Part shown: one piece after another, positions 1 through 64,000 of the stretch
How positions within the stretch are numbered: the stretch's first letter is position 1
Layout of the letters: the number at the start of each line of letters is the position of its first letter
NCBI GenBank assembly: GCA_964652095.1
Contig: CAZZAC010000001.1
Span: 9,258 to 73,257 of the forward strand
DNA: 64,000 nt
Direction of reading: 5' to 3'
DNA from: an uncultured Dehalococcoidales bacterium
GTDB lineage: Bacteria; Chloroflexota; Dehalococcoidia; GIF9; AB-539-J10
Notes under the pieces: generated by a model
Told to the model about the DNA's origin: nothing
What the model saw: the letters and a program-made list of their open reading frames with translations, nothing else
Databases searched by the model: none
Translations under genes and position numbers: made by a program

Positions 1-104
1 GCTGGAAAAAATAACGATTCCAAATTTCGTACCGCAAAGAACAATGGCGGTGCTTTTTTACCGCCATCACGCCATAATTTAAAAACCTCGCTTGCCTTCT
101 AAAC

Positions 105-554
105 CTAGCGAGCAGCAAGCAATTCTGAAACTATCTCGCTGACTTCTTTGCCATCAGCTTTGCCTTTAAGTTGAGGCATAAGCTGAGCCATGATTTTGCC
201 TTTGTCGTTCGGCCCCTTAGCTCCAACTGCATCAATCACTCGCTGGGCCGCTGCCATAATCTCCGCCCGACTCATTTGCTCAGGAAGATAGCTCAGAAGA
301 ACAGCCAGTTCTGCTTCTTCCTGCGCCACCAGATCGCTACGATTCCCCTTCTTAAAGGCCTCAATGCTCTCCCGACGACGTTTTATTTCCTTGGTAATAA
401 CATCAAGCACTTTGTTATCGTCAGCGGGCTTTTGCTGCGCAATTTCAGCATACTTTATTTCAGATAATAATAACCTTAATGTAGAAACTTCTACTCCCTG
501 CTGCCGCTTAAGCGCCCCTTTGAGAGTTTCCTGAATACTTTTCTTCAGTGCCAT
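105..554 (-). CDS. GatB/YqeY domain-containing protein
   Basis: ORF 105..626 matches the YqeY/GatB-like family. Start trimmed to Met25 (MALKKSIQ) so it abuts rather than overlaps rpsU; rpsU-yqeY is a classic gene order. Confidence 0.65.
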   Translation of the reverse strand: MALKKSIQETLKGALKRQQGVEVSTLRLLLSEIKYAEIAQQKPADDNKVLDVITKEIKRRRESIEAFKKGNRSDLVAQEEAELAVLLSYLPEQMSRAEIMAAAQRVIDAVGAKGPNDKGKIMAQLMPQLKGKADGKEVSEIVSELLAAR

Positions 555-561
555 CTCTTGG

Positions 562-738
562 CTATCTAAAACTTTTTCGCCTTTTCGCTGCCGCTTTCTT
601 TCTCTTCTCTTCACTAGGTTTTTCAAAGTGCTTGCGGCGGCGAACTTCAGCTAAAATGCGGTCTTGCTGCACCTGCCTATTAAATCTACGCAGCAGAGCC
701 TCGAAACTCTCGCCTGAACCAAGCTTTACATCAGCCAT
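562..738 (-). CDS. rpsU: 30S ribosomal protein S21
   Basis: Translation MADVKLGSGESFEALLRRFNRQVQQDRILAEVRRRKHFEKPSEEKRKK is the typical S21 sequence; start taken at the internal Met (MADVK) of ORF 562..753. Confidence 0.85.
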   Translation of the reverse strand: MADVKLGSGESFEALLRRFNRQVQQDRILAEVRRRKHFEKPSEEKRKKAAAKRRKSFR

Positions 739-857
739 ATCAAAACAATGCATTTTACCCTAGTCACCCCAGTATGTCAATCAGTAGAAAGACAATATTA
801 TGTTTGACAAATAGTAGTAAAACATGATAAGAATATAATATCTTGGTGAGAGAGGAC

Positions 858-1259
858 ATGGCAGTACAGAAAAAAAAGCCCAGGCTTGATTCGATAATTA
901 GATCCCTGGCAAAGAGGGGGTTCTCTCTTTCTGTGAAAGTCGTAGATAAATGTGCTCCAGATAGGCTGTTGCTTTTTGCCCTTAACTTTTTGGATAAACA
1001 TGTCCCAAATAGACTGATTTCCTTCGCAATTAAAGTGGTCAAGAAATTAGCTCCTCGTAGGCTGCGCTCTACTGCTATTGATGCCGCTGATGAGTATGTC
1101 CCTGACGAGGTAGCGAACTCGAGAAAGGTCTGTGCTGTCATTGCTGCAGTAGGGAAATACATTCCAGATGAGATAATTCCCCCGGAGTCCACAGAAAGGT
1201 GGGAAAATCTTAGAACAAAGTTCCATATTCCGAAATTAATGTCGAGCAGGCCAAAGTGA
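858..1259 (+). CDS. hypothetical protein with about five tandem degenerate 16-18 aa repeats ([DK]K.[AV]P.R[LV]...A[IL])
   Basis: ORF 843..1259 (TTG) with ATG at 858 preceded by GAGAGAGG. The periodic repeat structure (KCAPDRLLLFAL / KHVPNRLISFAI / KLAPRRLRSTAI / EYVPDEVANSRK / KYIPDEIIPP) favours this strand over the antisense ORF 764..1276. Confidence 0.35.
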   Translation: MAVQKKKPRLDSIIRSLAKRGFSLSVKVVDKCAPDRLLLFALNFLDKHVPNRLISFAIKVVKKLAPRRLRSTAIDAADEYVPDEVANSRKVCAVIAAVGKYIPDEIIPPESTERWENLRTKFHIPKLMSSRPK

Positions 1260-1331
1260 GCCTGTGGAGTTGACATAGCTATTTCTATCGTAGCTCCTCA
1301 CGATGTTGGTGAGGAAGAAGCAGGGTACTAA

Positions 1332-2381
1332 ATGCAGTACAAAAGGGTTTGTGTTGAGTCTTTTGGTTATGAACTTCCTGAGACTATCGTCACGTCTGTG
1401 AGCCTGGAAGAAAGACTGGCCCCAATATACAACAAATTGAATCTCCCCTATGGACGCTTGGAAATGATGACTGGGATTCGTGAACGGCGATTCTGGGACG
1501 ATGGAGTGACGCCGAGCCAAGCCAGCATAAAGGCAGCAGAAAAAGCCATCAGCAAGTCGGGAGTCAAAAAAGAAGACATCGGTTGCTTGCTTCACACCTC
1601 CGTATCTCGTGATTTCCTAGAGCCAGCGACGGCTACGGTAGTCCACGATTCTTTAGGCCTCCCATCCACAGCTACTATTTTTGACATCTCCAATGCCTGC
1701 CTCGGTTTCATTAACGGCATGGTAACTTTGGCAAATATGATTGAGCTGGGTCAGGTAAAAGCTGGGCTTGTGGTTGGCTGTGAGAGCAGCAAACGACTTA
1801 TTGATGCAACAATCGATAAGGTTTTGAAAGACCCGGACATCACCAGAGAAAAGCTCAAACTCGCCTTTGCCACCTTGACTTTGGGGGCAGGAGCAGCGGC
1901 AGCAGTGTTAACTCACTCCTCCCTATCGCGAGACGGGCATAAACTTCTTGGCGGGGTAACGCGCGCTGCTTCACAGCACAATGATCTTTGTCGTATACAA
2001 GCCGATACCTACTTCTTCGACCCGAGCATTTCGCCTGAGATGTACACAGACTCTAGAGAGCTCCTCAAAAATGGAGCAAAATTGGCGCCTGCCACCTGGG
2101 AGGCCACAAGACAAGAGCTTGGATGGAGGGACTCCGACGTAGATAGGTTTTTTACTCATCAGGTTAGCGCCGTGCATAGTAGACTATTGTTCAAGACCCT
2201 GGGACTGGATAAGGCAAAAGACTTTTCCACTGTAGAATATCTAGGAAACATTGGGTCGGTTTCCCTGCCCATTACCATGGCTATCGGAATTGACCAAGGT
2301 CGCCTTAACCCTGGTGATAAGGTTGCCATGATGGGGATCGGCAGCGGCATAGTCTGTCTTATGTTGGGTCTGGAATGGTAG
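1332..2381 (+). CDS. 3-oxoacyl-ACP synthase III (FabH-like) family condensing enzyme
   Basis: 349 aa. Active-site Cys in ISNACLGF, His in FTHQVS, Asn in YLGNIGSVS. First gene of the FAS-like cluster. Confidence 0.8.
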   Translation: MQYKRVCVESFGYELPETIVTSVSLEERLAPIYNKLNLPYGRLEMMTGIRERRFWDDGVTPSQASIKAAEKAISKSGVKKEDIGCLLHTSVSRDFLEPATATVVHDSLGLPSTATIFDISNACLGFINGMVTLANMIELGQVKAGLVVGCESSKRLIDATIDKVLKDPDITREKLKLAFATLTLGAGAAAAVLTHSSLSRDGHKLLGGVTRAASQHNDLCRIQADTYFFDPSISPEMYTDSRELLKNGAKLAPATWEATRQELGWRDSDVDRFFTHQVSAVHSRLLFKTLGLDKAKDFSTVEYLGNIGSVSLPITMAIGIDQGRLNPGDKVAMMGIGSGIVCLMLGLEW

Positions 2382-2492
2382 AGAAAATGGCCCTAACGAG
2401 ATGAGTTCAGGGAAATACTCCCTCAGACAGCAATGCAACTAGATTTCTTGAAGCCGCTCCGATATCTACGTTTTTGATGGAAGTTTTACCCT

Positions 2493-3743
2493 ATGGTGGC
2501 AAAGAAGCCTAATGAAGCACGAATTGTAATTACCGGGGTTGGCCTGACGGCGCCAAACGGAAATAATCTAGCGGAATTTCGAAAAAGTTTACTTGCTGGC
2601 AAATCCGGGGTACAGAAATTCAACGTCCGCTACATGGGTGAAGTATTGGCTGGTATATGCCACTTCGACCCACTGAAGTATCAAAAAAAGAAGGAATTGC
2701 GTCGGGGAACGAGGGCAGGCTCTATTGCTATCTACTGCGCTCAAGAAGCAATCGCTGATGCCAAATTGGACCTTGCTTGCCTTGATAAATCGAAGATTGG
2801 TATCTACCTTGGGATTACCGAGCATGGCACCGTGGAAACTGAAAACGAAATCTATGAAATTAAGCAATTTGACTATGATGTAAAATATTGGTCGCACCAT
2901 CATAATCCCAGAGTAGTGGCTAATAATCCCGCTGGCGAAGTCACCCTGAATATGGGAATTACCGGACCTCACTACACATTGGGGGCTGCTTGTGCTGGTG
3001 GCAACATTGGACTTACACAGGGCTTGCAAATGCTGCTGCTGAACGAAGTCGATTTAGCCCTAGCTGGTGGCATTTCCGAGAGTACCGGTTCCTTTGGTAT
3101 TTTTGCTGGCTTCAAAAGTGAAGGTGCTTTAGCTTCCCATGCAGACCCTGAGAAGGCATGCCGCCCCTTTGACAAGGATAGAAATGGTGTGGTTGTTTCC
3201 GAAGGCGGCTGCATTTTCGTTCTAGAAAGATTGAGCGATGCCCTTAACAGGGGAGCTAAAATCTACGGTGAAATCGTGGGCTATGCTATCAACTCAGATG
3301 CCACTGACTTTATTTTCCCCGACAAAGACAGACAAGTTGAGTGCATGAAACTTGCTCTTGACAAAGCCGGTATATCCCCCGAAGATATCGATATCATCAA
3401 TACCCATGGGACGGGCACCGTTGAAGGAGACCCTGTAGAGTGTCAGGCAATGAGAGAGGTCTTCGGTGAGCATCTCCATGCCTATATAAACAACACCAAG
3501 AGTTTTATCGGTCATGCTATGGGGGCTGCCGGCGCCTTAGAGTTAGCCGGTAATTTACCTTCTTTTGAAGACTATATTGTCCACCCTACGATCAATCTGG
3601 ATCACTTAGACCCTGAATGTCATCTTAACAACCTGGTTATCAATGAACCAAAAAAGATTGACAAGGTCGACTATATATTGAATAATTCCTTCGGAATGTT
3701 AGGCATCAATTCAGTTGTTATCGCAAAAAGATTTGAGGAATAA
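2493..3743 (+). CDS. beta-ketoacyl-ACP synthase I/II (FabF/FabB-like)
   Basis: 416 aa. Cys in HYTLGAACAGGN; His motifs NTHGTGT and GHAMGAAG are typical of the KAS I/II elongating condensing enzyme. Confidence 0.85.
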   Translation: MVAKKPNEARIVITGVGLTAPNGNNLAEFRKSLLAGKSGVQKFNVRYMGEVLAGICHFDPLKYQKKKELRRGTRAGSIAIYCAQEAIADAKLDLACLDKSKIGIYLGITEHGTVETENEIYEIKQFDYDVKYWSHHHNPRVVANNPAGEVTLNMGITGPHYTLGAACAGGNIGLTQGLQMLLLNEVDLALAGGISESTGSFGIFAGFKSEGALASHADPEKACRPFDKDRNGVVVSEGGCIFVLERLSDALNRGAKIYGEIVGYAINSDATDFIFPDKDRQVECMKLALDKAGISPEDIDIINTHGTGTVEGDPVECQAMREVFGEHLHAYINNTKSFIGHAMGAAGALELAGNLPSFEDYIVHPTINLDHLDPECHLNNLVINEPKKIDKVDYILNNSFGMLGINSVVIAKRFEE

Positions 3744-3781
3744 AGCTGAAGGCATTCTTGGAATAGACAAACGGGGGGTAC

Positions 3782-4033
3782 ATGACCAAGGAACAAATTA
3801 AAGCCACCATCCTAGAAATCATAGCGCAAATCATACCAGACGAAGACCTGAGTAATCTTAAGGGCGATATCCCGCTACGAGAACAAGTGGAACTGGACTC
3901 CATGGACTTCTTAGACATTATTATGGAGCTGCGAAAACGCTACGGCATCGAAGTCCCTGAGGATGACTATATGCAATTAGCCACCTTAGATGGCTCTATA
4001 GCTTATCTGGAGCCACGGATGAAAGAACTTTAA
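3782..4033 (+). CDS. acyl carrier protein
   Basis: 83 aa, acidic, phosphopantetheine attachment motif LDSMDFLDII (DSL-type Ser), immediately downstream of the KAS gene. Confidence 0.85.
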   Translation: MTKEQIKATILEIIAQIIPDEDLSNLKGDIPLREQVELDSMDFLDIIMELRKRYGIEVPEDDYMQLATLDGSIAYLEPRMKEL

Positions 4034-4058
4034 ACTAAAATGGCGTCAACTCTGTTTT

Positions 4059-4130
4059 TCTCTGCGCCGGGTCACTACCAGATTAAGGAAAGCCAGCTCC
4101 AGCAATCCCGGTCGGTACAGTGCGAGAAGT
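4059..4130 (+). repeat. about 70-bp direct repeat, copy A, in the leader of the GLUG gene (tctctgcgccgggtcactaccagattaagg...)
   Basis: About 75% identical to 6406..6476 by eye alignment; the two copies bracket the GLUG gene. Confidence 0.6.
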
Positions 4131-4135
4131 GCAAT

Positions 4136-6385
4136 ATGAACATAACATTTGGTTCGAGGAGACAGCGTGACGTCGCAAGAGCCAGTATCTTTCTGATCAT
4201 GGTAGCCTTAATTACAGGCATGGTAGGCTGTGCTCTTCCTCCTATTCGAATACAGGATTGGTATGACTTGAATGCCGTCAGAGACAACCCAGCCGGTAGC
4301 TACCGTCTGATGAACGACCTCGATTCCACTGCTGCCGGTTATACAAGGCTGGCGAGTAAGACAGCCAACCAAAGAAAGGGCTGGCAGCCGATTGGAACTT
4401 CGGGTAACCCCTTTACCGGGAGTTTCGACGGGCAGGGATACGAGATAAGGGACCTGTTTATCGACCGCACTGACGAAAATGAGGTCGGGCTTTTCGGTCT
4501 TGTTGATGAGGGAGGGGTCATCAAGAATGTTGGAGTGGTGAACGCCGCTGTGGCTGGCAAGCAATATGTTGGCGGTCTGGTGGGAAATAGTTCGGGCACT
4601 GTGAGCAACTCCTATTTCAGCGGCGGCGTGACTGGCGACCAGTGCCTTGGCGGTCTGGTGGGAGGGAATGTCGGCACTGTGAGCAACTCCTACTATAATT
4701 ACGACGAGGTTCTGATCAACGGAGAAAACATGATTACCATTGGAGCTTTGTTCGCTGAAGACTTCGAGCAGTGGCTTGCTAACGATAAGTTTTTGGACGT
4801 CAATCAAAGGCTTTCTCAAGAAAATGGTTGTTATGTGGTGAATGATGTCAGTGATTTTAAAGAGCTGCTCGCCTTTGGTCAGGATAGTTCCCTCAGATTT
4901 AGATTGACACACGATCTGGACTTAGGCAGTGAAGCCAACTTTTACATCCCTTATCTGGCTGGAGAGTTTGATGGCAATGGTCACAAAATCCTGAGCCTGA
5001 CCTTCAACTCTGATTTTGCTTCGCAAGTCGCATTATTCGGATATCTTGCTTCCGGTGGAGAAGTCACTCAACTGGGTGTCGAGAATGTAAACGTAACCGG
5101 CGCTTATCTGGTTGGCGGTCTAGTGGGAGGAAATGATGGCATTGTGAGCAACTCCTATTCCAGCGGCAACGTAACTGGCGATGATTACGTTGGCGGTTTG
5201 ATCGGATATAACTGGAAGGGCACTGTGAACAACTCCTATTGCGGCGGCAGTGTGGCTGGCAAGCGGGATGTCGGTGGTCTGGTGGGGATCAATGGGGGCA
5301 CCTTGACCAACTGCTATTCGAGCAGCAGCATCACCGGCTGGTATTCTGTTGGCGGTCTGGTCGGAATTAATGAAGGCACCGTGACTAACTCCTATTCGAG
5401 TGGCAGTGTCACTGCCTGGTATTCTGTTGGCAGTCTGGTCGGAATTAATGAGGGCAGCTTGAGCAACTCCTATTCGAGCGGCAGCGTCACTGGCTGGTAT
5501 TCTGTTGGCGGTCTGGTCGGAATTAATTCGGAAACTGTGAGCAACTCCTATTCCATCGCCAGCGTGAGTGGCAGGTCGGGTGTTGGCGGTCTGATCGGAA
5601 GTAGTTACGGCACTGTGACGAACTCCTATGCCACAGGCAGCGTGACTGGCGAGCGGGATGTCGGCGGTCTGGTGGGAAGTAATTACGACACTGTGACGAA
5701 CTCCTATGCCACAGACAGCGTGACTGGCGAGTGGAATGTTGGCGGTCTGGTGGGATCTAATTCGGGCACTGTCATCAAGTCCTATTCCACAGGCAGCATG
5801 ACTGGCAACTATTATGTTGGCGGCCTAGCAGGAGGGAATGATGGCACTGTGAGCAACTCCCATTCCACAGGCAACGTGACCGGCAACTATTATGTTAGCG
5901 GTCTGGTGGGATCTAATTCGGGCACTGTGACCAGCTCCTATTCCACGGGCAGCGTGACTGGCTCTTCGATTGTTAGCGGTCTGGTGGGGATCAATGGTTG
6001 GGATGGCACTGTGAGGAACTCCTATTCCACAGGCAGCGTGGCTGGCAGCTATTATGTTGGCGGTCTGGTGGGAGTGAATTTCGGCACAGTCAGCAACTCG
6101 TATTCCAGCGGTAACATGATCGGCGATGAGTATATTGGCGGTCTGGTGGGAGTGAATTGGAGAGGCACTGTGAGCAACTCCTTCTGGGATACCGAAACCA
6201 GCGGACAAGCTACTTCGGCTGGCGGGACAGGCAAGACCACCGCGGAAATGCAAGACAGCGCTACCTTCTTAGCGGCGGCGTGGGACATATGCGCGGTCGG
6301 TCCTGGCGCGACCAACCCCGCTTACACCTGGAATATCGTTCATGAGCAGACCTATCCCTTCCTGAGCTGGCAGTCCGTTGTTTAA
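4136..6385 (+). CDS. GLUG-motif repeat protein, probable secreted lipoprotein (about 16 tandem 21-22 aa repeats YVGGLVGxNxGTVSNSYSxGSVTG)
   Basis: ORF 4040..6385. The likely real start is Met33 (MNITFGSRRQRDVARASIFLIMVALITGMVGC: positive N-region, hydrophobic core, lipobox-like MVGC). The GGLVG...NSY repeat is the GLUG motif known from IgA1-protease-like surface proteins. The C-terminal non-repeat domain is typical of this family. Confidence 0.7.
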   Translation: MNITFGSRRQRDVARASIFLIMVALITGMVGCALPPIRIQDWYDLNAVRDNPAGSYRLMNDLDSTAAGYTRLASKTANQRKGWQPIGTSGNPFTGSFDGQGYEIRDLFIDRTDENEVGLFGLVDEGGVIKNVGVVNAAVAGKQYVGGLVGNSSGTVSNSYFSGGVTGDQCLGGLVGGNVGTVSNSYYNYDEVLINGENMITIGALFAEDFEQWLANDKFLDVNQRLSQENGCYVVNDVSDFKELLAFGQDSSLRFRLTHDLDLGSEANFYIPYLAGEFDGNGHKILSLTFNSDFASQVALFGYLASGGEVTQLGVENVNVTGAYLVGGLVGGNDGIVSNSYSSGNVTGDDYVGGLIGYNWKGTVNNSYCGGSVAGKRDVGGLVGINGGTLTNCYSSSSITGWYSVGGLVGINEGTVTNSYSSGSVTAWYSVGSLVGINEGSLSNSYSSGSVTGWYSVGGLVGINSETVSNSYSIASVSGRSGVGGLIGSSYGTVTNSYATGSVTGERDVGGLVGSNYDTVTNSYATDSVTGEWNVGGLVGSNSGTVIKSYSTGSMTGNYYVGGLAGGNDGTVSNSHSTGNVTGNYYVSGLVGSNSGTVTSSYSTGSVTGSSIVSGLVGINGWDGTVRNSYSTGSVAGSYYVGGLVGVNFGTVSNSYSSGNMIGDEYIGGLVGVNWRGTVSNSFWDTETSGQATSAGGTGKTTAEMQDSATFLAAAWDICAVGPGATNPAYTWNIVHEQTYPFLSWQSVV

Positions 6386-6405
6386 TGCAACTAAAGCTTG
6401 GAGTA

Positions 6406-6476
6406 TCTCTGCGTCCCGTCACTGCCAGATTAAGAAAGTGAGCCGAAGCAATACCGGTGGGTAGAGCGCAGGAAAG
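6406..6476 (+). repeat. about 70-bp direct repeat, copy B, downstream of the GLUG gene (tctctgcgtcccgtcactgccagattaaga...)
   Basis: Paired with 4059..4130; located just upstream of a sigma70-like promoter for the oxidoreductase operon. Confidence 0.6.
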
Positions 6477-6485
6477 GAAATAGAG

Positions 6486-6513
6486 TTGACCCCTTTACCC
6501 TTTGTATTATACT
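6486..6513 (+). promoter_or_regulatory. candidate sigma70-type promoter (TTGACC - 16 nt - TATACT) for the downstream oxidoreductase/FabG/FabZ/FabI/PPTase operon
   Basis: Hexamers read directly in the 256-bp gap 6386..6640; followed by an approximately 125-nt leader containing a short hairpin (gaggattgaaggcttagttagtcctc). Confidence 0.35.
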
Positions 6514-6640
6514 CTATGAACTAGGACTGTGGAAAAACTAAGCTATTACGTGGTGGTAGGCTAGGAACACAAGTTTTTTATCGCATTTTCCCCGAGGATT
6601 GAAGGCTTAGTTAGTCCTCAATTTTGAAAAGAGCCTGACC

Positions 6641-8026
6641 ATGGATTACGATGTTCTAATTATCGGTGCCGGAATGTCTGGTCTTGCCGCTGGCATTAGA
6701 TTGGCCTACTACGGTAAAAGGGTCTGCATCGTGGAAAAACATTATCGCGTTGGGGGACTGAATTCCTTCTACAACCTGGGGGGACGTAAATTCGACGTCG
6801 GCCTTCATGCCATGACCAATTATGTCCCCAAAGGTGTTAGATTAGCACCCTTGCCCAAGCTGCTACGACAGCTCAAACTAAAAGCTGAAGATTTCGCCCT
6901 CTGCCCACAACGGATGTCAGAAATTAAATTTCCCAATAAAACCCTCGGATTTAATAACGACTTCAGCTTTTTTGTCCAAGAGGTCGTCGATAATTTCCCA
7001 ACGCAAGCTGACAACTTCCAAAAACTGCTTAAGACTATTTTCGAATATGATGAACTGAACCTGTATGCCAAACCGATTTCGGCTCGTGAAGTTGTGAGTT
7101 CTATTATTTCCGACCCACTCCTCAGCGATATGATTTTTTGCCCGCCTATGTTTTATGGAAATGCTCAAGAGAATGGCATGGAGTTCGGACAATTTGTTAT
7201 CATGTTTAAGAGTATCTTCTGCGAAGGCCTGGCTCGACCCCAAGCTGGGATACGCCAAATCCTCGATGTGCTGGTGAAAAAATATAAGTCTTGCGGCGGT
7301 GAATTAAAGATGAGGTGCACGGTAACAAGTCTCAAATGTGCTAATGACAGGGTTGAATCAATCTTGCTCGAAAACGGTGAAGTCCTGACAGCCGATAGGA
7401 TACTATCATCCGCTGGTTATGTTGAAACGATGAAACTGTTGACCGACTATGATTCTTCAAAATTAAATTGCCATGTGGGTCAAATTTCATTTGTGGAGTC
7501 TATTCTCATTTTAAATAAAGAGCCCGCTAAAATGGGCCACAACACAACAATGACCTTTTACAACAACTCAGATAGATTTGATCATCGAAAACCTGACGAG
7601 CTAGTCGATGTTTCCAGTGGCGTTATTTGCTGCCCTAATAACTTTCAATTCGAAAATCCTCTGCCGGAGGGCATGATCAGGATAACCAACTTGGCTAATT
7701 TCGACCTCTGGAACAGATTGAGTGAAGAAGAGTACAAAGCCCAGAAAGCTGCCTGGTTGGAAACCACGCTTAAAGAGGTGGTGAAATTTGTGCCCGATTT
7801 TCGCCATTCAATTGTTTTTAGCGATATCTTTACTCCAAAAACGATCCACAAATTCACCGGCCACATAAATGGTGCGGTCTATGGGACACCAAATAAAACC
7901 AAAACGGGAAAGACTCATTTAGACAATCTATTTATCTGCGGCACAGACCAGGGATTCCTGGGAATCGTGGGAGCAATGCTTAGCGGTATCTCCATGGCAA
8001 ATCTTCACGTTCTGCAGAAGACGTAG
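6641..8026 (+). CDS. FAD-dependent oxidoreductase, phytoene desaturase/amine oxidase (CrtI-like) family
   Basis: 461 aa. N-terminal dinucleotide fold [38 protein letters not shown]. Confidence 0.8.
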
Positions 8027-8040
8027 AAAAAGAGAAATCT

Positions 8041-9480
8041 ATGAGCCACGATTGGTCGAAGGATACAAGGTCAGAATACGATGTCATCGTCATTGGAGGT
8101 GGACTGGCGGGATTAACATGTGCCAATATGTTAGCCAGAGGAGGACATTCAGTTTTACTTCTAGAGCAGCACTACAGCCTTGGCGGACTGGCTACCTGGT
8201 TCAAAAGAAAGGGGCACATCTTTGATATCGCCTTACACGGATTTCCAGTTGGTATGATTAAAACCTGTCGTAAATACTGGACGCCTGAAATTGCTAATAT
8301 GATTGTTCAACTCAAAGGGATCAGATTTGACAACCCCCAATTTTCCTTTACCACAACTTATGACAGGGAGGATTTTACACGCGTATTGCAGGAGCGATTC
8401 AAAATACCCCGAGAGAATATTGAAACCTTTTTCAACACAGCGAGAAATATGAATTTCTATGATGACCAAAGTATGACCACGAGAGAATTTTTTGAGAAAT
8501 TCTTTCCTGGCCATGATGATGTTGTCCGCATGTTAATGGAACCGATCACTTATGCCAACGGGTCAACCCTACTAGACGATCCCGCAATAAGTTACGGAAT
8601 TGTGTTCTCCAACTTCATGAGCAAAGGCGTTTATACTGTTCGAGGGGGAACAGACCAGTTTATCGGAAAAATGCGGGAGGAACTTCTAAAAAACGGCGTT
8701 GGTATTCGGACTAAGTGCCTGGTGGAAAAAATCATTATTAAGGATAGAAAGGTTAGCGGGGTAATAGCGAAAAGTGGAAGAGGATATCATTATCATATCA
8801 AGAGTAAGGCTGTTGTCTCCAATGGTAATTTGTTATCAACCATCCATAAACTGGTTGGAGATGAGAACTTTTCTAAAAGCTTCACTGAAGAGGCGAAAAA
8901 GGTGCGCCTCAATAATAGCAGTTGTCAGGTCTATATTGGTATCAAAAAAGGCGAGAGGATTGACTACATTGGGGATTTGCTTTTCACCTCAGAGGCGAAA
9001 AAATTTGATTCTGAAGAACTTTGCAGCAAAAATACTACCAGCCGGACCTTCTCAGTCTACTATCCCCAAATCCGGCCAGGCTCTGATATGTACTCCATTG
9101 TTGCCTCCTCTAATGCCAATTACGACGACTGGGCAAATCTGTCCGAAGAAGAATACCAAGCTTCTAAAGAAAGATTAATTCAACGAACGCTGGATGCTCT
9201 GGAGAAATATGTTCCTAAGATTCGGGATAAGGTAGACCACTTGGAAGCTTCTACTCCAAAGACATTTCAAAGGTATACGCTCCATTTAAATGGTGCCTCT
9301 TTTGGCACCAAATTTGAAGGGTTAAAGGTCAGTATGGGGCTTCCTAAAGAGATAGCGGGACTTTTCCATACTGGCTCAGTGGGGATTATCATGTCAGGTT
9401 GGCTAGGCACAGCTAATTACGGAGTAATTGTTGCCCATGATGTAGACAAATTTCTCTCGGCAGGTGCAAGAAATGTATGA
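8041..9480 (+). CDS. FAD-dependent oxidoreductase, phytoene desaturase (CrtI-like) family, paralog of the preceding gene
   Basis: 479 aa. [37 protein letters not shown]. 14-bp gap to the previous gene. Confidence 0.8.
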
Positions 9481-10213
9481 TTTCAAGGGACAGACTGTCA
9501 TCATCACTGGTGGAACCAGAGGTATAGGCAAAGCCATCGCCGAGAGTTTCTTGAAGGCAGGTGCTAAAGTTATTGTCACTTATTCGACAAATGAAGCTGC
9601 GGCGGCACAATTTAAACAAGACAACAGCCAGTTTGCCGAAAACATCAATATCCAAAAGCTTGATGTGACCAAGTATGAAGAGGTGGAAAAGTTTTTCAAA
9701 CACATAGACACGAAATATGGGGGCTTTGAAGTCCTGGTGAACAACGCCGGTATCCGAAAGGATTCTGTCCTGGCGATGATGAAAGAATCGGACTGGCATG
9801 ATGTGATGAATGTCAATCTCGCCGGAACCTTTTACATGTGCAAATTTGCTGTTATGAGCCTGATGCGCAAACGATACGGACGGATTATTAACATAAGCTC
9901 TGTGATGGAAAGATACGGTTTTGAAGGGCAGTCGAACTATGCAGCTTCAAAGGCAGGCCTCAGTGCATTGACTAAATCGTTGTCCAAGGAGGTCGCCACC
10001 CGGGGCATCACAGTCAATTGCGTTTCACCGGGATTTATCGCCACTGAATTGATCCAAGACCTTCCTGATAAATTGCGTGAAACTTACCTGGCCAGGATTC
10101 CCCTAAAGAGATTCGGAAATGCTGAAGAGGTGGCCGCTTGTGTTCTTTTCTTGGCTTCCAAAGAGGCGTCATATGTTACCGGTTCTACTCTTGAGGTGAC
10201 GGGAGGATTATGA
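9473..10213 (+). CDS. 3-oxoacyl-ACP reductase (FabG-like SDR)
   Basis: [21 protein letters not shown]; NNAG; S..Y...K catalytic triad ([21 protein letters not shown]). Start taken at ATG 9473 (the ORF track starts at GTG 9464); overlaps the upstream stop by 8 nt. Confidence 0.85.
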
Positions 10214-10214
10214 G

Positions 10215-10640
10215 ATGGAGGAGATTCTAAACGCTATACCCCATCGTCCACCATTTCTGTTCGTCGATAGGATCATAGAATTAAGCGGAACAAAAATCAA
10301 AACAACGAAAGAGATAAAGCCTGATGAACCAGTTTTCGCAGGACACTACCCAGGACACCCGATCATGCCCGGGGCACTTATCTGTGAATCTATTTTCCAA
10401 ACAGGCGCAATTCTGCTCTCCAAAATGATGGGCGGTATGGGAGAAGGTATTCCTGTTTTGACCCGAATTAATAACGCCAAGTTCAAGAGTATCGTCAAGC
10501 CCGGCAATATCCTAGATATTGAAGCGGAGCTGGTGGAAAAAGTCAGTAACGCTTATTTTATGAAGGGCAAAGCCTCAGTCGCCGGAAAGACCTCGGTCAC
10601 GGTTGAGTTTACCGTCACCTTAGCTAAAGAGGCACCCTGA
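10215..10640 (+). CDS. beta-hydroxyacyl-ACP dehydratase (FabZ/FabA-like hotdog fold)
   Basis: 141 aa. PHRPPFLFVDRIIEL...GHYPGHPIMPGALICESIFQTGAILL is the FabZ signature. Starts 2 nt after the FabG stop. Confidence 0.8.
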   Translation: MEEILNAIPHRPPFLFVDRIIELSGTKIKTTKEIKPDEPVFAGHYPGHPIMPGALICESIFQTGAILLSKMMGGMGEGIPVLTRINNAKFKSIVKPGNILDIEAELVEKVSNAYFMKGKASVAGKTSVTVEFTVTLAKEAP

Positions 10641-10672
10641 CATATATTGGGAAGGGTGATAAGGAGTAACAT

Positions 10673-11473
10673 ATGGATTTCTTAGACATTGCGGGTAAGA
10701 CTGTTCTTGTTTTTGGGGTAGCTAACAAGAAGAGCGTCGCCTTCTCTATCGGAGAGGTTCTTTCCGAGGCCAAGGCGAATGTAATCTATAGTGTTCGATC
10801 AGCGGCAAGAAAAGAGAGCGTCTCCAAGATTCTTCCTGGTGCTGATATATACGTATGCGATGTGGAACAGGAGCCGGAGATTAAAAAACTGGCCGAGGGC
10901 ATCTCTAAAAAATGTCCCAAACTTCACGGCATCGTTCATTCCATCGCTTTTGCCAATTACGAAGGAAGACTTAAGCCATTTCACGAAACAAAAAGGAAAG
11001 ACTTCCTGCAGTCAATTGATATCTCCTGTTATTCCTTAATCGCTATTGCTAATGCGTTTAAAGACCTATTAGATGTGAAGGCATCTGTAGTCACCATATC
11101 CATCTCGACCACCAAGATGGCAGCCGAACCCTATGGTTTTATGGCGCCGGTAAAAGCTGCCCTGGACTCAACCCTGTGCTTCCTGGCTAAATCCTTCAGT
11201 TCTTTTTCCCAAATCCGATTTAATTCCGTGAATGCCGGACTGTTAAAAACCTCCTCATCGGCAGGGATACCCGGATACTTAGATTATTACCTCTTCGCAG
11301 AACAACTAACCCTACGCAAAAAAGCTCTGACCACTAAAGAAGTAGCTAATATCGTAGCGTTTCTTTTAAGCGAGCGGTCCAGTGGCATTAATGCCCAGGG
11401 CATCGTTGTAGATGCTGGAATGTCAATCAACTACTTTGATAAAGACATTATCAAGAAGGCAATAAGGTTTTAG
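10673..11473 (+). CDS. enoyl-ACP reductase (FabI-like SDR)
   Basis: 266 aa. N-terminal [16 protein letters not shown] resembles the FabI GVASxxSIAxGIA motif. Y-x6-K ([11 protein letters not shown]) catalytic pair. Confidence 0.7.
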
Positions 11474-11480
11474 TAAGCCC

Positions 11481-12056
11481 ATGACTTTGTTTCCTGTAGT
11501 CATGCCAGTTATTGAAGCTGGACATAAACCCTCAGGGAAAGAAAAGGTAGACCATCTAAGCCGAATTGCTCGAGAGGCGCTAAAGGTGAGTGCCGAAAGA
11601 AGCCGAGTGAGGCTTGGAGAACTGCTCAAGGACGGAAAGGGTGTACCATGTCCAGTTGCTGGCATTTATTGGTCTATCTCCCATAAACCTAAATACGTGG
11701 CGGCAGTGGTTAGCGAGGATAAGGTCGGGATCGATATTGAAGAAATGAAGCCCCGGGCTGAATCACTCTTTGCTCATGTGGCGAGTGACGAGGAATGGGA
11801 GCTACAGGAGAAATCCTGGGTTGCCTTTTTCCGCTATTGGACGGCGAAAGAAGCCGCTCTGAAGGTTATCGAAATTGGCATAAGCGGATTAAAGACCTGC
11901 CGGATAATCTCAGTCCCCGATGAGAATCATATTACTCTGGACTATAAGGGGCAATTTTTTCTGGTGGAGCAACTACGATACAAGAACCATATTATTTCCG
12001 TCCTCAAAGACGACAACGAAATTGATTGGATAATTCTGGAAGACTTTAAACCCTGA
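11481..12056 (+). CDS. 4'-phosphopantetheinyl transferase (Sfp/EntD-type)
   Basis: 191 aa. ISHKPKYVAAVVS, GIDIEE, WTAKEAALK motifs. Starts 8 nt after the FabI-like stop, and would activate the cluster ACP. Confidence 0.75.
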   Translation: MTLFPVVMPVIEAGHKPSGKEKVDHLSRIAREALKVSAERSRVRLGELLKDGKGVPCPVAGIYWSISHKPKYVAAVVSEDKVGIDIEEMKPRAESLFAHVASDEEWELQEKSWVAFFRYWTAKEAALKVIEIGISGLKTCRIISVPDENHITLDYKGQFFLVEQLRYKNHIISVLKDDNEIDWIILEDFKP

Positions 12057-12136
12057 GCTCTAGAGCCTAAACAAATTCAAAAGCCCAATTCAAAGTGGTA
12101 GGTCACTAGATATTTTTAGTGTTTCGAACTTTATAT

Positions 12137-15100
12137 TTAGGATCTAACTGCGCAGTATCTCTCAGTGTACAGTTTCGCCTGATGTATAAAGGCCTCTATT
12201 CTTGTCTCTGCGTTGGTTTGCTTGAGCCCATCGTATATCATATTGAGCACAGGAATGCGGTTGTGCTCCCTTTGTATCCCTCTATAAATAGCAGTGGATA
12301 CAGTCCCATAAAGGCAATTTAAAATGACGAGATTAGCTATACCACTGCAGCCCTGCATAGCATAATTTTTCGCCTTAGCCACATTTACAGTTACTACTGG
12401 GTCTATATCATCACTTACATAAGGAGCGGCAAGCGTAACCACATCCTCAACCCTGGGGATCCTGCAATCTCGAAGCTCGTCTTTCATCATTCCCTCAATC
12501 TTTCCCTTCCAGTACATAAACGGAAACCTTCTAAGATAGTAATAAAGGGCAGAGAGATATTTTCTGCTAGAGAAGTGAGTCTCCGGATATACCTCATTAA
12601 AATATACTAAGTAATCTGTAGTAGTCGGCCCAAGCCTCACTTCAGCACCCAGTGACTCAAACTCTCTGATTATATCGTTGTTAGACCAGGAGTTCATACA
12701 GGTATAGAACTCTCCCACGATACCTATAATTGGTCTATCTTCATTCTTAGTTGGAATCTCGTCCATAGCTGCTATTGAGCGATTTAAAGCCTGCCAAAAT
12801 TTCCCGTTGATAATTCCAGAGGCTATCTCCTCTATGGCTTGTGCATAAACCCTGTCACTCTCCCCTTTATTTACTTCATAAGGGCGAATATGAAGTAACT
12901 TCTTTAATAAGACATCCGTAGCTAGCCAACCCTTCCAGACAGCCTCCGCCCACTTTAATCCAAATAATTCGGTGCATTCATCATGGCGGATAGAGGCAAC
13001 CGGGGCAACTATAGGGATATGCCCCAAACCTAATCTCTTGAGAACCAATTTCTGAGACAAGGCATATTGACTCAACCTGCATGAACCATCGAAGTTAAGC
13101 ATCATAAATGCTGCCCTATCCGGATCAAAATCTTCAAGTTGGGTCATCTTGACTAAATCCCCTGTGGTGAGTAAATAGGGATGACATTCCTTGCCAGAGA
13201 CGTATCTTCTTCCTATCTCCTCCGATAATTCATCAGGCTCGGGCAAAACCCGGGCATCTAGACCCACGGAGTTGAGAGCAGCAGCCCAAATAACGGAGTG
13301 CCCAGAAACATAGGGGATATAAAAGGTTTTATCCAGTTTCCTAAGCCTCTTTGTTGGTTTGAAGATACTTATCCCACCAGAGGGTCTAATCACACTGAGG
13401 TCTTCTTGCCTTTCCTCCTTTACCCGCGTTTTCGGTCTACCAAGGGTATCAAGAAAGGCCTCAACCCTGGTGGTCATTCCAGCATCACCGCTGTGCTCAT
13501 CTACCTCCAGAAGTAGATAAGGATCCTCTTCCATGGTTTCCTCAAGATACTTCCAGAAGAAAGCATCAGGACCGCAGCCATAATTGGTGATCATTATAGG
13601 ATTCAAGCTGGGGTTATTCTTAGCTATCATCGCTGCCCGCAGAAGATTTTGTTCATTCTTCCAAACCAAGTTGGAGTAATGAGGTGGCAGCTCAACCCTA
13701 TCCAGCGGCAGTAGGTCAAATGGTATGGCCAGCATTCCTAGATGTCGCAACTTCTTGGCAATATTTAGATTCAGCGCCAAATCATGAACATTGTAAGGCT
13801 TTCCTATTACCACCACGGCTTCATTATCCTTCGTAAGGGTCTTAAGTATCTCTTGACCCCTTTCTCGACGAATCCTTTCGAATTCGTCTTGAGCCTTAAC
13901 CGCAGCGGTTATGGCTGAGGCAATTTCCCCCGTTTCTTTTCCGAATTCCCTGCCTATCTTCTTCATTTCCCTCTTCAGGTTCTCTTTTTCCTTTGCCATA
14001 AATATGCTAGGACTTATGATTTTTGCTCTATCTTTAAAAGCAGGTCTAAGCATGAAGGGGATACCCTGAATCAAGGGGCAGTTGTAACTCCTGGCTACAT
14101 CATCACTATCCTTCTCCAGGTCAATAATGCTGGGCAGGAATATACGGTCAACACCTTTTTCAATGAGATTTGCTACATGCCCATAGGCAATCTTCACCGG
14201 ATAGCAGGCTTCAGCTAAAACCTCTTGAAGTCCCTTATGAATGAGCCTCCTATTAGTTTTATCGGACAGCACCACTTTAACTCCCAACTCCCCAAAAAAC
14301 GCAGCCCACAATGGAAACTGCTCAAAGAACATGAGCACTCGTGGAATGCCTATTACCGGAGAATTCGGGGCAAATTCATCCTCCTTATAATAGTTCATAA
14401 GCATTTCCTCTCGCTCTTTAAAGAGATCGGGAAGAACCTGGTCAGCGGTTTTTTCGCCTTTCAGCTCATATCTATCACAAATACCACCGTAAAAGGATTT
14501 GAATTCGCCTCCGATGGATATCTTTTTTATGTCGCAGTGGTTGGGGCAATGCTGGCATTCAAAGGATTTGACCTCATATTCCCGGTCTGTGAGGTCAAAC
14601 CCGACAAAATCGCTTTTCCCATCCCCATGTCTCCTCTCCATGGCAATCAACGCAGCACCTATGGCACCGGTTACATTGTAGTTCTGCGGAACCGTAATCT
14701 TCTTCCCCAAAATATTTTCGAAGGCAGCCACTACACTCTCATTTCCGGCAACGCCTCCCTGAAAACATATCCTCTCGCCAATTTTCTTATTCCCTACCAC
14801 CTTTTCAATGTAATTATTGGCAATAGAGTAGGAAAGCCCCGCTAAGAGATCGACTTTCGGTGAACCTACCTGCTGGTGGTGTATTAAATCAGATTCCATA
14901 AAAACAGTGCACCGGGTCCCCAAATCAACAGGAGCTTTCGAGCTAAGAGCAAGCTTGCTAAACTCCTCCTCAATATTTATGTCCAATCTATCAGCCTGTT
15001 CCTGGAGAAAGGAGCCAGTTCCTGCAGCACAAACCTTGTTCATCTCAAAATCTACCACTGCGCCATTCTTCAGGCGGATATATTTTGAATCCTGCCCCCC

Positions 15101-16381
15101 TATTTCAAATATGGTGTCTACGGTCTCATCGATATCCAGTGTGGCCTTAGCCTGAGCAGTGATCTCATTAACTACTACATCAGCGCCGATGAAGTCCCCT
15201 GTAGAATAACGTGCACTGCCAGTGGTCGCCACAGCTTGGACTTCAATAAGGTCCTTTATTTCATGACCTATGTCTTTTAATCCTTTCTTAACTGACTCAA
15301 TGGGATTGCCCTCGGTCATGAGATACTTCATCGCCAGCAGCTTCTTGTTTTCATCCAGAATAACGATATTTGTACTAACAGCGCCAACATCAACCCCTAT
15401 ATACACCTTATTCTTTTGTTGCTTTCTAAGAATAGGACACTCATCCAATGGAGTAGAACCATCCCCGTTATAAATCAATCTCCTTAAATGCCCTACCTCA
15501 GCTTCACTGGCCTTTTTAGCTAAATAGCGCCTCAAGACCTCCGTTGCTACTTGAAGTCTGATAGGTGTGTCACTTTGTCTCTCCGAGGCCGTGATTGCCG
15601 CTCCGAAGGCTCCCATGACCTTAAAATACTCGGGAATAATCAATTCCCCAGGCTTGAGTTCTAGCAGTTCTTCAAAAGCCTTAGCCACCCCTTTATTGGC
15701 AGCGACGCCACCTTGAAAGGCTACTGGCTTTACGAATCTCCTCCCTTTACCTAAATTGCTTATGTAATTTCTAGCCAAGGCATAACAAAGCCCAGCTATT
15801 ATTTCTTCCTGTGATGTCCCCTCTTGCTGCAAATGGACCATGTCAGATTTGGCAAAGACACTGCACCTGCCCGCAATGGTAGCCGGCTTTTCAGCTCTCG
15901 TGGCTAAACTGCTGAACTCATCTATGGAAATCCCCAGACGATATGCCTGTTGATCAAGGAAAGAGCCAGTTCCCGCAGCGCATATCTCATTAAGGGCATG
16001 GTCAACGATGACTGTCCTTCTACTTTTTTCATCCCACTCCAGGAAAATCAGCTTTGAGTCCTGCCCTCCAATCTCGATAACTGTCCTAACCTCAGGATGG
16101 AAGTATGCGACAGCCTTTGCCTGAGTAATAATTTCATTTTCTTTATCTACACCCATGACATCAGCTATAAGGTTACGTCCGCTGCCCGTGCATACAGCCC
16201 CACATAGTTCAGGAAAATCTTTTTCGAGACCCTCAAAAACATCAATTAATACTGGAATAGGTTGCCCCCTTGTCCTCTCATAGACGCTTTCGAGGAGTCG
16301 GAGTTTCTCATCAATTACAGCTATGTTTAAGCTGACCGAGCCTATATCTATTCCCATAAAGGTTTTGCTTTGGCTTGTCAT
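12137..16381 (-). CDS. giant fusion protein: two BadF/BadG/BcrA/BcrD-type (HgdC-like) ATPase activase domains plus a C-terminal 2-hydroxyacyl-CoA dehydratase D-component-like (HgdB-like/DUF2229) region
   Basis: ORF 12137..16459. Two actin-fold ATPase modules (FMGIDIGSVSLNIAVID..., VYIGVDVGAVSTNIVILD...) are followed by a Cys-containing dehydratase-like region (CQHCPNHCD...). Start placed at Met27 (16381) because it forms an ATGA overlap with the stop of the upstream SRPBCC gene. Confidence 0.8.
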   Translation of the reverse strand: MTSQSKTFMGIDIGSVSLNIAVIDEKLRLLESVYERTRGQPIPVLIDVFEGLEKDFPELCGAVCTGSGRNLIADVMGVDKENEIITQAKAVAYFHPEVRTVIEIGGQDSKLIFLEWDEKSRRTVIVDHALNEICAAGTGSFLDQQAYRLGISIDEFSSLATRAEKPATIAGRCSVFAKSDMVHLQQEGTSQEEIIAGLCYALARNYISNLGKGRRFVKPVAFQGGVAANKGVAKAFEELLELKPGELIIPEYFKVMGAFGAAITASERQSDTPIRLQVATEVLRRYLAKKASEAEVGHLRRLIYNGDGSTPLDECPILRKQQKNKVYIGVDVGAVSTNIVILDENKKLLAMKYLMTEGNPIESVKKGLKDIGHEIKDLIEVQAVATTGSARYSTGDFIGADVVVNEITAQAKATLDIDETVDTIFEIGGQDSKYIRLKNGAVVDFEMNKVCAAGTGSFLQEQADRLDINIEEEFSKLALSSKAPVDLGTRCTVFMESDLIHHQQVGSPKVDLLAGLSYSIANNYIEKVVGNKKIGERICFQGGVAGNESVVAAFENILGKKITVPQNYNVTGAIGAALIAMERRHGDGKSDFVGFDLTDREYEVKSFECQHCPNHCDIKKISIGGEFKSFYGGICDRYELKGEKTADQVLPDLFKEREEMLMNYYKEDEFAPNSPVIGIPRVLMFFEQFPLWAAFFGELGVKVVLSDKTNRRLIHKGLQEVLAEACYPVKIAYGHVANLIEKGVDRIFLPSIIDLEKDSDDVARSYNCPLIQGIPFMLRPAFKDRAKIISPSIFMAKEKENLKREMKKIGREFGKETGEIASAITAAVKAQDEFERIRRERGQEILKTLTKDNEAVVVIGKPYNVHDLALNLNIAKKLRHLGMLAIPFDLLPLDRVELPPHYSNLVWKNEQNLLRAAMIAKNNPSLNPIMITNYGCGPDAFFWKYLEETMEEDPYLLLEVDEHSGDAGMTTRVEAFLDTLGRPKTRVKEERQEDLSVIRPSGGISIFKPTKRLRKLDKTFYIPYVSGHSVIWAAALNSVGLDARVLPEPDELSEEIGRRYVSGKECHPYLLTTGDLVKMTQLEDFDPDRAAFMMLNFDGSCRLSQYALSQKLVLKRLGLGHIPIVAPVASIRHDECTELFGLKWAEAVWKGWLATDVLLKKLLHIRPYEVNKGESDRVYAQAIEEIASGIINGKFWQALNRSIAAMDEIPTKNEDRPIIGIVGEFYTCMNSWSNNDIIREFESLGAEVRLGPTTTDYLVYFNEVYPETHFSSRKYLSALYYYLRRFPFMYWKGKIEGMMKDELRDCRIPRVEDVVTLAAPYVSDDIDPVVTVNVAKAKNYAMQGCSGIANLVILNCLYGTVSTAIYRGIQREHNRIPVLNMIYDGLKQTNAETRIEAFIHQAKLYTERYCAVRS

Positions 16382-16797
16382 TCCGATCCCTCGATCCTTG
16401 TTTTCACTGCCAGCGCAATCTCGGCTGAGACCTCTTGCCCACCGCGGCGCGCCAGCCAAGCTAAAGCCCCTGAAACGTCGCCGCCAATGGTAACCTTCGT
16501 CTTGCCATTTACAGGTTCCAGAGTGTAGAAGCGTGTCAAATTGGTGCCCAGGGCTTTTCCTTGCATGACCACATTCCGCTCTGGGACAAACTCGGTAATC
16601 GTCATCAATAATTTAACCGTAAGCCTGCTTACCTTAGCTGTGACAGAAAGCTGCGAGCCTACTGTCAAAGGCCCCTTAGAGAGCCTCTCAATCTTCTTGA
16701 TGGACGGCATCCATTGGGGCCACTCTTCAAGCTTGTCTACCAGCGCCCAGACTTTCTCGGCAGGGGCATTAATGTCGATGCTACTCTCAAACCTCAT
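16378..16797 (-). CDS. SRPBCC (Bet v1/START-like, polyketide cyclase/dehydrase family) protein
   Basis: 139 aa. N-terminus INAPAEKVWALVDKLEEWPQWMP is typical of SRPBCC ligand-binding proteins. Stop overlaps the start of the giant fusion gene (translational coupling). Confidence 0.7.
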   Translation of the reverse strand: MRFESSIDINAPAEKVWALVDKLEEWPQWMPSIKKIERLSKGPLTVGSQLSVTAKVSRLTVKLLMTITEFVPERNVVMQGKALGTNLTRFYTLEPVNGKTKVTIGGDVSGALAWLARRGGQEVSAEIALAVKTRIEGSE

Positions 16798-17040
16798 GCC
16801 CGTCGAACTCCTCCTTCACGTAGTATCCTACAAAGATATTATACATCATTATACAATCTAAGAGATTAGCCCAATAAGTGTATCCTCTACGTCTCTCTAA
16901 TTCATCAGAGCAGTGAAAGCGTGCCGGGGTGAAATTGGGCACATCGTACTTTTCTTGAGGCTAGATTGTCACCAGTGATAAAATAAGTCTTAAATGGTAC
17001 CTCAAAATCGGCCTAGTATCCTGTGAAACTCAATCGGCAC

Positions 17041-17973
17041 ATGAGCTTCAGTAGATCTGATATCATCCGACCTCCAAGTGAATGGAAAAGCTATTTTCTC
17101 CCTTTAACCAGCGGGTGCTCCAACAACACCTGCACTTTCTGTGGATACTATGGCTCGAAGCTTCAAATACGAGATGTCGATGACATCAAGAGTGAAATAG
17201 ATGCCGTAGCCTTATTCACTCGGAGTGGCATTCAAATTCCTGACGTTTCTGAGGTGGTATATGCCGTGGCTCAAGGTTGGGATGGCAAGAGGATATTTCT
17301 CCAGGATGGCGATGCCCTTGTTTACCCCTTCCCTAAATTAAGGGAGGTTCTCCAGTACTTGAATGAGAAACTGCCCGGTGTCGAAAGGATTGGTACATAT
17401 GCCACGCCACAGGATATCTTGCGCAGGAACTCCGATGAACTTAAGGAATTAAGACAGCTCAAGTTAGGTATTTTTTATACAGGGCTCGAGACCGGTGATG
17501 ATGAACTGCTCCAGAAGATAGATAAAGGGGTAAGTTCACATCAGATAGTCGAGGCGGGAAAGAAAGTGAAGGAAGCCGGGATAAGCTTTTCTGTGACGAT
17601 AATTTTAGGACTTGACGGTATCGAGGGAAGCAAGGAACACGTGCTTGAGACAGCTAAGGTGCTCACTGAGATTGACCCGGATTATGTCGGAGCTTTGACT
17701 TTGACCCTCGTCCCCGATACCCCGCTCTATGAGCGGTGGGAACGGAATGAATTCCATCCTCTTTCTCCTTTCCAATCCTTGGAGGAACTGAGGTTAATTA
17801 TAGAGAATTCCAACTTTACCAATTGCTTCTTTAGCTCAATGCATGCCTCAAACTATCTTTCCGTCCGCGGCAAGTTGCCGCAGGATAGAGAGAGGATGCT
17901 TAAGGAACTAAAAGTAGTTTTGGCAGCAAGAGACCCCTCTCTACTCAGGCCTGAATTTCTCAGAGGTCTATGA
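17041..17973 (+). CDS. radical SAM family protein (non-canonical CX4CX2C cluster motif)
   Basis: ORF 17023..17973. Motif GCSNNTCTFCGY occurs near the N-terminus where the CxxxCxxC motif normally sits. Start taken at MSFSRSD. Divergent from the SRPBCC/fusion operon. Confidence 0.65.
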   Translation: MSFSRSDIIRPPSEWKSYFLPLTSGCSNNTCTFCGYYGSKLQIRDVDDIKSEIDAVALFTRSGIQIPDVSEVVYAVAQGWDGKRIFLQDGDALVYPFPKLREVLQYLNEKLPGVERIGTYATPQDILRRNSDELKELRQLKLGIFYTGLETGDDELLQKIDKGVSSHQIVEAGKKVKEAGISFSVTIILGLDGIEGSKEHVLETAKVLTEIDPDYVGALTLTLVPDTPLYERWERNEFHPLSPFQSLEELRLIIENSNFTNCFFSSMHASNYLSVRGKLPQDRERMLKELKVVLAARDPSLLRPEFLRGL

Positions 17974-18106
17974 CTTTGACGGCACCAATAGTAGATTTCC
18001 TGGAAAGTCTAACAAAGAGAGCAGGTAGTATGTTATTCACACAATCTGGCTTTCTGTGTAGCAACATTACGATGTCCGGTGCAATTAATCTACTGTAGGA
18101 ATAAAT

Positions 18107-19048
18107 TCAATAAACTACTATGTACTTGCCTTCTGCTGCCCCTAGTCCGTGCTTTAATGCGGTAGCAATTTGTGGTAGTTCCCAAGGATTGGCAGGGATC
18201 TTATTAGAAGCCCGGTAATCTAAGAGCACCTTCATTGCCTCGACATCGATAGCAATAAGGTCACCAGAAGCCAGCACTAAGCCTGGCTCGACCAATTGGC
18301 CCTTATCCGGTCCGCCAGATACGAAGGCTTTCCTGCCATCCATGACGATGAGATCGGGCTGCCAACAAAGACTTATTTCAGCCAACTTCTCCTGCAAATG
18401 ACCAAGGTGAAAACTACGCCGTTGCCCAGGAGCAACAAAGCCGAAAGCAAGTTTAATTGCACCAGAAAATGCACCAAGGTTGTGAGTCTTCATGCATGGC
18501 AGATAAACCATCTTGTCAGCTTCATAAGCGGAGCGAGGCATTATAACTTTGCTTAAATAATCTCCATTGATCCTGATCTGTACCCAATCATTAGGCCTAT
18601 CTTCAAAAGCAATAAGTTCAACACCTAGCCTTTGAACTAACTCGGGGACACCGAGTTGATTGAAGACTTTTCTAGTTGGCCGCCAAACGCCACCAGAGCT
18701 CTCACCAATGGTGACTTCAGCCCCAGTTTCCAGGATAAGTTCAATCACGACTTGAAGAAATGCCAAGTCAGTAGCTGCTGGGAACGGGTCTGGGCTGTTG
18801 AAATTTGGTTTTACAAGAACTCGGTCACCCCTACCAATGGTTTGTTTTAAATTGCCCATTGATGCAATAGCTTGGCCAATAGCTAACCGAATATCTCCTT
18901 TTGCTTTCATTTTGGCTACGACTGGCTGGTTATTCCTGAGCCACGGGTTACTCCTTCGTGGCTTTGGCTCTACACATGGAATACCCCTTGGTATCCTGTC
19001 GCCTAGAAAGTGATACACTCCAACAACTCTATCAAAGAGAACCGCCAT
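18107..19048 (-). CDS. DUF362 domain-containing protein
   Basis: 313 aa. Family-level resemblance only (VLVKPNFNSP..., IVMDGRKAFVSGGP). Confidence 0.6.
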   Translation of the reverse strand: MAVLFDRVVGVYHFLGDRIPRGIPCVEPKPRRSNPWLRNNQPVVAKMKAKGDIRLAIGQAIASMGNLKQTIGRGDRVLVKPNFNSPDPFPAATDLAFLQVVIELILETGAEVTIGESSGGVWRPTRKVFNQLGVPELVQRLGVELIAFEDRPNDWVQIRINGDYLSKVIMPRSAYEADKMVYLPCMKTHNLGAFSGAIKLAFGFVAPGQRRSFHLGHLQEKLAEISLCWQPDLIVMDGRKAFVSGGPDKGQLVEPGLVLASGDLIAIDVEAMKVLLDYRASNKIPANPWELPQIATALKHGLGAAEGKYIVVY

Positions 19049-19438
19049 ATGACATCCGAAGCAGACTCAGATATTTCGCAATCTTCGAATAGTCTGCCAA
19101 ATTCATTATGCAGCAATCATTAATCTCTGTCCAGCCTTCTATAAATCCTAAGGCGGCTATTTATTTCTTGGAACCTAATAAACTGTGGGCTCTCTTAACA
19201 ATATGGCTCAAAGTTCAATCGACTATGATGATATGGAAATTTTTGTAGCTATTGATTAGTCTACGGTATGAGAGTATGATTTGTAGTTAAGCTACAGACT
19301 ATGTATTCGAGGAATAACCCGAAGGATCATTAAATTAACAAAATTCCAATCCGCGCATGGCTATTGCGAAAATACTACTTATTTCAAAGATTGTGTTACT
19401 GTTACTCTGAAACCGTGAGATTGGGAGCGAGCTAAAAA

Positions 19439-21664
19439 GTGAGTATAAAAAGCGATGGTTTGGAAGAAGCCGTAGAATCAGTGAAAGCTAAGAAGTCTGA
19501 GGAACGGATGGTTCCAACCATCTGTTCATTATGCGGCCCAATGCCGGGATGTGGACTAAACTGCTATGTTAAAGACGGCAGATTGATAAGAGTTGAGGGC
19601 ATGAAGGAGGCTCCTACGAACAAAGGAACATTGTGCCCCAAGGCATTCGCCTCCGTGCAGTGGGTTTATTCGCCGCAACGTCTCAGGTACCCTTTGAAGC
19701 GTGTTGGGAAGAAGGGTGAAGGTAAGTTCAAGAGGATCACCTGGGATGAAGCTCTTGATACTATTGCCAGCAGGCTCAGCGAACTCAAGGAAAAGCACGG
19801 GCCGGAATCTCTGGCTATTCTCGCGCCGGCGCGACGCAGCTATAGTGATTATTTACAGCGATTCCTAATTGCCCACGGAAGCCCAAATTATGGCCACAGT
19901 GGCCTCTGTTTTATACAGGCAGCTTTCGGGTTTGCCTATACTCTGGGATGGCCTTGGCTCAATAGGGTCGGTGCGGATTATGAGCATGCTAACCTGATTG
20001 TGGTATGGGGTGCTAACCCCGTCTATTCTGCAGGACCTCTGGGCAAACTGAGAAGAATTTTAGATGCCAAGGAGAGGGGTGCCAGGCTCATGGTGATTAA
20101 GCCTGAGATGCAGCCGGATGCGGCCAAGGCAGATATCTGGGTTCCTATCAGGCCCGGCACCGATGGTGCCTTGGCGCTGGCCATGCTGCATGTCATAATC
20201 AATGAGAACCTCTACGATGCAGACTTCGTCTCCAGGTGGTGCTACGGTTTCGATAAGCTTGTACCTCATATACAGAAATACACCCCGGAGTGGGCTGAGC
20301 CGATAACGGGACTACCGGCTGACCAGATAAGAGAAATCGCCGGGTTATATGGGACGATGAAGCCCGCATGTATTCTTGCCGGGAACGCATTCGACCAGAC
20401 GGCAGACTCCAATAACGCCGTACGGGCTGTGGCAATACTGATAGCCATAACAGGCAACCTCGACAGACCCGGTGGCAATATTGTGCCCACCGGAAGTAAT
20501 ATGCCCGAGGTGAAATCCGTACATCTCAGGGAGAGATATACGCAAGATTTTGTAGACAGGTTGGTAGGCCCGGAAATAGCCAGTTGTTTTCAGCCCTTCA
20601 TGGAGGGCACGTCTTCCGCTTATTACCGCTGTCTTGATAGCGTTCTCACCCGGGAGCCATACCCTGTCAGGGCGATAATCGCTCCCGGGACTCAGCCCAC
20701 GGTAATTACTCGTGGCAGCAAGAGGGTGGTGGAAGCGCTTGAGAAACTGGAATTCTTTGTGGTTATCGATGTGATGCAGAACTCGTCAATGCCCTGGGCT
20801 GATGTCGTTGTCCCTGTAGCCACTATGTATGAATGCGACCATCCTTTTGAAGTATCGGGTAACTGGATAATGGCGCGAAACAAGGTTATTGAGCCGCTGG
20901 GAGACTACAAGTCGGACTACGAGTTCTGGCTTGACCTGGCCGTCAAGATGGGGTACGGGGAGGACTTCTGGGACGGAAATATTGAGAAGTGCATGAACTA
21001 CCAGCTGGAGAATTTTGGCATGACCATAGAAGAGCTAAGGGCACATCCTACAGGTATTATTTATGAGCCAAAACCGATGGTTTACGAAAAGTATGAGAAA
21101 ATATTTGCCACTCCCAGTACTCGGTTTTCGAGGGCTCCTTATCTCCCTCAGGGCAAGGTGGCAATCTATAATACTACGTTCGAAGAGAATGGGTTCAATC
21201 CTCTGCCAGAATGGGTAGAGCCGCCCGAGAGTCCAACGGCTACACCGGAGCTCTTAGCGAGGTACCCTCTTGTCTTTTTTGACGCACATACTTCGGATGT
21301 TTATAACCAGGGGTGGTTACGTAATGTGCCTTATCTGCGCGAGATTCAACCTGACCCATGGATACACATTCACCCCGAGACAGCTAAGGCACGAGGGATA
21401 GAGAACGGTGACTGGGTAATTGTCGAATCACCGCATGGCTGGATAAAGGTAAAGGCTCTGTATTTCGACGGGATACGGCCGGACGTGGTTATGGGCCTCC
21501 ACGGATGGTGGCAGGGCTGCGATGAGCTGGGATTGCCAGGTTATCCGATACTGGATGGAGGCGCAAACGTAAACGTCATGTACAGTACTGACCCAGATAA
21601 AGCCTTTGACCCAATGGTAACCGCTATGCCCAAGCAGACCCTGGTCGAGGTACGAAAAGCATAG
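19439..21664 (+). CDS. molybdopterin (Mo/W-bisPGD) oxidoreductase catalytic subunit, apparently cytoplasmic
   Basis: 741 aa. N-terminal Cys cluster CSLCGPMPGCGLNC for a 4Fe-4S cluster; GTDGALALAM. No twin-arginine signal. GTG start. Confidence 0.8.
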   Translation: MSIKSDGLEEAVESVKAKKSEERMVPTICSLCGPMPGCGLNCYVKDGRLIRVEGMKEAPTNKGTLCPKAFASVQWVYSPQRLRYPLKRVGKKGEGKFKRITWDEALDTIASRLSELKEKHGPESLAILAPARRSYSDYLQRFLIAHGSPNYGHSGLCFIQAAFGFAYTLGWPWLNRVGADYEHANLIVVWGANPVYSAGPLGKLRRILDAKERGARLMVIKPEMQPDAAKADIWVPIRPGTDGALALAMLHVIINENLYDADFVSRWCYGFDKLVPHIQKYTPEWAEPITGLPADQIREIAGLYGTMKPACILAGNAFDQTADSNNAVRAVAILIAITGNLDRPGGNIVPTGSNMPEVKSVHLRERYTQDFVDRLVGPEIASCFQPFMEGTSSAYYRCLDSVLTREPYPVRAIIAPGTQPTVITRGSKRVVEALEKLEFFVVIDVMQNSSMPWADVVVPVATMYECDHPFEVSGNWIMARNKVIEPLGDYKSDYEFWLDLAVKMGYGEDFWDGNIEKCMNYQLENFGMTIEELRAHPTGIIYEPKPMVYEKYEKIFATPSTRFSRAPYLPQGKVAIYNTTFEENGFNPLPEWVEPPESPTATPELLARYPLVFFDAHTSDVYNQGWLRNVPYLREIQPDPWIHIHPETAKARGIENGDWVIVESPHGWIKVKALYFDGIRPDVVMGLHGWWQGCDELGLPGYPILDGGANVNVMYSTDPDKAFDPMVTAMPKQTLVEVRKA

Positions 21665-21723
21665 AGTTGCGGACCGGTAGCTAAGAACTACCGATCATAG
21701 TAAACGAAGAGGCGATATACGTA

Positions 21724-22266
21724 ATGGGAAAGCAATACGGCTTTTACTTTGATGCAGATAGGTGTGTCCAATGCCGCACCTGTGAAGTGGCATGCAAGAG
21801 CGTGCGTAATATAGAACCGGGAATAAACTGGATGCGAGTCGTCGAGATTTGGGGTGGCGTCTACCCAAACGTCACCAGAGCTTTTTTCGCCCTGGCCTGT
21901 ATGCACTGTGGTAAGCCGGCCTGCATTGAAGTCTGTCCCACCGGAGCTATAAGCAAACGGGCTGAGGATGGTATCGTCGTCGTTGACCGGGACAAATGCA
22001 ACGGTTGCCGGGACTGCTTCTCGGCATGTCCTTATGGTGTGCCCCAATTTGGTGACGATGGCATCATGCAGATGTGTGATTTCTGTACCGGGATGAATAT
22101 AGAGCCTGCCTGTGCGGTATGGTGCCCTACTGAAGCTCTCAATTTTGGTACCCTTGATGAGCTGTTGGAAATGGCAAAGGGGAAGGCGGCCAGGAGAATG
22201 GGCGGTCCTACCGAACCATCCATCATTGTTGTAGGTGAATTACCGCTTGCTAGCTTGGTTATCTGA
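21724..22266 (+). CDS. 4Fe-4S ferredoxin-type iron-sulfur subunit (DmsB-like)
   Basis: 180 aa with several CxxCxxC(xxx)CP motifs (CVQCRTCEVAC, CMHCGKPACIEVCP, CNGCRDCFSACP, CDFC...CP). Confidence 0.8.
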   Translation: MGKQYGFYFDADRCVQCRTCEVACKSVRNIEPGINWMRVVEIWGGVYPNVTRAFFALACMHCGKPACIEVCPTGAISKRAEDGIVVVDRDKCNGCRDCFSACPYGVPQFGDDGIMQMCDFCTGMNIEPACAVWCPTEALNFGTLDELLEMAKGKAARRMGGPTEPSIIVVGELPLASLVI

Positions 22267-22454
22267 TCATACCTTCTGACCAATTGTGTGTCAGGTCACA
22301 GTTCGCTAAGTCGTGCAATTGAAGCCGCTTGGTTGCTCCGTCGATGAGTTGGCACTTAACAAATAATAGGTATTGTGAAGCAAGTGGAAACAAGGATAGA
22401 CCAAGTATGATTCTTGTGTTAGAGTCAACACTAAAATACGACTAGGAGGAGATT

Positions 22455-23138
22455 ATGGATGTCATTGAAGCTATACGTACCAGAAGAAGTATCCGCGTTT
22501 TCAAGCCTGACCCTGTTCCAAAAAAGGTCTTGCAGGAGTTGTTGGATGTTAGTCGCTGGGCACCATCGGGAGGAAATGTCCAACCCTGGTATTTTGACGT
22601 TTTGGCAGGTAAATTGTTAGCTAAAGTAACAGCCCGACTTGTAGAGAAAGCAAAAACATGGGATGGCCATGACTATATGAACACCAAGCCAGACCTGCCC
22701 AGAACAGGTCCTTATTCTAAGCTTTTGATGCCAAGACGGCAATTGTTAAAAACAGTGCAGGACGCCATCCGCTACCCTCCAGGCACTAAAAATCTGGAAG
22801 CAAAGCAACTCGAGCACCGAGAGCACATGCTGCGCTTCTTTGACGCCCCCAGCGCAATAATTATTTGTGCCGATGACCGCGGCCCTACTTCCATAGTGAG
22901 TATCGGCGCAGTCACTCAAACTATCTGTCTGGCTGCCCTCACTTATGGTTTGGGTACATGTATTATGGGTATACCGGTCTTATGGCCTGAAATATTTCGG
23001 GAGTTGCTTAATATCCCCAAAGACAGGGCCATCGTAACATCAATAGCCATTGGCTATCCTGACCTCAGGGCTCCGATTAACACATTTCCACGACCCCGTG
23101 AACCATTAGATAATTTAGTCGAGTGGCATGGGTTGTGA
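22455..23138 (+). CDS. nitroreductase family protein
   Basis: 227 aa. AIRTRRSIRVF and WAPSGGNVQPW are FMN nitroreductase-fold motifs. Confidence 0.8.
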   Translation: MDVIEAIRTRRSIRVFKPDPVPKKVLQELLDVSRWAPSGGNVQPWYFDVLAGKLLAKVTARLVEKAKTWDGHDYMNTKPDLPRTGPYSKLLMPRRQLLKTVQDAIRYPPGTKNLEAKQLEHREHMLRFFDAPSAIIICADDRGPTSIVSIGAVTQTICLAALTYGLGTCIMGIPVLWPEIFRELLNIPKDRAIVTSIAIGYPDLRAPINTFPRPREPLDNLVEWHGL

Positions 23139-23336
23139 ACTGATTAACTACCTTTGCTAATGTTCAGTGGTCCAAGTAGCGAAAGGCTACAATCTGAGTG
23201 TTTGTGTAATTTGCCGAATTGCACAAAAGTCAGTATTGTTGGGTCGCTTTCCGGTGTTTCGTTTAGACAAGCCATTGACTAGTCTATTATCTTGATGTTA
23301 TTCTCAGAAACAAATCTTAGGCGCAAGGAGGTTAAA

Positions 23337-23474
23337 ATGCAGGCATATTGTATGAAATGCAGAAAAAAGGTTGAGATCAAGAATCCAAAGGCTATCACAA
23401 TGAAGAACAAACGTCGGGCGACTCAAGGTGTATGCCCGAGGTGCGGGACTAAGGTGTTTCGCATAGGTAAGTAG
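23337..23474 (+). CDS. small zinc-ribbon protein (DUF5679-like)
   Basis: ORF 23292..23474. Start moved to MQAYCMKCRKK, which has a strong AAGGAGG RBS 7 nt upstream. Two CxxC pairs (CMKC ... CPRC). Confidence 0.5.
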   Translation: MQAYCMKCRKKVEIKNPKAITMKNKRRATQGVCPRCGTKVFRIGK

Positions 23475-23594
23475 ATCCGGCAATCTTGGAATAGGGGCCT
23501 CACCAAGTAGCCCTCATAATATTGATAATAAAACTGGCTGCCAGTCGGCTAAACGTTTTGGCTGATTGCTACCCGACGACTCTGAGGCAAGGAC

Positions 23595-26500
23595 TTACGC
23601 CTTCAGTATCTCTTTCTGCCTCAATGCCCGCTCCAGCCAAGGCTGCATCTTCATGTCCTGGAACTCTTTGATGGCGAAGTCCAGATGCTCTAAGGCCTCC
23701 CTTTTCTCATCCGGGTAATGCTCCAACAGTAACTCGGCAAACTGGAGGCGGGTGAGCGCCAGCTCCGGGCGGAACCTCATCTCGGTGCAGACCTTGATGG
23801 CTTCCCCGTAATGCTCGCGGGCTTCTTCATACCTGCCCAGTAGAGCGGCTGCCGCACCCAGATGGCGAGCCACACAGGTCGGATTTGACAAGCCCGTTGT
23901 CTTGTACGTGGCACCCACAAGCAGGTTCGAGAGAATCTCCGCCGCTCGCGTATGCTTCGCCAGCACCGCCGTCTCCAGCAGGAGTATCAGGGCTCCGAAC
24001 GTGTGCCTGGTTCTCTCCGGCTCAGCGGCGTAGTGGTTTCCAGCCTCGCCGAGTATAGATTCAACCTCTTCCCTCTCTCCCTCACATACGAGATAGTAGG
24101 CCCTTGTATGCGCGGGTACAGGCACAGAAAGGCTGGCTGCTTGCGCCCACTCCTCCAAACGTCTCAGTTCCTCTCGGCCCCGGCCGAGATATCCACTCAA
24201 GCGAGGCCCAAAGGAGGTAGCCATGACTGCTGCAGTTAGTGGTGCACCCATCTCAGCACCGAGCCTTAGCACATCGTCATGGCATTTTGCCGCTTCCTCA
24301 AGCTGCCCGTCCATGATGTGATAGCAGCCACGTAGATACTGGAAAAGATACTGACGGGCCGGCATTCTCGCCAACCGTGCCGACTCCATTTCCTCGCGAT
24401 GGATTGCCTCGCCCTGTTCTCGTTCACCCAGACTGAGGAAGAAAGAACCTGCCATCTCCATTCCATAGGCCATAGAAAAGGGATCAGCTCTATCCCAGGC
24501 CTGCCTCATCTCACCTGCTATTTGGCGTGCCTCTTCGACATATTCAACAGTGGGCGGACAAAACCACAAATAATCTCCCCCGCAATTAACAAACGCGCTG
24601 GCATCTCCCAACTTGCGTGCCAGAAGCGTACTTTCGTGGAATAGCGCCCACGCTCCAGTGAAATCGCCGGCTGCTACTTTCGTTCCTGCGATAGCACTAT
24701 TCGCCCAGGCACGCTCGATAGTGTCGGGGGAAGCATAACGGTCGAATGCTTCTGTCCACCTCATCGCCTCGGATGTACCGAAACCGGGACCCAACCCGGC
24801 ACCTGATATAGCGGCTGTGGCAAGCAGGCAAGCCTGGCAGGCACGCTGGATATCTCCTGCTCCTTCTGCTAACGCCAACGCCGCGCGCGCCTCGTTTTCC
24901 ATGATGTGTCGGTACTCATGATCGTAGAAACGTGCCCAGCCAAGTGCCAGCGAAAGGTCACATCGCTTCAGCTTCTCCTCAGGGTCGAGGACTTCCTGTA
25001 CTTTGAGGGCCTGTTCAAGCAATCTCACAGCTTCTCCATACGAGTAAACATCGGTGGCTCTTTTGGCTGCCATCTCCCCGTAGCTGACCGCTTTCTCTAA
25101 GTCAGCTCTATCTGATGAGTAAGAAAAGTGCTCGGCAAGCTCAGCCGCATGCTGCTCCAGTCTGTTGTTGTATACCTCTTCCAACGCCCGCGCCACCTGC
25201 TGGTGCAGCCGTATTCGCCTGGGAGCAATTGTCTCCTCATAAAGCGTCTGGCGGAAGAAGGCATGCGCAAAGCGGTAGTGCACCTTCGCCCCTACCCCCG
25301 TCCGCTCCTCGATTACCGCCACCTTCCTGGCTTCCTCCAGTGCCTCACAAAGCTCGTCATCAGTCATGCCAGCCACCTTCTGTAGCACTTCCATCTGGAA
25401 GTCCCTGCCGATTACCGCGGCTACGGAAAGCACCTTATTGCACGACTCACTCAGGCCAGAAAGACGTTTACCGATAACATCCCTCAAGCCATCGGGAATC
25501 CGCATCTCCACCGGCGTATCACTCTTGGCCCGCCACCGTCCTTCCTCCCTCTCAATAATGCCTTCTTCGGCCAGATACCGTACGACCTCCTGCACAAAGA
25601 GAGGGTTGCCTTCCGTCTGGCGGTGCACTGCTTCGGCCAGTCCCCAGGGAACATCCTGCCCGGCAATACCGGACATCATTCTCCTCACTTCATCGGCATT
25701 CAGTCCTCGGAGCAGAACCCGCCCGAAGTGGGGCAGTCGCCTCAATTCAGCCAGGGCAGCGGAAAGAGGATGTGTTCTGTCAACTTCAATATCGCGGTAG
25801 GTACCCACCAGCAGCAATCTTCTGTCGCCCAGGTTGCGGGCCACATGCTCCAGCATCTCTAATGTGCCCCTGTCGGCACTGTGCAGGTCTTCAAGTACTA
25901 TTAGCAATGGCTGCGCTGCTGCGGCACTGCCCAGGAAGTCGCTGACCGCCTGTAAAAGCCGGTATCTCTCCTCTTCCGGATCTCCCTTAGGCCTCGGCTG
26001 TATCCTCAGCCTCTCCCTGACCTCCGACACGATTCGGGCCACATCCGGTGCCCCGGGTCCCAATTCCTTCCTCAGTCTATTGATATCGCCAGTCTGAGCA
26101 TAAGCTCTTAACGCCTCTACAAAGGCCAGATAGGGCAGTGAAAGCGAGCCCTCCTCATAACAGTGACCCACCAGCACCCGCCCATTCCGTAAGGAAACAT
26201 AGGTGGCCAGCTGTTCACAGAGAGCGGTCTTACCAATGCCCGGCTCACCCACTACCATGGTCAGTGAGCCATGCCCCGATGTCGCAGCATCAAAGGCCGA
26301 CTGGAGCTGACGTAACTCCGCTTCCCTGCCCACGAATACCCGCCGGTAGAGGGGGTTCTCCGCCAGTGCCTTTGACTGTTCGGTGGAGAGCTCTTCCACT
26401 TTCCCTGCTTCAATAGCTTCCAACATCTCCAGCACCTCGGTAGCTGAGGCAGGCCGTTTCTGCGGGTCCTTCTCCAGTAGCCTCATTATGAGTGCCGCCA

Positions 26501-27422
26501 ACGCCGGAGGCAGGTTGGGTCGGTGCCAGTTGGGCGACACCGGTGGCGTATTGATATGCTGTCCGATAACCGCCACCACATCATCACCCGTGAAGGGTGG
26601 CCTCCCCGTCACCATCTCGTAGAGCATTGCCCCCAGTGAATAAAGATCAGCCTTAGCCGTGATTTCACCGCCCATGGCCTGCTCCGGCGGCATGTAGTAA
26701 TACGTGCCCACCATCATGCCCTCGTTGGTGAGGCGAGATAGGTCGGCGGCGAGAGCCAGACCGAAATCGCCGACCTTGGCCGTGCCATCGCCACTCAGCC
26801 AGACATTGCCGGGCTTGATATCCCTGTGGATGATGCCTTTGGCGTGGGCATACTCCAGGCCCCGGCAGACGGCCTTGGCAATACCGATTGCCTGCTCGAT
26901 GGGTAGGCAGCGTTCCGGGGCTTTCTCAATAAGATTCTCCACATCCCCGCCGGGCATGAGAGGCAGAACAATATAGGGCTGGCCCTTTTCATCACCCATA
27001 TCGTGTATGGTCATGACATTGGGATGGTCGCCAAGCCGGCCCATGACCTGGGCTTCCCGGCTGACGCGCAGGCGAGTGACGTCATCCAGTTTCTCCGTAT
27101 TTATCAAAGCAAAGGCCACATCCCGGTCCAGCACATTATCATGGACAAGGTAGACCTTCTTCTTACCGCCCTCCCCGAGGAACTTCTTCACCTGGTAACG
27201 GCCATTGGCAAAGGAGGTGGGCATAGGAGAGGGTGGGGTCGGTAATGCCGAAGGTGTTGGTACCAGAGGCTGACCACATTTCTCACAGAAGGTACTATCA
27301 GGGCTGTTCGGATGCTGACAGTTTTTGCAGACAAGCTCAGCCTGAAGAGATTGACCGCATTTCTTGCAGTATTGGGCGCCATCACGGTTGTTAGTCTGAC
27401 ACTTCGGGCACTTCATCACCAA
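23595..27422 (-). CDS. PknK-like STAND protein: N-terminal zinc ribbons + Ser/Thr protein kinase + AAA/NB-ARC-like ATPase + TPR-like region
   Basis: 1275 aa. Four Cys pairs in two CxxC-x15-17-CxxC units (CPKC..CKKC, CKNC..CEKC); kinase motifs HRDIKPGN and DFGLA; Walker A GEPGIGKT; long helical C-terminus. Local GC is visibly higher than the flanking DNA. Confidence 0.85.
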   Translation of the reverse strand: MVMKCPKCQTNNRDGAQYCKKCGQSLQAELVCKNCQHPNSPDSTFCEKCGQPLVPTPSALPTPPSPMPTSFANGRYQVKKFLGEGGKKKVYLVHDNVLDRDVAFALINTEKLDDVTRLRVSREAQVMGRLGDHPNVMTIHDMGDEKGQPYIVLPLMPGGDVENLIEKAPERCLPIEQAIGIAKAVCRGLEYAHAKGIIHRDIKPGNVWLSGDGTAKVGDFGLALAADLSRLTNEGMMVGTYYYMPPEQAMGGEITAKADLYSLGAMLYEMVTGRPPFTGDDVVAVIGQHINTPPVSPNWHRPNLPPALAALIMRLLEKDPQKRPASATEVLEMLEAIEAGKVEELSTEQSKALAENPLYRRVFVGREAELRQLQSAFDAATSGHGSLTMVVGEPGIGKTALCEQLATYVSLRNGRVLVGHCYEEGSLSLPYLAFVEALRAYAQTGDINRLRKELGPGAPDVARIVSEVRERLRIQPRPKGDPEEERYRLLQAVSDFLGSAAAAQPLLIVLEDLHSADRGTLEMLEHVARNLGDRRLLLVGTYRDIEVDRTHPLSAALAELRRLPHFGRVLLRGLNADEVRRMMSGIAGQDVPWGLAEAVHRQTEGNPLFVQEVVRYLAEEGIIEREEGRWRAKSDTPVEMRIPDGLRDVIGKRLSGLSESCNKVLSVAAVIGRDFQMEVLQKVAGMTDDELCEALEEARKVAVIEERTGVGAKVHYRFAHAFFRQTLYEETIAPRRIRLHQQVARALEEVYNNRLEQHAAELAEHFSYSSDRADLEKAVSYGEMAAKRATDVYSYGEAVRLLEQALKVQEVLDPEEKLKRCDLSLALGWARFYDHEYRHIMENEARAALALAEGAGDIQRACQACLLATAAISGAGLGPGFGTSEAMRWTEAFDRYASPDTIERAWANSAIAGTKVAAGDFTGAWALFHESTLLARKLGDASAFVNCGGDYLWFCPPTVEYVEEARQIAGEMRQAWDRADPFSMAYGMEMAGSFFLSLGEREQGEAIHREEMESARLARMPARQYLFQYLRGCYHIMDGQLEEAAKCHDDVLRLGAEMGAPLTAAVMATSFGPRLSGYLGRGREELRRLEEWAQAASLSVPVPAHTRAYYLVCEGEREEVESILGEAGNHYAAEPERTRHTFGALILLLETAVLAKHTRAAEILSNLLVGATYKTTGLSNPTCVARHLGAAAALLGRYEEAREHYGEAIKVCTEMRFRPELALTRLQFAELLLEHYPDEKREALEHLDFAIKEFQDMKMQPWLERALRQKEILKA

Positions 27423-27588
27423 TACCCTTCCACCGTGCTACAGTCTATGACCCTCGGGCAGGGATGTCAAGCCCTGCTGGGTTTAACAAAATGACGAAAT
27501 GTTACATCAGCCTCATAGGAATTCCCGAGGCACTTCGCTGTATCCACACCAGGGGGCATTCCACAAGAGCGACTGGGATGTGTTACTC

Positions 27589-28197
27589 TTATCCTCCTTC
27601 AGCGGCTTTACCTCTCCCATAAGCTGCCGGAAACTTCATGCGATGGTATGGAGATAGGAGAACAGCGCCTGGATTATTGCCGGTGACCATGTCTTTAGCT
27701 ACAACATAGGTGACAGGAGCCTTTGAATGCATTATGAAAATAGTATCATGTCCGACGCAGAGACCATATATGAAGTTCAGTTCCGTACCCTCTCGATTCA
27801 GAATCTCTGCTTGGGCTATGGGATTGCAGCTTATGCCTAGTGGGTTTACCCATTCATCAGGTATTCCCGTCTCCTGAGGTTTCAGACCACCTACCATACA
27901 GGCTATAGAGATAACCTGAAAACCGGCGCTATCTAGGAAGCGGGCAAATTCTCGGCCCTCCCGGATTAAGCCCACACATACAGCCAATCCTACCTTTTTG
28001 ACACCCAGTTCCCTGGCGAACTCGATGCACTGTTGGACTCGAGACCAATCATAGCCCCCTTTTTTGAGCACTTTGGCTGCAGCTAAATGGAACTTGTCGG
28101 CATCGGGCTCAAGATATTGTCGTTTACTTTCTTCGATTATTTCAGGGAATCTTTGTGCCTGACAATACTCAGGGATTCCATGGGGATACTGCGCCAA
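27589..28197 (-). CDS. DUF1847 domain-containing metal-binding protein
   Basis: 202 aa. Family-level match. No in-frame ATG at the start (see findings). Confidence 0.6.
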   Translation of the reverse strand: MAQYPHGIPEYCQAQRFPEIIEESKRQYLEPDADKFHLAAAKVLKKGGYDWSRVQQCIEFARELGVKKVGLAVCVGLIREGREFARFLDSAGFQVISIACMVGGLKPQETGIPDEWVNPLGISCNPIAQAEILNREGTELNFIYGLCVGHDTIFIMHSKAPVTYVVAKDMVTGNNPGAVLLSPYHRMKFPAAYGRGKAAEGG

Positions 28198-28483
28198 ACA
28201 CTCGTTGTTTTTGCACTGGTGACACTGGATTGTTTTAGCTTCTTTAGCTATTTCCCCTCCTTACCAGCTAAATACACGCGATGTGGTCATTTGAGTATAT
28301 TAACAGGTTATTTAGAAACCTCAACCACCCCATTCACTGCCAGGATTGATTCTATACTTCAGTTCTGGTTAATGTAAATTAGCGCAATGAGGCGGTTCAA
28401 TAATTGGCTTAGGAGTTCAGTCACCTGGTCGCCCTGAATATCCTTCAATCGCACAAAATGTAGTATAATGCTTAGAACATAAT

Positions 28484-29515
28484 ATGTCACAAGTAAGAGC
28501 AGGCGTAATAAATGTCACCGGGTACATTGGTGCCGAACTGGCTCGTTTACTTTGCCAACATCCCCAAGTAGAGCTCGTCACTGTTACCGGGAGAAGCGCA
28601 GCCGGGCAAAAATTAGGCGATGTTTTCCCCAACTTCGCGGGAACCGACTATATAATAAAAGCCGAGCTTGACAGCGAAATCGACATCGCCTTCTCAGCAA
28701 TGCCTCATAAAAGCAGTGTAGATGTAGTACCATCTTTGCTAAAACAAGGCATCAGGGTCGTCGATGCCAGTGCTGATTTCAGGTTAAAGAACGCTGGCGA
28801 ATATCCCAAATGGTATGGATTTACTCATCCATCGCCCAAGTTACTGAGAGAGGCAGTTTTTGGCTTACCCGAGCTACATCAAAATGAAATTGCCTCAGCC
28901 TCTCTGGTAGCAAACCCGGGTTGCTATAGCACCGGTGCTATCTTGGCCCTGGCACCCATAGTCAAAGAAGGGTTTATTTATCCTGATATAGTGGTGGATA
29001 GCAAATCAGGCGTCTCGGGCGCCGGCAGAACCCTGAGCCTGACAACTCATTATTCTGAGGCCAACGAGGATGTCTGTGCCTACTCCCTTGAAGGGCATCG
29101 CCACTTGCCCGAAATAGAACAGGAATTGAAAACACTCAATCCATCATTTTCTTCCCCGATAACCTTCGTGGCTCACCTGGTGCCCATGACCAGAGGCATA
29201 TTTAGTACCTGCTATGCCAAATTAACTGATAGCCGTCGGCTGACAGCTGACAGCTTGAACCAGATATACCGGGAATTCTACAAGCATGCCCCCTTTGTTC
29301 AAATAACAACCCAGCCTCCCCATACCAAACATGTCTGGGGAACCAACTTTTGCCTTATTTATCCCACTATTGATTTAAAGACAGACAGGCTTATAGTTAT
29401 TAGCTGTCTGGACAACCTCGTCAAGGGAGGGGCTGGGCAAGCAGTGCAAAATATGAATCTGATGTTTAACCTGCCTGAGACCACAGGGCTGGAAGCCTTA
29501 GCCATTTACCCTTGA
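28484..29515 (+). CDS. argC: N-acetyl-gamma-glutamyl-phosphate reductase
   Basis: 343 aa. GVINVTGYIGAELARLL and the catalytic Cys in NPGCYSTG. Confidence 0.9.
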   Translation: MSQVRAGVINVTGYIGAELARLLCQHPQVELVTVTGRSAAGQKLGDVFPNFAGTDYIIKAELDSEIDIAFSAMPHKSSVDVVPSLLKQGIRVVDASADFRLKNAGEYPKWYGFTHPSPKLLREAVFGLPELHQNEIASASLVANPGCYSTGAILALAPIVKEGFIYPDIVVDSKSGVSGAGRTLSLTTHYSEANEDVCAYSLEGHRHLPEIEQELKTLNPSFSSPITFVAHLVPMTRGIFSTCYAKLTDSRRLTADSLNQIYREFYKHAPFVQITTQPPHTKHVWGTNFCLIYPTIDLKTDRLIVISCLDNLVKGGAGQAVQNMNLMFNLPETTGLEALAIYP

Positions 29516-29713
29516 AATGTGCAGGATTATTCCTCCGCCGGAACCACTTTGGTTATGAGCCCCATTTCAGCTGCTTCTGTTCCGCTGATTCTTTGCCGCT
29601 AAACAGGATATCCATTGCTCTTTTTTGAGATCACTGTTATGGACGTGGCAAACATCATGCCCTTTTCAAACACCATTCACGCCATCATTTCATTACGTCA
29701 CGAGAATATTTTG

Positions 29714-30481
29714 CTATATAACCGCACCGCCATCTACAACCAGAACATGTCCGGTCACATAGCTGGAAGCATCAGAAGCCAGGAAAATCACAGCCCCAAC
29801 CATCTCGTCAGGTTCGGCTACACGCTGCAATGGAGTCCTCGTCATGACAGCTTGCGCAATATCCGGGTTGCTCCAGAGAGCTTCGCTGAACCGAGTTTTG
29901 ACCAGTCCCGGCGCTATCGCATTCACCCTGATGTTATACTGAGCCCACTGCTGTGCCATCACTTTCGTTGCCATAATCACCCCAGCCTTACTTATGGAGT
30001 AAACCGGCAAAATGTCGGGGGTAATCCCAGCTACTGAAGCGACATTGATAATTTTACCCCCACCTTGCTCTTTCATCAGCCTGGCTACCGCCTGGCTTAG
30101 AAAGAATAGTCCTTTCAAATTGAGATTCATGATGGAGTCCCAGGCACGCTCTTCTATATTTATAGCCGGGTCCATGGTCGGGTTGGTACCAGCGTTGTTC
30201 ACCAGAATATCAATTCTGCCAAGCTCATCTTTTACCTTCGGGACCAGATTATTTATCTCCTCCATCCTGCCCACATGTGTTGCTACGGCCATTGACCTTC
30301 GCCCTAATCCCTTTATCTCTTTAGCCACCTCCTCAAGGTCCGGCAATTTGCGGCTGGTTACAGCTACGTCAGCACCAAATTTGGCAAGCCCCACAGCAAT
30401 AGCCTTCCCAATACCCCGACTGCCACCGGTCACCAGGGCCACCTTGCCTGATAGAGAAAAAACATCTGGGGAAATACTCAT
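29714..30481 (-). CDS. SDR family oxidoreductase
   Basis: ORF 29714..30499. [29 protein letters not shown]. Start at MSISPD. Confidence 0.8.
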   Translation of the reverse strand: MSISPDVFSLSGKVALVTGGSRGIGKAIAVGLAKFGADVAVTSRKLPDLEEVAKEIKGLGRRSMAVATHVGRMEEINNLVPKVKDELGRIDILVNNAGTNPTMDPAINIEERAWDSIMNLNLKGLFFLSQAVARLMKEQGGGKIINVASVAGITPDILPVYSISKAGVIMATKVMAQQWAQYNIRVNAIAPGLVKTRFSEALWSNPDIAQAVMTRTPLQRVAEPDEMVGAVIFLASDASSYVTGHVLVVDGGAVI

Positions 30482-30694
30482 TGCGCACCTCCTGAACAAG
30501 ATTCATCAGCTTTGATAAAAGCCGACACAAAAGTATATATTACAGATGGTGCCATACGCAACTTGAACAGCAGGTACTTATCCGCCGTACCGGGCATCTC
30601 ATTTTACTCATCGCCAGTCTTGTCAGGTCGCCACCGGCATAATAGGCTTGCTGGCGCTGGTTTCAATGGCGCTGGCTGTCTGGGCAACTACATA

Positions 30695-31717
30695 TCATAC
30701 ATACGATTCGGCAAGCTGGAAATAGCTCTGGGCGGCAGTTAACACCTTGGCCTTTTCTTCCTCGGGAATGTAAGGGTCGTCGAGCTTAAAGCTTTCTACC
30801 TTGCCCCTGACGTAAGCCCGGTAGCACTTGTAGAAATTGAGCAATTTCAAGAGCTCTTCATCATGGCTCAGCTCCACATAGGTATTTACCAGGTGTCGGG
30901 AAAGGCCAGCCTGCTGATAGCGGTCTAAGTCCATAGCCAGAAAGGCGATCTCCGAGGCCACGTCGGAATATCGGAATCTGTCGTTAAATTCAATGCAGTC
31001 GTAAATACAGATATCGTCAGTGAAGCAAACATGAGCGGCATGAAGGTCGCCATGGCAATCCCTTATTTCCCCTTCTTTTACTCGCTTATCGAACAGGCTT
31101 GTGTTACTGTCAATGAAGTTATTAGTGTAATTCTTAATGTGCTGATATTCCTCGGCGGTGATGGAGATTCCAATATATTTCTCGGTTTGAGCGAAGTTCT
31201 CATCGGTATTCTGGCGAATAACATCCAACTTGCCGAAGGCGGCAATCCTTTGATTTGTTTCGGCCTTTTGGTGAAAACCCACTAATTTTTCAGCCACCCT
31301 GGCTATCATTTCCAGAGTTACCTGACCTTGGGGTAAAAGCACATCCATCATGCGGTCTTGGGGCAACTGCTTCATTTTGACAGCGTACTCTATCGCCTTG
31401 CCTCGCCCTTCAATGCGAAGCAGATTGCTTCGTCGCTTCGCTCCTCGCAATGACATTGTTATTGGTACCACGGCTAAATAGGCACCGGGACAAAGGCGTC
31501 TATTTAACTCCAGCTCTTGATGGCAGAAGAAATGGCGTTTCTCCAAAGTAGTGTAATCCAGATAACCCAGATTGACCGGCTTTTTAATCTTGTATACATA
31601 CTCGCCGGTAAGGAAAATAAAGGACATCTGGGTCTGGACCAGTTCTATCTTTTGTGGTTTATGGGGATAGGCTTGGGACTCAAGGAGGGCTCTAACTATA
31701 GGTAGTAATATTGACAT
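30695..31717 (-). CDS. phosphotransferase (APH/choline-kinase-like) family protein
   Basis: 340 aa. Catalytic loop CHGDLHAAHV and a later D..D motif. Confidence 0.6.
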   Translation of the reverse strand: MSILLPIVRALLESQAYPHKPQKIELVQTQMSFIFLTGEYVYKIKKPVNLGYLDYTTLEKRHFFCHQELELNRRLCPGAYLAVVPITMSLRGAKRRSNLLRIEGRGKAIEYAVKMKQLPQDRMMDVLLPQGQVTLEMIARVAEKLVGFHQKAETNQRIAAFGKLDVIRQNTDENFAQTEKYIGISITAEEYQHIKNYTNNFIDSNTSLFDKRVKEGEIRDCHGDLHAAHVCFTDDICIYDCIEFNDRFRYSDVASEIAFLAMDLDRYQQAGLSRHLVNTYVELSHDEELLKLLNFYKCYRAYVRGKVESFKLDDPYIPEEEKAKVLTAAQSYFQLAESYV

Positions 31718-31735
31718 AAGACTTCTCGTGAAATT

Positions 31736-33031
31736 TCAAGGTCTTTCCCATACGGCTGCCATTCCCTGCCCACCACCAATACACATGGTTTCCAGGCCAT
31801 GATGCAAATTTCTATGCACCATATCGTAGATGATGGTAACTGCTATTCTCGCTCCGGTGCAGCCAATAGGATGACCCATAGATATGCCACTACCATGAGG
31901 GTTAACGTGGTCGAAATCCCAATCAAGCTCTTTCATGCAACCTAGTGTCTGAGCAGCAAAGGCTTCATTAAGCTCAATAACATCAAAATCTTTATTGCCA
32001 AGCCCCGTCTTTTTGAGCACCTTTCTTACCGCCGGCACAGGGCCTAATCCCATGTATTTTGGGTCTGTCGCGCCTGAAGCCCAGGCTCTAAGGGTTGCCA
32101 TAGGTTCGAGACCCAATTCTTTAGCTTTGTCTCGGGACATAAGCACTACGGCAGCCGCAGCATCATTAATCCCTGAAGAGTTACCGGCAGTGACTGTTCC
32201 GTCTTTTCGGAATGCCGGAGGTAGCTTGGCCATTTTCTCCATGGAAGTGTCCATAGGCCGCTCATCGGTATCAAAAACAACAGGCTCTCCTTTTTTCTGC
32301 GGGATAGGAAAAGGAACTATCTCATCCTTAAATATGCCCTCCGCTATGGCTTTGCGCGCCCGCATATGGCTAAGATAGCCTATCTCATCCTGCTGTTGGC
32401 GAGTGAAGCCATATCTATTGGCGATTTCCTCTGCGGTATTTCCCATATGATAACCGTAAAATATTTCCCACAATCCATCATAGACCATGAGGTCTATAAG
32501 CTCTCCCCTGGCTCCAACATCCATGCGATAGCCCCAGCGGGCTTTAGGGAGAAGGTAAGGGGTGTGGCTCATGCATTCCATGCCTCCAGCGACTACGACA
32601 TCGGCATCGCCCAGCACTATGGCTTCTGCTCCCAAAGTGATAGCTTTTAAACCTGAGGCACAGACCTTATTCACCGTAAAGGCAGGGGTTTCTTTAGGAA
32701 TGCCGGCGTGGATACAGGCCTGGCGAGCTGTGTTTTGCCCTTGCCCTCCTTGAAGAACATTTCCCATAACTACTTCGTCAACCTGAACAGGACGCAAAGA
32801 AGAATCGTAATCATAGTGCTTTTTCTCCAGCTCTATTATTCCATCAGGCTTGAGTGCGTCAGGGCCATAACTGAGTAATTCTTCACTGGACTTCGGCCTT
32901 AATCCTGCCCGCTTAAGTGCTTCTTTGATCATCGCGGCACCTAGCTCAACAACAGGCATACCTTTTAAAGAACCACCAAAGGCGCCAATTGCTGTCCTGG
33001 CACCACTAACGACAACTACTTCTTTCTGCAT
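31736..33031 (-). CDS. acetyl-CoA C-acetyltransferase (thiolase II)
   Basis: 431 aa. VVVVSGARTAIGAFGGSL, the active-site Cys in NKVCASGL, and C-terminal GGGQG. Confidence 0.85.
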   Translation of the reverse strand: MQKEVVVVSGARTAIGAFGGSLKGMPVVELGAAMIKEALKRAGLRPKSSEELLSYGPDALKPDGIIELEKKHYDYDSSLRPVQVDEVVMGNVLQGGQGQNTARQACIHAGIPKETPAFTVNKVCASGLKAITLGAEAIVLGDADVVVAGGMECMSHTPYLLPKARWGYRMDVGARGELIDLMVYDGLWEIFYGYHMGNTAEEIANRYGFTRQQQDEIGYLSHMRARKAIAEGIFKDEIVPFPIPQKKGEPVVFDTDERPMDTSMEKMAKLPPAFRKDGTVTAGNSSGINDAAAAVVLMSRDKAKELGLEPMATLRAWASGATDPKYMGLGPVPAVRKVLKKTGLGNKDFDVIELNEAFAAQTLGCMKELDWDFDHVNPHGSGISMGHPIGCTGARIAVTIIYDMVHRNLHHGLETMCIGGGQGMAAVWERP

Positions 33032-33124
33032 GCTTTAATCTCCTTTTACCAGAATTTCCTCTCAGGCAGTGCAATCCAGATATCTGAGCGAAGACAAATC
33101 ACAGTTTCGCACTCTAATGTGGGG

Positions 33125-33541
33125 CTATGAAGGTCTGAATGCCAAAAAGTTTGTCGAGTTTTCTCCTTCGCCCCTATGTAAGAACTCTACCTGAAGAGGA
33201 GTGCCAATTGTTATGGTTTCAGGCTTGCTCCCATCCACTCCCTCAATGCGAGCAACAACCCTCACCCCCTCCTCCAACTGTACGACTCCCGAAACATAAG
33301 GATGTTTCCTATCATAACCTTCTTTTATCATGAGTGGAGGGCCTATAGCTATGCAGGTGAAGGCAGCAAGCTTGCCCTTTCCCTTCATCTCAACCCATTC
33401 CATTTCAGTGCCATAGCACTTAATGCAAATGGAGCGAGGAGGTACGAAAAGGACACCACACTTCTGGCACCTCGACCCCATGAGTTTATCCTCGCTGAGA
33501 AATCGCTCATAAGAAATATCATTAAAGGGCCTTCCTTCCAT
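33125..33541 (-). CDS. DUF35 OB-fold/zinc-ribbon protein (partner of thiolase/HMG-CoA-synthase-type condensing enzymes)
   Basis: ORF 33125..33667 trimmed to MEGRPFND. Zn ribbon CQKCGVLFVPPRSICIKC followed by an OB-fold. Confidence 0.75.
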   Translation of the reverse strand: MEGRPFNDISYERFLSEDKLMGSRCQKCGVLFVPPRSICIKCYGTEMEWVEMKGKGKLAAFTCIAIGPPLMIKEGYDRKHPYVSGVVQLEEGVRVVARIEGVDGSKPETITIGTPLQVEFLHRGEGENSTNFLAFRPS

Positions 33542-33557
33542 TTGCTTTGTCTCCTTC

Positions 33558-34823
33558 TTATCTTCTTTCCAGAATGGTAAACGTACAGGTACCTCCTGTC
33601 CCCCCCAGGCTCTGGGCTGCCCCGATTCGCAAATCCTTAATAGGGACCTGCCTTTCTCCAGCTTCACCCTTTAATTGTTTCCAAATTTCAACAAGTTGCC
33701 CGGTGCCTGTGGCCCCTACAGGATGGCCTTTGCATTTAAGTCCCCCCGAGGTATTGATTGGCTTTGGGCCATCCAATCTTGTCAGGCCCTCCTCTACTGC
33801 TTTGTATCCTTCCCCTGGCTTGAAAAATCCCAGATCCTCGAGATGAATAATTTCAGCTATGGAGAAGCAATCATGCACCTCGGCAATTTGAACATCTTCG
33901 GGCTTGAGTCCCGATAGCTCGTAAGCTTCTTGTGCTGCATATCTCGTGGCTTCAAAATAGGTAAGGTCTTCTTTGGCATGTAAGCCTTTGCCGCTCCCTT
34001 GCCCTATACCGACCACATGGAGGGGGTTATCGGTGAAGTCTTTGGCTATTTCCTCTGCTACTAACAAAACGCAGCTTGCTCCGTCGCTTATGGGGCAGCA
34101 ATCATAGAGATGCATGGGCCAGGCAACCACAGGATTAGCCCTGGGATCGCGGAGGAATTCCTTTTCGTCTCTCCAAGCAGGTATAGGCTCCCCTTTATTT
34201 TTAGCCCTTTCAATCCTTTGATTCATAATATCGCGGATGGAGACATTAAACTGTGCCTTAGGATTGAGGCGAGCATTATTATGGCTTTTTATGGTGACAT
34301 TCATTAGATGCTCCCGGCTGGCTCCATATTTGTTAAAATAAGCAGTGGCCATGGCACCAAAAACACCGGGGAAGGTAAATCCCGCTTTCACTTCGTAAGG
34401 ACTAGCTGCCATTGCCAGGCCTTGTGTAACTTCCTCTGTGTTACGTTTCGACATTTCCTCGACCCCACCAACCAGGACCACATCATAAAATCCTGAGGCT
34501 ATAGCAAAAACCCCCTCTCTAAAAGCCAGTGCGCTTGCAGCACAGGCACCCTCTGTCCGCGTTGCTGGTTTCGGTGTAAGCCCGATCAAATCCGAGATTA
34601 TGGGACCCCAGTGCCCTTGATGTACAAAAAAATCGTTCGTGAAATTCCCCAAATAAAGAGCATCAATATCTTTAGGGTCTATCCCTTTATCTACTGTGGA
34701 AAGCATTTCATTGAAAGCTTCAGCAAACAAGTGCTTGGAGTCCTTGTCTCCAAACATGCCGAACTTCGACATTCCTGCGCCCACCACGGCCACCCCCCTT
34801 CCCAATTTTCTTCGCCCTCGCAT
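33558..34823 (-). CDS. thiolase-domain protein (SCP-x/archaeal-type acetoacetyl-CoA thiolase-like)
   Basis: 421 aa. VAVVGAGMSKFG, the active-site Cys in TEGACAASA, and C-terminal CKGHPVGATG. Confidence 0.75.
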   Translation of the reverse strand: MRGRRKLGRGVAVVGAGMSKFGMFGDKDSKHLFAEAFNEMLSTVDKGIDPKDIDALYLGNFTNDFFVHQGHWGPIISDLIGLTPKPATRTEGACAASALAFREGVFAIASGFYDVVLVGGVEEMSKRNTEEVTQGLAMAASPYEVKAGFTFPGVFGAMATAYFNKYGASREHLMNVTIKSHNNARLNPKAQFNVSIRDIMNQRIERAKNKGEPIPAWRDEKEFLRDPRANPVVAWPMHLYDCCPISDGASCVLLVAEEIAKDFTDNPLHVVGIGQGSGKGLHAKEDLTYFEATRYAAQEAYELSGLKPEDVQIAEVHDCFSIAEIIHLEDLGFFKPGEGYKAVEEGLTRLDGPKPINTSGGLKCKGHPVGATGTGQLVEIWKQLKGEAGERQVPIKDLRIGAAQSLGGTGGTCTFTILERR

Positions 34824-34884
34824 TTTACCTCCTGAGTAGGAAGTTATTTACAATTTTCCTACTATATCAAATTCCTGGGCTACA

Positions 34885-35400
34885 TCAAAGAATTATCTTG
34901 GGGCGGCACTTATTACAAAAATGCGCCTCCTTCAAGTCGGTATCGGCCAGGCTGTTGGAAAAGTGCATGACACATTTGTTATTGGGGCAATGTCCCAGGC
35001 CGAAGGTATGCCCCAGTTCATGAACTATCTCCTTGGTGGCTCTTTCCAGAAATAAAGCTTCGTCTGGAGCCAAACCATAATACTCTGGTCTTAGTCGACA
35101 TAGGGATATGATTGCTGTTCCTGAGACTATATCGGCTTCACCAAATACGAAGTTAAGCCTGGGCACATAAAGGTCAACATCAGCTATACCAACAACCCTT
35201 TCCTCTCTTTCCGACTTTTTAAGAGAGGCTAGCAATTTTGAGGAAAGGTATTGCTTCCTCTGGGAATCGTAAGCCTGGGCCAAATCGCTAAAACCTGCTT
35301 TTATTTCCGTGGGACAATGGAAAATACCGCCAACCCTATCCCTAAGCTCCTCCATTATTTCGTCAGCTATGTTGCCTAACGGTTTAAGCGTGATCTTCAC
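34885..35400 (-). CDS. archaemetzincin-like zinc metallopeptidase
   Basis: 171 aa. HELGHTFGLGHC (HExxHxxGxxH) plus C-terminal CxxC pairs (CPNNKC, CNKC). Confidence 0.75.
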   Translation of the reverse strand: MKITLKPLGNIADEIMEELRDRVGGIFHCPTEIKAGFSDLAQAYDSQRKQYLSSKLLASLKKSEREERVVGIADVDLYVPRLNFVFGEADIVSGTAIISLCRLRPEYYGLAPDEALFLERATKEIVHELGHTFGLGHCPNNKCVMHFSNSLADTDLKEAHFCNKCRPKIIL

Positions 35401-35508
35401 TTAATTTTTGCTTGCGCTCTTCTCCCAAATAATATCCTAAGATTTTATCACAGACCGAGCAGGGCATGATTCGTAAGTAGTATAATTGCTGGATATCGAG
35501 GCGGGGAA

Positions 35509-36828
35509 TTGAATTACAGCCAGGCAGAAGAGTATCTCAATAGTTTTGTTAATTATGAGCAGATTCCGGGCATATCTTATGCCCAGCCTGGTTATAGCTT
35601 AAGACATGTAGAGGAGCTACTAAATCGTATGGGCAACCCTCAGTTGGCAGCCAGGACGATTCACATCGCAGGCACCAAGGGGAAAGGGAGTGTGGCAGCT
35701 ATGATTGCTCAGGTCTTAAGTGCTTCAGGCTATAAAACAGGGTTATATACCTCCCCCCACCTTCATAATCTAAGGGAGCGTATTAGCATAGATGGCACTC
35801 TAATTTCTGAAGCTGATTTTGCTGCAGCCATGGCTGAGGTCAAGCCTTTTATCGAATCAATGAAGCAGGACACTAGCCTCAGGCAGCTGACTTATTTCGA
35901 GGCATTGACTGCGCTGGCATTCGCTTATTTCCAGAAAAAGCGGGTGGACTTTCAAGTACTGGAAGTAGGTCTAGGTGGCAGCCTTGATGCTACTAATGTA
36001 GCCAGGCCTGTAGTTTGTATCATTACCCCTATCAGCCTGGACCATACTCAGATTCTGGGTAATAGCCTGGAGGAAATAGCTCGGGAAAAAGCAGGCATTA
36101 TCAAGTCCGGCTGCTGGGTGGTGCTTTCCCCCCAGCCAGAAGAGGCGGCTCCGGTAATCAGCGATATTTGTCGTGAGAAGGAAGCGAAGGTGGTTCAGGT
36201 AGGCAAGGAAATCACCTGGCATAAGATAGGCGGTGACCTCCATCATCAATCGCTGGCGATCGAGGGTAGAACAAGTAAATACCAGGTTAGCATTCCTCTT
36301 TTAGGCGATTACCAGCTTGAGAATGCCGCCACCGCTGTAGCTGCTCTAGAGATATTGGCTTCCGAGGGCTTTACCATCTCAGCCGCCGATATTGCTCAAG
36401 GGCTTGCCCGAGTTAAGTGGCCGGGGCGATTCCAAATTTTGCAGCAGCACCCTACGGTGTTGGTTGATGGAGCCCATAATGTAGCGTCGATGAGAAGCTT
36501 GGTGAGCAATATCAAAGCATACTTCAGTTACAAACGGATTTTCCTTGTTTTCGGGACATCCTGTGACAAAGACATACCGGGAATAGTGAATGAGCTGGTT
36601 TCCCTCTCCCCTCAAGTTATAGTTACACGGACAGCACATTCCCGTGCTGCCCCCCTTTCAACCCTGGCTGCCGAGTTCAGCAAGCGAGGCATTGAGCCTA
36701 AAACCGGAGAGACTGTAACCGAAGCTATATCCCGAGCTTTATCTCTGGCAGACAGGACAGATATTATCTGCGTTACCGGCTCTCTGTTTGTCGTGGCGGA
36801 AGCGTTAGATTATTTCTCGAGGGGCTGA
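35509..36828 (+). CDS. folC: bifunctional folylpolyglutamate synthase/dihydrofolate synthase
   Basis: 439 aa. The P-loop IHIAGTKGKGS and overall Mur-ligase-like organisation. Confidence 0.85.
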   Translation: MNYSQAEEYLNSFVNYEQIPGISYAQPGYSLRHVEELLNRMGNPQLAARTIHIAGTKGKGSVAAMIAQVLSASGYKTGLYTSPHLHNLRERISIDGTLISEADFAAAMAEVKPFIESMKQDTSLRQLTYFEALTALAFAYFQKKRVDFQVLEVGLGGSLDATNVARPVVCIITPISLDHTQILGNSLEEIAREKAGIIKSGCWVVLSPQPEEAAPVISDICREKEAKVVQVGKEITWHKIGGDLHHQSLAIEGRTSKYQVSIPLLGDYQLENAATAVAALEILASEGFTISAADIAQGLARVKWPGRFQILQQHPTVLVDGAHNVASMRSLVSNIKAYFSYKRIFLVFGTSCDKDIPGIVNELVSLSPQVIVTRTAHSRAAPLSTLAAEFSKRGIEPKTGETVTEAISRALSLADRTDIICVTGSLFVVAEALDYFSRG

Positions 36829-37082
36829 GTTTCAATAGGAGAGGCAAGGGCTTCTTTGGGTAACATATTGCCTAGAATTTGCTGGAGCGCCATGATGTGG
36901 CTACATGTCTCCCATTGGGAAAAGAAATGACAGGTACAATGCCATTTCCCATTGGCATAGCTTAGCTTGTGGTCATCGTTTTCACCATGGAAGACAGCGG
37001 TTAAACCTGAGAAAGTGACACGACCTGGTTCTTGAGCATACCTTTTGGCTTTTTCAATCTTCCCGATAAGGCTGGATCGCAT
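36810..37082 (-). CDS. small SWIM zinc-finger-like protein
   Basis: 90 aa. CTCHFFSQWETCSHI fits the CxCx(n)CxH SWIM pattern. Confidence 0.45.
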   Translation of the reverse strand: MRSSLIGKIEKAKRYAQEPGRVTFSGLTAVFHGENDDHKLSYANGKWHCTCHFFSQWETCSHIMALQQILGNMLPKEALASPIETQPLEK

Positions 37083-37153
37083 CTTAATTTCCTCTTTTAA
37101 GTATATAACAGGGCGCAGAAAAAGTCCAGCATCTGTACTCGTTCATATGATTA

Positions 37154-37343
37154 GTGACACTTCTTTTTCTATCATTGCGAGAAACGAGATTCCTCGCTTA
37201 CGCTTCGGAACAGGCTCCGCGATCTTGTGGGGCTCCTGGGGATACAGATTGCCACGCCCCAACAAGTCGAGGCTCGCAATGACACAGGAGATTACTACCC
37301 AACGTTACAAACATATGAAGTGTCACCCATCTATCTGAACTAG
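37154..37343 (+). repeat. structured repeat element, copy 1 (about 190 bp; internal inverted repeats; candidate ncRNA or MITE-like element)
   Basis: Shares long blocks of identity with 47925..48130 (gtgacacttc..tcattgcgag....attgccacgccccRacaagtcgRggctcgcaatgacacRggag...ttacaaacatat.aagt.tcacccacctatctgaa.tag). Outer stem tcattgcgag/ctcgcaatga and inner hairpin ccccgac..gtcgggg. Confidence 0.6.
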
Positions 37344-37403
37344 ATCAGCATCCGCAACCAGATACAATTATGCTATCATAGTAGTTGGTTTGGAAACGAT
37401 GTA

Positions 37404-37931
37404 ATGGTCTTTCAGCCGCAACTCAAAATTCTTATCAGCCGTGACGAGATAGCTAAAGCTGTGAACAGGCTGGCTTGTGACATTGAGAGGGATTATCAAG
37501 GTAAACAGCCTTTGCTCGTTGGCGTCCTCAAAGGGTCCTTTGTGTTTATGGCTGACCTTATTCGCCAGCTTGATCTGCCCCTGGAGCTCGATTTTATCAG
37601 ACTCTCCAGCTACGGCGCTGCCAGGGAGAGTTCAGGCAAAATAAGAGTAATTCAAGGGGTCAAGACGCGTATAAAAGGCAGAGATGTTCTGGTAATTGAG
37701 GATATCGTGGATACTGGAATTACCATCTCTTTTTTACTCGATTACTTGAAGAAGAAGCAGCCTGCTTCGTTGAAGCTCTGTGCTCTAACAGACAAGCCAT
37801 CTCGGCGCAGGGTTCCGGTACCCATTGACTATCGTGGCTTCACCGTGCCCAATAAATTTATCGTGGGATATGGACTGGACTGCGATCAGAGGTTCCGCAA
37901 TTTGCCCCACATCTATGCCCTGGAGGATTAA
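37404..37931 (+). CDS. hpt: hypoxanthine phosphoribosyltransferase
   Basis: 175 aa. The PRPP-binding motif VLVIEDIVDTGITI and the typical Hpt N-terminus. Confidence 0.85.
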   Translation: MVFQPQLKILISRDEIAKAVNRLACDIERDYQGKQPLLVGVLKGSFVFMADLIRQLDLPLELDFIRLSSYGAARESSGKIRVIQGVKTRIKGRDVLVIEDIVDTGITISFLLDYLKKKQPASLKLCALTDKPSRRRVPVPIDYRGFTVPNKFIVGYGLDCDQRFRNLPHIYALED

Positions 37932-37934
37932 GAG

Positions 37935-39632
37935 ATGAATTTAAAGGAGCTTATTTCGGTGGCCAGAGGGGAAATACCGGCTGATTTGCTCCTGAAAAAT
38001 GCCCGGATAGTAAATACTTTTGTTGGAGAAATAGAGCAAGCCGACGTGGCTATCTATGGCGATAGAATTGCCGGAGTAGGAGACTATGGTAAGGCCAAGG
38101 AAATTGTCGATTTACAAGGCAGGTTTTTAGCTCCCGGGCTGATTAACGGGCATACGCACATAGAAAGCTCTATGCTTCACCCGGCAAGGTATGCTCAGGC
38201 CGTGGTCCCCAGAGGCACTCTGGCTGTGGTCACCGACTTACATGAAATCGCCAACGTTTGTGGATTTGAAGGAATAAAATTCGTCACGGATTTGGCGCGA
38301 AAGCTCCCACTGGATATGCTATTCATGGCCCCTTCATGCGTGCCAGCAACCCATCTGGAGACATCAGGCGCCCGAATCAGCTCTAAGGAAGTAAAGAAAA
38401 TTCTAGCTCACCCTAATATAATCGGCTTAGGAGAGATGATGAACTTTCCCGGCGTGGTCAGTGGGGATGAAGAGGTTTTAAAGAAAATCAGTGCTTCAAA
38501 GGGCAAGGTTATTGATGGACACGCTCCGGGACTCGCTGGCAAGGAGCTAAATGCCTACTTGTCCGCTGGCATTCTTTCTGACCACGAATCCACTACGTTG
38601 GAAGAAGGGAGAGAGAAGTTGCGTCGGGGCATGTACCTGATGATTCGAGAGGGCTCTTCAGAGAAGAACCTGGACGCCCTTCTGCCTCTGGTTACCGATA
38701 ATACTTATAAAAGATGCTTCTTTGTGGTGGATGACCTTAGTTGCTTTGATTTACTTCGGGAAGGCGATATTGACGCTGTGGTACGAAAGGCTATTGACAG
38801 AGGCCTGGAGCCAATTCGCGCAATTCAGATGGCGACGATTAATACTGCTGAGTATTTCAGACTTTATGATAGAGGGGGCATTGGCCCGGGGTATATAGCC
38901 AACCTTATAACCATCACCGACCTGGCTAAATTAGAGATAGACATGGTGTTTTACCAGGGCAAGCTGGTGGCAAGGCAAGGCAAGCCCTTGTTCCCCTTGC
39001 CCCCTGTTACTCTGGAGCTAAGAGACACGGTACGCATTAAGCCTCCTATGGGGAAATCGCTGCAAATAGCCGCTGTCGATGAGACCTATCCAGTTATCGA
39101 AATCGTCCCCGGACAGATAGTCACCAAGAAGGCGGTGGAAAAGATGAAAGTTGTGGATTGGACAGTTATGCCCGATCTGGAGAGAGATATTCTGAAGCTG
39201 GTGGTGGTGGAACGGCACAAGGCTAGCGGCAATATCGGATTGGGATTAGTGAAGGGATTCGGCTTAAAGAAAGGAGCGTTAGCCTCGTCAGTGGCTCATG
39301 ACTCTCACAACATAATAGCGGTGGGTACCAATGACCTCGACATTCTTAAGGCAATTGAGGAAATTAATAGGCTGCAAGGCGGGCTGGTTGTTTGCGCCAA
39401 CCTGGAAATTCTCGCTTCTTTACCCTTGCCCATCGCTGGCCTGCTTTCCCCTGAGCCGCTGGAGGTAGTCGTGTCCCAGCATGAACAAGTGGAGAAGGCT
39501 GCCGCCAGCCTGGGGAACCTGCCTCCGGCTCCATTTGCCATCCTATCTTTCCTGGCATTGCCCGTGATTCCCGAACTCAGACTGACCGATTTAGGCCTGG
39601 TGGATGTGGTAGAGTTTAAGTTGCTCAAGTAG
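37935..39632 (+). CDS. ade: adenine deaminase
   Basis: 565 aa. Amidohydrolase metal site FLAPGLINGHTHIESSML and overall Ade length/organisation. Confidence 0.85.
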   Translation: MNLKELISVARGEIPADLLLKNARIVNTFVGEIEQADVAIYGDRIAGVGDYGKAKEIVDLQGRFLAPGLINGHTHIESSMLHPARYAQAVVPRGTLAVVTDLHEIANVCGFEGIKFVTDLARKLPLDMLFMAPSCVPATHLETSGARISSKEVKKILAHPNIIGLGEMMNFPGVVSGDEEVLKKISASKGKVIDGHAPGLAGKELNAYLSAGILSDHESTTLEEGREKLRRGMYLMIREGSSEKNLDALLPLVTDNTYKRCFFVVDDLSCFDLLREGDIDAVVRKAIDRGLEPIRAIQMATINTAEYFRLYDRGGIGPGYIANLITITDLAKLEIDMVFYQGKLVARQGKPLFPLPPVTLELRDTVRIKPPMGKSLQIAAVDETYPVIEIVPGQIVTKKAVEKMKVVDWTVMPDLERDILKLVVVERHKASGNIGLGLVKGFGLKKGALASSVAHDSHNIIAVGTNDLDILKAIEEINRLQGGLVVCANLEILASLPLPIAGLLSPEPLEVVVSQHEQVEKAAASLGNLPPAPFAILSFLALPVIPELRLTDLGLVDVVEFKLLK

Positions 39633-39643
39633 AATTAACTCCG
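39469..39643 (+). repeat. direct repeat, left copy (intact 3' end of ade)
   Basis: About 85% identical to 44294..44460 (eye alignment). Together they bracket a 4.65-kb accessory segment. Confidence 0.7.
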
Positions 39644-39664
39644 ATGCAATCGGAGTTTCCTATG
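39644..39664 (+). other. perfect 9-bp stem hairpin (aactccgat gcaa atcggagtt) immediately after the ade stop, at the left junction of the accessory segment
   Basis: Read directly. A near-identical hairpin (ctccgatgaaatcggag) occurs at 48196..48212. Confidence 0.4.
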
Positions 39665-39743
39665 CCGATTCTAGTTAGCGATAAATCCATTTCCCTTCAT
39701 TATATCTTCGCAGTTGTCAGCGGGTCGCCGATCAGCCGCGCCT

Positions 39744-40145
39744 TTATGCGTCGGCTGCAACGTCTTGTTGGGCGGTTATCTCTTCTTTCGGATTTGGACC
39801 GTATTTGTTGTCCCCAGGCTGGCTGTCTGTACAAGCGAGAACCAGAAACCAGATTGGGCCCGCAATCGGGATCAGATTTATCAACAAGTACCAACCGCTT
39901 TTCCCAACATCATGGAGCCGTCGAACCGATACGGCTAGCCCTGGAACAAAGACTGCGAGAGCATATAAAATAGATAATAGGCCAAGGCCAAATACTGCAA
40001 AGGTTAGTAGTCCGATGCCCAAGTCAATGAGAGAGGCCACAAGGCTGAAGATGAAATTGAAAAGAAAGAACATCCAGTATTCTTTCCGCCTCGCACGCCC
40101 ACTGAACACTGCATACTTTTTCAGCACTTTGATATACCAATTCAT
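39744..40145 (-). CDS. DUF805 domain-containing inner-membrane protein
   Basis: 133 aa. RARRKEYW followed by hydrophobic helices (YhaH/YhaI-like). Preceded by promoter-module copy R1. Confidence 0.7.
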   Translation of the reverse strand: MNWYIKVLKKYAVFSGRARRKEYWMFFLFNFIFSLVASLIDLGIGLLTFAVFGLGLLSILYALAVFVPGLAVSVRRLHDVGKSGWYLLINLIPIAGPIWFLVLACTDSQPGDNKYGPNPKEEITAQQDVAADA

Positions 40146-40345
40146 GTTGCTTCTCCTTTCGCTCGTTTGTCGTTTTGTCGGACGGCAAGCTGGATATTCT
40201 CGCTGTCCAACATCTATTCCTATACCTATTTCCTATACTTCTTCTATAGGCATGTACTATATGACAAGACAATATGAAATGTCAAGGATGAAATGTTAAG
40301 GACCTCTCTATTTAGATTGTGTTGCAATGTGAAGGATAATTAGAC
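40146..40345 (-). promoter_or_regulatory. conserved promoter/5'-UTR module, copy R1: -35 TTGACA (40285..40280), 18-nt spacer, -10 TATAGT (40261..40256), about 100-nt leader with hairpin cctatagaagaagtatagg and RBS AAAGGAG
   Basis: Blocks of this sequence recur at 43201..43290, 44125..44275 and 46299..46485, each immediately 5' of a different minus-strand gene. Confidence 0.55.
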
Positions 40346-40420
40346 CACATGTATCATTATTTGATCCGACTCACAGATCCAAATTGTTTGCCACCACAAC
40401 ACAAAGCTCTGTCTATTTCC

Positions 40421-41236
40421 TCATCCCGGTTTTCTGAATTCCAGACAATACCCATGATACTGACCATGCATTTTCCAAATACCGTCTACAAGTACCGCTT
40501 TCATTGTTTCTGGAACCAGATGAACAGGAACGGAGGTGTCTACTTTATTATCCTGACTTGAACGCGACAAACGAAGGAAACGAGCCACGGTTCGGGCTAC
40601 CTGTTCCGATTCATCAGCAATTACTATTTTACTTCCCGGTCGGGCAACACGGATCATCTCATCAATGGCCTTCTTCTTTTCAGAAAAAAAGTTGATCCCA
40701 CCAACGTGAAAAACACTGTCAAATGAGTCCGATTTAAAAGGCAACTCCTCTGCCTTCCCCAAGAAAAGGTCTACCGGCCATCCTCGGGTCGTGACCAACC
40801 TGTGACAATTAGTCAGCTGCGCCGCTGAGATGTCCAGGCCATATATGTCACCCACTTTTGGAGACTCAAATAGGTAAGGAAGATTACCACCAGACCCTAT
40901 CGAAACCTCCAGAACTCGTCCATTGTTTAGTTCCAATCTGTGCAAAATCTCTGTGCGGGCCTTACGTTCTCCACCCATAGGCAAAAACGATAACCTATCA
41001 ATAATTGTTTCGAAACGTGAAAATCTATTATAGAATCGAGCGAACCGTTGGTTAAGACCCTCCAGTTCCTGTAAATCGATAAAGTGCACAATGCCGTTTT
41101 TAATGATATAGCTTCTTTCACAGTGCGAGCAAAACAACTCCCCCTCATTCCCACTTGTATTACCTGATTCATCGCGAAGTGTAAGTTCAGTTTGACAACC
41201 AGGACAACATAGCAACTCTAATGTTGAGCGCTTCAT
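40421..41236 (-). CDS. Trm112-like zinc-ribbon / class I SAM-dependent methyltransferase fusion
   Basis: ORF 40421..41251, start at MKRS. N-terminal LELLCCPGCQ...LFCSHC zinc ribbon, then a Rossmann-fold MTase region (LEVSIGSGGN...YGLDIS). Confidence 0.65.
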   Translation of the reverse strand: MKRSTLELLCCPGCQTELTLRDESGNTSGNEGELFCSHCERSYIIKNGIVHFIDLQELEGLNQRFARFYNRFSRFETIIDRLSFLPMGGERKARTEILHRLELNNGRVLEVSIGSGGNLPYLFESPKVGDIYGLDISAAQLTNCHRLVTTRGWPVDLFLGKAEELPFKSDSFDSVFHVGGINFFSEKKKAIDEMIRVARPGSKIVIADESEQVARTVARFLRLSRSSQDNKVDTSVPVHLVPETMKAVLVDGIWKMHGQYHGYCLEFRKPG

Positions 41237-41317
41237 TGCTATTCCTCCCAAGCTATTATGTTTTGGTCTAACGTCTGAAATCAGAGGCGGCTGTAAGCCG
41301 TCCGCTAGAATGAATTG

Positions 41318-41491
41318 TTATGTCAGTTCTTTCAAGATATGCCGGGCAAGATATTCATCTATTTCGTTATGCCTCGGAACGGGCTGCTTTTTACCTGTGG
41401 CAGGATTTTTGTATAGGTCGTGACGAGGCCCATGTCTCACAAGAATGCACCCTGCGTCAGATAGCCTCTTGATGAGGTCTTTCCTCCTCAT
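41318..41491 (-). CDS. hicA: HicA-family mRNA interferase toxin (57 aa; not in the supplied ORF track because it is shorter than 60 aa)
   Basis: Hand translation of the minus strand gives MRRKDLIKRLSDAGCILVRHGPRHDLYKNPATGKKQPVPRHNEIDEYLARHILKELT, the HicA/YcfA pattern (..GW..VR..GSHH.F.HP...VP.H...I). Its ATG overlaps the upstream stop as ATGA. Confidence 0.6.
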   Translation of the reverse strand: MRRKDLIKRLSDAGCILVRHGPRHDLYKNPATGKKQPVPRHNEIDEYLARHILKELT

Positions 41492-41697
41492 ACTGATAAC
41501 TTAAGTTCTTTAACCAGATGCTCATCTGGTACGTCTTCCATCGTCATCAGTGCATAGGCATCTTTCATATTATCTTCAAGTTCTTCTAATGTTTTCCCCT
41601 GCGTCATTATCTCAGGGTGTTCAAGTAACTTCCCTACCCAGAATTTCTCACCTCTCCAGTAAATCATGTTTAATTTAGTTTCCATTTTCTGCCTCAC
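41488..41697 (-). CDS. hicB: HicB-like (UPF0150) antitoxin
   Basis: 69 aa small acidic protein (..YWRGEKFWVGKLLEHPEIMTQGKTLEELEDNMKDAYAL..), translationally coupled to hicA. Confidence 0.5.
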   Translation of the reverse strand: MRQKMETKLNMIYWRGEKFWVGKLLEHPEIMTQGKTLEELEDNMKDAYALMTMEDVPDEHLVKELKLSV

Positions 41698-41824
41698 AAA
41701 ATCCCTTTTAGTATCTTAGCATAGTTTACTGAATTTCGGAGACACTATACTTAATTCCAAAGAGTATTTTGCCTCCTCATCTACATCAAGAGACAAGCAT
41801 AGCGTGCCCTTAAATGTGATACCT

Positions 41825-42409
41825 TTAATCATCACGTAAACCGGTATTCCTTTGCTCCAGCTTTAGCAATCGTTTCTTAACGGACAATCCACCCCCATAT
41901 CCAACAAGCTCTCCGTCACTCCCGATTACCCGATGGCAGGGAACGATTATGCTGATGGGGTTTGTCCTGTTAGCATTACCAACCGCTCGAACAGCCCTTG
42001 GACTGCCAATATCCTTTGCTATTTGTCCATATGTGGACGTGGCTCCGTAGGGAACTCTCATCAATGCCTTCCAGACTCTTCTCTGAAAATCCGTCCCCGC
42101 CATGAGCAGAGGAATGTCAAACTCTTTTCTATTTCCGTTGAGGTACTCATCAAGTTGTTTTCTCGTTTTCTCCAGGACTTCATCCTTTTGCTCGACAAAC
42201 TCGGCATCCAGTTTCTTCCTGATCCAGTCATCAATTGCTCTCCTTCCCTTTTTGTCTCCGAACCCGAGCAGACAGAGCTTGCCGCCGAAAGAACCAAGTA
42301 CCAGTTCGCCGATCTCAGTCTTGTGACGTTGAATGTTGACCTGGTTTATTCTTGCCTCCAAAGAATGTTGTCGGCGACGTGCAGTGTCGCTGCAGTGTCT
42401 TGCGTCCAT
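41825..42409 (-). CDS. ogt: methylated-DNA--protein-cysteine methyltransferase (Ogt/MGMT)
   Basis: ORF 41825..42499. Active-site motif PCHRVIG and DNA-binding helix YGQIAKDIGSPRAVRAVGNANRTNPISIIV. Start uncertain (no canonical start after the upstream gene's stop); Met31 chosen, giving a 64-bp overlap with the upstream methyltransferase gene. Confidence 0.7.
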   Translation of the reverse strand: MDARHCSDTARRRQHSLEARINQVNIQRHKTEIGELVLGSFGGKLCLLGFGDKKGRRAIDDWIRKKLDAEFVEQKDEVLEKTRKQLDEYLNGNRKEFDIPLLMAGTDFQRRVWKALMRVPYGATSTYGQIAKDIGSPRAVRAVGNANRTNPISIIVPCHRVIGSDGELVGYGGGLSVKKRLLKLEQRNTGLRDD

Positions 42410-43152
42410 GGTTCGCCCGTCTTGCGTGCCACGATCATGATTTCCATCTCGTCCAGGTCGAGTGTCCTTCTTCCCCAGCTCCCGGCAGTTCCACCCCATA
42501 TGCTGAGGACAGACATACCGGCGATCTGGAGCAGGAGACGTAACTCCGTCGGGACGAAAGACCGTTCTCGAACGGCAATACGAGGCAGTCCTTCTTGCGG
42601 CGGGTGCTCCGACGATTCGACCATGGTTATCGGGTCGAATCGTCCCTCAGCCACGTCCTTGTTTTGATACCTGCGGAGCATGGCTGCTGCGTTGAGAACG
42701 GTGAATACGACCTTCGCCCCTGTTTTCAGGCTTTGGGAGATGTTGCGGAGAATGGCCAGTGGTTGACTTATGGGATCATCAGTCTGACTGAGAAGTCCCA
42801 AAGCCCCTTCGCATAGGCAGATCGCCGCATCGAACTTTTCCGGGAACGCGAACTGCGTTGCATCTGAGCGGACCCATTCTACCTTCACGTTTTCGGCTTC
42901 GGCTTTAGTCGCTGCCTTTGCCAGCATCTCCGCGGATAAGTCCAGTCCTGTTACTGAGTAACCGCGTTTAGCAAGTTCTATGGAATGCCGGCCCGTCCCA
43001 CACCCGACATCCAGAACTGAGTCGCCGGCCTTGAGTTCCAGTTCCTCGAGCAAGAAGTCTACCTCGTCGACTGTGTTCTTGGTGAAGACGTTATTATCGT
43101 AGATCGGTGCGTGAGCGTCAAAGAACTGCTCCCATGTCGTTTTCTCTTGCAT
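42346..43152 (-). CDS. class I SAM-dependent methyltransferase
   Basis: ORF 42346..43200. VLDVGCGTGRHSIELAKRGYSVTGLDLS. Start moved to Met17 (MQEKTTW) because AAGGAG lies 5 nt upstream and the -10 of module R2 would otherwise overlap the first ATG. Confidence 0.7.
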   Translation of the reverse strand: MQEKTTWEQFFDAHAPIYDNNVFTKNTVDEVDFLLEELELKAGDSVLDVGCGTGRHSIELAKRGYSVTGLDLSAEMLAKAATKAEAENVKVEWVRSDATQFAFPEKFDAAICLCEGALGLLSQTDDPISQPLAILRNISQSLKTGAKVVFTVLNAAAMLRRYQNKDVAEGRFDPITMVESSEHPPQEGLPRIAVRERSFVPTELRLLLQIAGMSVLSIWGGTAGSWGRRTLDLDEMEIMIVARKTGEPWTQDTAATLHVADNILWRQE

Positions 43153-43200
43153 CTTTGCTCCTTCTGTAAACCTGTCAGTCCACCTCTTGTGTATAGGCAT

Positions 43201-43290
43201 CTACTCTATAGCGACGCTGTATGAGGTGTCAAGGGTTTCTCTATTTAGGTTGTTTTGAGGTGTGAGGGATAATTCGGTGTAACGGAAAAT
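43201..43290 (-). promoter_or_regulatory. conserved promoter module, copy R2 (truncated leader): -35 TTGACA (43232..43227), 16-nt spacer, -10 TATAGA (43210..43205)
   Basis: Upstream block (gggataattcggtgtaacg...ctaaatagagaaacccTTGACA) matches the R1 and R3 upstream blocks. Confidence 0.5.
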
Positions 43291-43338
43291 ATCACTGGCG
43301 CGCTCTTGCACGTCCGGTGCATGCGCTTGTTCGACGTG

Positions 43339-44124
43339 TCATATGGTTATCACGCCTTCCAAATAGAGTACTGCCTTACCAGAAATCTTTACTCGATCTC
43401 CGGCATGGACGCAGAACAACTCGCCACCGCGCTTCGATATCTGAAATGCATGCAGATTCTTCTTGTGGAGTTCGCCCGCCCAGTATGGAGCCAGAACACA
43501 ATGCGCAGAACCTGTCACCGGGTCCTCCGGTATCCCAACCCGGGGGGCGAAAACTCTTGAGACGAAGTCGCTCCGACTTCCCCTGGATGTCACGATGATG
43601 CCACGACACTCAACCCGCTCAAGCGCAAAAAAATTGGGCTGAAGTTCCCGAACAGCTTCCTCGTTCTCCAGTACCACAAGTAAACCTTCGACGGAACCCA
43701 GTATTGCGATTGGTGTCACACCAAGTGCCTCCTTCAAGCCAGACGGCGGAATCCAGCTATGGACGGGTCTGGAGGGAAAATCCATTTCCAGAAGACCATC
43801 GCGTTTACAAACGATGAGTTGCCCGCTTTTCCGCGTATGGAAACGGATTTCCTCTTCCGACCAGTCTTGGCAGGCGAAAAGGACAAAGGCGCTCGCCAGT
43901 GTTGCGTGCCCGCAAAGCGCAACTTCAGTCGTTGGAGTGAACCATCGGAGGTCAAACCCGTCGTCATTGCGAACGAGGAAGGCGGTCTCTGACAAGTTAT
44001 TCTCGGCAGCGATGGACTGAAGCATGTTATCGTCGATCCACGAATCCAGTATGCAAACAGCGGCCGGATTACCCGAGAAGACTTCGGAGGTAAAGGCATC
44101 AACCTGGTAGATGGGTATTTTCAT
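43339..44124 (-). CDS. PhzF-family (phenazine-biosynthesis-like) isomerase
   Basis: 261 aa. N-terminus MKIPIYQVDAFTSEVFSGNPAAVC is characteristic of the PhzF/YddE family. Confidence 0.8.
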   Translation of the reverse strand: MKIPIYQVDAFTSEVFSGNPAAVCILDSWIDDNMLQSIAAENNLSETAFLVRNDDGFDLRWFTPTTEVALCGHATLASAFVLFACQDWSEEEIRFHTRKSGQLIVCKRDGLLEMDFPSRPVHSWIPPSGLKEALGVTPIAILGSVEGLLVVLENEEAVRELQPNFFALERVECRGIIVTSRGSRSDFVSRVFAPRVGIPEDPVTGSAHCVLAPYWAGELHKKNLHAFQISKRGGELFCVHAGDRVKISGKAVLYLEGVITI

Positions 44125-44275
44125 TATTCTCGTTCTTTCTTCGCCGAATATCTATTTTTGTATCTATTTTCTATGCTTATTCTATAGGCACGTACTGTAT
44201 GACGAGGCGTTATGAAATGTCAATGGTTTCCCCATTTAGGTCGTGTTGAAATGTGAGTTATGACTCGATGCGGTA
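44125..44275 (-). promoter_or_regulatory. conserved promoter/5'-UTR module, copy R3: -35 TTGACA (44223..44218), 18-nt spacer, -10 TACAGT (44199..44194)
   Basis: Same architecture and sequence blocks as R1; immediately 5' of the PhzF-family gene. Confidence 0.55.
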
Positions 44276-44293
44276 TTTATAGTGATATAGTTG

Positions 44294-44460
44294 TATCCCA
44301 GCATGAATAAGTAGAGAAAGCTGCCGCCAGCCTGGGTAACTTGCCCCCAGCACCCTTTGCCCTCCTTTCCTTCCTAGCCCTGCACGTGATTCCCGAACTC
44401 AGACTGACTGATTCAGGCCTGGTGGACGTGGCAGAGTTTAAGTTGCTCGAGTAGAACTAA
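44294..44460 (+). pseudogene. direct repeat, right copy: degenerate fragment of the ade 3' end (in-frame stop after SQHE)
   Basis: About 85% identical to 39469..39643, including the gene's last codons and stop (..gagtttaagttgctcRagtag). Confidence 0.7.
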
Positions 44461-44551
44461 CATGATAACGCCCGCGCTCAGCGGTAAATTGCGAGCGGCT
44501 ACGCGAGCAATTTGTCCGGCTGCAGCGCCTTGTTAGGGCGCCTTGGCATAT

Positions 44552-44947
44552 CTATAGATTCTCCAGCGCTTTGCCAATGCGTTTTTTATCTGCATTATCA
44601 GCGAATACTTTCAGTGCTCGTACCATTGCCTCGGTCATTTCCCCAATATTCCAGCCTTTAGTCTCTGGTGTGACTTTCATTCGAGCATATGTTAGATGGG
44701 CTACCTCTTTGCCAGTGCGAGATCGAGCCGGTTCCAACGCTGCTGGAAAATCAGGACGAACTTTTTTCCACTGTTCTGCAGAGCTGAAGAAGTCACATGC
44801 TATCGCATCATCTTTCCGAACATTTGACGGCTCCCAAATAAAGTCAATTAATGCCCTTAAGTGAATTGTGAATGACTCTAAGAGGGCGTTGATAACAAAC
44901 TGAGAATTGTTTGGCTGAGATAGCCCTTTTGCGGCGCCTACCATCAT
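44552..44947 (-). CDS. hypothetical protein (131 aa), no recognisable family
   Basis: ORF with GAGG 5 nt before ATG ATG; lies in the accessory array. Function unknown. Confidence 0.45.
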   Translation of the reverse strand: MMVGAAKGLSQPNNSQFVINALLESFTIHLRALIDFIWEPSNVRKDDAIACDFFSSAEQWKKVRPDFPAALEPARSRTGKEVAHLTYARMKVTPETKGWNIGEMTEAMVRALKVFADNADKKRIGKALENL

Positions 44948-45248
44948 GTTGACCTCATAAGCTAGGTGCTCTCCGCAAATTCCTTTAACTCCTCATCAGA
45001 TGGAATCTCTCTAGGCATTTGGTAATCCCTCGCACCTCGCTGACGTCCGAGTTCAGGAGCGCCAAGGGTGATATGCGAACCGGCCCTTTGCGGCAACCCA
45101 AGTTACTTTGGATTATGGCAGATTAGCATAGGATTGTAAACTGGACATGTTATTGCCCTCTTGCCGCAAAGCTGCATCGGAACGACTTTCGGAAGCAACT
45201 TTGTGGCCCAAGGGAGGAGCGCCCTTAGCAGTCGGTTTCAAAGAGTTG

Positions 45249-46298
45249 TTAGCCAGCACATGGTTTTGTCCAGTCTCTGCTACTTTCTTCAACGTCAAAT
45301 CGAATTGGATCAGACACATAAGCTGCTGCAAACTGTGCATTGCACACTACCTCGCAAGGTGTGACATTCGGGTTCTGGATAGTAAAAAGCGTTGGTCGAA
45401 AGTCCCACGTATCGGGTCCCAATTTGTCAAAAGCTATCCCAAACTTCTTCAATGGACAAGCAGTCTGGCCAATCCACGCACAGATGATATTTGTCTTTTC
45501 TTTTACCTTTGGCCTATTTAATGCCAATCCGGGAGTTACTCTGATACCCCTTTGGCTGAGTTGATCGAGTGTTTCACACAATGCTCCTGCTACGAGATCA
45601 GGAATCGCAATGAAATCTTCGATTTCTAATGAGCCACCGTCTATTTCTGAAAGCCCAAATACAATGCGGTTAATGCTTTCCTGAGGCATAAACATTCTTA
45701 TTGTTGCTTCTGCGAATCTACCAAAAAGTTGTTTGTGTTCTTCGTTAGCAACTATCGGATCGCTGTCGGTGAACCAGACAATGTTTTGCTCATTGGAAAA
45801 TACCGTTGCTATTACTTGTGCTCCAAAGTGTACTACTCTTAACATGTTTTCCAGTGTACTTTTCTTGATTGCAGAAAGTGCCGGCTTTACCTCAAGGAAC
45901 TGTTCCGCGAACATGTATTTCATCTTGGTATCAACTGCAAATGTAACTAGTAATCTATCCATTGCGCCTGCGCAAGACAAAAAAGCTGGCAGAGCTCTCA
46001 GTTTTATCCTGTCGTTGAGCCCCTTATACGACATTCTACGGCTCTTCAGATGAAAATCATCCCTGAGCATTTTTCTAGCACCATTGAAATAATCAGCACC
46101 AGAACGTCCAACAACCAAGAAGCTGTAGGTTTGATATCTCCCGTGGACACGACTGTAGTCTGAGAAGACAAAGAGTGTTTTGTCCTTAGACAAGTCTGGT
46201 ATTAACGAGGGATTCTTCCATGCTTCTGCGACTATCATGTCGCAAATATAGTTAATGAATCCCGCTCTTTCATCTCCAGGGCGTCGTATTTTGGCCAT
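45249..46298 (-). CDS. hypothetical protein (349 aa), no recognisable family; loose PD-(D/E)xK-like spacing (TDSD...EEHK) noted only as speculation
   Basis: Long ORF preceded by promoter-module copy R4; clean start MAKIRRPG. Confidence 0.5.
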   Translation of the reverse strand: MAKIRRPGDERAGFINYICDMIVAEAWKNPSLIPDLSKDKTLFVFSDYSRVHGRYQTYSFLVVGRSGADYFNGARKMLRDDFHLKSRRMSYKGLNDRIKLRALPAFLSCAGAMDRLLVTFAVDTKMKYMFAEQFLEVKPALSAIKKSTLENMLRVVHFGAQVIATVFSNEQNIVWFTDSDPIVANEEHKQLFGRFAEATIRMFMPQESINRIVFGLSEIDGGSLEIEDFIAIPDLVAGALCETLDQLSQRGIRVTPGLALNRPKVKEKTNIICAWIGQTACPLKKFGIAFDKLGPDTWDFRPTLFTIQNPNVTPCEVVCNAQFAAAYVSDPIRFDVEESSRDWTKPCAG

Positions 46299-46485
46299 GC
46301 CCTTCTCTTTTGTATTCGCAGCTAGAGATCAAATTGTTCAACAGTTATGTTGGATAGTGTATTTCCAGCGAAAAGACATTGAGTGTCCGATTGCGATATC
46401 CTGCTGGCTAACATCTATTTTATACCTATTTTCTATACTTACTCTATAGGCATGTACTGTATGACGAGGCACAGCAAAGTGCAGG
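46299..46485 (-). promoter_or_regulatory. conserved 5'-UTR/-10 module, copy R4 (-10 TACAGT at 46461..46456; -35 side replaced because the module abuts the glyQS 3' end)
   Basis: Leader block acatctattttatacctattttctatactt.ctctataggcatgtactgtatgac is nearly identical to R1 and R3. Confidence 0.5.
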
Positions 46486-46489
46486 ATTC

Positions 46490-47818
46490 TCACTTCTGCC
46501 TTGTGGCCCATAATGCTGAGGCGTCGAAAGCCTCTCCTTTGAGTTTGGCCTCTAATATCTTCCCTAGTTCCTCTACGGGCACTCGAATTTGCGCCAGGCT
46601 GTCCCTCTCCCGGATGGTAACCTGCTTATCCTCCAGGGATTCAAAATCTATGGTAACGCAGAACGGGGTGCCGATTTCGTCCTGACGTCTGTACCTCCGC
46701 CCTATGCTTTGTGAATCATCGTAATCGGTCACGAAATTTGGACACAGTTTGTTGAAAACCTCTTTAGCCAGAGGGGTTAATTTTTCATTCCTGCTTAAGG
46801 GCAAAACAGCTACCTTAATAGGAGCCAGAGAACGGTGCAGGTGTAGAACTGTTCTCTTTTCCCCTTCGACTTCCTCTTCATCATAGGCATCGATGAGAAA
46901 AGCCAGGACAGAGCGGTCGACGCCAGCCGAGGGCTCAATAGCATAGGGAACGTACTTCTCGCCAGCCTCAGCATCATAGTAACCGAGCTCTTTACCGCTA
47001 TGCTTGGCATGCTGAGTAAGGTCAAAATCGCCCCTGTTGGCTATACCCTCCAGCTCTGACCAGCCCATAGGAAATAGATACTCGATGTCATAGCAGTCCC
47101 TGGCATAGTGGGCGAGCTCATCTTTGCCGTGCTGGCGCAGGCGAAGATTTTCCTTCCTGACACCCAGTTTGACATACCAGTCAAACCTCTCCTTGACCCA
47201 GTAATCAAGCCACTCTTCGTCAGTCCCGGGCTTAACGAAGTACTCCAGCTCCATGTGCTCAAACTCCCTGGTTCTGAATATGAAGTTGCCTGTGGTGATT
47301 TCATTGCGGAAAGATTTGCCTATCTGGGCGATGCCCAAAGGCAACTTTTTTCTGGAAGTGGTGATTACATTATCAAAGTTAACGAATATGCCCTGGGCAG
47401 TTTCGGGGCGGAGGTAGATTGTGCTTGCCTCCTCCTCCACAGGACCCATAGAAGTCTTAAACATCAAGTTGAACATGCGGGGCTCGGTTAGCTCACCATC
47501 ACATTTGGGACATCTCTTGCCCTCTATTTCGTTAGCGCGCCACCTCAGGTGGCAAGATTTACACTCTACCAGGGGGTCTGTGAAGCTATCAATGTGGCCG
47601 CTAGCGGCCCAGACTCCGGGGTGCATCATTATTGATGTGTCCAGACCTACTACATCATCCCGCTCGTGGACTATTGACTTCCACCAGGCGTCTCTAACAT
47701 TGCGCTTAAGCTCCACCCCCATAGGGCCATAATCCCAGCAGCTAGCTAAACCGCCATATATTTCGCTGCTGGGGAAAACAAGCCCCCTCCGCTTACACAG
47801 AGAGACGATTTTATCCAT
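46490..47818 (-). CDS. glyQS: glycine--tRNA ligase (alpha2 homodimeric type)
   Basis: ORF 46490..47899. Class II aaRS motifs (FRNEITTGNFIFRTREFEHMELEYF). Start moved to MDKIVSLCKRRGLVFPSSEIYGG, the conserved GlyRS N-terminus. Confidence 0.85.
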   Translation of the reverse strand: MDKIVSLCKRRGLVFPSSEIYGGLASCWDYGPMGVELKRNVRDAWWKSIVHERDDVVGLDTSIMMHPGVWAASGHIDSFTDPLVECKSCHLRWRANEIEGKRCPKCDGELTEPRMFNLMFKTSMGPVEEEASTIYLRPETAQGIFVNFDNVITTSRKKLPLGIAQIGKSFRNEITTGNFIFRTREFEHMELEYFVKPGTDEEWLDYWVKERFDWYVKLGVRKENLRLRQHGKDELAHYARDCYDIEYLFPMGWSELEGIANRGDFDLTQHAKHSGKELGYYDAEAGEKYVPYAIEPSAGVDRSVLAFLIDAYDEEEVEGEKRTVLHLHRSLAPIKVAVLPLSRNEKLTPLAKEVFNKLCPNFVTDYDDSQSIGRRYRRQDEIGTPFCVTIDFESLEDKQVTIRERDSLAQIRVPVEELGKILEAKLKGEAFDASALWATRQK

Positions 47819-47924
47819 ATCCACTTTAGCGGGCATCTTCAGGTCTCCTTTCTCCGATGCATCGGAGCTTAGCTTACCAGCTTTATTCACAGGCGTCAAA
47901 GGGTTGTCTTCCTTCAGTACCTGA

Positions 47925-48130
47925 GTGACACTTCCTTTCTGTCATTGCGAGGAGCCCTGATGAATCAGGGCGACGAAGCAATCTCTAAGCGAGATTCCTC
48001 AGTCCAACCATAGCAGTCTCCAGTTTTGCAATGAGATTGCCACGCCCCGACAAGTCGGGGCTCGCAATGACACGGGAGGTTATCGCCAACATTACAAACA
48101 TATAAAGTATCACCCACCTATCTGAATTAG
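47925..48130 (+). repeat. structured repeat element, copy 2 (about 205 bp)
   Basis: See copy 1 at 37154..37343. Same orientation and the same internal inverted repeats. Confidence 0.6.
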
Positions 48131-48222
48131 GTCAAGGGGATGGCAGGAAGCTGAGAGTTCAAGGTAGCAAAGGAAAAAGGTTCTGGAGGAGAGCGAGTTG
48201 CTCCGATGAAATCGGAGTTTAC

Positions 48223-50658
48223 TCACTTTTTTGCCTTGGCAGTTTTCCGTGTAGTGAAGCTCAGGTTATCTTCCTTCAAGCTAACAGCTACGGTATCTCC
48301 TTCTTTGAACTCGCCCTGCAATATCTTTGTCGATATGGGATTTTCCATGTACCTCTGAATAGCCCGGCGTAAGGGGCGAGCTCCGTATACAGGATCATAG
48401 CCTTTTTTAGCTAACCAAGCTTTGGCCTCTTCATTGACTTCAAGCTTAATACTACGCTCAGTCAACCTCCGTTCTACCTCATGGATAAGCAGGTCGACGA
48501 TGCTCTTCAAGTGCTCCTCAGTTAGAGGATGGAATATAATGACATCATCTATCCTGTTGAGTAGCTCAGGGCGGAAGGTTTTCTTTAAGGCGCTTTCTAT
48601 AGCGGTCCTCATTCTTTGTTCGCCGCCTTCATCTTTTTTACTGGGAAAACCAATTCCCCCACGCTGATATTCCTCAGTGCCCAGGTTACTGGTCATGATT
48701 ACCACTGTGTTTTTGAAGTCCACAGTCCGGCCATGCCCATCGGTAAGCCTGCCGTCTTCCAGCAGCTGCAATAGTATGTTGAAAACGTCGGGATGAGCTT
48801 TTTCTACCTCGTCGAACAGGATGACCCGGTAGGGACGGCGGCGCACTGCCTCGGTCAACTGGCCTCCTTCTTCATACCCCACATATCCCGGTGGCGACCC
48901 GATAAGACGGGATACGGTATGCTTTTCCATATATTCCGACATGTCCAGTCTTACCATGGTCTCTTCATCGGCGAAAAGAAACTCAGCTAAAGCGCGAGCC
49001 AACTCGGTTTTCCCCACGCCGGTAGGGCCGAGGAAAATGAAGCTGCCAATGGGGCGTTTGGGGTCCTTGAGCCCGGCTCGGCCTCGCTTGATGGCCTCGG
49101 AGACGGCAGCCACTGCCTCTTCCTGGTCCACTATCCTCTGGTGAATCCTTTCCTCCATGTGAACCAATTTATCAGTTTCCGTTTCCATCATCCGCGAAAC
49201 GGGTATGCCCGTCCACTGGGCAACCAGTCCGGCGATATCCTCCTCGTCTACCACACTGTCAATTTTCTTCTCCTTCTGCCATTGCAGTTTGGCCTTATCG
49301 TACTCTTGTTCCAGGCGCATCCTTTCCGCCTTCAATTCGGTGGCTTTCTGGTAGTCCCCTCGTTGCGAAGCCGCCTCCTCTTCATCAATCAGGTGCTTCA
49401 TCTTCCGGTCCAGTGTTTTAACTTCCTTTGGAGCGCTTTCCATATCGATGCGTAGCTTGCTGGCTGCTTCGTCGATCAAGTCAATTGCCTTGTCAGGCAA
49501 GAATCTATCGGATATATATCTCTGGCTCAGCTTGGCAGCAGCTACCAGGGCGGAATCCTCGATTTTTATTTTGTGATGTGCTTCATATCTGGGACGAAGT
49601 CCTCGGAGCATCTCTATGGTGGCTTCTACGCTAGGTTCATCGAGATAAACAGGGCTGAAACGTCTCTCCAGAGCTTTATCTTTTTCAATACGCTTTCTAT
49701 ACTCGTCGAGTGTAGTAGCCCCGATACATTGAATCTCACCACGAGCCAGTGCGGGCTTCAGCATATTACTGGCGTCGATTGCTCCTTCGGCAGCTCCGGC
49801 TCCTACCACGGTGTGAAGCTCATCAATGAACATAATAACTTCGCCGGCCGCCTGCCGGACTTCATCTAGAACTGCCTTCAACCTTTCCTCAAACTCCCCG
49901 CGGAATTTGCTTCCAGCTACCAGTGCTCCCATGTCTAAAGCCACCACCTTTTTCCCTTTCAGGGAATCGGGAACATCTTCAGCGACAATCTTCTGAGCTA
50001 ATCCCTCAGCAATAGCCGTCTTGCCCACGCCGGCGTCGCCAATAATCACGGGATTGTTCTTGGTGCGCCGGGAGAGTATTTGCGTCACACGTTTGATTTC
50101 GTTTTCCCTCCCGATTACCGGGTCGAGTTTGCCCTGACGAGCTAACTCCGTGAGGTCATGTCCGTATTTTTCCAGGGAACGGTATTTGCTTTCCGCTTGA
50201 CGGTCGGTAACTCGATGTCCGCCACGAATTTTCTGCAAGGCTTGATAAATTTTTTCCTGGTTAACGCCAGATTCAGCTAGAATTGTTGCGGCTTCGCCTC
50301 TGGTCTCCCCGGCAATAGCAATGAGCAAATGCTCAGTGCTGACAAACTCGTCCTTGAGCCTATCGGCCTCCCTGTTGGCATTTTCGAGAAGAGCGGAAAT
50401 CCGCGGAGTAGCATAAATTTGTCCCGCCTCGTAAGCTACCTTGGGGAAACTCTCAAGCGTTGATTCTACCCGCTGCTTTACCGCTTCGACATCCACACCT
50501 AGCATCTGTAATATGTCCCTGGTTACCCCCTTTTCCTGCTCCAGCAAAGCCAATAGAATATGCTCCACATCCCACTGGTTATGTCGATAGCGGCGAAGTA
50601 GCTCCTGTGAGGCTGCTAAAACCTCCTGTGCCTGCTCAGTAAATCTCTCTGGTTTCAA
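48223..50658 (-). CDS. clpC: ATP-dependent Clp protease ATP-binding subunit ClpC (two AAA+ modules, N-terminal Clp_N repeats, UVR-like linker)
   Basis: 811 aa. Walker A GDAGVGKT and GPTGVGKT; UVR-like segment between D1 and D2; length fits ClpC rather than ClpB. Confidence 0.8.
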
Positions 50659-50662
50659 CTTT

Positions 50663-51025
50663 CTACACCTCCTTCCATTCTGCGTCTTCTATTATGTCCT
50701 CTATTATGTCTTCTATTTCAGCTTCGGCAACTTTCTTAATTTTTCTCTCCATTTCCTCAAGTTGCTGCTGCATCTCTGTCATCCTTTGCATCAACCTCAA
50801 CGCCACCTCTACTCCAGCCAAATTAACGCCACAATCGCTCATCAGAGCCTTAATATAGCGCAAGCGGTCAACGTCTTCCTCCGAATAGAGACGTATGTTG
50901 CCACTTGAACGCTCTGGCTGTACCAGGCCCAGCCTTTCATAATACCGCAATGTGTGAGCTTCTATGCCTATCATCCTGGCGGCTACGCTTATTACATATC
51001 TCGGTTTGGATTCCCAGTCCATCAT
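50663..51025 (-). CDS. hspR: MerR-family heat-shock repressor (HspR-like)
   Basis: 120 aa. HTH YVISVAARMIGIEAHTLRYYERLGLV. Sits between dnaJ and clpC, as in HspR operons. Confidence 0.75.
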   Translation of the reverse strand: MMDWESKPRYVISVAARMIGIEAHTLRYYERLGLVQPERSSGNIRLYSEEDVDRLRYIKALMSDCGVNLAGVEVALRLMQRMTEMQQQLEEMERKIKKVAEAEIEDIIEDIIEDAEWKEV

Positions 51026-51039
51026 CGTGGCACCTCGCT

Positions 51040-52023
51040 TTATGTGGGTCGCAGAGACCGCAATCTCTCAAATAGTTTTTTTTCCTCCTCGGTCAAATTG
51101 GTGGGCAGAACCACTTTTACCTTGGCGAACATATTGCCGTACTTGCTATTGCCTAGCTGGGGCATGCCCTTCCCTGCCATGCGGAAAACCCTGCCGTTCT
51201 GAGTCTCCGGTGGAATTTTAAGAGATAGATTGCCATTCAAAGTGGGCAATCTGACCTCGCCACCCAGCATGGCGGTGGCTAAAGGCACTGAGACTTCAGT
51301 GTAAAGGTCATCTCCTCTGCGCTCAAAGAGCTTATGGGGCAGAACCTTCGCTACGAGATAGAGGTCGCCCTTTTTGCCACCGGCACGGCCAGAGACACCT
51401 TCCCCCGCTATACGAATCCTCGAACCATCTCTAACTCCCGCTGGAATTTTAACCTCCAGTCGCTTGGGAATTATTTTCCCACCGGCACCATTGCACATAG
51501 TACAGACTCGATTGCCCACCCTGCCCGTGCCGCCACAAGCCGTACAGGGCTCCTCGGTCTGAAGCTGTATAACACGCGTAGAGCCATGGTGAGCCTCCTC
51601 GAGGTTTACCTCGATGGTGGATTCTATATCCTGACCACGTCGTGGTCCCCTCATCTTGGAGCCTGCACCAGAATCGCCGAACAAGCTTGAAAAAATACCG
51701 CCAAAGTCGCTCAGGTCGCCATATTCGAAAGTTGTGCCACCCCTGCCGAAATCCCACCGAACTCTCTCTTGCCCCCCGGATTTAGCAAATTGCTCAGCAT
51801 GTTCCCATTGTTCACCAAATTGGTCGTACTTTTTTCGCTTTTCAGGATTAGAGAGGACTTCATAAGCCGCATTTATCTCCTTAAATTTAGCCTCAGCCGA
51901 TTTGTCGCCGGGGTTGAGGTCAGGATGGTGTTTGCGAGCCAAACGGCGGTAGGCCTGCTTGATTTCCTTTTCCGAAGCATTCCTACTCACACCTAGAATT
52001 TGATAGTAGTCCTTGCCTGCCAT
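51040..52023 (-). CDS. DnaJ-family J-domain chaperone with a reduced zinc-finger region
   Basis: 327 aa. J-domain [33 protein letters not shown], a G/F region, and only two CxxCxGxG repeats. Confidence 0.8.
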
Positions 52024-52071
52024 CTCTCTCCCCTAATTATTTTGTGTTAATTATAAAAATGTTTAATAATT

Positions 52072-52101
52072 TTGTCAAATATTGTTAATAATATTTGACA
52101 A
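52072..52101. promoter_or_regulatory. 30-bp near-perfect palindrome TTGTCAAATATTGTT/AATAATATTTGACAA between the divergent dnaJ-hspR-clpC and hsp20 genes; candidate heat-shock (HspR-type) operator
   Basis: 14 of 15 half-site positions are complementary. The location is what is expected for a repressor operator controlling both heat-shock transcription units. Confidence 0.5.
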
Positions 52102-52188
52102 AACTTATCAAAGTTATTTAACCTTCTTATAATATTGCCTGAACTGAGAATGGGGCTCAGGAAAAAATAAAGAAAGGAGGTAACATAG

Positions 52189-52644
52189 ATGGCTATAGAA
52201 AGATGGCATCCGTTTACTGAACTTATGGGCCTGAGACAGGCAATGGACAGGCTGTTTGACGACAGTTTTGTCCGACCTTCGCGCATTCTCAGCACCCTTG
52301 GTGAAGTACGAGATCCAACCCTGGATATCTACCAGACCCCCAATGAGGTCGTGGTGAAGGCGGCTTTGCCGGGGTTGAAGCCGGAGGATGTCAGCATTGA
52401 TATCACTGGCGAAACCTTGACCATCAAGGGGGAGAGCAAAACGAAACAGGAGGTCAAGGAAGAAGACTACCTATACCAGGAGAGACGCTATGGCGCTTTT
52501 TCCCGCAGCGTGGTCCTTCCCAGCGGACTTAAGCCAGACAAAGCTGAGGCAACGATGGAGGATGGTGTTTTAACTCTGACCATACCCAAAGCTGAAGAAG
52601 TAAAGCCCAAAGCAATTAAAGTCAAGGCTAAAGAGAAGAAATGA
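52189..52644 (+). CDS. Hsp20/alpha-crystallin family small heat-shock protein
   Basis: 151 aa. Alpha-crystallin domain (DIYQTPNEVVVKAALPGLKPEDVSIDITGETLTIKGE...AFSRSVVLP). Confidence 0.85.
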   Translation: MAIERWHPFTELMGLRQAMDRLFDDSFVRPSRILSTLGEVRDPTLDIYQTPNEVVVKAALPGLKPEDVSIDITGETLTIKGESKTKQEVKEEDYLYQERRYGAFSRSVVLPSGLKPDKAEATMEDGVLTLTIPKAEEVKPKAIKVKAKEKK

Positions 52645-53190
52645 CTATTGCAGGGCCCCGCTCTCAGACTTCAGCAAATCGATGAACCGTCTTAAAATCC
52701 TCGCGGTAGCCCCCCAGATGACATGCCCTTCATATTCATAGGCATAAGAATCTTGCTTGAAATTGGCTTCATCCATCAAAAATGACAGGGGAACAGAAAA
52801 GGCTCCCTTGACTTCTCTGCCGTTGGTTCTCAAAGAGTGAGGATGGGATATGAAGGCGACAAAAGGCGAAATAACATAGTTAGTGGTAAAGGTTAGACTA
52901 TCGTCAAGCTCCCCTAAAATTTCAATATCTTTAGCCTCTAAACCTATCTCTTCTTCACTCTCTCTGAGGGCAGTTTGGAGTAAGCTGGAATCAGATGGCT
53001 CCTGTGTCCCCCCGGGAAAACAGACCTGCCCTTTGTGAAAGACTACCTCATCGCTCCTTTCGGTAAACAGGACATGATATTGCCCCTGGTTATAAAAAAG
53101 AGGTATGAGCACTGCCGAAGCTCGAAGGTTTTCGCCAGTAATTTTTTCTTTCTTACGATGACGGAGGATTTTTTCAATCTGCTGTTTCAC
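52645..53190 (-). CDS. NUDIX hydrolase (CoA pyrophosphatase-like)
   Basis: 181 aa. Nudix box GGTQEPSDSSLLQTALRESEEEIG. Confidence 0.75.
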   Translation of the reverse strand: MKQQIEKILRHRKKEKITGENLRASAVLIPLFYNQGQYHVLFTERSDEVVFHKGQVCFPGGTQEPSDSSLLQTALRESEEEIGLEAKDIEILGELDDSLTFTTNYVISPFVAFISHPHSLRTNGREVKGAFSVPLSFLMDEANFKQDSYAYEYEGHVIWGATARILRRFIDLLKSESGALQ

Positions 53191-53279
53191 TGCATCATGA
53201 TTATACCACTTCTCAAGACGTCAATTACTTGCCAATTCAGTAGCTAAAAGTTGTCAGCACAGCCATTTAAGAGTTATAC

Positions 53280-54356
53280 TTGAAGGTTATGGCGATAAAA
53301 CAAGATTATTACGAAGTGCTGGGAGTGCCTCGAAACGCCAGTGATGACGAAATTAAGAGGGCGTTTCGTAAATTAGCTTTCCAGTGCCATCCTGACCGCA
53401 ATAGAGAGCCGGGAGCCGAGGAGAAATTTAAGGAAATAAACGAGGCCTACCAGGTTCTTTCCGATCCCGAGAAAAGGAACAGGTATGATCGCTATGGCCG
53501 AGTAGATGTTGAGGGGGGTTTTCCCGATTTTGGCTTTGGCGGGCTGGGAGATATTCTTGAATTCGTCTTCGATGGTTTTGGAACCCCCTTTGGCAGGACG
53601 GCTCAGCGTGTTCCACAGAAGGGCGACAGCTTACAAAGTCACCTCGCTCTTTCCTTCGAGGAGGCGGTATTCGGCTGTAGTAAAGAAGTTGAAATACCAC
53701 GCATCGAGTTCTGCCCTTCCTGCCATGGCATTGGCAGCGCGCCGGGGACAAATCCCGAGACCTGTCCTGATTGTCGCGGCACAGGGCAAGTGAAGAGAGC
53801 TTTTGGGCGCTACATTAATCTCATCACCTGCTCTCGCTGCGGAGGTAGTGGCACTGTGATAAGCAATCCTTGTTCTCAATGCCGGGGCAGGGGAAAAATA
53901 AAGGTGAAGCGCAAAATAAAAGTTACTATTCCTGCAGGTGTGGATAATGGGCAGCGATTACGCTTGGATGGAGAGGGAAGTGCTGGCTTGTATGGAGGCC
54001 CTCCCGGCGATTTCTATGTCACTTTTTCAGTAAAGCCACACAATTTATTCCACAGAGATGGCAGTGACATTCTTTACGAATTATTCATCAATTTTGCTCA
54101 AGCTGCTTTGGGCGATGAGGTGAAAGTGCCATCCTTAGATGGAAAGATAGACTTAAAAATACCGCCAGGAACTCAAAATGGGAAAACATTTCGCTGTAAA
54201 GGCAAGGGAATCCCTTATATTGATGGCAAGGGCAAAGGAGACTTGCTCGTCGAAGTAGTCGTAACAACTCCACAACACCTGGATAAAAACCAGCGTCGTC
54301 TTTTTGAAGAATTGGCTAAGGTACTAACTCGAACTGAACCGCCTCTAGACGTCTAG
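53280..54356 (+). CDS. dnaJ: molecular chaperone DnaJ (canonical, four CxxCxGxG repeats)
   Basis: J-domain [33 protein letters not shown]; zinc finger [36 protein letters not shown]. The start may be Met4 (53289). Confidence 0.85.
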
Positions 54357-54363
54357 CTTGGGA

Positions 54364-55332
54364 TCAGTGATGGCTTGCTGCTAGTTCCCTGAACTCAAAC
54401 AATGCTTGACTTGGGGGTGGGGGCAAGCTTTCAAAAAGAATCCCATAAATAAGGTTGATAATGGGTAATTTAAGCCCTTGGTTTTTCGCCAACCGGTGGG
54501 CTGCCGCAGTGGTGGCGACTCCCTCAGCGACGTGTGGCATAGAGGCAGATATTTCAGATAAAGAGCGACCCTTAGCCAGTTTGTAGCCAACATAATGATT
54601 TCGGCTCAGAGTGCTGGCGCAAGTAGCTATCAGGTCGCCTAAACCGGCCAGACCATAAAAAGTGCCAGCCCTGGCCCCCAGAGTTACTCCCAAGGAAACA
54701 ACCTCAGTCCATCCCCAGGTAATAAAAGCCCCCTTAGCATTGTCGCCTAAGCTTAATCCGTCTATTATGCCTGCACCCAGAGCTATAATGTTCTTCAAGG
54801 CCCCGCCTAATTCAACTCCGATAACATCATCACTAGTAGATATAAAGAATTTGGGCGACTCCATCAGTTCCCTCGCTCTTTCCGCTAAAGCTATATTCTG
54901 AGCGGCAATGACCGAAGCAGCAGGAAGAGCTTGAGCAATTTCCCCGGCCAGATTAGGACCAGAGAGGACACAAATTTGCCCTCTTAAGGAAGGTGCAATC
55001 TCCTCTGCCAGTACTTGTGACATCCTCTTACCACTACTTACTTCCAATCCTTTGGCGGCGCTCATCAATAGCATCGAATTAGTCAGATAACCCTTGGCTT
55101 GGCTGATATTTTCTCGCAACTTTTGAGAGGGAACCGCCCAGATTGCCAGGTCAGCCCCGCTTAAGGCTTCCCCAATGTGGCTGGTAGAGGAATAGCTACG
55201 CCGTCCTTGGTTTAATTCTTTGGCTTCAGCTTCGCTTCGCGTCCACAGTTTTACCTCTGCCCCTTTATCACTCAGCAAAACGCCTAAAGTATTGCCCCAA
55301 GAGGTATTGCCTATGATAGTAACTTCAGGCAT
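54364..55332 (-). CDS. gpsA: NAD(P)H-dependent glycerol-3-phosphate dehydrogenase
   Basis: 322 aa. N-terminal Rossmann fold VTIIGNTSWGNTLGVLL and C-terminal GpsA-type domain. Confidence 0.85.
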   Translation of the reverse strand: MPEVTIIGNTSWGNTLGVLLSDKGAEVKLWTRSEAEAKELNQGRRSYSSTSHIGEALSGADLAIWAVPSQKLRENISQAKGYLTNSMLLMSAAKGLEVSSGKRMSQVLAEEIAPSLRGQICVLSGPNLAGEIAQALPAASVIAAQNIALAERARELMESPKFFISTSDDVIGVELGGALKNIIALGAGIIDGLSLGDNAKGAFITWGWTEVVSLGVTLGARAGTFYGLAGLGDLIATCASTLSRNHYVGYKLAKGRSLSEISASMPHVAEGVATTAAAHRLAKNQGLKLPIINLIYGILFESLPPPPSQALFEFRELAASHH

Positions 55333-55348
55333 GGTCTCTCGTGCTTTT

Positions 55349-55996
55349 TCACCATAATCGGCGTTCCGTGCCTTGTCTTAAGCGTTTTATATTGTCCTGG
55401 TGCTGGTAGACAAGCAGTGCAATAACTACTAAACCATAAGCCAGGTAGATGGGAGGGAAATTGTACAAGATGGTTAAGGGTACCATCAAGCACCAAGCAG
55501 CCAAGGCTCCAAGAATAGAACCAAGGGACATGTGTCGGCTGCGCAATGCTGCTATGGCTACGACCTCGGCACCAAATATGCCCGCGGGAGGACAAATAGC
55601 AAACAGTGTTCCAAAATAGGCAGTTACCCCCCTACCTCCTTTAAACTTAGCAAATACAGGCCAGTTATGTCCTGCCACCGCGGCCAAGCCAGCTGTAACT
55701 TGGGCTACATGCTGCCAATAAACGGACACGCCACCAATGGTTAAGACCCCGCTGCCGCGACCTATAATTACTGTGGCTAACATGACTGCCCCCGCAGCCT
55801 TAACTACATCAAGAACCAGAGCTAAAACGCCGAGCTTGGTCCCTGAGACCCTCATCAAATTAGTGGCGCCAGTCTTGCCGCTTCCATGTTCCCTGATATC
55901 AACGCCACTTCTCAGCTTGCCTATTATCAAGCCAAAGGGAATGGAACCAAGGAGATAAGCAATGACTACTACAGCAACAAACTCAGCTATCATCAT
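55349..55996 (-). CDS. plsY: glycerol-3-phosphate acyltransferase PlsY
   Basis: 215 aa membrane protein with GSIPFGLIIGKL...DIREHGSGKTGATN. Confidence 0.85.
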   Translation of the reverse strand: MMIAEFVAVVVIAYLLGSIPFGLIIGKLRSGVDIREHGSGKTGATNLMRVSGTKLGVLALVLDVVKAAGAVMLATVIIGRGSGVLTIGGVSVYWQHVAQVTAGLAAVAGHNWPVFAKFKGGRGVTAYFGTLFAICPPAGIFGAEVVAIAALRSRHMSLGSILGALAAWCLMVPLTILYNFPPIYLAYGLVVIALLVYQHQDNIKRLRQGTERRLW

Positions 55997-57333
55997 GCTC
56001 TCGCCTCTATCTTTTTATTGATTTTACGGGCAGCCTTGGTGAAAATCAACTTCAAAGGAACGCCGCGAAAACCAAAGCTCTGGCGAAGCTTATTTCCCAA
56101 GTAGCGTTGATAGGAAAAATGAACAAGCTTAGGATCGTTAACCGCGAGAACAAAGGTCGCTGGTTGAGATTCATCTTGATAGGCTCGAGCAACGTGCAAT
56201 CGCCTAGAACCTATGCGGGGTGGGGGGTAGCTACTTACTACCTGTTTGACTAACTCGTCAACTTCTGATTGAGGCAACCGCTTTTGTCTTTCCTGCCAGA
56301 TTTCCCAAGCTAGGGGTAGAATCCTGTTTATCCCCTGCCCTAGTTTGGCAGAGATGTAAATGATAGGTATGTAGGAGGCAAATCTAAATCTTCGTTCCAC
56401 GCTCTGTTTGAATCTCGGTCTTTGTTCTTGGGGAACAAGGTCCCATTTGTTAACCACTAACATCATACCTCTTCCAACCTCAATAATATAGCCCGCAATA
56501 TGCATATCTTGGGCAGTAATAAAGTCACCAGCATCGATTAGCAATAAGGCAACATCGCAGCGGTTGATAGCCTGAAGGGCGCGCAGCAAACTATAATAAT
56601 CCACTCCAGCATCGACCCTTCCACGTCGTTTAATCCCGGCGGTATCAACAAGTAATATTCTCTTATCACTCCAATTAATTATAGCATCAAGCGAGTCGCG
56701 AGTCGTCCCCGGAGACTCATGGACAATGGCCCTTTCATCGCCTAGCAATGCATTCAACAAAGTTGACTTGCCTACATTAGGTCGCCCAACGATGGCTAAT
56801 TTAGCTTCTCCCGGCTCGGCAATACTGGTAGGTTGTGGAGGCAAAGAAGCTAACACGGCATCCATTAACTCATCTATCCCTCGATTATGGTGAGCACTGA
56901 TAGCTATAGGCTCACCCATGCCCAAGCGATAGAAATCGGCCACCTGATTTGCCTGCTTGGCAGAATCTACCTTGTTTACTACTAGTATGATAGGTTTACT
57001 CGCGGCGCGCAGTACATCAGCAATTTCTTCATCGGCAGCAATAACTCCATTTTTGACATCTACCAAAAAGATGACGACATCTGCCTGGACAATAGCTGCT
57101 TCGACTTGCTGCTTGACTTTTTGCTCTAAAGACCCTTGTGGCTTGGCTTGCCAGCCACCAGTATCAACCACAGCCAATTCCCGTCCCTGCCAGGAAACAA
57201 AAGCAAAAACGCGGTCTCTGGTGGTTCCCGGCAAATCAGCAACTACAGCTACCCGCCTGCTCGACAGGCGGTTAAGCAAGGTGGACTTGCCTACATTGGT
57301 TCTACCCACAATAGCTACAATAGGCCTGGTCAT
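55993..57333 (-). CDS. der: ribosome-biogenesis GTPase Der (EngA), tandem GTPase domains plus KH-like C-terminus
   Basis: 446 aa. Two G1 motifs GRTNVGKST and GRPNVGKST. Overlaps the plsY start by 4 nt. Confidence 0.85.
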   Translation of the reverse strand: MTRPIVAIVGRTNVGKSTLLNRLSSRRVAVVADLPGTTRDRVFAFVSWQGRELAVVDTGGWQAKPQGSLEQKVKQQVEAAIVQADVVIFLVDVKNGVIAADEEIADVLRAASKPIILVVNKVDSAKQANQVADFYRLGMGEPIAISAHHNRGIDELMDAVLASLPPQPTSIAEPGEAKLAIVGRPNVGKSTLLNALLGDERAIVHESPGTTRDSLDAIINWSDKRILLVDTAGIKRRGRVDAGVDYYSLLRALQAINRCDVALLLIDAGDFITAQDMHIAGYIIEVGRGMMLVVNKWDLVPQEQRPRFKQSVERRFRFASYIPIIYISAKLGQGINRILPLAWEIWQERQKRLPQSEVDELVKQVVSSYPPPRIGSRRLHVARAYQDESQPATFVLAVNDPKLVHFSYQRYLGNKLRQSFGFRGVPLKLIFTKAARKINKKIEARA

Positions 57334-58259
57334 TTGTCTGATACCTTGGGATTTGACAACAGCTTCACCAGTAATGCCTTTTGCAGATGAAGCCTGTTTT
57401 CTGCCTGGTCAAATACTACTGACCTGGGGTCATCTAGCAACCCGGCGGAAATTTCCTCGCCATGGTGGGCCGGCAAGGGATGCATGAACAAAACATCTCC
57501 TTTAGCCAAGCTTAATAATTTATTATCCACCTGATAGCCTGAAAAGGCAAGACGACGTTTCTCTGCTTCAGCCTCCTGGCCCATGCTAACCCACACATCA
57601 GTATATATTATATCAGCATCTTTGGCTGCTTCATAAGGGTCGTTGGTTAGCCGAATCTGGCTGCCACTAAGAGCAGCGAATTCCTTTCCTCGATTCAATA
57701 CCTCCTCCTTAACATCATAGCCTGGTGGAGAGGCGAAGTGGAAATTCATGCCCACCAGGCAGGCAGAGAGAAGCAAGCTATTGGCCACATTATTGCCATC
57801 GCCAATGAATGCTAAAGTCAAGCCAGGAAGCCTCTCTTTCTTTTCATAGATGGTGAGAAGATCAGAAAGAGCCTCGCAGGGGTGTTCCAGGTCGGAAAGG
57901 GCATTAATTACAGGCACAGAAGAATGGCCAGCGAGAATGCGCAAAGTTTCCTGGGAAAACGTGCGAGCGGCAATGCCGTCAACATACCGGCTGAGCACTA
58001 GGCCTATATCCGCCGCTGACTCTCGCTTGCCCAAGCCTACCTCTTCTGGAGATAGATAGATGCAATGTCCGCCTAGCTGATACATAGCCAAATCGAAACT
58101 GACCCTGGTTCGCAAGGAAGGCTTTTCAAAGAGGAGAGCTAAGGTTCTCCCTGAAAGGAGAGGCGTCGCCCCCTCTTTTTTCATACGCCAGGCCTGCTCT
58201 ATGAGGTGTTCAATTTCCTTACGGTTAAGGTCAGCTATTGAGAGCAAATCTTTTTTCAT
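57330..58259 (-). CDS. argF: ornithine carbamoyltransferase
   Basis: 309 aa. Carbamoyl-phosphate binding SLRTRVSF and HPLP motifs. Confidence 0.85.
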   Translation of the reverse strand: MKKDLLSIADLNRKEIEHLIEQAWRMKKEGATPLLSGRTLALLFEKPSLRTRVSFDLAMYQLGGHCIYLSPEEVGLGKRESAADIGLVLSRYVDGIAARTFSQETLRILAGHSSVPVINALSDLEHPCEALSDLLTIYEKKERLPGLTLAFIGDGNNVANSLLLSACLVGMNFHFASPPGYDVKEEVLNRGKEFAALSGSQIRLTNDPYEAAKDADIIYTDVWVSMGQEAEAEKRRLAFSGYQVDNKLLSLAKGDVLFMHPLPAHHGEEISAGLLDDPRSVVFDQAENRLHLQKALLVKLLSNPKVSDK

Positions 58260-58422
58260 CTTTCGTCTCTCTTGATACTACTTCAGCGTATCACGTTTGT
58301 CAATTTTACAACAAGCTCTAGAGTTGTTACTGAGGATGGTAAACTACTTGAGCTGTATTGTAATGAGCCGGATGACCACGATCTGTCGTTGAATTGAATC
58401 TTATAGTATGTAGGGGCAAAAT

Positions 58423-58641
58423 ATGGAGGTAAAGGTGAAATGCTATTCAGGCTATGTCTATGCTGAAGAACCACGGTCTTTTGTCTGGCGAGAAAAGGAA
58501 CTTAGAATAAAGTCAGTAGAGAACGCCTGGCAGGAACCAGGGAGAAGACTATTCAGAGTTGTTACTGAGGATGGTAAACTATTTAAACTGTGTTACAATG
58601 AAGCAGATGACCAATGGTCTGCTGTTGAATTGATGCTTTAA
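58423..58641 (+). CDS. hypothetical small protein (72 aa)
   Basis: An ORF only. Its 3' third is duplicated as a degenerate copy about 240 bp upstream (58318..58400). Confidence 0.35.
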   Translation: MEVKVKCYSGYVYAEEPRSFVWREKELRIKSVENAWQEPGRRLFRVVTEDGKLFKLCYNEADDQWSAVELML

Positions 58642-58650
58642 GGAGAACTC

Positions 58651-59133
58651 GTGAAAGAGATTTTTGAAATTCTGGAACAGAATGGCCGGGCAACTCCGGA
58701 ACAGATTTCCACCATGGTGGATGAACCTGTCAGGGAGGTAGAGAAAATAATTAAACAGGCTGAGAAAGATGGGACTATTCTGAAATATAAAACCATAATA
58801 AACTGGCCTAAATTAGGAGAAGAAGATATATGGGCTTTAATCGAAGTCAGAGTAACACCGCAACGTGATGTCGGGTTCGATGCCATTGCCGAGCGCATTT
58901 ATCAATTTCCTGAAGTGCATTCTGCATATCTGGTCTCAGGTACCTATGACCTGGCTATACTGGTGAAAGGCAAAAATATGCAGGAAATTTCCAGTTTTGT
59001 CACGGAGAAACTAGCCCCTCTGGAGATGGTGCAAAGCACTGTCACCCACTTTCTTCTCAAACGATATAAGGAAAACGGGGAGACCTTTCACCTTCCCAAG
59101 GAAATAAATAAACGTTTACCGATAACACCGTAA
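58651..59133 (+). CDS. Lrp/AsnC-family transcriptional regulator
   Basis: 160 aa. N-terminal HTH (IFEILEQNGRATPEQIS) and C-terminal RAM-like domain (AYLVSGTYDLAILVKG). Confidence 0.8.
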   Translation: MKEIFEILEQNGRATPEQISTMVDEPVREVEKIIKQAEKDGTILKYKTIINWPKLGEEDIWALIEVRVTPQRDVGFDAIAERIYQFPEVHSAYLVSGTYDLAILVKGKNMQEISSFVTEKLAPLEMVQSTVTHFLLKRYKENGETFHLPKEINKRLPITP

Positions 59134-59134
59134 T

Positions 59135-60340
59135 ATGCTGAACACGAAGTCCGCTCCAACTCAAGCCCGGGATAACCTGATTTCACAAAAGGTGACTAGC
59201 CTTCCGCCATCGGGCATCAGGAAATTCTTCGACCTGCTTTCCTCAATGGAAGACATTATCTCGCTTGGTATAGGTGAACCTGATTTCGTTACTCCCTGGC
59301 ATATTCGGGAGGCAGGCACATATTCTCTGGAAAAAGGCTATACCATGTATACCTCGAACTCCGGCATGCCGGAACTACGCCAGGAATTAGCCAGCTACCT
59401 GGAGCTTCGTTATGGGGTGAGTTATCATCCTGAGCATGAAATTCTTGTTACCACAGGAACTAGTGAAGGATTAGACCTTGCTCTGAGAGCAATTATCAAT
59501 CCCGGTGACGAAGTCATAATTCCCGACCCTTGTTATGTGGCTTATCCTGCCGACATCATTCTGGCTGGCGGCGTGCCTATTCTTGTTCCCACAAACGAAG
59601 AAAACAACTTTGTCGTCAGGGCAACCGATATTGAAGCCAGGATCACGAAGCAGACGAAGGCTATTTTGATAGGTTACCCAGCAAATCCCACTGGCGCAGT
59701 CATGTCCAAAAAAGAGGCTGACGCTATTGCCGGGCTGGCCAAAAAGCATGATTTATTGTTAATATCTGATGAGATATATGCTCGTTTAGTCTATGGAGTC
59801 GAACATATTTGCTTTCCCAGCCTTCCCGGGATGAAGAAGCGGACCATCCTGATTAGCGGATTTTCCAAATCTCATGCTATGACCGGCTGGCGTATTGGCT
59901 ATGTGGCAGCCGACCGCCGTTTCATCCAGGCCCTGACAAAAATTCATCAATACACATTGCTCTGTGCCCCGACGATGACTCAGATGGCGGCCATCGAGGC
60001 CCTAAGAAACGGTGATGGCGAGGTCGAAAAGATGGTTCAAGAATACAACAGACGCCGTCGCTTCATGGTTAAGAGATTGAATGAGATTGGCTTGCCCTGT
60101 TTCGAGCCCAAGGGCGCTTTCTTTGCCTTTCCCTCTATAAAAGCTACCGGAATGAATTCAGAAGAGTTTGCTGAAAAGCTGCTATTGGAAGAAAAAGTTG
60201 CCGTGGTCCCGGGCCTTGCCTTCGGACCATGCGGTGAAGGTTTTGCCCGCTGCTGCTATGCTACTTCCTTACCTAATATTGAGGAAGCACTGAGAAGAAT
60301 GGACAGGTTTATAAGAAAAAGTAGGCTAACCACAGCATAA
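59135..60340 (+). CDS. PLP-dependent class I/II aminotransferase (aspartate/aromatic aminotransferase-like)
   Basis: 401 aa. PLP lysine region SGFSKSHAMTGWRIGY and general AAT-fold motifs. Confidence 0.85.
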   Translation: MLNTKSAPTQARDNLISQKVTSLPPSGIRKFFDLLSSMEDIISLGIGEPDFVTPWHIREAGTYSLEKGYTMYTSNSGMPELRQELASYLELRYGVSYHPEHEILVTTGTSEGLDLALRAIINPGDEVIIPDPCYVAYPADIILAGGVPILVPTNEENNFVVRATDIEARITKQTKAILIGYPANPTGAVMSKKEADAIAGLAKKHDLLLISDEIYARLVYGVEHICFPSLPGMKKRTILISGFSKSHAMTGWRIGYVAADRRFIQALTKIHQYTLLCAPTMTQMAAIEALRNGDGEVEKMVQEYNRRRRFMVKRLNEIGLPCFEPKGAFFAFPSIKATGMNSEEFAEKLLLEEKVAVVPGLAFGPCGEGFARCCYATSLPNIEEALRRMDRFIRKSRLTTA

Positions 60341-60489
60341 GAGGCAAATTAGAAACAAGTTTGAGTTTTATCCATTTATTCCGAAAGGTGCACCAGTTAC
60401 CCCTGGGCATGACAGGATCTCTCGGTGGTAACCTCATTAGCAAAGGGAACAAGGACTCTACGTGAATTTTCTCAGGAGGTAAATTAGTT

Positions 60490-61833
60490 ATGGTTGTAGA
60501 AAAGGGAAAAAAGACGATAAACCGGCTGAAATCAATGTACCCGCTCAGGGCCAAGGTAAATGAAACATATCTAAAGAGTGTTGAAGCTATACAAGCGGGC
60601 AAACCCGCTGTCTGGGGTATGCTCAATTTCTACTATGGCGACCCTATCTTAAAAGCCATGGATATAGAAGTGGTCTATCCCGAAAACTATGGCGCCATTG
60701 CCGCGGCTACAGGAGTTGCCCAGCAATACCTGGAGCGAGCTGATGCCGATGGCTTTCCCAGTCATCTTTGCGGTTACAGCCTGACTACCCTGGGCTATGC
60801 GTCCAGGATGATGAAAGAGTTGAATGGGCAGATACCCCCGGAAGCGCCCTTCGGAGGAATGCCCAAGCCCCTATTTCTGATGTCTTCGGCTGCTATCTGC
60901 GATGCAAGGTACAAGTGGTTCCAGGCGCTGGGGCGTTACATGGATGCCCCGGTATGGACACTGGAAGCACCTACCCCCGGCGTCAAGGAATTTTTCATCG
61001 AGGGCTATTATGACAGCATGGTGGACCTGGGAGTCAAGCACCTGAGGGACTTTGTTGCTTTCGTGGAAGGTATGGTGGGCAAGAAGATGGACTGGGACAA
61101 GCTGGATAAAACAACGAACCTTATGATAGAGATTAACCGCGTTTGGCATGAAGTCAACGAGCTGCGCAAGGCGAAGCCATGCCCAATGCACAGCAGGGAT
61201 TTTTGGAGCGCCATGCCCGCCGCCCTGTTCCTGGCTGGCGACCTCGAGGACTCACTGAGACTCTACCAGAATATGTACAAGGAGGTCAAAGACAGAGTCA
61301 ATAGCCATCTAGGCGCTATCCCTGAGGAGAAATACCGGCTGGTATTCGCCGAGCTCCCCCCATGGCATAGCCTGGGCTTTTTCGACAAGCTGGCTGAGAG
61401 GGGATGGAACTTCGTCGTCGAGAGCTTTGGCTACCGTCCACCTATACCCATCGACCTCAGCAAGGTCAGTGACCCGCTGGAGCGCATCACCAGGTTCAGC
61501 CTCCAGTTCTTTGCCGGCTACTACGAAGATGCCCGGAAACAGAACGTGCTCGGCGGCGCCTTCGCCTATCCTTACCTGAAGTATGCCAGGGAATGGAAGT
61601 GTGACGGGGCACTTCTTCACCCCCTTATCAGTTGCCGTAGCGCCTCTACCCACCTTCCATACGTCGCAGACATGCTCATGGAGGAACTGAAGGTGCCTTC
61701 ACTGAGCATCGAAGGCGATATCGTAGACCTCCGCCTGTTTAATCCGGAAGATGCTTTAGCCAAGGCGGAGCCATTCGAGGAAACCATGGAGCACTACAGA
61801 AAGATAAGGAAACAGGCAGGGTTCGACTGGTGA
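60490..61833 (+). CDS. 2-hydroxyacyl-CoA dehydratase family subunit (HgdA/HgdB, BcrC/BadD-like)
   Basis: 447 aa. Family-level similarity, including the conserved Cys in GFPSHLCGYS. Confidence 0.75.
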   Translation: MVVEKGKKTINRLKSMYPLRAKVNETYLKSVEAIQAGKPAVWGMLNFYYGDPILKAMDIEVVYPENYGAIAAATGVAQQYLERADADGFPSHLCGYSLTTLGYASRMMKELNGQIPPEAPFGGMPKPLFLMSSAAICDARYKWFQALGRYMDAPVWTLEAPTPGVKEFFIEGYYDSMVDLGVKHLRDFVAFVEGMVGKKMDWDKLDKTTNLMIEINRVWHEVNELRKAKPCPMHSRDFWSAMPAALFLAGDLEDSLRLYQNMYKEVKDRVNSHLGAIPEEKYRLVFAELPPWHSLGFFDKLAERGWNFVVESFGYRPPIPIDLSKVSDPLERITRFSLQFFAGYYEDARKQNVLGGAFAYPYLKYAREWKCDGALLHPLISCRSASTHLPYVADMLMEELKVPSLSIEGDIVDLRLFNPEDALAKAEPFEETMEHYRKIRKQAGFDW

Positions 61834-61869
61834 AATAATCCAGGATTTCAATCTAACAAGGAGGCAGCG

Positions 61870-63036
61870 ATGTCAGACAAAAACAAGGGTCTCAGCAAAG
61901 CCCAGGAAATCTATTTAAATCGTTCGCAGAGAGCCAGGGAGCTCAAGGCAGCGGGCAAAAAGATAATAGGCTATCCCTGTGTCTACGTTCCACTGGAGAT
62001 GCTTACTGCCCTTGATCTTGTCCCGTACCGGACATGCGGCGCTATAAAGGAACCGGTCACTGAAGCAGACAGGGCTTTGCCTAGTTCATTCTGTCCTATC
62101 ATGCGTAACTGCCTCGATTGCGCCCTGAAGGGCAAAAATGATTTCCTTGATGGCATGGCTACCATTCACTCCTGTGACCCTCAGGAAAAAACAGCTCACG
62201 TCTGGGAATCTTATACCAACTATCCCTACTTCCACTTCATAGACATGCCCAGCACAGTTCGTCCCGAGGCCCTGGAATACTTTAAAAGCCAGCTAAACGA
62301 TTTCAGAAAGACTCTGGAAGCTTTCACCGGCAAGAAATTGTCCACAGACAAGCTTGAGGCAGCTATTAAATCCCATAACCAGCAGCGGACTCTGGTGAGA
62401 GAACTATACGAGCTGACAAAGCCGTCTCCACCCCGTATCTCGGGAACGGAAATCGTTCAGGTAGTAAAAGCTCTGATGAGCCTGCCCGTAGTTGAAGGAA
62501 ATGACCTGTTAACGGAGGTTATAAGCGAAGCCAAAAACCGTACCGATGGACCGGAAAAGGAATCAGCACGTCTCCTCATATGGGGCAGCATCCTTGACGA
62601 TACCGACATCATGCAAGTATTCGAAGCTAAGGCAAATGTGGTGATGGACGAAAGCTGTGGCGGCATCAGGGCTTACAGAGCCGAAGTAAAATTTACTGCT
62701 GACCCGCTGGAAGGGCTGGCCGACTACTATCTCAAAGAAATCACCTGTGCCCGTACTTTCAGGCAGGCTACTCTCGGTGAGACCAGAAAGGACTATGCCA
62801 GAGACCTGCAAAGCCGTTTCGGCTATCTTAAAGGCATCATCAAAGAATGGAAAATCAACGGCGCCATAATGCTGCTCGTCAGGTATTGTGACCCCTTTGC
62901 CTTTGAAATACCATCGCTCAAAGACTATTTCGGCGGTCTCGGCGTTCCCAGCACCTACATAGAATACGACTACACTACAGGAGCCCTGGCACCATTGAGA
63001 ACCAGGGTCGAAGCCTTCCTTGAGACAATCAGCTAA
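61870..63036 (+). CDS. 2-hydroxyacyl-CoA dehydratase family subunit (second component)
   Basis: 388 aa. Same family, paired with the preceding gene. Confidence 0.75.
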   Translation: MSDKNKGLSKAQEIYLNRSQRARELKAAGKKIIGYPCVYVPLEMLTALDLVPYRTCGAIKEPVTEADRALPSSFCPIMRNCLDCALKGKNDFLDGMATIHSCDPQEKTAHVWESYTNYPYFHFIDMPSTVRPEALEYFKSQLNDFRKTLEAFTGKKLSTDKLEAAIKSHNQQRTLVRELYELTKPSPPRISGTEIVQVVKALMSLPVVEGNDLLTEVISEAKNRTDGPEKESARLLIWGSILDDTDIMQVFEAKANVVMDESCGGIRAYRAEVKFTADPLEGLADYYLKEITCARTFRQATLGETRKDYARDLQSRFGYLKGIIKEWKINGAIMLLVRYCDPFAFEIPSLKDYFGGLGVPSTYIEYDYTTGALAPLRTRVEAFLETIS

Positions 63037-63059
63037 TAGCAAACCACCAGGAGGTCTAC

Positions 63060-63914
63060 TTGTACTTTGCCGGTGTTGATATAGGTTCCACCATGACCAA
63101 GGTCGTGCTCATGGACGAGAGCAACAATCTACTTTCGACCATCAAGGGTCCAACCGGGCCGGAGCATCGCCAGCTTGCCAACGAGGTTATGCGACAGGCA
63201 CTGGAGCAAGCCAGCCTGCAGATTAATGACATCTCGTATATTGTAGCTACAGGCTATGGACGGCTCAACGTCCCTTTCGCAGACCGCCAGATAACAGAGC
63301 TTTCCTGCCATGCCCGAGGCGTCTCCAGCCTTTTCCCCAATGTCCGGACTGCCATCGATATAGGCGGCCAGGATGCCAAGTGCATGAAAATTGCTAACGG
63401 CAGGCTAACCAGCTTCGTTATGAACGACAAGTGCGCCGCTGGAACCGGTAGGTTCCTTGAAGTGACTGCGGCTGCACTTGGCATCAAGCTGGAAGATATG
63501 GGAGACATTTCCTTGCAAGCCACCAAAAAAATCCAGATAAGCAACTTGTGCACTATCTTCGCCCAGCAAGAAGTGGTGGCGCTTCTCTCCCGCGGGGAAA
63601 AGCTGGAAAACATCCTAGCCGGACTTCACGATGCCCTGGCCAGCCGCATAGCGGCGCTGGCACGACGGCTCGGGATAGAGCCTGATTTAGTGCTCACCGG
63701 CGGCGTGGCCAAGAACACCGGCATGGTTAGGGCAATGAAAGAAAGCCTGGGCTGCGAAATCCTTGTTCCCGAAGAGCCACTCCTCACCGGGGCACTTGGC
63801 GCTGCCATCCTGGCAAAGGAAATCTACATGAAAGCAGCAGCAGAGGGTGAGGCCTTGCCCACAAAATCACGGCGGTTAGAAAAAGCCACCTTCTTCAGTT
63901 CGGAGCATCGATGA
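63060..63914 (+). CDS. CoA-substrate-specific enzyme activase (HgdC/HadI-like BadF/BadG/BcrA/BcrD ATPase)
   Basis: 284 aa. MYFAGVDIGSTMTKVVLMD and the actin-fold ATPase signature. Confidence 0.85.
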   Translation: MYFAGVDIGSTMTKVVLMDESNNLLSTIKGPTGPEHRQLANEVMRQALEQASLQINDISYIVATGYGRLNVPFADRQITELSCHARGVSSLFPNVRTAIDIGGQDAKCMKIANGRLTSFVMNDKCAAGTGRFLEVTAAALGIKLEDMGDISLQATKKIQISNLCTIFAQQEVVALLSRGEKLENILAGLHDALASRIAALARRLGIEPDLVLTGGVAKNTGMVRAMKESLGCEILVPEEPLLTGALGAAILAKEIYMKAAAEGEALPTKSRRLEKATFFSSEHR

Positions 63915-64000
63915 GCTGGTTTATGGGTATTGACATAGGCTCAGCATACAGCAAAGGAGTCATAATTAAAGACTTCGAGATTGTTGCTTCACATATAATA
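63911..64000 (+). CDS. second activase-like ATPase, 5' fragment (runs off the window end)
   Basis: Hand translation MSWFMGIDIGSAYSKGVIIKDFEIVASHII from the ATG at 63911, overlapping the previous stop (ATGA). Same N-terminal motif as the activase. Confidence 0.5.
   Translation, partial: MSWFMGIDIGSAYSKGVIIKDFEIVASHII

Follow-up and report, generated by a model that had tools for sequence, protein, structure and literature searches.

A displaced adenine deaminase 3' end in a variable ade-glyS gene array of an uncultured Dehalococcoidales bacterium

Does a second copy of the end of a housekeeping gene mark the edge of an integrated island, or does it have another origin? In the 64-kb window, which is the whole stretch of DNA that was analysed, the 3' end of the adenine deaminase gene ade recurs downstream of the gene, and the original prediction read this as the footprint of site-specific integration into a protein-coding gene. 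In this study, the two copies were compared with each other and with related loci of uncultured Dehalococcoidia.

The two copies of the ade 3' end

The core gene ade (37935-39632, plus strand; 565 aa; PF01979 and PF13382) forms the left flank of the region, and its synteny with hpt is kept in more than 100 related loci. A repeat search and alignment delimited a single ungapped direct repeat of 174 nt, the copies of which, A1 (39466-39639, plus strand) and A2 (44288-44461, plus strand), are 86% identical and are spaced 4,822 nt start to start, with 4,648 nt between them; the repetition of the ade terminus, stop codon included, was therefore correctly recognized. When the region was compared with the entire window by self-BLAST, these two copies alone were returned (E = 2.5e-54), and a repeat-derived 23-mer had two matches in the real sequence versus none in shuffles.

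A1 is the functional 3' end of ade (167 coding nt with the TAG stop, plus 7 nt) and represents the resident allele; it is 97.7% identical to L083, a same-species contig from the nearest strain, 95.4% identical to L090, and 94.8% identical to L084. A2, the homology of which may begin at 44284, reads VVSQHE* in the ade frame, with a CAA-to-TAA change at the equivalent of position 39486, and no open reading frame (ORF) of at least 50 aa overlaps it. A2 is a displaced, nonfunctional ade 3' end, as degenerate as had been proposed.

The copies have 23 coding differences, 15 of them at third codon positions and one a nonsense change; by codon, 17 are synonymous and 6 are nonsynonymous. The best allele matches of A2 reach only 90 to 91%, and A2 and the downstream DNA (orf131) are collinear, at 93%, with L102, in which the ade-orf131 junction is intact. 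Because the differences are mostly synonymous, because no allele exceeds 90.8% identity to A2, and because of the collinearity with L102, A2 comes from a different ade allele and not from duplication in place. Nor is the arrangement an assembly artifact, since independent contigs from four JGI samples and two Logan runs match at 100% identity over a 501-nt stretch that takes in the PhzF start, repeat G3, A2, and downstream DNA. The arrangement is unchanged in all eight contigs with an exact copy of orf349 or orf131.

The variable array between ade and glyS

The gap between ade and glyS (39633-46489) is variable throughout. Its right flank is the core gene glyS (46490-47899, minus strand), which encodes a class II GlyRS with tRNA-synt_2b and HGTP_anticodon domains. 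In approximately 38 related arrays, from loci with at least 82% Ade identity, the gap ranges from 446 bp (L001) to approximately 7 kb; in outgroup loci (L010, L116-L118, L120, L122-L124, L129, L131, and L134), it is 2 to 50 bp. These near-empty and empty sites confirm that the segment is accessory. The arrays hold approximately 90 ORF families, nearly all on the minus strand, in modules of one to four genes each, many of them preceded by a promoter-like repeat (G or H) that they have in common; about 90% of the modules are co-oriented, in the same direction as glyS.

Seven minus-strand genes sit between A1 and A2, and their predicted identities were borne out by Pfam, apart from HicB, which has no Pfam match and was identified from the 4-nt overlap of its gene with hicA. 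The DUF805 module (39744-40145; PF05656) is found beside glyS in L004 and beside ade in L106. The Trm112-methyltransferase module (40410-41306, gene 40421-41251; PF03966 and PF08241) has the same boundaries in 12 loci, where it abuts ade directly. It is followed by a toxin-antitoxin pair (41318-41697), hicA (41318-41491; PF07927) and hicB (41488-41697), of which hicB by itself abuts ade in L111 and L115. The ogt (41825-42361; PF01035) and SAM methyltransferase (42346-43152; PF13649) genes, called from L081, make up a module (41825-43152) that is contiguous with PhzF in L095. The PhzF module (43281-44281, gene 43339-44124; PF02567) includes upstream repeat G3 (44147-44281) and has the same boundaries, with other neighbors, in L088, L090, and L093. 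Beyond A2, ORF analysis and comparison with related arrays revealed two further accessory minus-strand genes (44552-46298), orf131 (44552-44947) and orf349 (45249-46298), neither with a match to Pfam or PADLOC. Among the arrays compared, orf131 also lies straight after ade in L102 and after the Trm112-methyltransferase gene in L101, and orf349 is confined to the window strain; homologues of the latter are spread over many phyla, and its fold weakly resembles that of RNase H.

The window modules recur singly or in changed order, with unchanged boundaries. Partial sets are present in relatives without the ade duplication: PhzF alone (L088 and L090), ogt-methyltransferase-PhzF (L095), Trm112-methyltransferase-hicAB (L083), and DUF805 (L106 and L004). 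The original prediction had named the occurrence of all seven genes without the duplication as evidence against integration; subsets were found in that state, but never all seven together. Because the genes are found singly or differently combined in arrays without an ade duplication, and because the DNA beyond A2 is equally accessory, the 4.65-kb interval does not constitute a single island, and A2 marks the seam between two sub-arrays, not the boundary of a single integrated element.

Repeat searches and self-BLAST located further copies of G, all on the minus strand: G1 (40193-40341), upstream of DUF805 and with a promoter-like site (TTGACA-N18-TATAGT, 11/12 matches); G2 (43192-43279), a partial copy upstream of the methyltransferase gene; and G4 (46395-46489), a truncated copy that abuts the glyS stop codon at a position also filled in L002, L005, L083, and others. 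Repeat H (41730-41816, minus strand) is 87 nt long, with terminal inverted repeats of 13 bp. The 39 copies of G and the 29 copies of H occur only within ade-glyS arrays, in a single orientation and at module boundaries, and may act as promoters.

A 9-bp hairpin with a 3-nt loop, AACTCCGAT-GCA-ATCGGAGTT (39637-39657), lies just 3' of the ade stop and had been taken as a mark of the left junction. That role is not upheld: the hairpin is also present in the near-empty L001 site and has been kept by compensatory change (97.5% of cells paired across nine alleles, with one UA-to-CG compensatory pair), and on these grounds we regard it as native ade-downstream sequence, probably a terminator common to the converging genes. 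Comparison with related loci defined a conserved ade-proximal spacer, the T-piece (39640-39723), with breakpoints that gather at 39640, 39677, and 39723. T-piece sequence directly follows ade in L001, L084, L088, L090, and L105; in L083, it is shifted downstream of an inserted module, where it lies 3' of an 18-bp repeat.

That repeat, CAAGTAGAATTAA[C/G]TTGA, is present on both sides of the Trm112-methyltransferase-hicAB-H block of L083 and is the shortest of the orphan ade ends in other arrays; L108, with up to three, has orphans of approximately 117 and 67 nt, and the same 67-nt fragment is found in L095. The fragments start at differing ade positions, and since they differ in length, there is no fixed crossover point. 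Most module junctions have no ade fragment. In the window, L083, L095, and L108, an orphan ade end directly follows the exact outer boundary of G or H, and several different junction types fall 5 to 11 nt from the ade stop.

Origin of the displaced end

Since ade and glyS are mosaic among strains, and since glyS, which for most of its length is 99% identical to L083, drops to 95% and then 85% identity in its final windows beside the array, homologous recombination is, judged from these alignments, active at the locus. We postulate, with a probability of roughly 0.55, that array content passes between strains by homologous recombination, with ade or glyS as the anchor, and that an occasional illegitimate join leaves an orphan ade end. 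The short stretch between ade and glyS, two converging core genes, has become a module hotspot in one clade. In this scheme, crossovers would fall in the 3' parts of ade and glyS, which are the conserved flanks, and probably also in the shared repeats, and A2 would be a by-product of an exchange with homologous recombination at only one end and an illegitimate join at the other. An "ade 3' end-orf131-orf349" block from a strain with an L102-like array could have entered anchored in glyS, its ragged left end being attached at the outer end of the PhzF module; alternatively, an "ade-...-PhzF-G3" block could have entered anchored in ade, its right end being joined 174 to 178 nt before the resident stop. 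Both routes fit, as either would yield a functional ade, a first sub-array, the orphaned 3' end of another allele, and a second sub-array. The pathway would be homology-facilitated illegitimate recombination, which has been invoked to explain the orphaned 3' ends that displacement produces in rhs and type VI secretion system (T6SS) effector-immunity loci (Kirchberger et al. 2017, PMC5361080).

Orphan ends on exact G or H boundaries would not be expected of random illegitimate ends. A site-specific process fits better here, because of those boundaries, the junctions 5 to 11 nt from the ade stop, the approximately 90% co-orientation, and the confinement of G and H to the arrays. The orientation-locked G and H repeats at module boundaries leave room for a dedicated recombination system.

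One such process, which we consider unlikely, is that a 4.65-kb integrative island entered an attB site in the ade 3' end by means of a tyrosine or serine recombinase, bringing a replacement 3' end, so that A1 and A2 are attL and attR; the integrase would have been lost or would act in trans, as in a CIME-like element made by accretion. The direct duplication of a target-gene 3' end with a dead distal copy, the bunching of junctions just after the ade stop, the 18-bp repeats around the L083 block, and the recurrence of orphan ends, which in L108 resembles tandem accretion at one att site, are all in its favor. However, Pfam identified no recombinase, integrase, resolvase, or transposase among 30 window ORFs and roughly 50 representative cassette proteins from the approximately 38 arrays, precomputed Pfam matches for 27.4-49.6 kb of the window contained none either, and none was found in the annotated flanks of related arrays, in line with the absence of an integrase or recombinase from the window that had been reported. 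Moreover, A1 matches the resident allele of L083, a strain without the "island," which an element-borne end should not do, and no empty or excised form of the A1-A2 segment was present among same-strain contigs. The variable start points of the orphans, the fragment-free junctions, and the occurrence of the seven genes apart from one another argue in the same direction. Of the integration proposal, the displaced dead ade end and the accessory DNA stand; the single unit, the fixed crossover point, and the recombinase are not supported.

Somewhat less likely still is a dedicated cassette-capture platform, integron-like but noncanonical, in which G, H, and the ade-stop site would be recombination sites for a recombinase encoded elsewhere and the orphan ade ends would be secondary-site events. 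The array-confined, singly oriented G and H repeats, the terminal inverted repeats of H, and the orphan ends abutting exact outer ends of G or H would suit it, as would cargo like that of chromosomal integrons (GNAT proteins, cupins, toxin-antitoxin pairs, and many unknowns) and the existence of integrons in Chloroflexi (Cury et al. 2016, PMC4889954). Against it, no intI or other recombinase is nearby, and the repeats are promoter-like and 5' of genes, in contrast to 3' attC sites. The H termini (GAATTTC...TTAATTGC) are not of the attC type (RYYYAAC...GTTRRRY), and a G|TT rule that suits some junctions (the ade end and the PhzF tail) fails at H boundaries. In the H stem, 85.5% of cells are paired, with weak covariation (30 of 500 shuffles score at least as high), and no consensus structure was predicted by RNAalifold. 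A hybrid-looking H copy in the window, as would arise from a crossover within the repeat, fits ordinary homologous recombination.

In-place (tandem or segmental) duplication followed by decay, or an assembly chimera of two strains, would account for a pair of same-strand direct copies but is strongly disfavored. A dead copy that decayed neutrally would not acquire such a synonymous excess; the identity of A2 to A1 (86%) is no higher than that to other strains' alleles (up to 91%); and independent JGI and Logan assemblies, representing at least six samples, agree at the junction with 100% identity.

Relationship to known variable loci

The minimal mobile elements of Neisseria and similar hotspots are strain-variable regions between core genes that lack mobility genes. 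Like the ade-glyS array, they have conserved flanking genes, different whole-gene cassettes in each strain, no integrase or transposase, and mosaic flanks that indicate homologous recombination; unlike them, the ade-glyS array has up to nine genes in five or six modules, its own orientation-locked G and H families, and orphaned flank fragments. Integrative elements that target gene 3' ends and accrete in tandem include ICESt1, ICESt3, and CIMEs at fda in Streptococcus thermophilus, as well as the ssrA-specific genomic islands of Dehalococcoides mccartyi. These share the direct repeat of a target 3' end, the restored functional gene, and the serial repeats (as in L108), whereas the ade-glyS arrays have no integrase among the proteins scanned, repeat lengths of 18 to 174 nt, and inter-repeat DNA that is incoherent as an element.

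Chromosomal integron arrays and CALINs (PMC4889954) likewise contain many small, co-oriented, mostly uncharacterized genes, with similar repeats of approximately 90 to 150 nt between genes, strain-variable content, and similar cargo types; they differ in that the ade-glyS array has no intI, lacks canonical attC core motifs, carries its repeats upstream of genes with promoter-like sites, and is bounded by two housekeeping genes. The rhs, CDI, and T6SS effector-immunity arrays (PMC5361080, in which Jackson et al. 2009 is cited for 3'-end, or C-terminal, displacement arrays) also have a constant gene body followed by orphaned 3' ends with their own downstream genes. Their orphans come from other strains' alleles by horizontal transfer and not by duplication, there are no mobility genes, and the proposed mechanism combines homologous anchoring with an illegitimate join. 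In contrast to those arrays, the displaced end here belongs to a housekeeping enzyme and is conserved, not polymorphic, there is no toxin-immunity logic to drive retention, and most junctions are orphan-free.

In conclusion, we have shown that the ade-glyS spacer is a hotspot that carries small accessory modules, which are shuffled from array to array.

Two copies of the ade 3' end

The 3' end of the adenine deaminase gene, ade, recurs 4.65 kb downstream, as the original prediction had stated. Repeat searching and alignment defined a direct repeat of 174 nt (39466-39639 and 44288-44461) with 86% identity and no gaps, ending 7 bases past the ade stop codon, and BLAST comparison of the region with the entire window returned only these two copies (E = 2.5e-54). 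The first copy, A1, comprises the terminal part of the 565-amino-acid enzyme, its TAG stop, and the 7 bases, and ade is intact. The second, A2, had been called degenerate, and it is dead: in the ade frame it reads VVSQHE*, no ORF of at least 50 amino acids in the window ORF calls covers it, and it did not prove to be part of a functional gene. The seven minus-strand genes expected between the copies are also there, encoding DUF805, a Trm112-methyltransferase, HicA and HicB, Ogt, a SAM methyltransferase, and PhzF. A 501-nt stretch spanning the PhzF-A2 junction was 100% identical in contigs of four JGI samples and two Logan runs; therefore, the junction is not an assembly artifact. Metagenomes in which this strain occurs include JGI 3300031368, 3300031280, 3300031643, and 3300031586 and runs SRR8556611, SRR8556706, and SRR8556696.

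Of the 167 coding positions, 23 differ between A1 and A2, and 15 of these are third codon positions. By codon, 17 differences are synonymous and 6 are nonsynonymous, one of the latter being a nonsense change. Most of the divergence therefore predates the orphaning of A2, when both copies lay in working ade genes of different lineages, and a decayed local duplicate was ruled out on the same ground. A1, judged by its sequence, is the resident allele; it is 97.7% identical to that of the nearest strain (L083), 95.4% to that of L090, and 94.8% to that of L084. The best match of A2 among the sampled alleles was 90.8%, and no donor lineage was identified among them. A2 and the DNA downstream of it (44288-45198) are collinear, at 93% identity, with the intact junction between ade and the accessory gene orf131 in a related locus, L102. 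It follows that A2 is the orphaned remnant of an ade gene formerly located directly before orf131.

Traces of another neighbor were seen at these junctions. In L111 (6791-7005) and L115 (11696-11910), hicB alone abuts ade, with the two stop codons 2 nt apart; hicA is gone, which leaves an orphan antitoxin. In L102 (11732-11745), some nine bases from the 3' end of hicB (ACTGATAAC) remain past the ade stop, and the window carries a near-identical sequence, ATGATAAC, directly after A2 (44462-44471). Given this remnant in both places, the ade-orf131 junction seems to be derived from an older ade-hicB junction.

A 9-bp hairpin had been placed at the left junction. It is present (39637-39657), but it belongs to the native sequence downstream of ade, which is found, hairpin included, in the near-empty locus L001. 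Across nine alleles, 97.5% of the stem cells are paired; the changes include one compensatory pair, UA to CG, and others compatible with wobble pairing. Most simply, the hairpin would be a terminator between converging genes and not the junction of an element.

An accessory-gene hotspot between ade and glyS

The window belongs to an uncultured lineage of Dehalococcoidia. Relatives were collected through close Ade homologues, an exact look-up of the window Ade protein having given no match. In the closest species representatives, Ade is 83 to 89% identical, and metagenomes hold many contigs at 92 to 99%. The gene order hpt-ade ... glyS, with ade and glyS convergent, is kept across these relatives. 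When they were checked for an empty ade-glyS site, the spacing was 2 to 50 bp in an outgroup clade (Ade identity of 72 to 81%), and in the clade with Ade identity of at least 82% the gap ranged from 446 bp, in the near-empty L001, to approximately 7 kb. About 90 ORF families occupy some 38 arrays; most were seen once, and roughly nine-tenths lie on the minus strand. The cargo includes GNAT proteins, cupins, AbiV, a Bpu10I restriction-modification pair, DUF4145, an AAA_15 ATPase, MFS and MatE transporters, an M20 peptidase, ACAD/ETF, several SAM methyltransferases, and many unknowns.

The original prediction treated the 4.65 kb as one island, and this part did not hold. The genes between A1 and A2 occur singly or in other combinations: the L083 array, whose ade and glyS are 99 to 100% identical to those of the window over most of their length, consists of Trm112MT-hicA-hicB and two other genes; L088 and L090 have only PhzF in the gap; ade is followed by ogt-MTase-PhzF in L095 and directly by orf131 in L102; and DUF805 adjoins glyS in L004. 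The DNA between the copies was not found behaving as a single unit with a precise empty site, and no form with an ade-orf131 deletion was present among contigs of the same strain. The variable DNA also runs past A2, where orf131 (44552-44947, minus strand) and orf349 (45249-46298, minus strand) are as variable as the DNA between A1 and A2. Clusters of homology breakpoints in the window, at 39640, 39723, 40410, approximately 41274-41306, 41491, 41730, 41816, 43281, 44281-44288, 44465, 46408, and 46486, define five or six modules.

One class of cargo recurs. Genes for DNA-alkylation repair comprise ogt in nine arrays, an AlkD-like PF08713 protein, and an HhH-GPD glycosylase, with adjoining SAM-dependent methyltransferases; such cargo was seen in L004, L018, L095, L100, L104, L105, L110, L111, and L115 and at 41825-43152 of the window. 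The hotspot may have alkylation repair and methyltransferases as a functional theme.

Neither orf131 nor orf349 had a Pfam or PADLOC match. A suspected relationship of orf131 to the AbiV protein of L002 was not borne out by comparison. Homologues of orf349 that are 55 to 75% identical occur in Cyanobacteria, Bacteroidota, Acidobacteria, Anaerolineae, Planctomycetes, and Firmicutes, as single genes amid toxin-antitoxin or defense-like genes in the two genomic contexts checked. Six aspartates, D47, D96, D178, D180, D228, and D234, are invariant among them. The AlphaFold model is confident (pLDDT of 83, pTM of 0.88) and its similarity to RNase HII/HIII is weak (E of approximately 1e-3); a profile search gave no PDB sequence match. 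The product may be an uncharacterized nuclease. Among the arrays compared, orf349 was found only in that of this strain, and it therefore cannot be a general cassette recombinase.

Two further observations concern the locus. In L084 (Ga0209979_1001950, 10187-13330; Ade identity of 98%), the order after ade is two small ORFs, a G repeat (described below), a truncated PhzF gene, and then cysS, not glyS; this is either a genuine rearrangement at the hotspot or a chimeric contig. Between folC and hpt, an ORF of 90 amino acids rich in Cys and His (36810-37082, minus strand) is 86 to 90% conserved in all close relatives; the precomputed annotation assigns it no Pfam family.

Array-specific repeats and further orphan ends

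Two repeat families, G (39 copies) and H (29 copies), were found in loci L001 to L115, inside ade-glyS arrays only and always in one orientation. The window has four G copies (40193-40341, 43192-43279, 44147-44281, and 46395-46489) and one H copy (41730-41816), which looks like a hybrid of two H subtypes; hybrids in which the proximal part of G is fused to H also exist. Both families lie 23 to 100 nt upstream of minus-strand start codons, and G bears TTGACA-N18-TA(T/C)AGT, a match to a sigma-70-like promoter. The 87-nt H repeat has inverted repeats of 13 bp at its termini; paired by hand, the 13-bp stem is 85.5% paired with weak covariation, and RNAalifold predicted no consensus structure for H. 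The repeats move with the gene downstream of them; for example, ogt is accompanied by its H in four arrays, each time beside a different neighbor. The patterns for H and for the gene-proximal part of G were both absent from the viral contigs searched. G and H are candidate promoters, leaders, or recombination sites.

Orphan ade ends are not confined to the window. L108 (Ga0307432_1000003) has a functional ade end and two orphan 3' ends of approximately 117 and 67 nt, with possibly a third of approximately 20 nt (ade-end positions 11565-11738, approximately 13480-13500, 13599-13665, and approximately 15800-15900); each orphan is closed by a stop codon and followed by a different gene set. The 67-nt orphan is shared with L095 (13878-13938). 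In L083, an 18-bp repeat, CAAGTAGAATTAA[C/G]TTGA, stands on both sides of the Trm112MT-hicAB-H block, after which the native ade-downstream piece resumes. In the window, L083, L095, and L108, the orphan ends directly follow the outer end of a G or H repeat (H in the case of L095). Their starts differ (approximately 174, 117, 67, and 18 nt before or around the stop), which gives no constant crossover, with later erosion possible. A left boundary shared by the 117-nt fragment of L108 and A2 was refuted by alignment. Most module junctions lack any ade fragment, and no common motif emerged from the 210 non-redundant homology breakpoints listed.

Origin of the orphaned end and its relation to known systems

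The feature is an orphaned gene end within an integrase-free accessory-gene hotspot; the original observation is thus confirmed, and its interpretation is supported in part. Its flanks, ade (37935-39632) and glyS (46490-47899), are fine-scale mosaics. In sliding 150-nt windows against L083 to L115, identity to the same partner alternates between approximately 100% and 85 to 90%, and at the array end of glyS identity to L083 falls from 99% to 95% to 85%, as at a breakpoint. This mosaicism indicates, on sequence comparison, frequent homologous recombination in this population, which is therefore active in the flanks and able to swap array content. We envision that array content is exchanged between strains in this way and that homologous anchoring in ade or glyS, combined with an illegitimate join at the other end, would leave an orphan ade end; the seam between A2 and the G copy upstream of PhzF (44147-44281) would require one such non-homologous join. 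We favor this mechanism, with a probability of roughly 0.55. The agreement of A1 with L083 tips the balance slightly toward import of the A2-orf131-orf349 block.

An integrase acting in trans, with accretion of successive elements, is an unlikely source. A direct repeat derived from the 3' end of a target gene, with ade kept intact and A2 dead, is what the integration footprint of the original prediction would leave; however, the DNA between the repeats is not one unit, variable DNA continues past A2, and the orphan ends have no constant crossover position. As the original prediction had stated for the window, no tyrosine or serine recombinase was detected in the ORFs scanned there or in the precomputed annotation, which spans 27.4 to 49.6 kb, nor was any integrase, resolvase, or transposase among some 50 cassette proteins scanned from the 38 or so related arrays. 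The window has no tRNA or tmRNA gene and therefore no tRNA-type att site, and no Rfam family was detected in 39300-46800 at an E value of ≤1.

It is rather improbable that the ade-glyS spacer is a dedicated, previously undescribed cassette platform, in which G, H, and a site at the ade stop are recombined by an enzyme encoded elsewhere and the orphan ade ends are footprints of off-target or secondary-site events. In that reading, each cassette would bring its own promoter, and the platform would be a counterpart of the integron in which the logic is inverted. The orphan ends do coincide with exact repeat boundaries, junctions cluster within 5 to 11 nt of the ade stop, and G and H are locked in orientation; these features are poorly explained by homologous anchoring with an illegitimate join and so keep both site-specific explanations in contention. 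Local duplication or an assembly chimera is scarcely credible, given the mostly synonymous differences between A1 and A2 and a PhzF-A2 junction identical in six samples or runs.

Neither intI with attI nor two or more canonical attC sites were found (no recombinase; attC judged by motif inspection). By the same inspection, the H termini are GAATTTC...TTAATTGC, and G lacks an RYYYAAC/GTTRRRY pair. An integron-like G|TT junction rule fitted the ade end and the PhzF tail, failed at the H boundaries, and was dropped. The arrays resemble integrons and CALINs in the co-orientation of their genes (approximately 90%); however, repeats in those systems lie 3' of promoterless ORFs, whereas G and H lie upstream of their genes and carry promoter-like hexamers. 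The likeness to hotspots of the minimal-mobile-element type includes conserved flanks (hpt-ade ... glyS) around a variable content of 446 bp to approximately 7 kb, no mobility genes among the proteins scanned from the variable region (approximately 50), mosaic flanks, and the drop in identity at the array end of glyS. The arrays also recall the displaced 3' ends of rhs and type VI secretion loci, for which homologous anchoring with an illegitimate join has been proposed (PMC5361080): an end orphaned from another allele (A2) is followed by its own downstream genes, beginning with orf131, and L108 has further orphan ends. Those loci encode polymorphic toxin domains and immunity genes, whereas the ade 3' end encodes a conserved enzyme domain (PF13382) and the genes downstream of the displaced ends are unrelated accessory genes. 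The feature is a variation on two known themes, the displacement of 3' ends and the hotspot driven by homologous recombination, and the locus also bears an unexplained repeat system.

A gene end can become duplicated in an att-like manner in a hotspot of this kind even though no integrase was detected, which calls for caution when islands are sought by their flanking direct repeats. Should G and H be true recombination sites, the cassette system would be of a new kind; should they serve only as promoters common to the modules, the locus still offers a clean case, found in nature, of 3'-end displacement at a site other than a toxin locus. Uncultured Dehalococcoidia are abundant in sediments and aquifers, and to our knowledge little is known of how they exchange accessory genes. 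At the locus described here, small modules for defense, DNA repair, and methyltransferases are turned over frequently between strains at a single intergenic site where no mobility gene is visible.

Follow-up and report, generated by a model that had tools for sequence, protein, structure and literature searches.

Why would one and the same non-coding module stand in front of several unrelated genes in a single chromosomal interval? This question is raised by 39.6-46.5 kb of the window (the whole 64,000-nt stretch of DNA analysed here), which belongs to a lineage of uncultured sediment Dehalococcoidia. Four copies of the module (R1 to R4), all on the minus strand, were recovered there by repeat search, MAFFT alignment and an HMM of 128 positions, which was built from related copies and used to place those of the window (Table 1). 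Two module 20-mers have three matches each at no more than 3 mismatches, against 0.00 expected by chance, and no fifth copy was found throughout the 64 kb. The first-pass annotation had noticed the four copies with their common blocks at these four places, and its gene assignments stand (DUF805, MTase plus Ogt, PhzF, a 349-aa protein without Pfam match, and GlyRS). However, the segments 40146-40208 and 46299-46409, which it had included in R1 and R4, are cassette-specific leader and not shared.

We consider that the interval is probably a chromosomal integron-type cassette array without a local integrase, of the CALIN class. The module is best read, on balance, as the spacer unit of such an array, its right part being the point where cassettes are joined and its left part completing a promoter.

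Table 1. Coordinates of the array, the module copies and their candidate promoters, the attC sites and other array elements in the window
Feature	Position	Strand	Remarks
Whole cassette array	39633..46489	-	Based on variable content between GlyRS and ade in relatives
ade stop	39630-39632	+	Bounds the array distally
glyQS stop	46490-46492	-	Bounds the array on the entry side
R1, class B	40209-40346	-	HMM positions 5-128, E=2e-32; 14-nt internal duplication of -35 region
R1 junction	40211|40210		G|TT, then DUF805 cassette (TTGGAC...)
R2, class B	43190-43282	-	HMM positions 2-94, E=5e-18; 3' part missing; start is G|TTACAC of PhzF attC
R3, class B, full length	44147-44271	-	HMM positions 4-128, E=5e-33; PhzF cassette next
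R4, class A, array-entry copy	46410-46488	-	HMM positions 47-128, E=9e-17; left part missing
R4 junction	46412|46411		G|TT, then u349 cassette (TTAGCC...)
R1 candidate promoter	-35 40285-40280, -10 40261-40256	-	TTGACA, 18-nt spacer, TATAGT
R2 candidate promoter	-35 43232-43227, -10 43208-43203	-	TTGACA, 18-nt spacer, TAGAGT
R3 candidate promoter	-35 44223-44218, -10 44199-44194	-	TTGACA, 18-nt spacer, TACAGT
attC, DUF805 cassette	39717..39773	-	Covariance model 32.7 bits, E=9e-7; non-seed
attC, HicBA cassette	41266..41323	-	R'' ACATAAC, R' GTTAGAC; 53.5 bits; seed sequence
attC, PhzF cassette	43277..43335	-	R'' GTCGAAC, R' GTTACAC; covariance model 38.3 bits, E=2e-8
attC, u131 cassette	44463..44538	-	R'' CCCTAAC, R' GTTATCA; covariance model 28.5 bits, E=1.6e-5; non-seed
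u349 cassette	45249..46411	-	349-aa ORF
Relic of ade 3' end	44288..44461	+	86% identical to 39466-39639
Relic of E2, second recurrent non-coding element	41700..41830	-	Between Ogt and HicB

In about 60 related Dehalococcoidia contigs, the interval is always flanked by the stop codons of the convergent genes glyQS and ade, while its gene content varies even among close relatives, and the earlier view of an accessory interval of mobile gene cassettes is upheld. The cargo includes a HicAB toxin-antitoxin, methyltransferases, the DUF805 protein and unknown proteins, and the 349-aa protein has no Pfam or PADLOC match. At the distal end, the junction in these contigs is invariably G|TTARTT directly ahead of the ade stop (G|TTARTT-CTA). 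The relic of the ade 3' end inside the array, whose junction G|TTAGTT-CTA is also found at true array ends, marks a former distal end, and comparable relics exist in the related loci L017, L029 and L032. The E2 relic of the window lacks the attI-like unit that follows E2 in relatives. Where glyQS ends are identical between lineages, the first cassettes are identical as well; they differ only at a divergence of at least 4%, so recent activity of the array is not demonstrated.

A structural alignment of 14 attC sequences places 83.5% of cells in pairs, compared with 25-35% when the partners are slid, with 26 compensatory cells and a score reached by 0 of 500 shuffles. Minimum-energy folds of attC sites (z=-4.0) have a bulge pattern in the 5' arm and unpaired spacers, similar to class 1 attC sites. 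With the covariance model, four attC sites were detected in the window, all within the array, and none elsewhere in the 64 kb at E<1; together with 55 further matches in 349 kb of related Dehalococcoidia loci, all 59 lie on the module strand. The DUF805 attC overlaps the 3' end of its ORF, and its R' is degenerate in the window while relatives have GTTGAGA. The HicBA attC abuts the MT-Trm112 cassette with no intervening module, whereas R2 follows directly on the PhzF attC, whose R'' is complementary to the left end of its cassette (TTCGAC). In the u349 cassette, the left end TTAGCC is complementary to a GGCTAAC that overlaps the stop codon (45249-45255; inverted repeat I1), and the remainder of the attC is atypical or decayed (45044-45250).

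The module itself might superficially be taken for a folded single-strand attC like the Vibrio cholerae repeats, since it recurs between cassettes as a unit of about 128 nt that is conserved across the species and ends in GTT. This is very improbable: tested on both strands, the whole module has no fold (z=+0.3 and +0.04, compared with z=-4.0 for a neighbouring attC), and for this reason it was rejected as an attC. Moreover, the attC covariance model matches no module, and true attC sites are found upstream of modules. The first-pass annotation had seen no symmetry, which holds for the module but not for the interval: attC palindromes stand immediately upstream of two module copies and elsewhere in the interval, and the four attC sites had been missed. 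No Rfam match was found for the module.

The module consists of two parts. Its right ~45-62 bp (GCCTCGTCATACAGTACATGCCTATAGAATAAGTATAGAAAATAGGTATAAAAATAGATG|TT) contain three direct YTATARA repeats spaced by about one helical turn, and a box GGTATAA, which inverts the module's own left end, TTATACC. The right ~62 bp adjoin the glyQS stop in every lineage, and in related contigs many different cassettes come after the glyQS-abutting copies (n=32). In the window, R4 begins 2 nt past that stop and only its right ~62 nt are common to the internal copies, in agreement with the earlier remark that R4 is truncated where it abuts glyQS. The left half of internal copies (66 bp) carries TTGACA and begins exactly at G|TTATAC of the preceding attC. 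Not all copies are intact: R2 has lost the attI-like right end and is fused to the MTase-Ogt cassette (L029 has the identical truncated junction), and the terminal GTT of R3 is mutated to ATT (44149-44147). As a repeat of 62-128 bp, the module could also mediate homologous recombination.

The boundary between module and cassette is sharp. Behind 81 module ends stand 53 distinct cassettes, as would be expected of an attI-type insertion site; several of these cassettes occur behind both copy classes, and 77 of the 81 ends have a forward ORF after them. Conservation stays at about 90% until GTT and then gives way to a weak AGGC consensus, and similarity between copies stops exactly at G|TT. The "conserved leader" described earlier is sequence left of the cassette junction; the small stem noticed in it exists (5-6 bp) but has no thermodynamic significance (leader z=-0.23). 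ORFs start at a median of 24 nt past the junction, and each cassette supplies its own ribosome-binding site. On the other side, 22 attC sites are directly followed by G|TTATACCGAATTA, the module start, and 37 by the next cassette or the ade end. Internal copies have G|TT at both sides and are separable from either neighbour. The left end of a cassette tends to match the R'' of the attC belonging to it: on average, 2.5 of 4 variable positions are complementary, and 13 of 42 cases are perfect. When the pairs were shuffled the mean was 1.59, and 0 of 2000 shuffles attained the observed value.

These junctions bear on the proposal that the module is a portable promoter/5'-UTR owned by each gene and moving with the gene downstream. 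The promoter consensus is present, and ahead of DUF805 the variant with the 14-nt duplication is found both behind MT-Trm112 (window and L019) and behind PhzF (L054 and L081). However, the same variant stands behind MT-Trm112 with other downstream genes in L026 and L072, and the sequence peculiar to a cassette starts right at G|TT and pairs with the attC of that cassette. Furthermore, the PhzF, HicBA, MT-Trm112 and TTACCT-start cassettes recur among lineages in differing left contexts, the identical gene being found behind the truncated glyQS-abutting copy, a full internal copy, E2 or a bare attC. For example, in L069 and L028 the PhzF cassette start (TTCGRCGAAG) lies behind copies of class A, and the MT-Trm112 start follows a module end in L075 but the HicBA attC in the window. 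We regard gene-owned promoters as unlikely. The recombination sites which the first-pass annotation had named as an alternative are in part what was found, as attC palindromes are present and the module 3' end is the junction, and the promoter reading survives alongside. Overall, that annotation is partly supported: its observation is confirmed and its interpretation was half right.

Another possibility is that the module is a passive remnant of an ancestral glyQS-ade spacer, spread by duplication or homologous recombination and serving neither site-specific recombination nor transcription. The ade relics show that array segments were concatenated or duplicated, no integrase is nearby, and no very recent turnover was seen. 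Against this, the first 46 nt of non-coding sequence behind glyQS have 94% pairwise identity across lineages, compared with 71% at glyQS third codon positions. The G|TT boundaries are exact on both sides and match the integron core-site consensus, both promoter hexamers and their spacing persist in 41 of 45 copies, and the left 66-bp half shows no similarity to the glyQS end. A passive repeat seems to us rather doubtful.

Taken together, TTGACA in the left half and the TACAGT-like hexamer in the right part would form a near-consensus sigma-70 promoter directed toward the next cassette. The three module promoters are among the best-scoring promoter-like matches (10-11/12) in 39.5-46.6 kb, and of 45 distinct related copies, 41 have preserved a TTGACA-like and a TACAGT-like hexamer, always 18 nt apart. 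The outward promoter and its hexamers had been recognized earlier, with a spacer of 16-18 nt that is in fact 18 nt in all three copies; this length is not optimal. Nearly all module positions are conserved, and the promoter hexamers are not distinct from their surroundings.

The conserved block upstream of the -35, also noticed earlier, is real: about 45 nt at ~90% conservation, with no other known role. It might be the operator of a regulon in which one transcription factor controls the unrelated cassettes, and in mobile integrons both Pc and PintI are LexA-controlled. However, neither a palindrome nor a known operator motif was recognized in it, it is missing from the glyQS-abutting copy and the E2-fused copies, and an operator leaves the G|TT boundaries unexplained. 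As the whole explanation this is quite improbable, but an operator role could be an added layer on the cassette array.

The closest known systems each share part of this organization. As in a CALIN, a cluster of attC sites lacking an integron integrase in the IntegronFinder definition (Cury et al. 2016, PMC4889954; Neron et al. 2022, PMC9024848), several co-oriented attC sites no more than 4 kb apart lie each at a cassette ORF 3' end, with no intI nearby and typical cargo. The usual interpretation of CALINs is that of degraded integrons, whereas this array is entered at a fixed, strongly conserved site adjoining the 3' end of a housekeeping gene, where dozens of different cassettes are found across lineages, and conserved non-attC modules are interspersed. 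The gene-less promoter cassettes in sedentary chromosomal integrons of Vibrio (Blanco et al. 2024, PMC11014356) are likewise ORF-less units between cassette junctions with a sense promoter by which the cassettes downstream would be activated; but each has a normal attC and their sequences differ from one another (PMC11014356), while here a single highly conserved 128-bp unit without its own attC is reused many times, and its right half is the array entry site. The VCRs of the Vibrio cholerae superintegron are also lineage-wide, highly similar repeats of ~125 bp between chromosomal cassettes, but they are strongly palindromic attC sites, whereas here the attC sites vary and the conserved repeat is non-palindromic. 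The attI plus Pc platform resembles the module as a double-stranded unstructured site heading an array, with cassette joining at the G|TT of GTTRRRY, direct repeats left of the crossover and a promoter into the cassettes; the module differs in not lying beside intI and in having several copies per array, and its sequence shows no similarity to those of plasmid-borne integrons.

In tblastn searches with IntI1 and XerD queries (E up to 1), neither the window nor any array locus yielded an integron integrase, and precomputed Pfam annotation lists none in the additional 6.5 kb of contig beyond the glyQS side of the window. Since the searched loci have none, attI function in trans is what we infer: the right part of the module may be the double-stranded attI-type site of an integron integrase that another part of the genome provides, with cassettes joined at the G|TT of its right end. 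An attI normally adjoins intI and occurs once per integron, and repeated internal attI-like copies are outside the standard integron model. The first cassette, which has no -35 in front of it, would probably be read through from glyQS, while the internal copies may restart transcription deeper in the array, behaving as gene-less promoter cassettes with an attI-like end.

The four repeated blocks described in the first-pass annotation are real: a repeat search and a MAFFT alignment recovered their shared blocks, two 20-mers of the module each have three matches with at most three mismatches (0.00 expected in the 64-kb window) and no further matches elsewhere in that window, and a 128-position profile, built from related copies, placed all four copies (R1 to R4, see the table). 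The genes had been assigned correctly; the repeats in the proposed ranges hold, except that R1 and R4 had been extended into cassette-specific leader sequence. The small hairpin noted in the leader is not significant (z=-0.23 for the leader fold), and the Rfam covariance search suggested along with it gave 0 matches at the gathering score in the whole window and 0 at E up to 1 in 39600-46600. With neither an Rfam match nor a stable conserved fold, the module is not recognisable as a known cis-regulatory RNA. As single-stranded DNA it folds no better than its shuffles on either strand (z=+0.3 and +0.04). Since neither module nor leader folds better than shuffles, the readings of the module as an attC (folded integron site) and of the leader as a hairpin were dropped; the attC covariance model described below also has no match in any module.

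Outside the window, a 19-nt module pattern was found in seven stretches in Dehalococcoidia MAGs and in 64 metagenome stretches. Two module patterns had 0 matches in viral contigs, and blastn gave no match between the module and plasmids. Exact-protein look-ups indicated that the array recurs in sister samples, and for DUF805, u349 (a 349-aa ORF) and HicA, every match came from this one population and its array. By tblastn with window proteins, the module-bearing interval is variable and lies between glyQS (GlyRS 86-98% identical) and the convergent ade, and PhzF, MT-Trm112, HicBA, Ogt, DUF805 and u131 (a 131-aa ORF) recur in it in varying combinations, together with many other genes. A scan for a tRNA or tmRNA as integration target found none, and PADLOC on the cassette proteins gave generic methyltransferase similarity only.

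The module copies fall into two classes. Class A copies, such as R4, begin right after the glyQS stop, and only their right ~62 nt are common to other copies; class B copies are internal and cover the full 128 nt. In both classes, per-position conservation is about 90% up to ...AAAAATAGATGTT and is followed by a weak AGGC consensus, and the module end and this consensus read together as the integron core site, GTTRRRY. In total, 53 different sequences were counted downstream of 81 module ends, and the same cassette can stand behind class A in one contig and behind class B in another, for example a cassette starting TTACCT, PhzF, HicBA and a small cassette starting TTAGGTGACAAATT. A forward ORF follows nearly every module end (77 of 81), with its start at a median of 24 nt downstream. 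The initial interpretation is partly supported: its cassette and promoter parts stand, but the module does not belong to the downstream gene, and the attC sites had been overlooked.

An attC site is bounded by an inverse core site R'' (RYYYAAC) and a core site R' (GTTRRRY), the AAC of the former pairing with the GTT of the latter. It is an imperfect palindrome that varies in sequence and keeps its structure, with extrahelical bases on the R''-L'' arm and an unpaired spacer between the R and L boxes. GC-rich imperfect hairpins ending in GTTATAC precede the class B copies. In their folds, R''-AAC and GTT-R' form the two ends, the 5' arm carries single-base bulges (e.g. GGTT-G-CAGCCG-A-C), and spacers such as AAG and GGCC stay unpaired; the minimum-energy fold has z=-4.0. 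The alignment column of the first bulge is unpaired in 14 of 14 sequences, and the fold pattern resembles the class 1 attC motif (...TTCAAGCCGAC...GGCTTAAC...GTTAG...). In the 14-sequence seed alignment, 83.5% of cells are paired in the proposed pairs, versus 25-35% with slid partners, and the three AAC/GTT pairs, which are present in the new window attCs too, form in 12-13 of the 14 sequences (90.5% of cells). Moreover, six pairs are changed on both sides, with 26 compensatory cells, and the covariation score is 0.375 versus 0.146 in shuffles, none of which reaches it (0 of 500).

From this alignment, and not from the IntegronFinder reference model, we built a covariance model and ran it without filters on the whole window, where it detected the four array sites of the table and nothing else with E below 1. 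In 349 kb of related loci it detected 55 more sites. The attCs lie at the 3' ends of the cassette ORFs, and all 59 are co-oriented, on the same strand as the ORFs and modules.

Coordinates of module copies and attC sites in the window
Feature	Position	Strand	Basis and remarks
module R1	40209-40346	-	profile positions 5-128, with 14-nt internal duplication
module R2	43190-43282	-	profile positions 2-94
module R3	44147-44271	-	profile positions 4-128
module R4	46410-46488	-	profile positions 47-128
attC	39717-39773	-	covariance model; no close relative in seed alignment
attC	41266-41323	-	covariance model
attC	43277-43335	-	covariance model
attC	44463-44538	-	covariance model; no close relative in seed alignment

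The left ends of the cassettes (TTRRRY) are complementary to the R'' of the next attC downstream, which is their own attC. The mean is 2.5 of 4 variable positions versus 1.59 in shuffles (0 of 2000 shuffles as high), and the complementarity is perfect in 13 of 42 cassettes; this is the signature of cassettes passing through a circular form. The cassettes and attCs agree with integron structure in every feature tested, and the window cassettes are integron-type cassettes. An 11-nt inverted repeat flanking u349 was also considered as a chance occurrence, which we rejected, as the repeat fits the rule of complementarity between the left end and the cassette's own R''.

The attC sites also define the module as a unit. 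Directly after 22 of the 59 attCs comes G|TTATACCGAATTA..., the module left end (the bar marks the junction), and after the remaining 37 the next cassette or the ade end comes at once. For example, the MT-Trm112 cassette begins immediately behind the HicBA attC (G|TTAGACC, at 41271), the start of this cassette comes after a module end in a related locus (L075), and the PhzF attC is found both with and without a following module. Because attCs occur with and without a module next to them, the internal module is a discrete ORF-less unit that is separable from both neighbours, and in the 22 copies it is bounded by G|TT on both sides, from the G|TT of the attC to that of the next cassette.

Only the right part of the module is universal, and it occurs in four left contexts: the glyQS end, the class B left half, an element named E2, and other sequences including a locus near serS before an AbiV gene. 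The class B left half was examined as a diverged glyQS 3' end, which was rejected, as local and global alignments were no better than shuffles. Between lineages, identity is 94% across the 46 non-coding nt that follow the glyQS stop, versus 71% at glyQS third codon positions, so this sequence is under selection. In the consensus, the right part carries three direct YTATARA repeats at 11-13 nt spacing, and GGTATAA lies 9 nt before the terminal G and is the inverse of the module left end TTATACC; the direct repeats and the inverse box suggest a simple site of the attI type (integron entry site). As at an attI junction, no fold is predicted, and behind the 32 copies that abut glyQS stand many different cassettes, all starting TT. 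The module most likely functions as a combined attI-like cassette-junction site and outward promoter.

The second locus (L049 5880-6820, L043 2619-2689) has the module right half downstream of a class II (Lys/Asn-type) tRNA synthetase gene, serS, a DUF169 gene and a small ORF, directly before the AbiV (HEPN) abortive-infection gene, which starts at G|TTGGCAAC; a cassette with a start matching that of AbiV is the first after glyQS in L055 and L066. E2 is a recurrent non-coding element of ~95 nt (window 41700-41830; L021 10650-10783; L032 7900-8036; L054 3930-4068) with 13-nt perfect terminal inverted repeats (GGGGACACCATAC ... GTATGGTGTCCCC). It begins immediately behind an attC G|TT, and it is often joined to the final ~43 nt of the module. 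In the window, E2 has decayed, and a deletion at a GAA(A)TT microhomology has joined it to the HicBA cassette.

As to the predicted promoter, the class B left half supplies the -35 (TTGACA), and the -10 (TACAGT) is located at the start of the common right part. The hexamers reported earlier are indeed present, with a spacer that is always 18 nt, within the 16-18 nt of a sigma-70 promoter. TTGACA-18-TATAGT, TACAGT or TAGAGT agree with the consensus at 10-11 of 12 positions and are among the best-scoring promoter-like matches in the region, and both hexamers with the 18-nt spacer occur in 41 of 45 distinct class B copies, 36 of which have a perfect TTGACA. Conservation extends over the whole module, so the hexamers do not exceed the flanking positions in this respect. 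Class A copies have no -35, and they start 2 nt past the glyQS stop, with no terminator in the gap, so the first cassette is probably co-transcribed with glyQS. On the opposite strand (window plus, e.g. 40311-40340), promoter-like matches pointing into the upstream cassette are found across the module left end and the attC R' box (TTGAAA-17-TATAAC in the consensus, TTTAGA-18-GATAAT in R1), which could be chance.

Some window cassettes show further peculiarities. The genes for the SAM methyltransferase and Ogt (41825-43200) make up one two-gene cassette, since they share a 16-nt overlap and no attC separates them, and the truncated module before it (positions 2-94) was inherited, as the same junction is found in L029. 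Compared with L072 (2927-3010), the u131 ORF of the window (44947-45030) is truncated at the N terminus, where a 1-nt deletion (GAGAGCACC versus GAGAAGCACC in L072) splits off a 17-codon upstream ORF; given this deletion, u131 may be a pseudogene, or its translation may begin internally. About 210 nt (45044-45255) separate the u349 stop and R'' (GGCTAAC) from the u131 cassette start (G|TCAGCG, 45044). This stretch holds no recognisable single attC and contains a promoter-like TTTACA-17-CATAAT with an upstream TG (45140-45112), and its last ~25 nt (CCTGAACTCGGAC) are common to L072, where a different cassette lies upstream. The R' of the DUF805 attC is degenerate in the window and reads GTTGAGA in relatives. 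After this attC comes an ORF-less stretch of ~85 nt (39640-39716), which has a perfect 9-bp hairpin (39637-39657) followed by G|TTAATT at its end and looks like a tiny gene-less terminal cassette doubling as a bidirectional DUF805/ade terminator.

At its distal end, the array invariably closes with G|TTARTT, abutting the ade stop codon, from which the unoccupied site can be reconstructed as ...ATAGATG|TTAATT-CTA; the empty site would read ...ATAGATG|TTAATTCTA.... At the proximal end, the first cassette is common to lineages with identical glyQS ends and differs only in lineages with at least 4% divergence, so that turnover is real but possibly not current. Relics of the ade 3' end are found inside arrays (window 44288-44461, cf. 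39466-39639; L017 4366-4654; L029 ~1360-1382; L032 ~7840-7900), each joined to an attC by G|TTARTT-CTA as at true array ends and followed downstream by a module or E2 and then more cassettes. The two window copies (44288-44461 and 39466-39639) are only 86% identical. Apparently, arrays gained segments beyond an old distal end, either by Campbell-type single crossover or by tandem duplication.

Using IntI1 and XerD sequences as tblastn queries (E up to 1), we found no tyrosine recombinase in the 64-kb window or in ~60 related array loci; the sole match came from L068, an unrelated locus that had matched the module search pattern by chance. The last 18 kb of the contig were covered by the precomputed Pfam annotation, in which no integrase is listed. 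The array differs from a complete (sedentary chromosomal) integron, which has intI adjacent to attI at its head, in that its head abuts glyQS. A CALIN is defined by IntegronFinder as at least two attC sites clustered within 4 kb with no intI nearby (PMC4889954), and the array, with 4 attC sites within 4.8 kb and an integrase not found nearby, is a CALIN by this definition.

Compared with a usual integron, this platform lacks an adjacent intI, has its entry site joined onto the end of a housekeeping gene, and repeats that entry site, together with a promoter half, inside its own array. Gene-less promoter cassettes are known from Vibrio superintegrons, where they have ordinary attCs and mutually different sequences (PMC11014356). 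Like them, the module is ORF-less and bounded by recombination points (22 copies); unlike them, it has no attC of its own, with neither a model match nor a predicted fold. Integrons have been reported in Chloroflexi in general by Cury et al. (PMC4889954), and in the literature we found no paper linking integrons, attC sites and Dehalococcoidia.

It is possible, although we consider it rather doubtful, that the module is a new integron unit, namely a portable attI-plus-promoter cassette of a platform that is anchored at the glyQS 3' end and whose integrase is encoded elsewhere. Such a unit would use a double-stranded attI-type end instead of a folded attC. The circular module would read GGTATAA-AAATAGATG-TTATACC, with its junction reading ...AAAAATAGATG|TTATACCGAATTA..., and it could be placed anywhere in the array, each copy adding an entry point and a transcription start. 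If true, this would be an integron whose platform has become separated from the integrase and has multiplied within the array.

Integron arrays lacking a neighbouring integrase are usually dismissed as decayed remnants, and cassettes distant from the Pc promoter are usually considered silent. Here, an array of the integrase-less kind carries an entry site that is strongly conserved across the whole lineage and adjoins the end of an essential gene, to which it is fused, and one conserved promoter-bearing unit is reused within it. For annotation, the "promoter repeat" belongs to a cassette array, and four attC sites are to be added. If the unit works as we infer, the array would stay expressible and open to insertion at several points, and the well-characterised cassette biology of integrons would extend to Dehalococcoidia.
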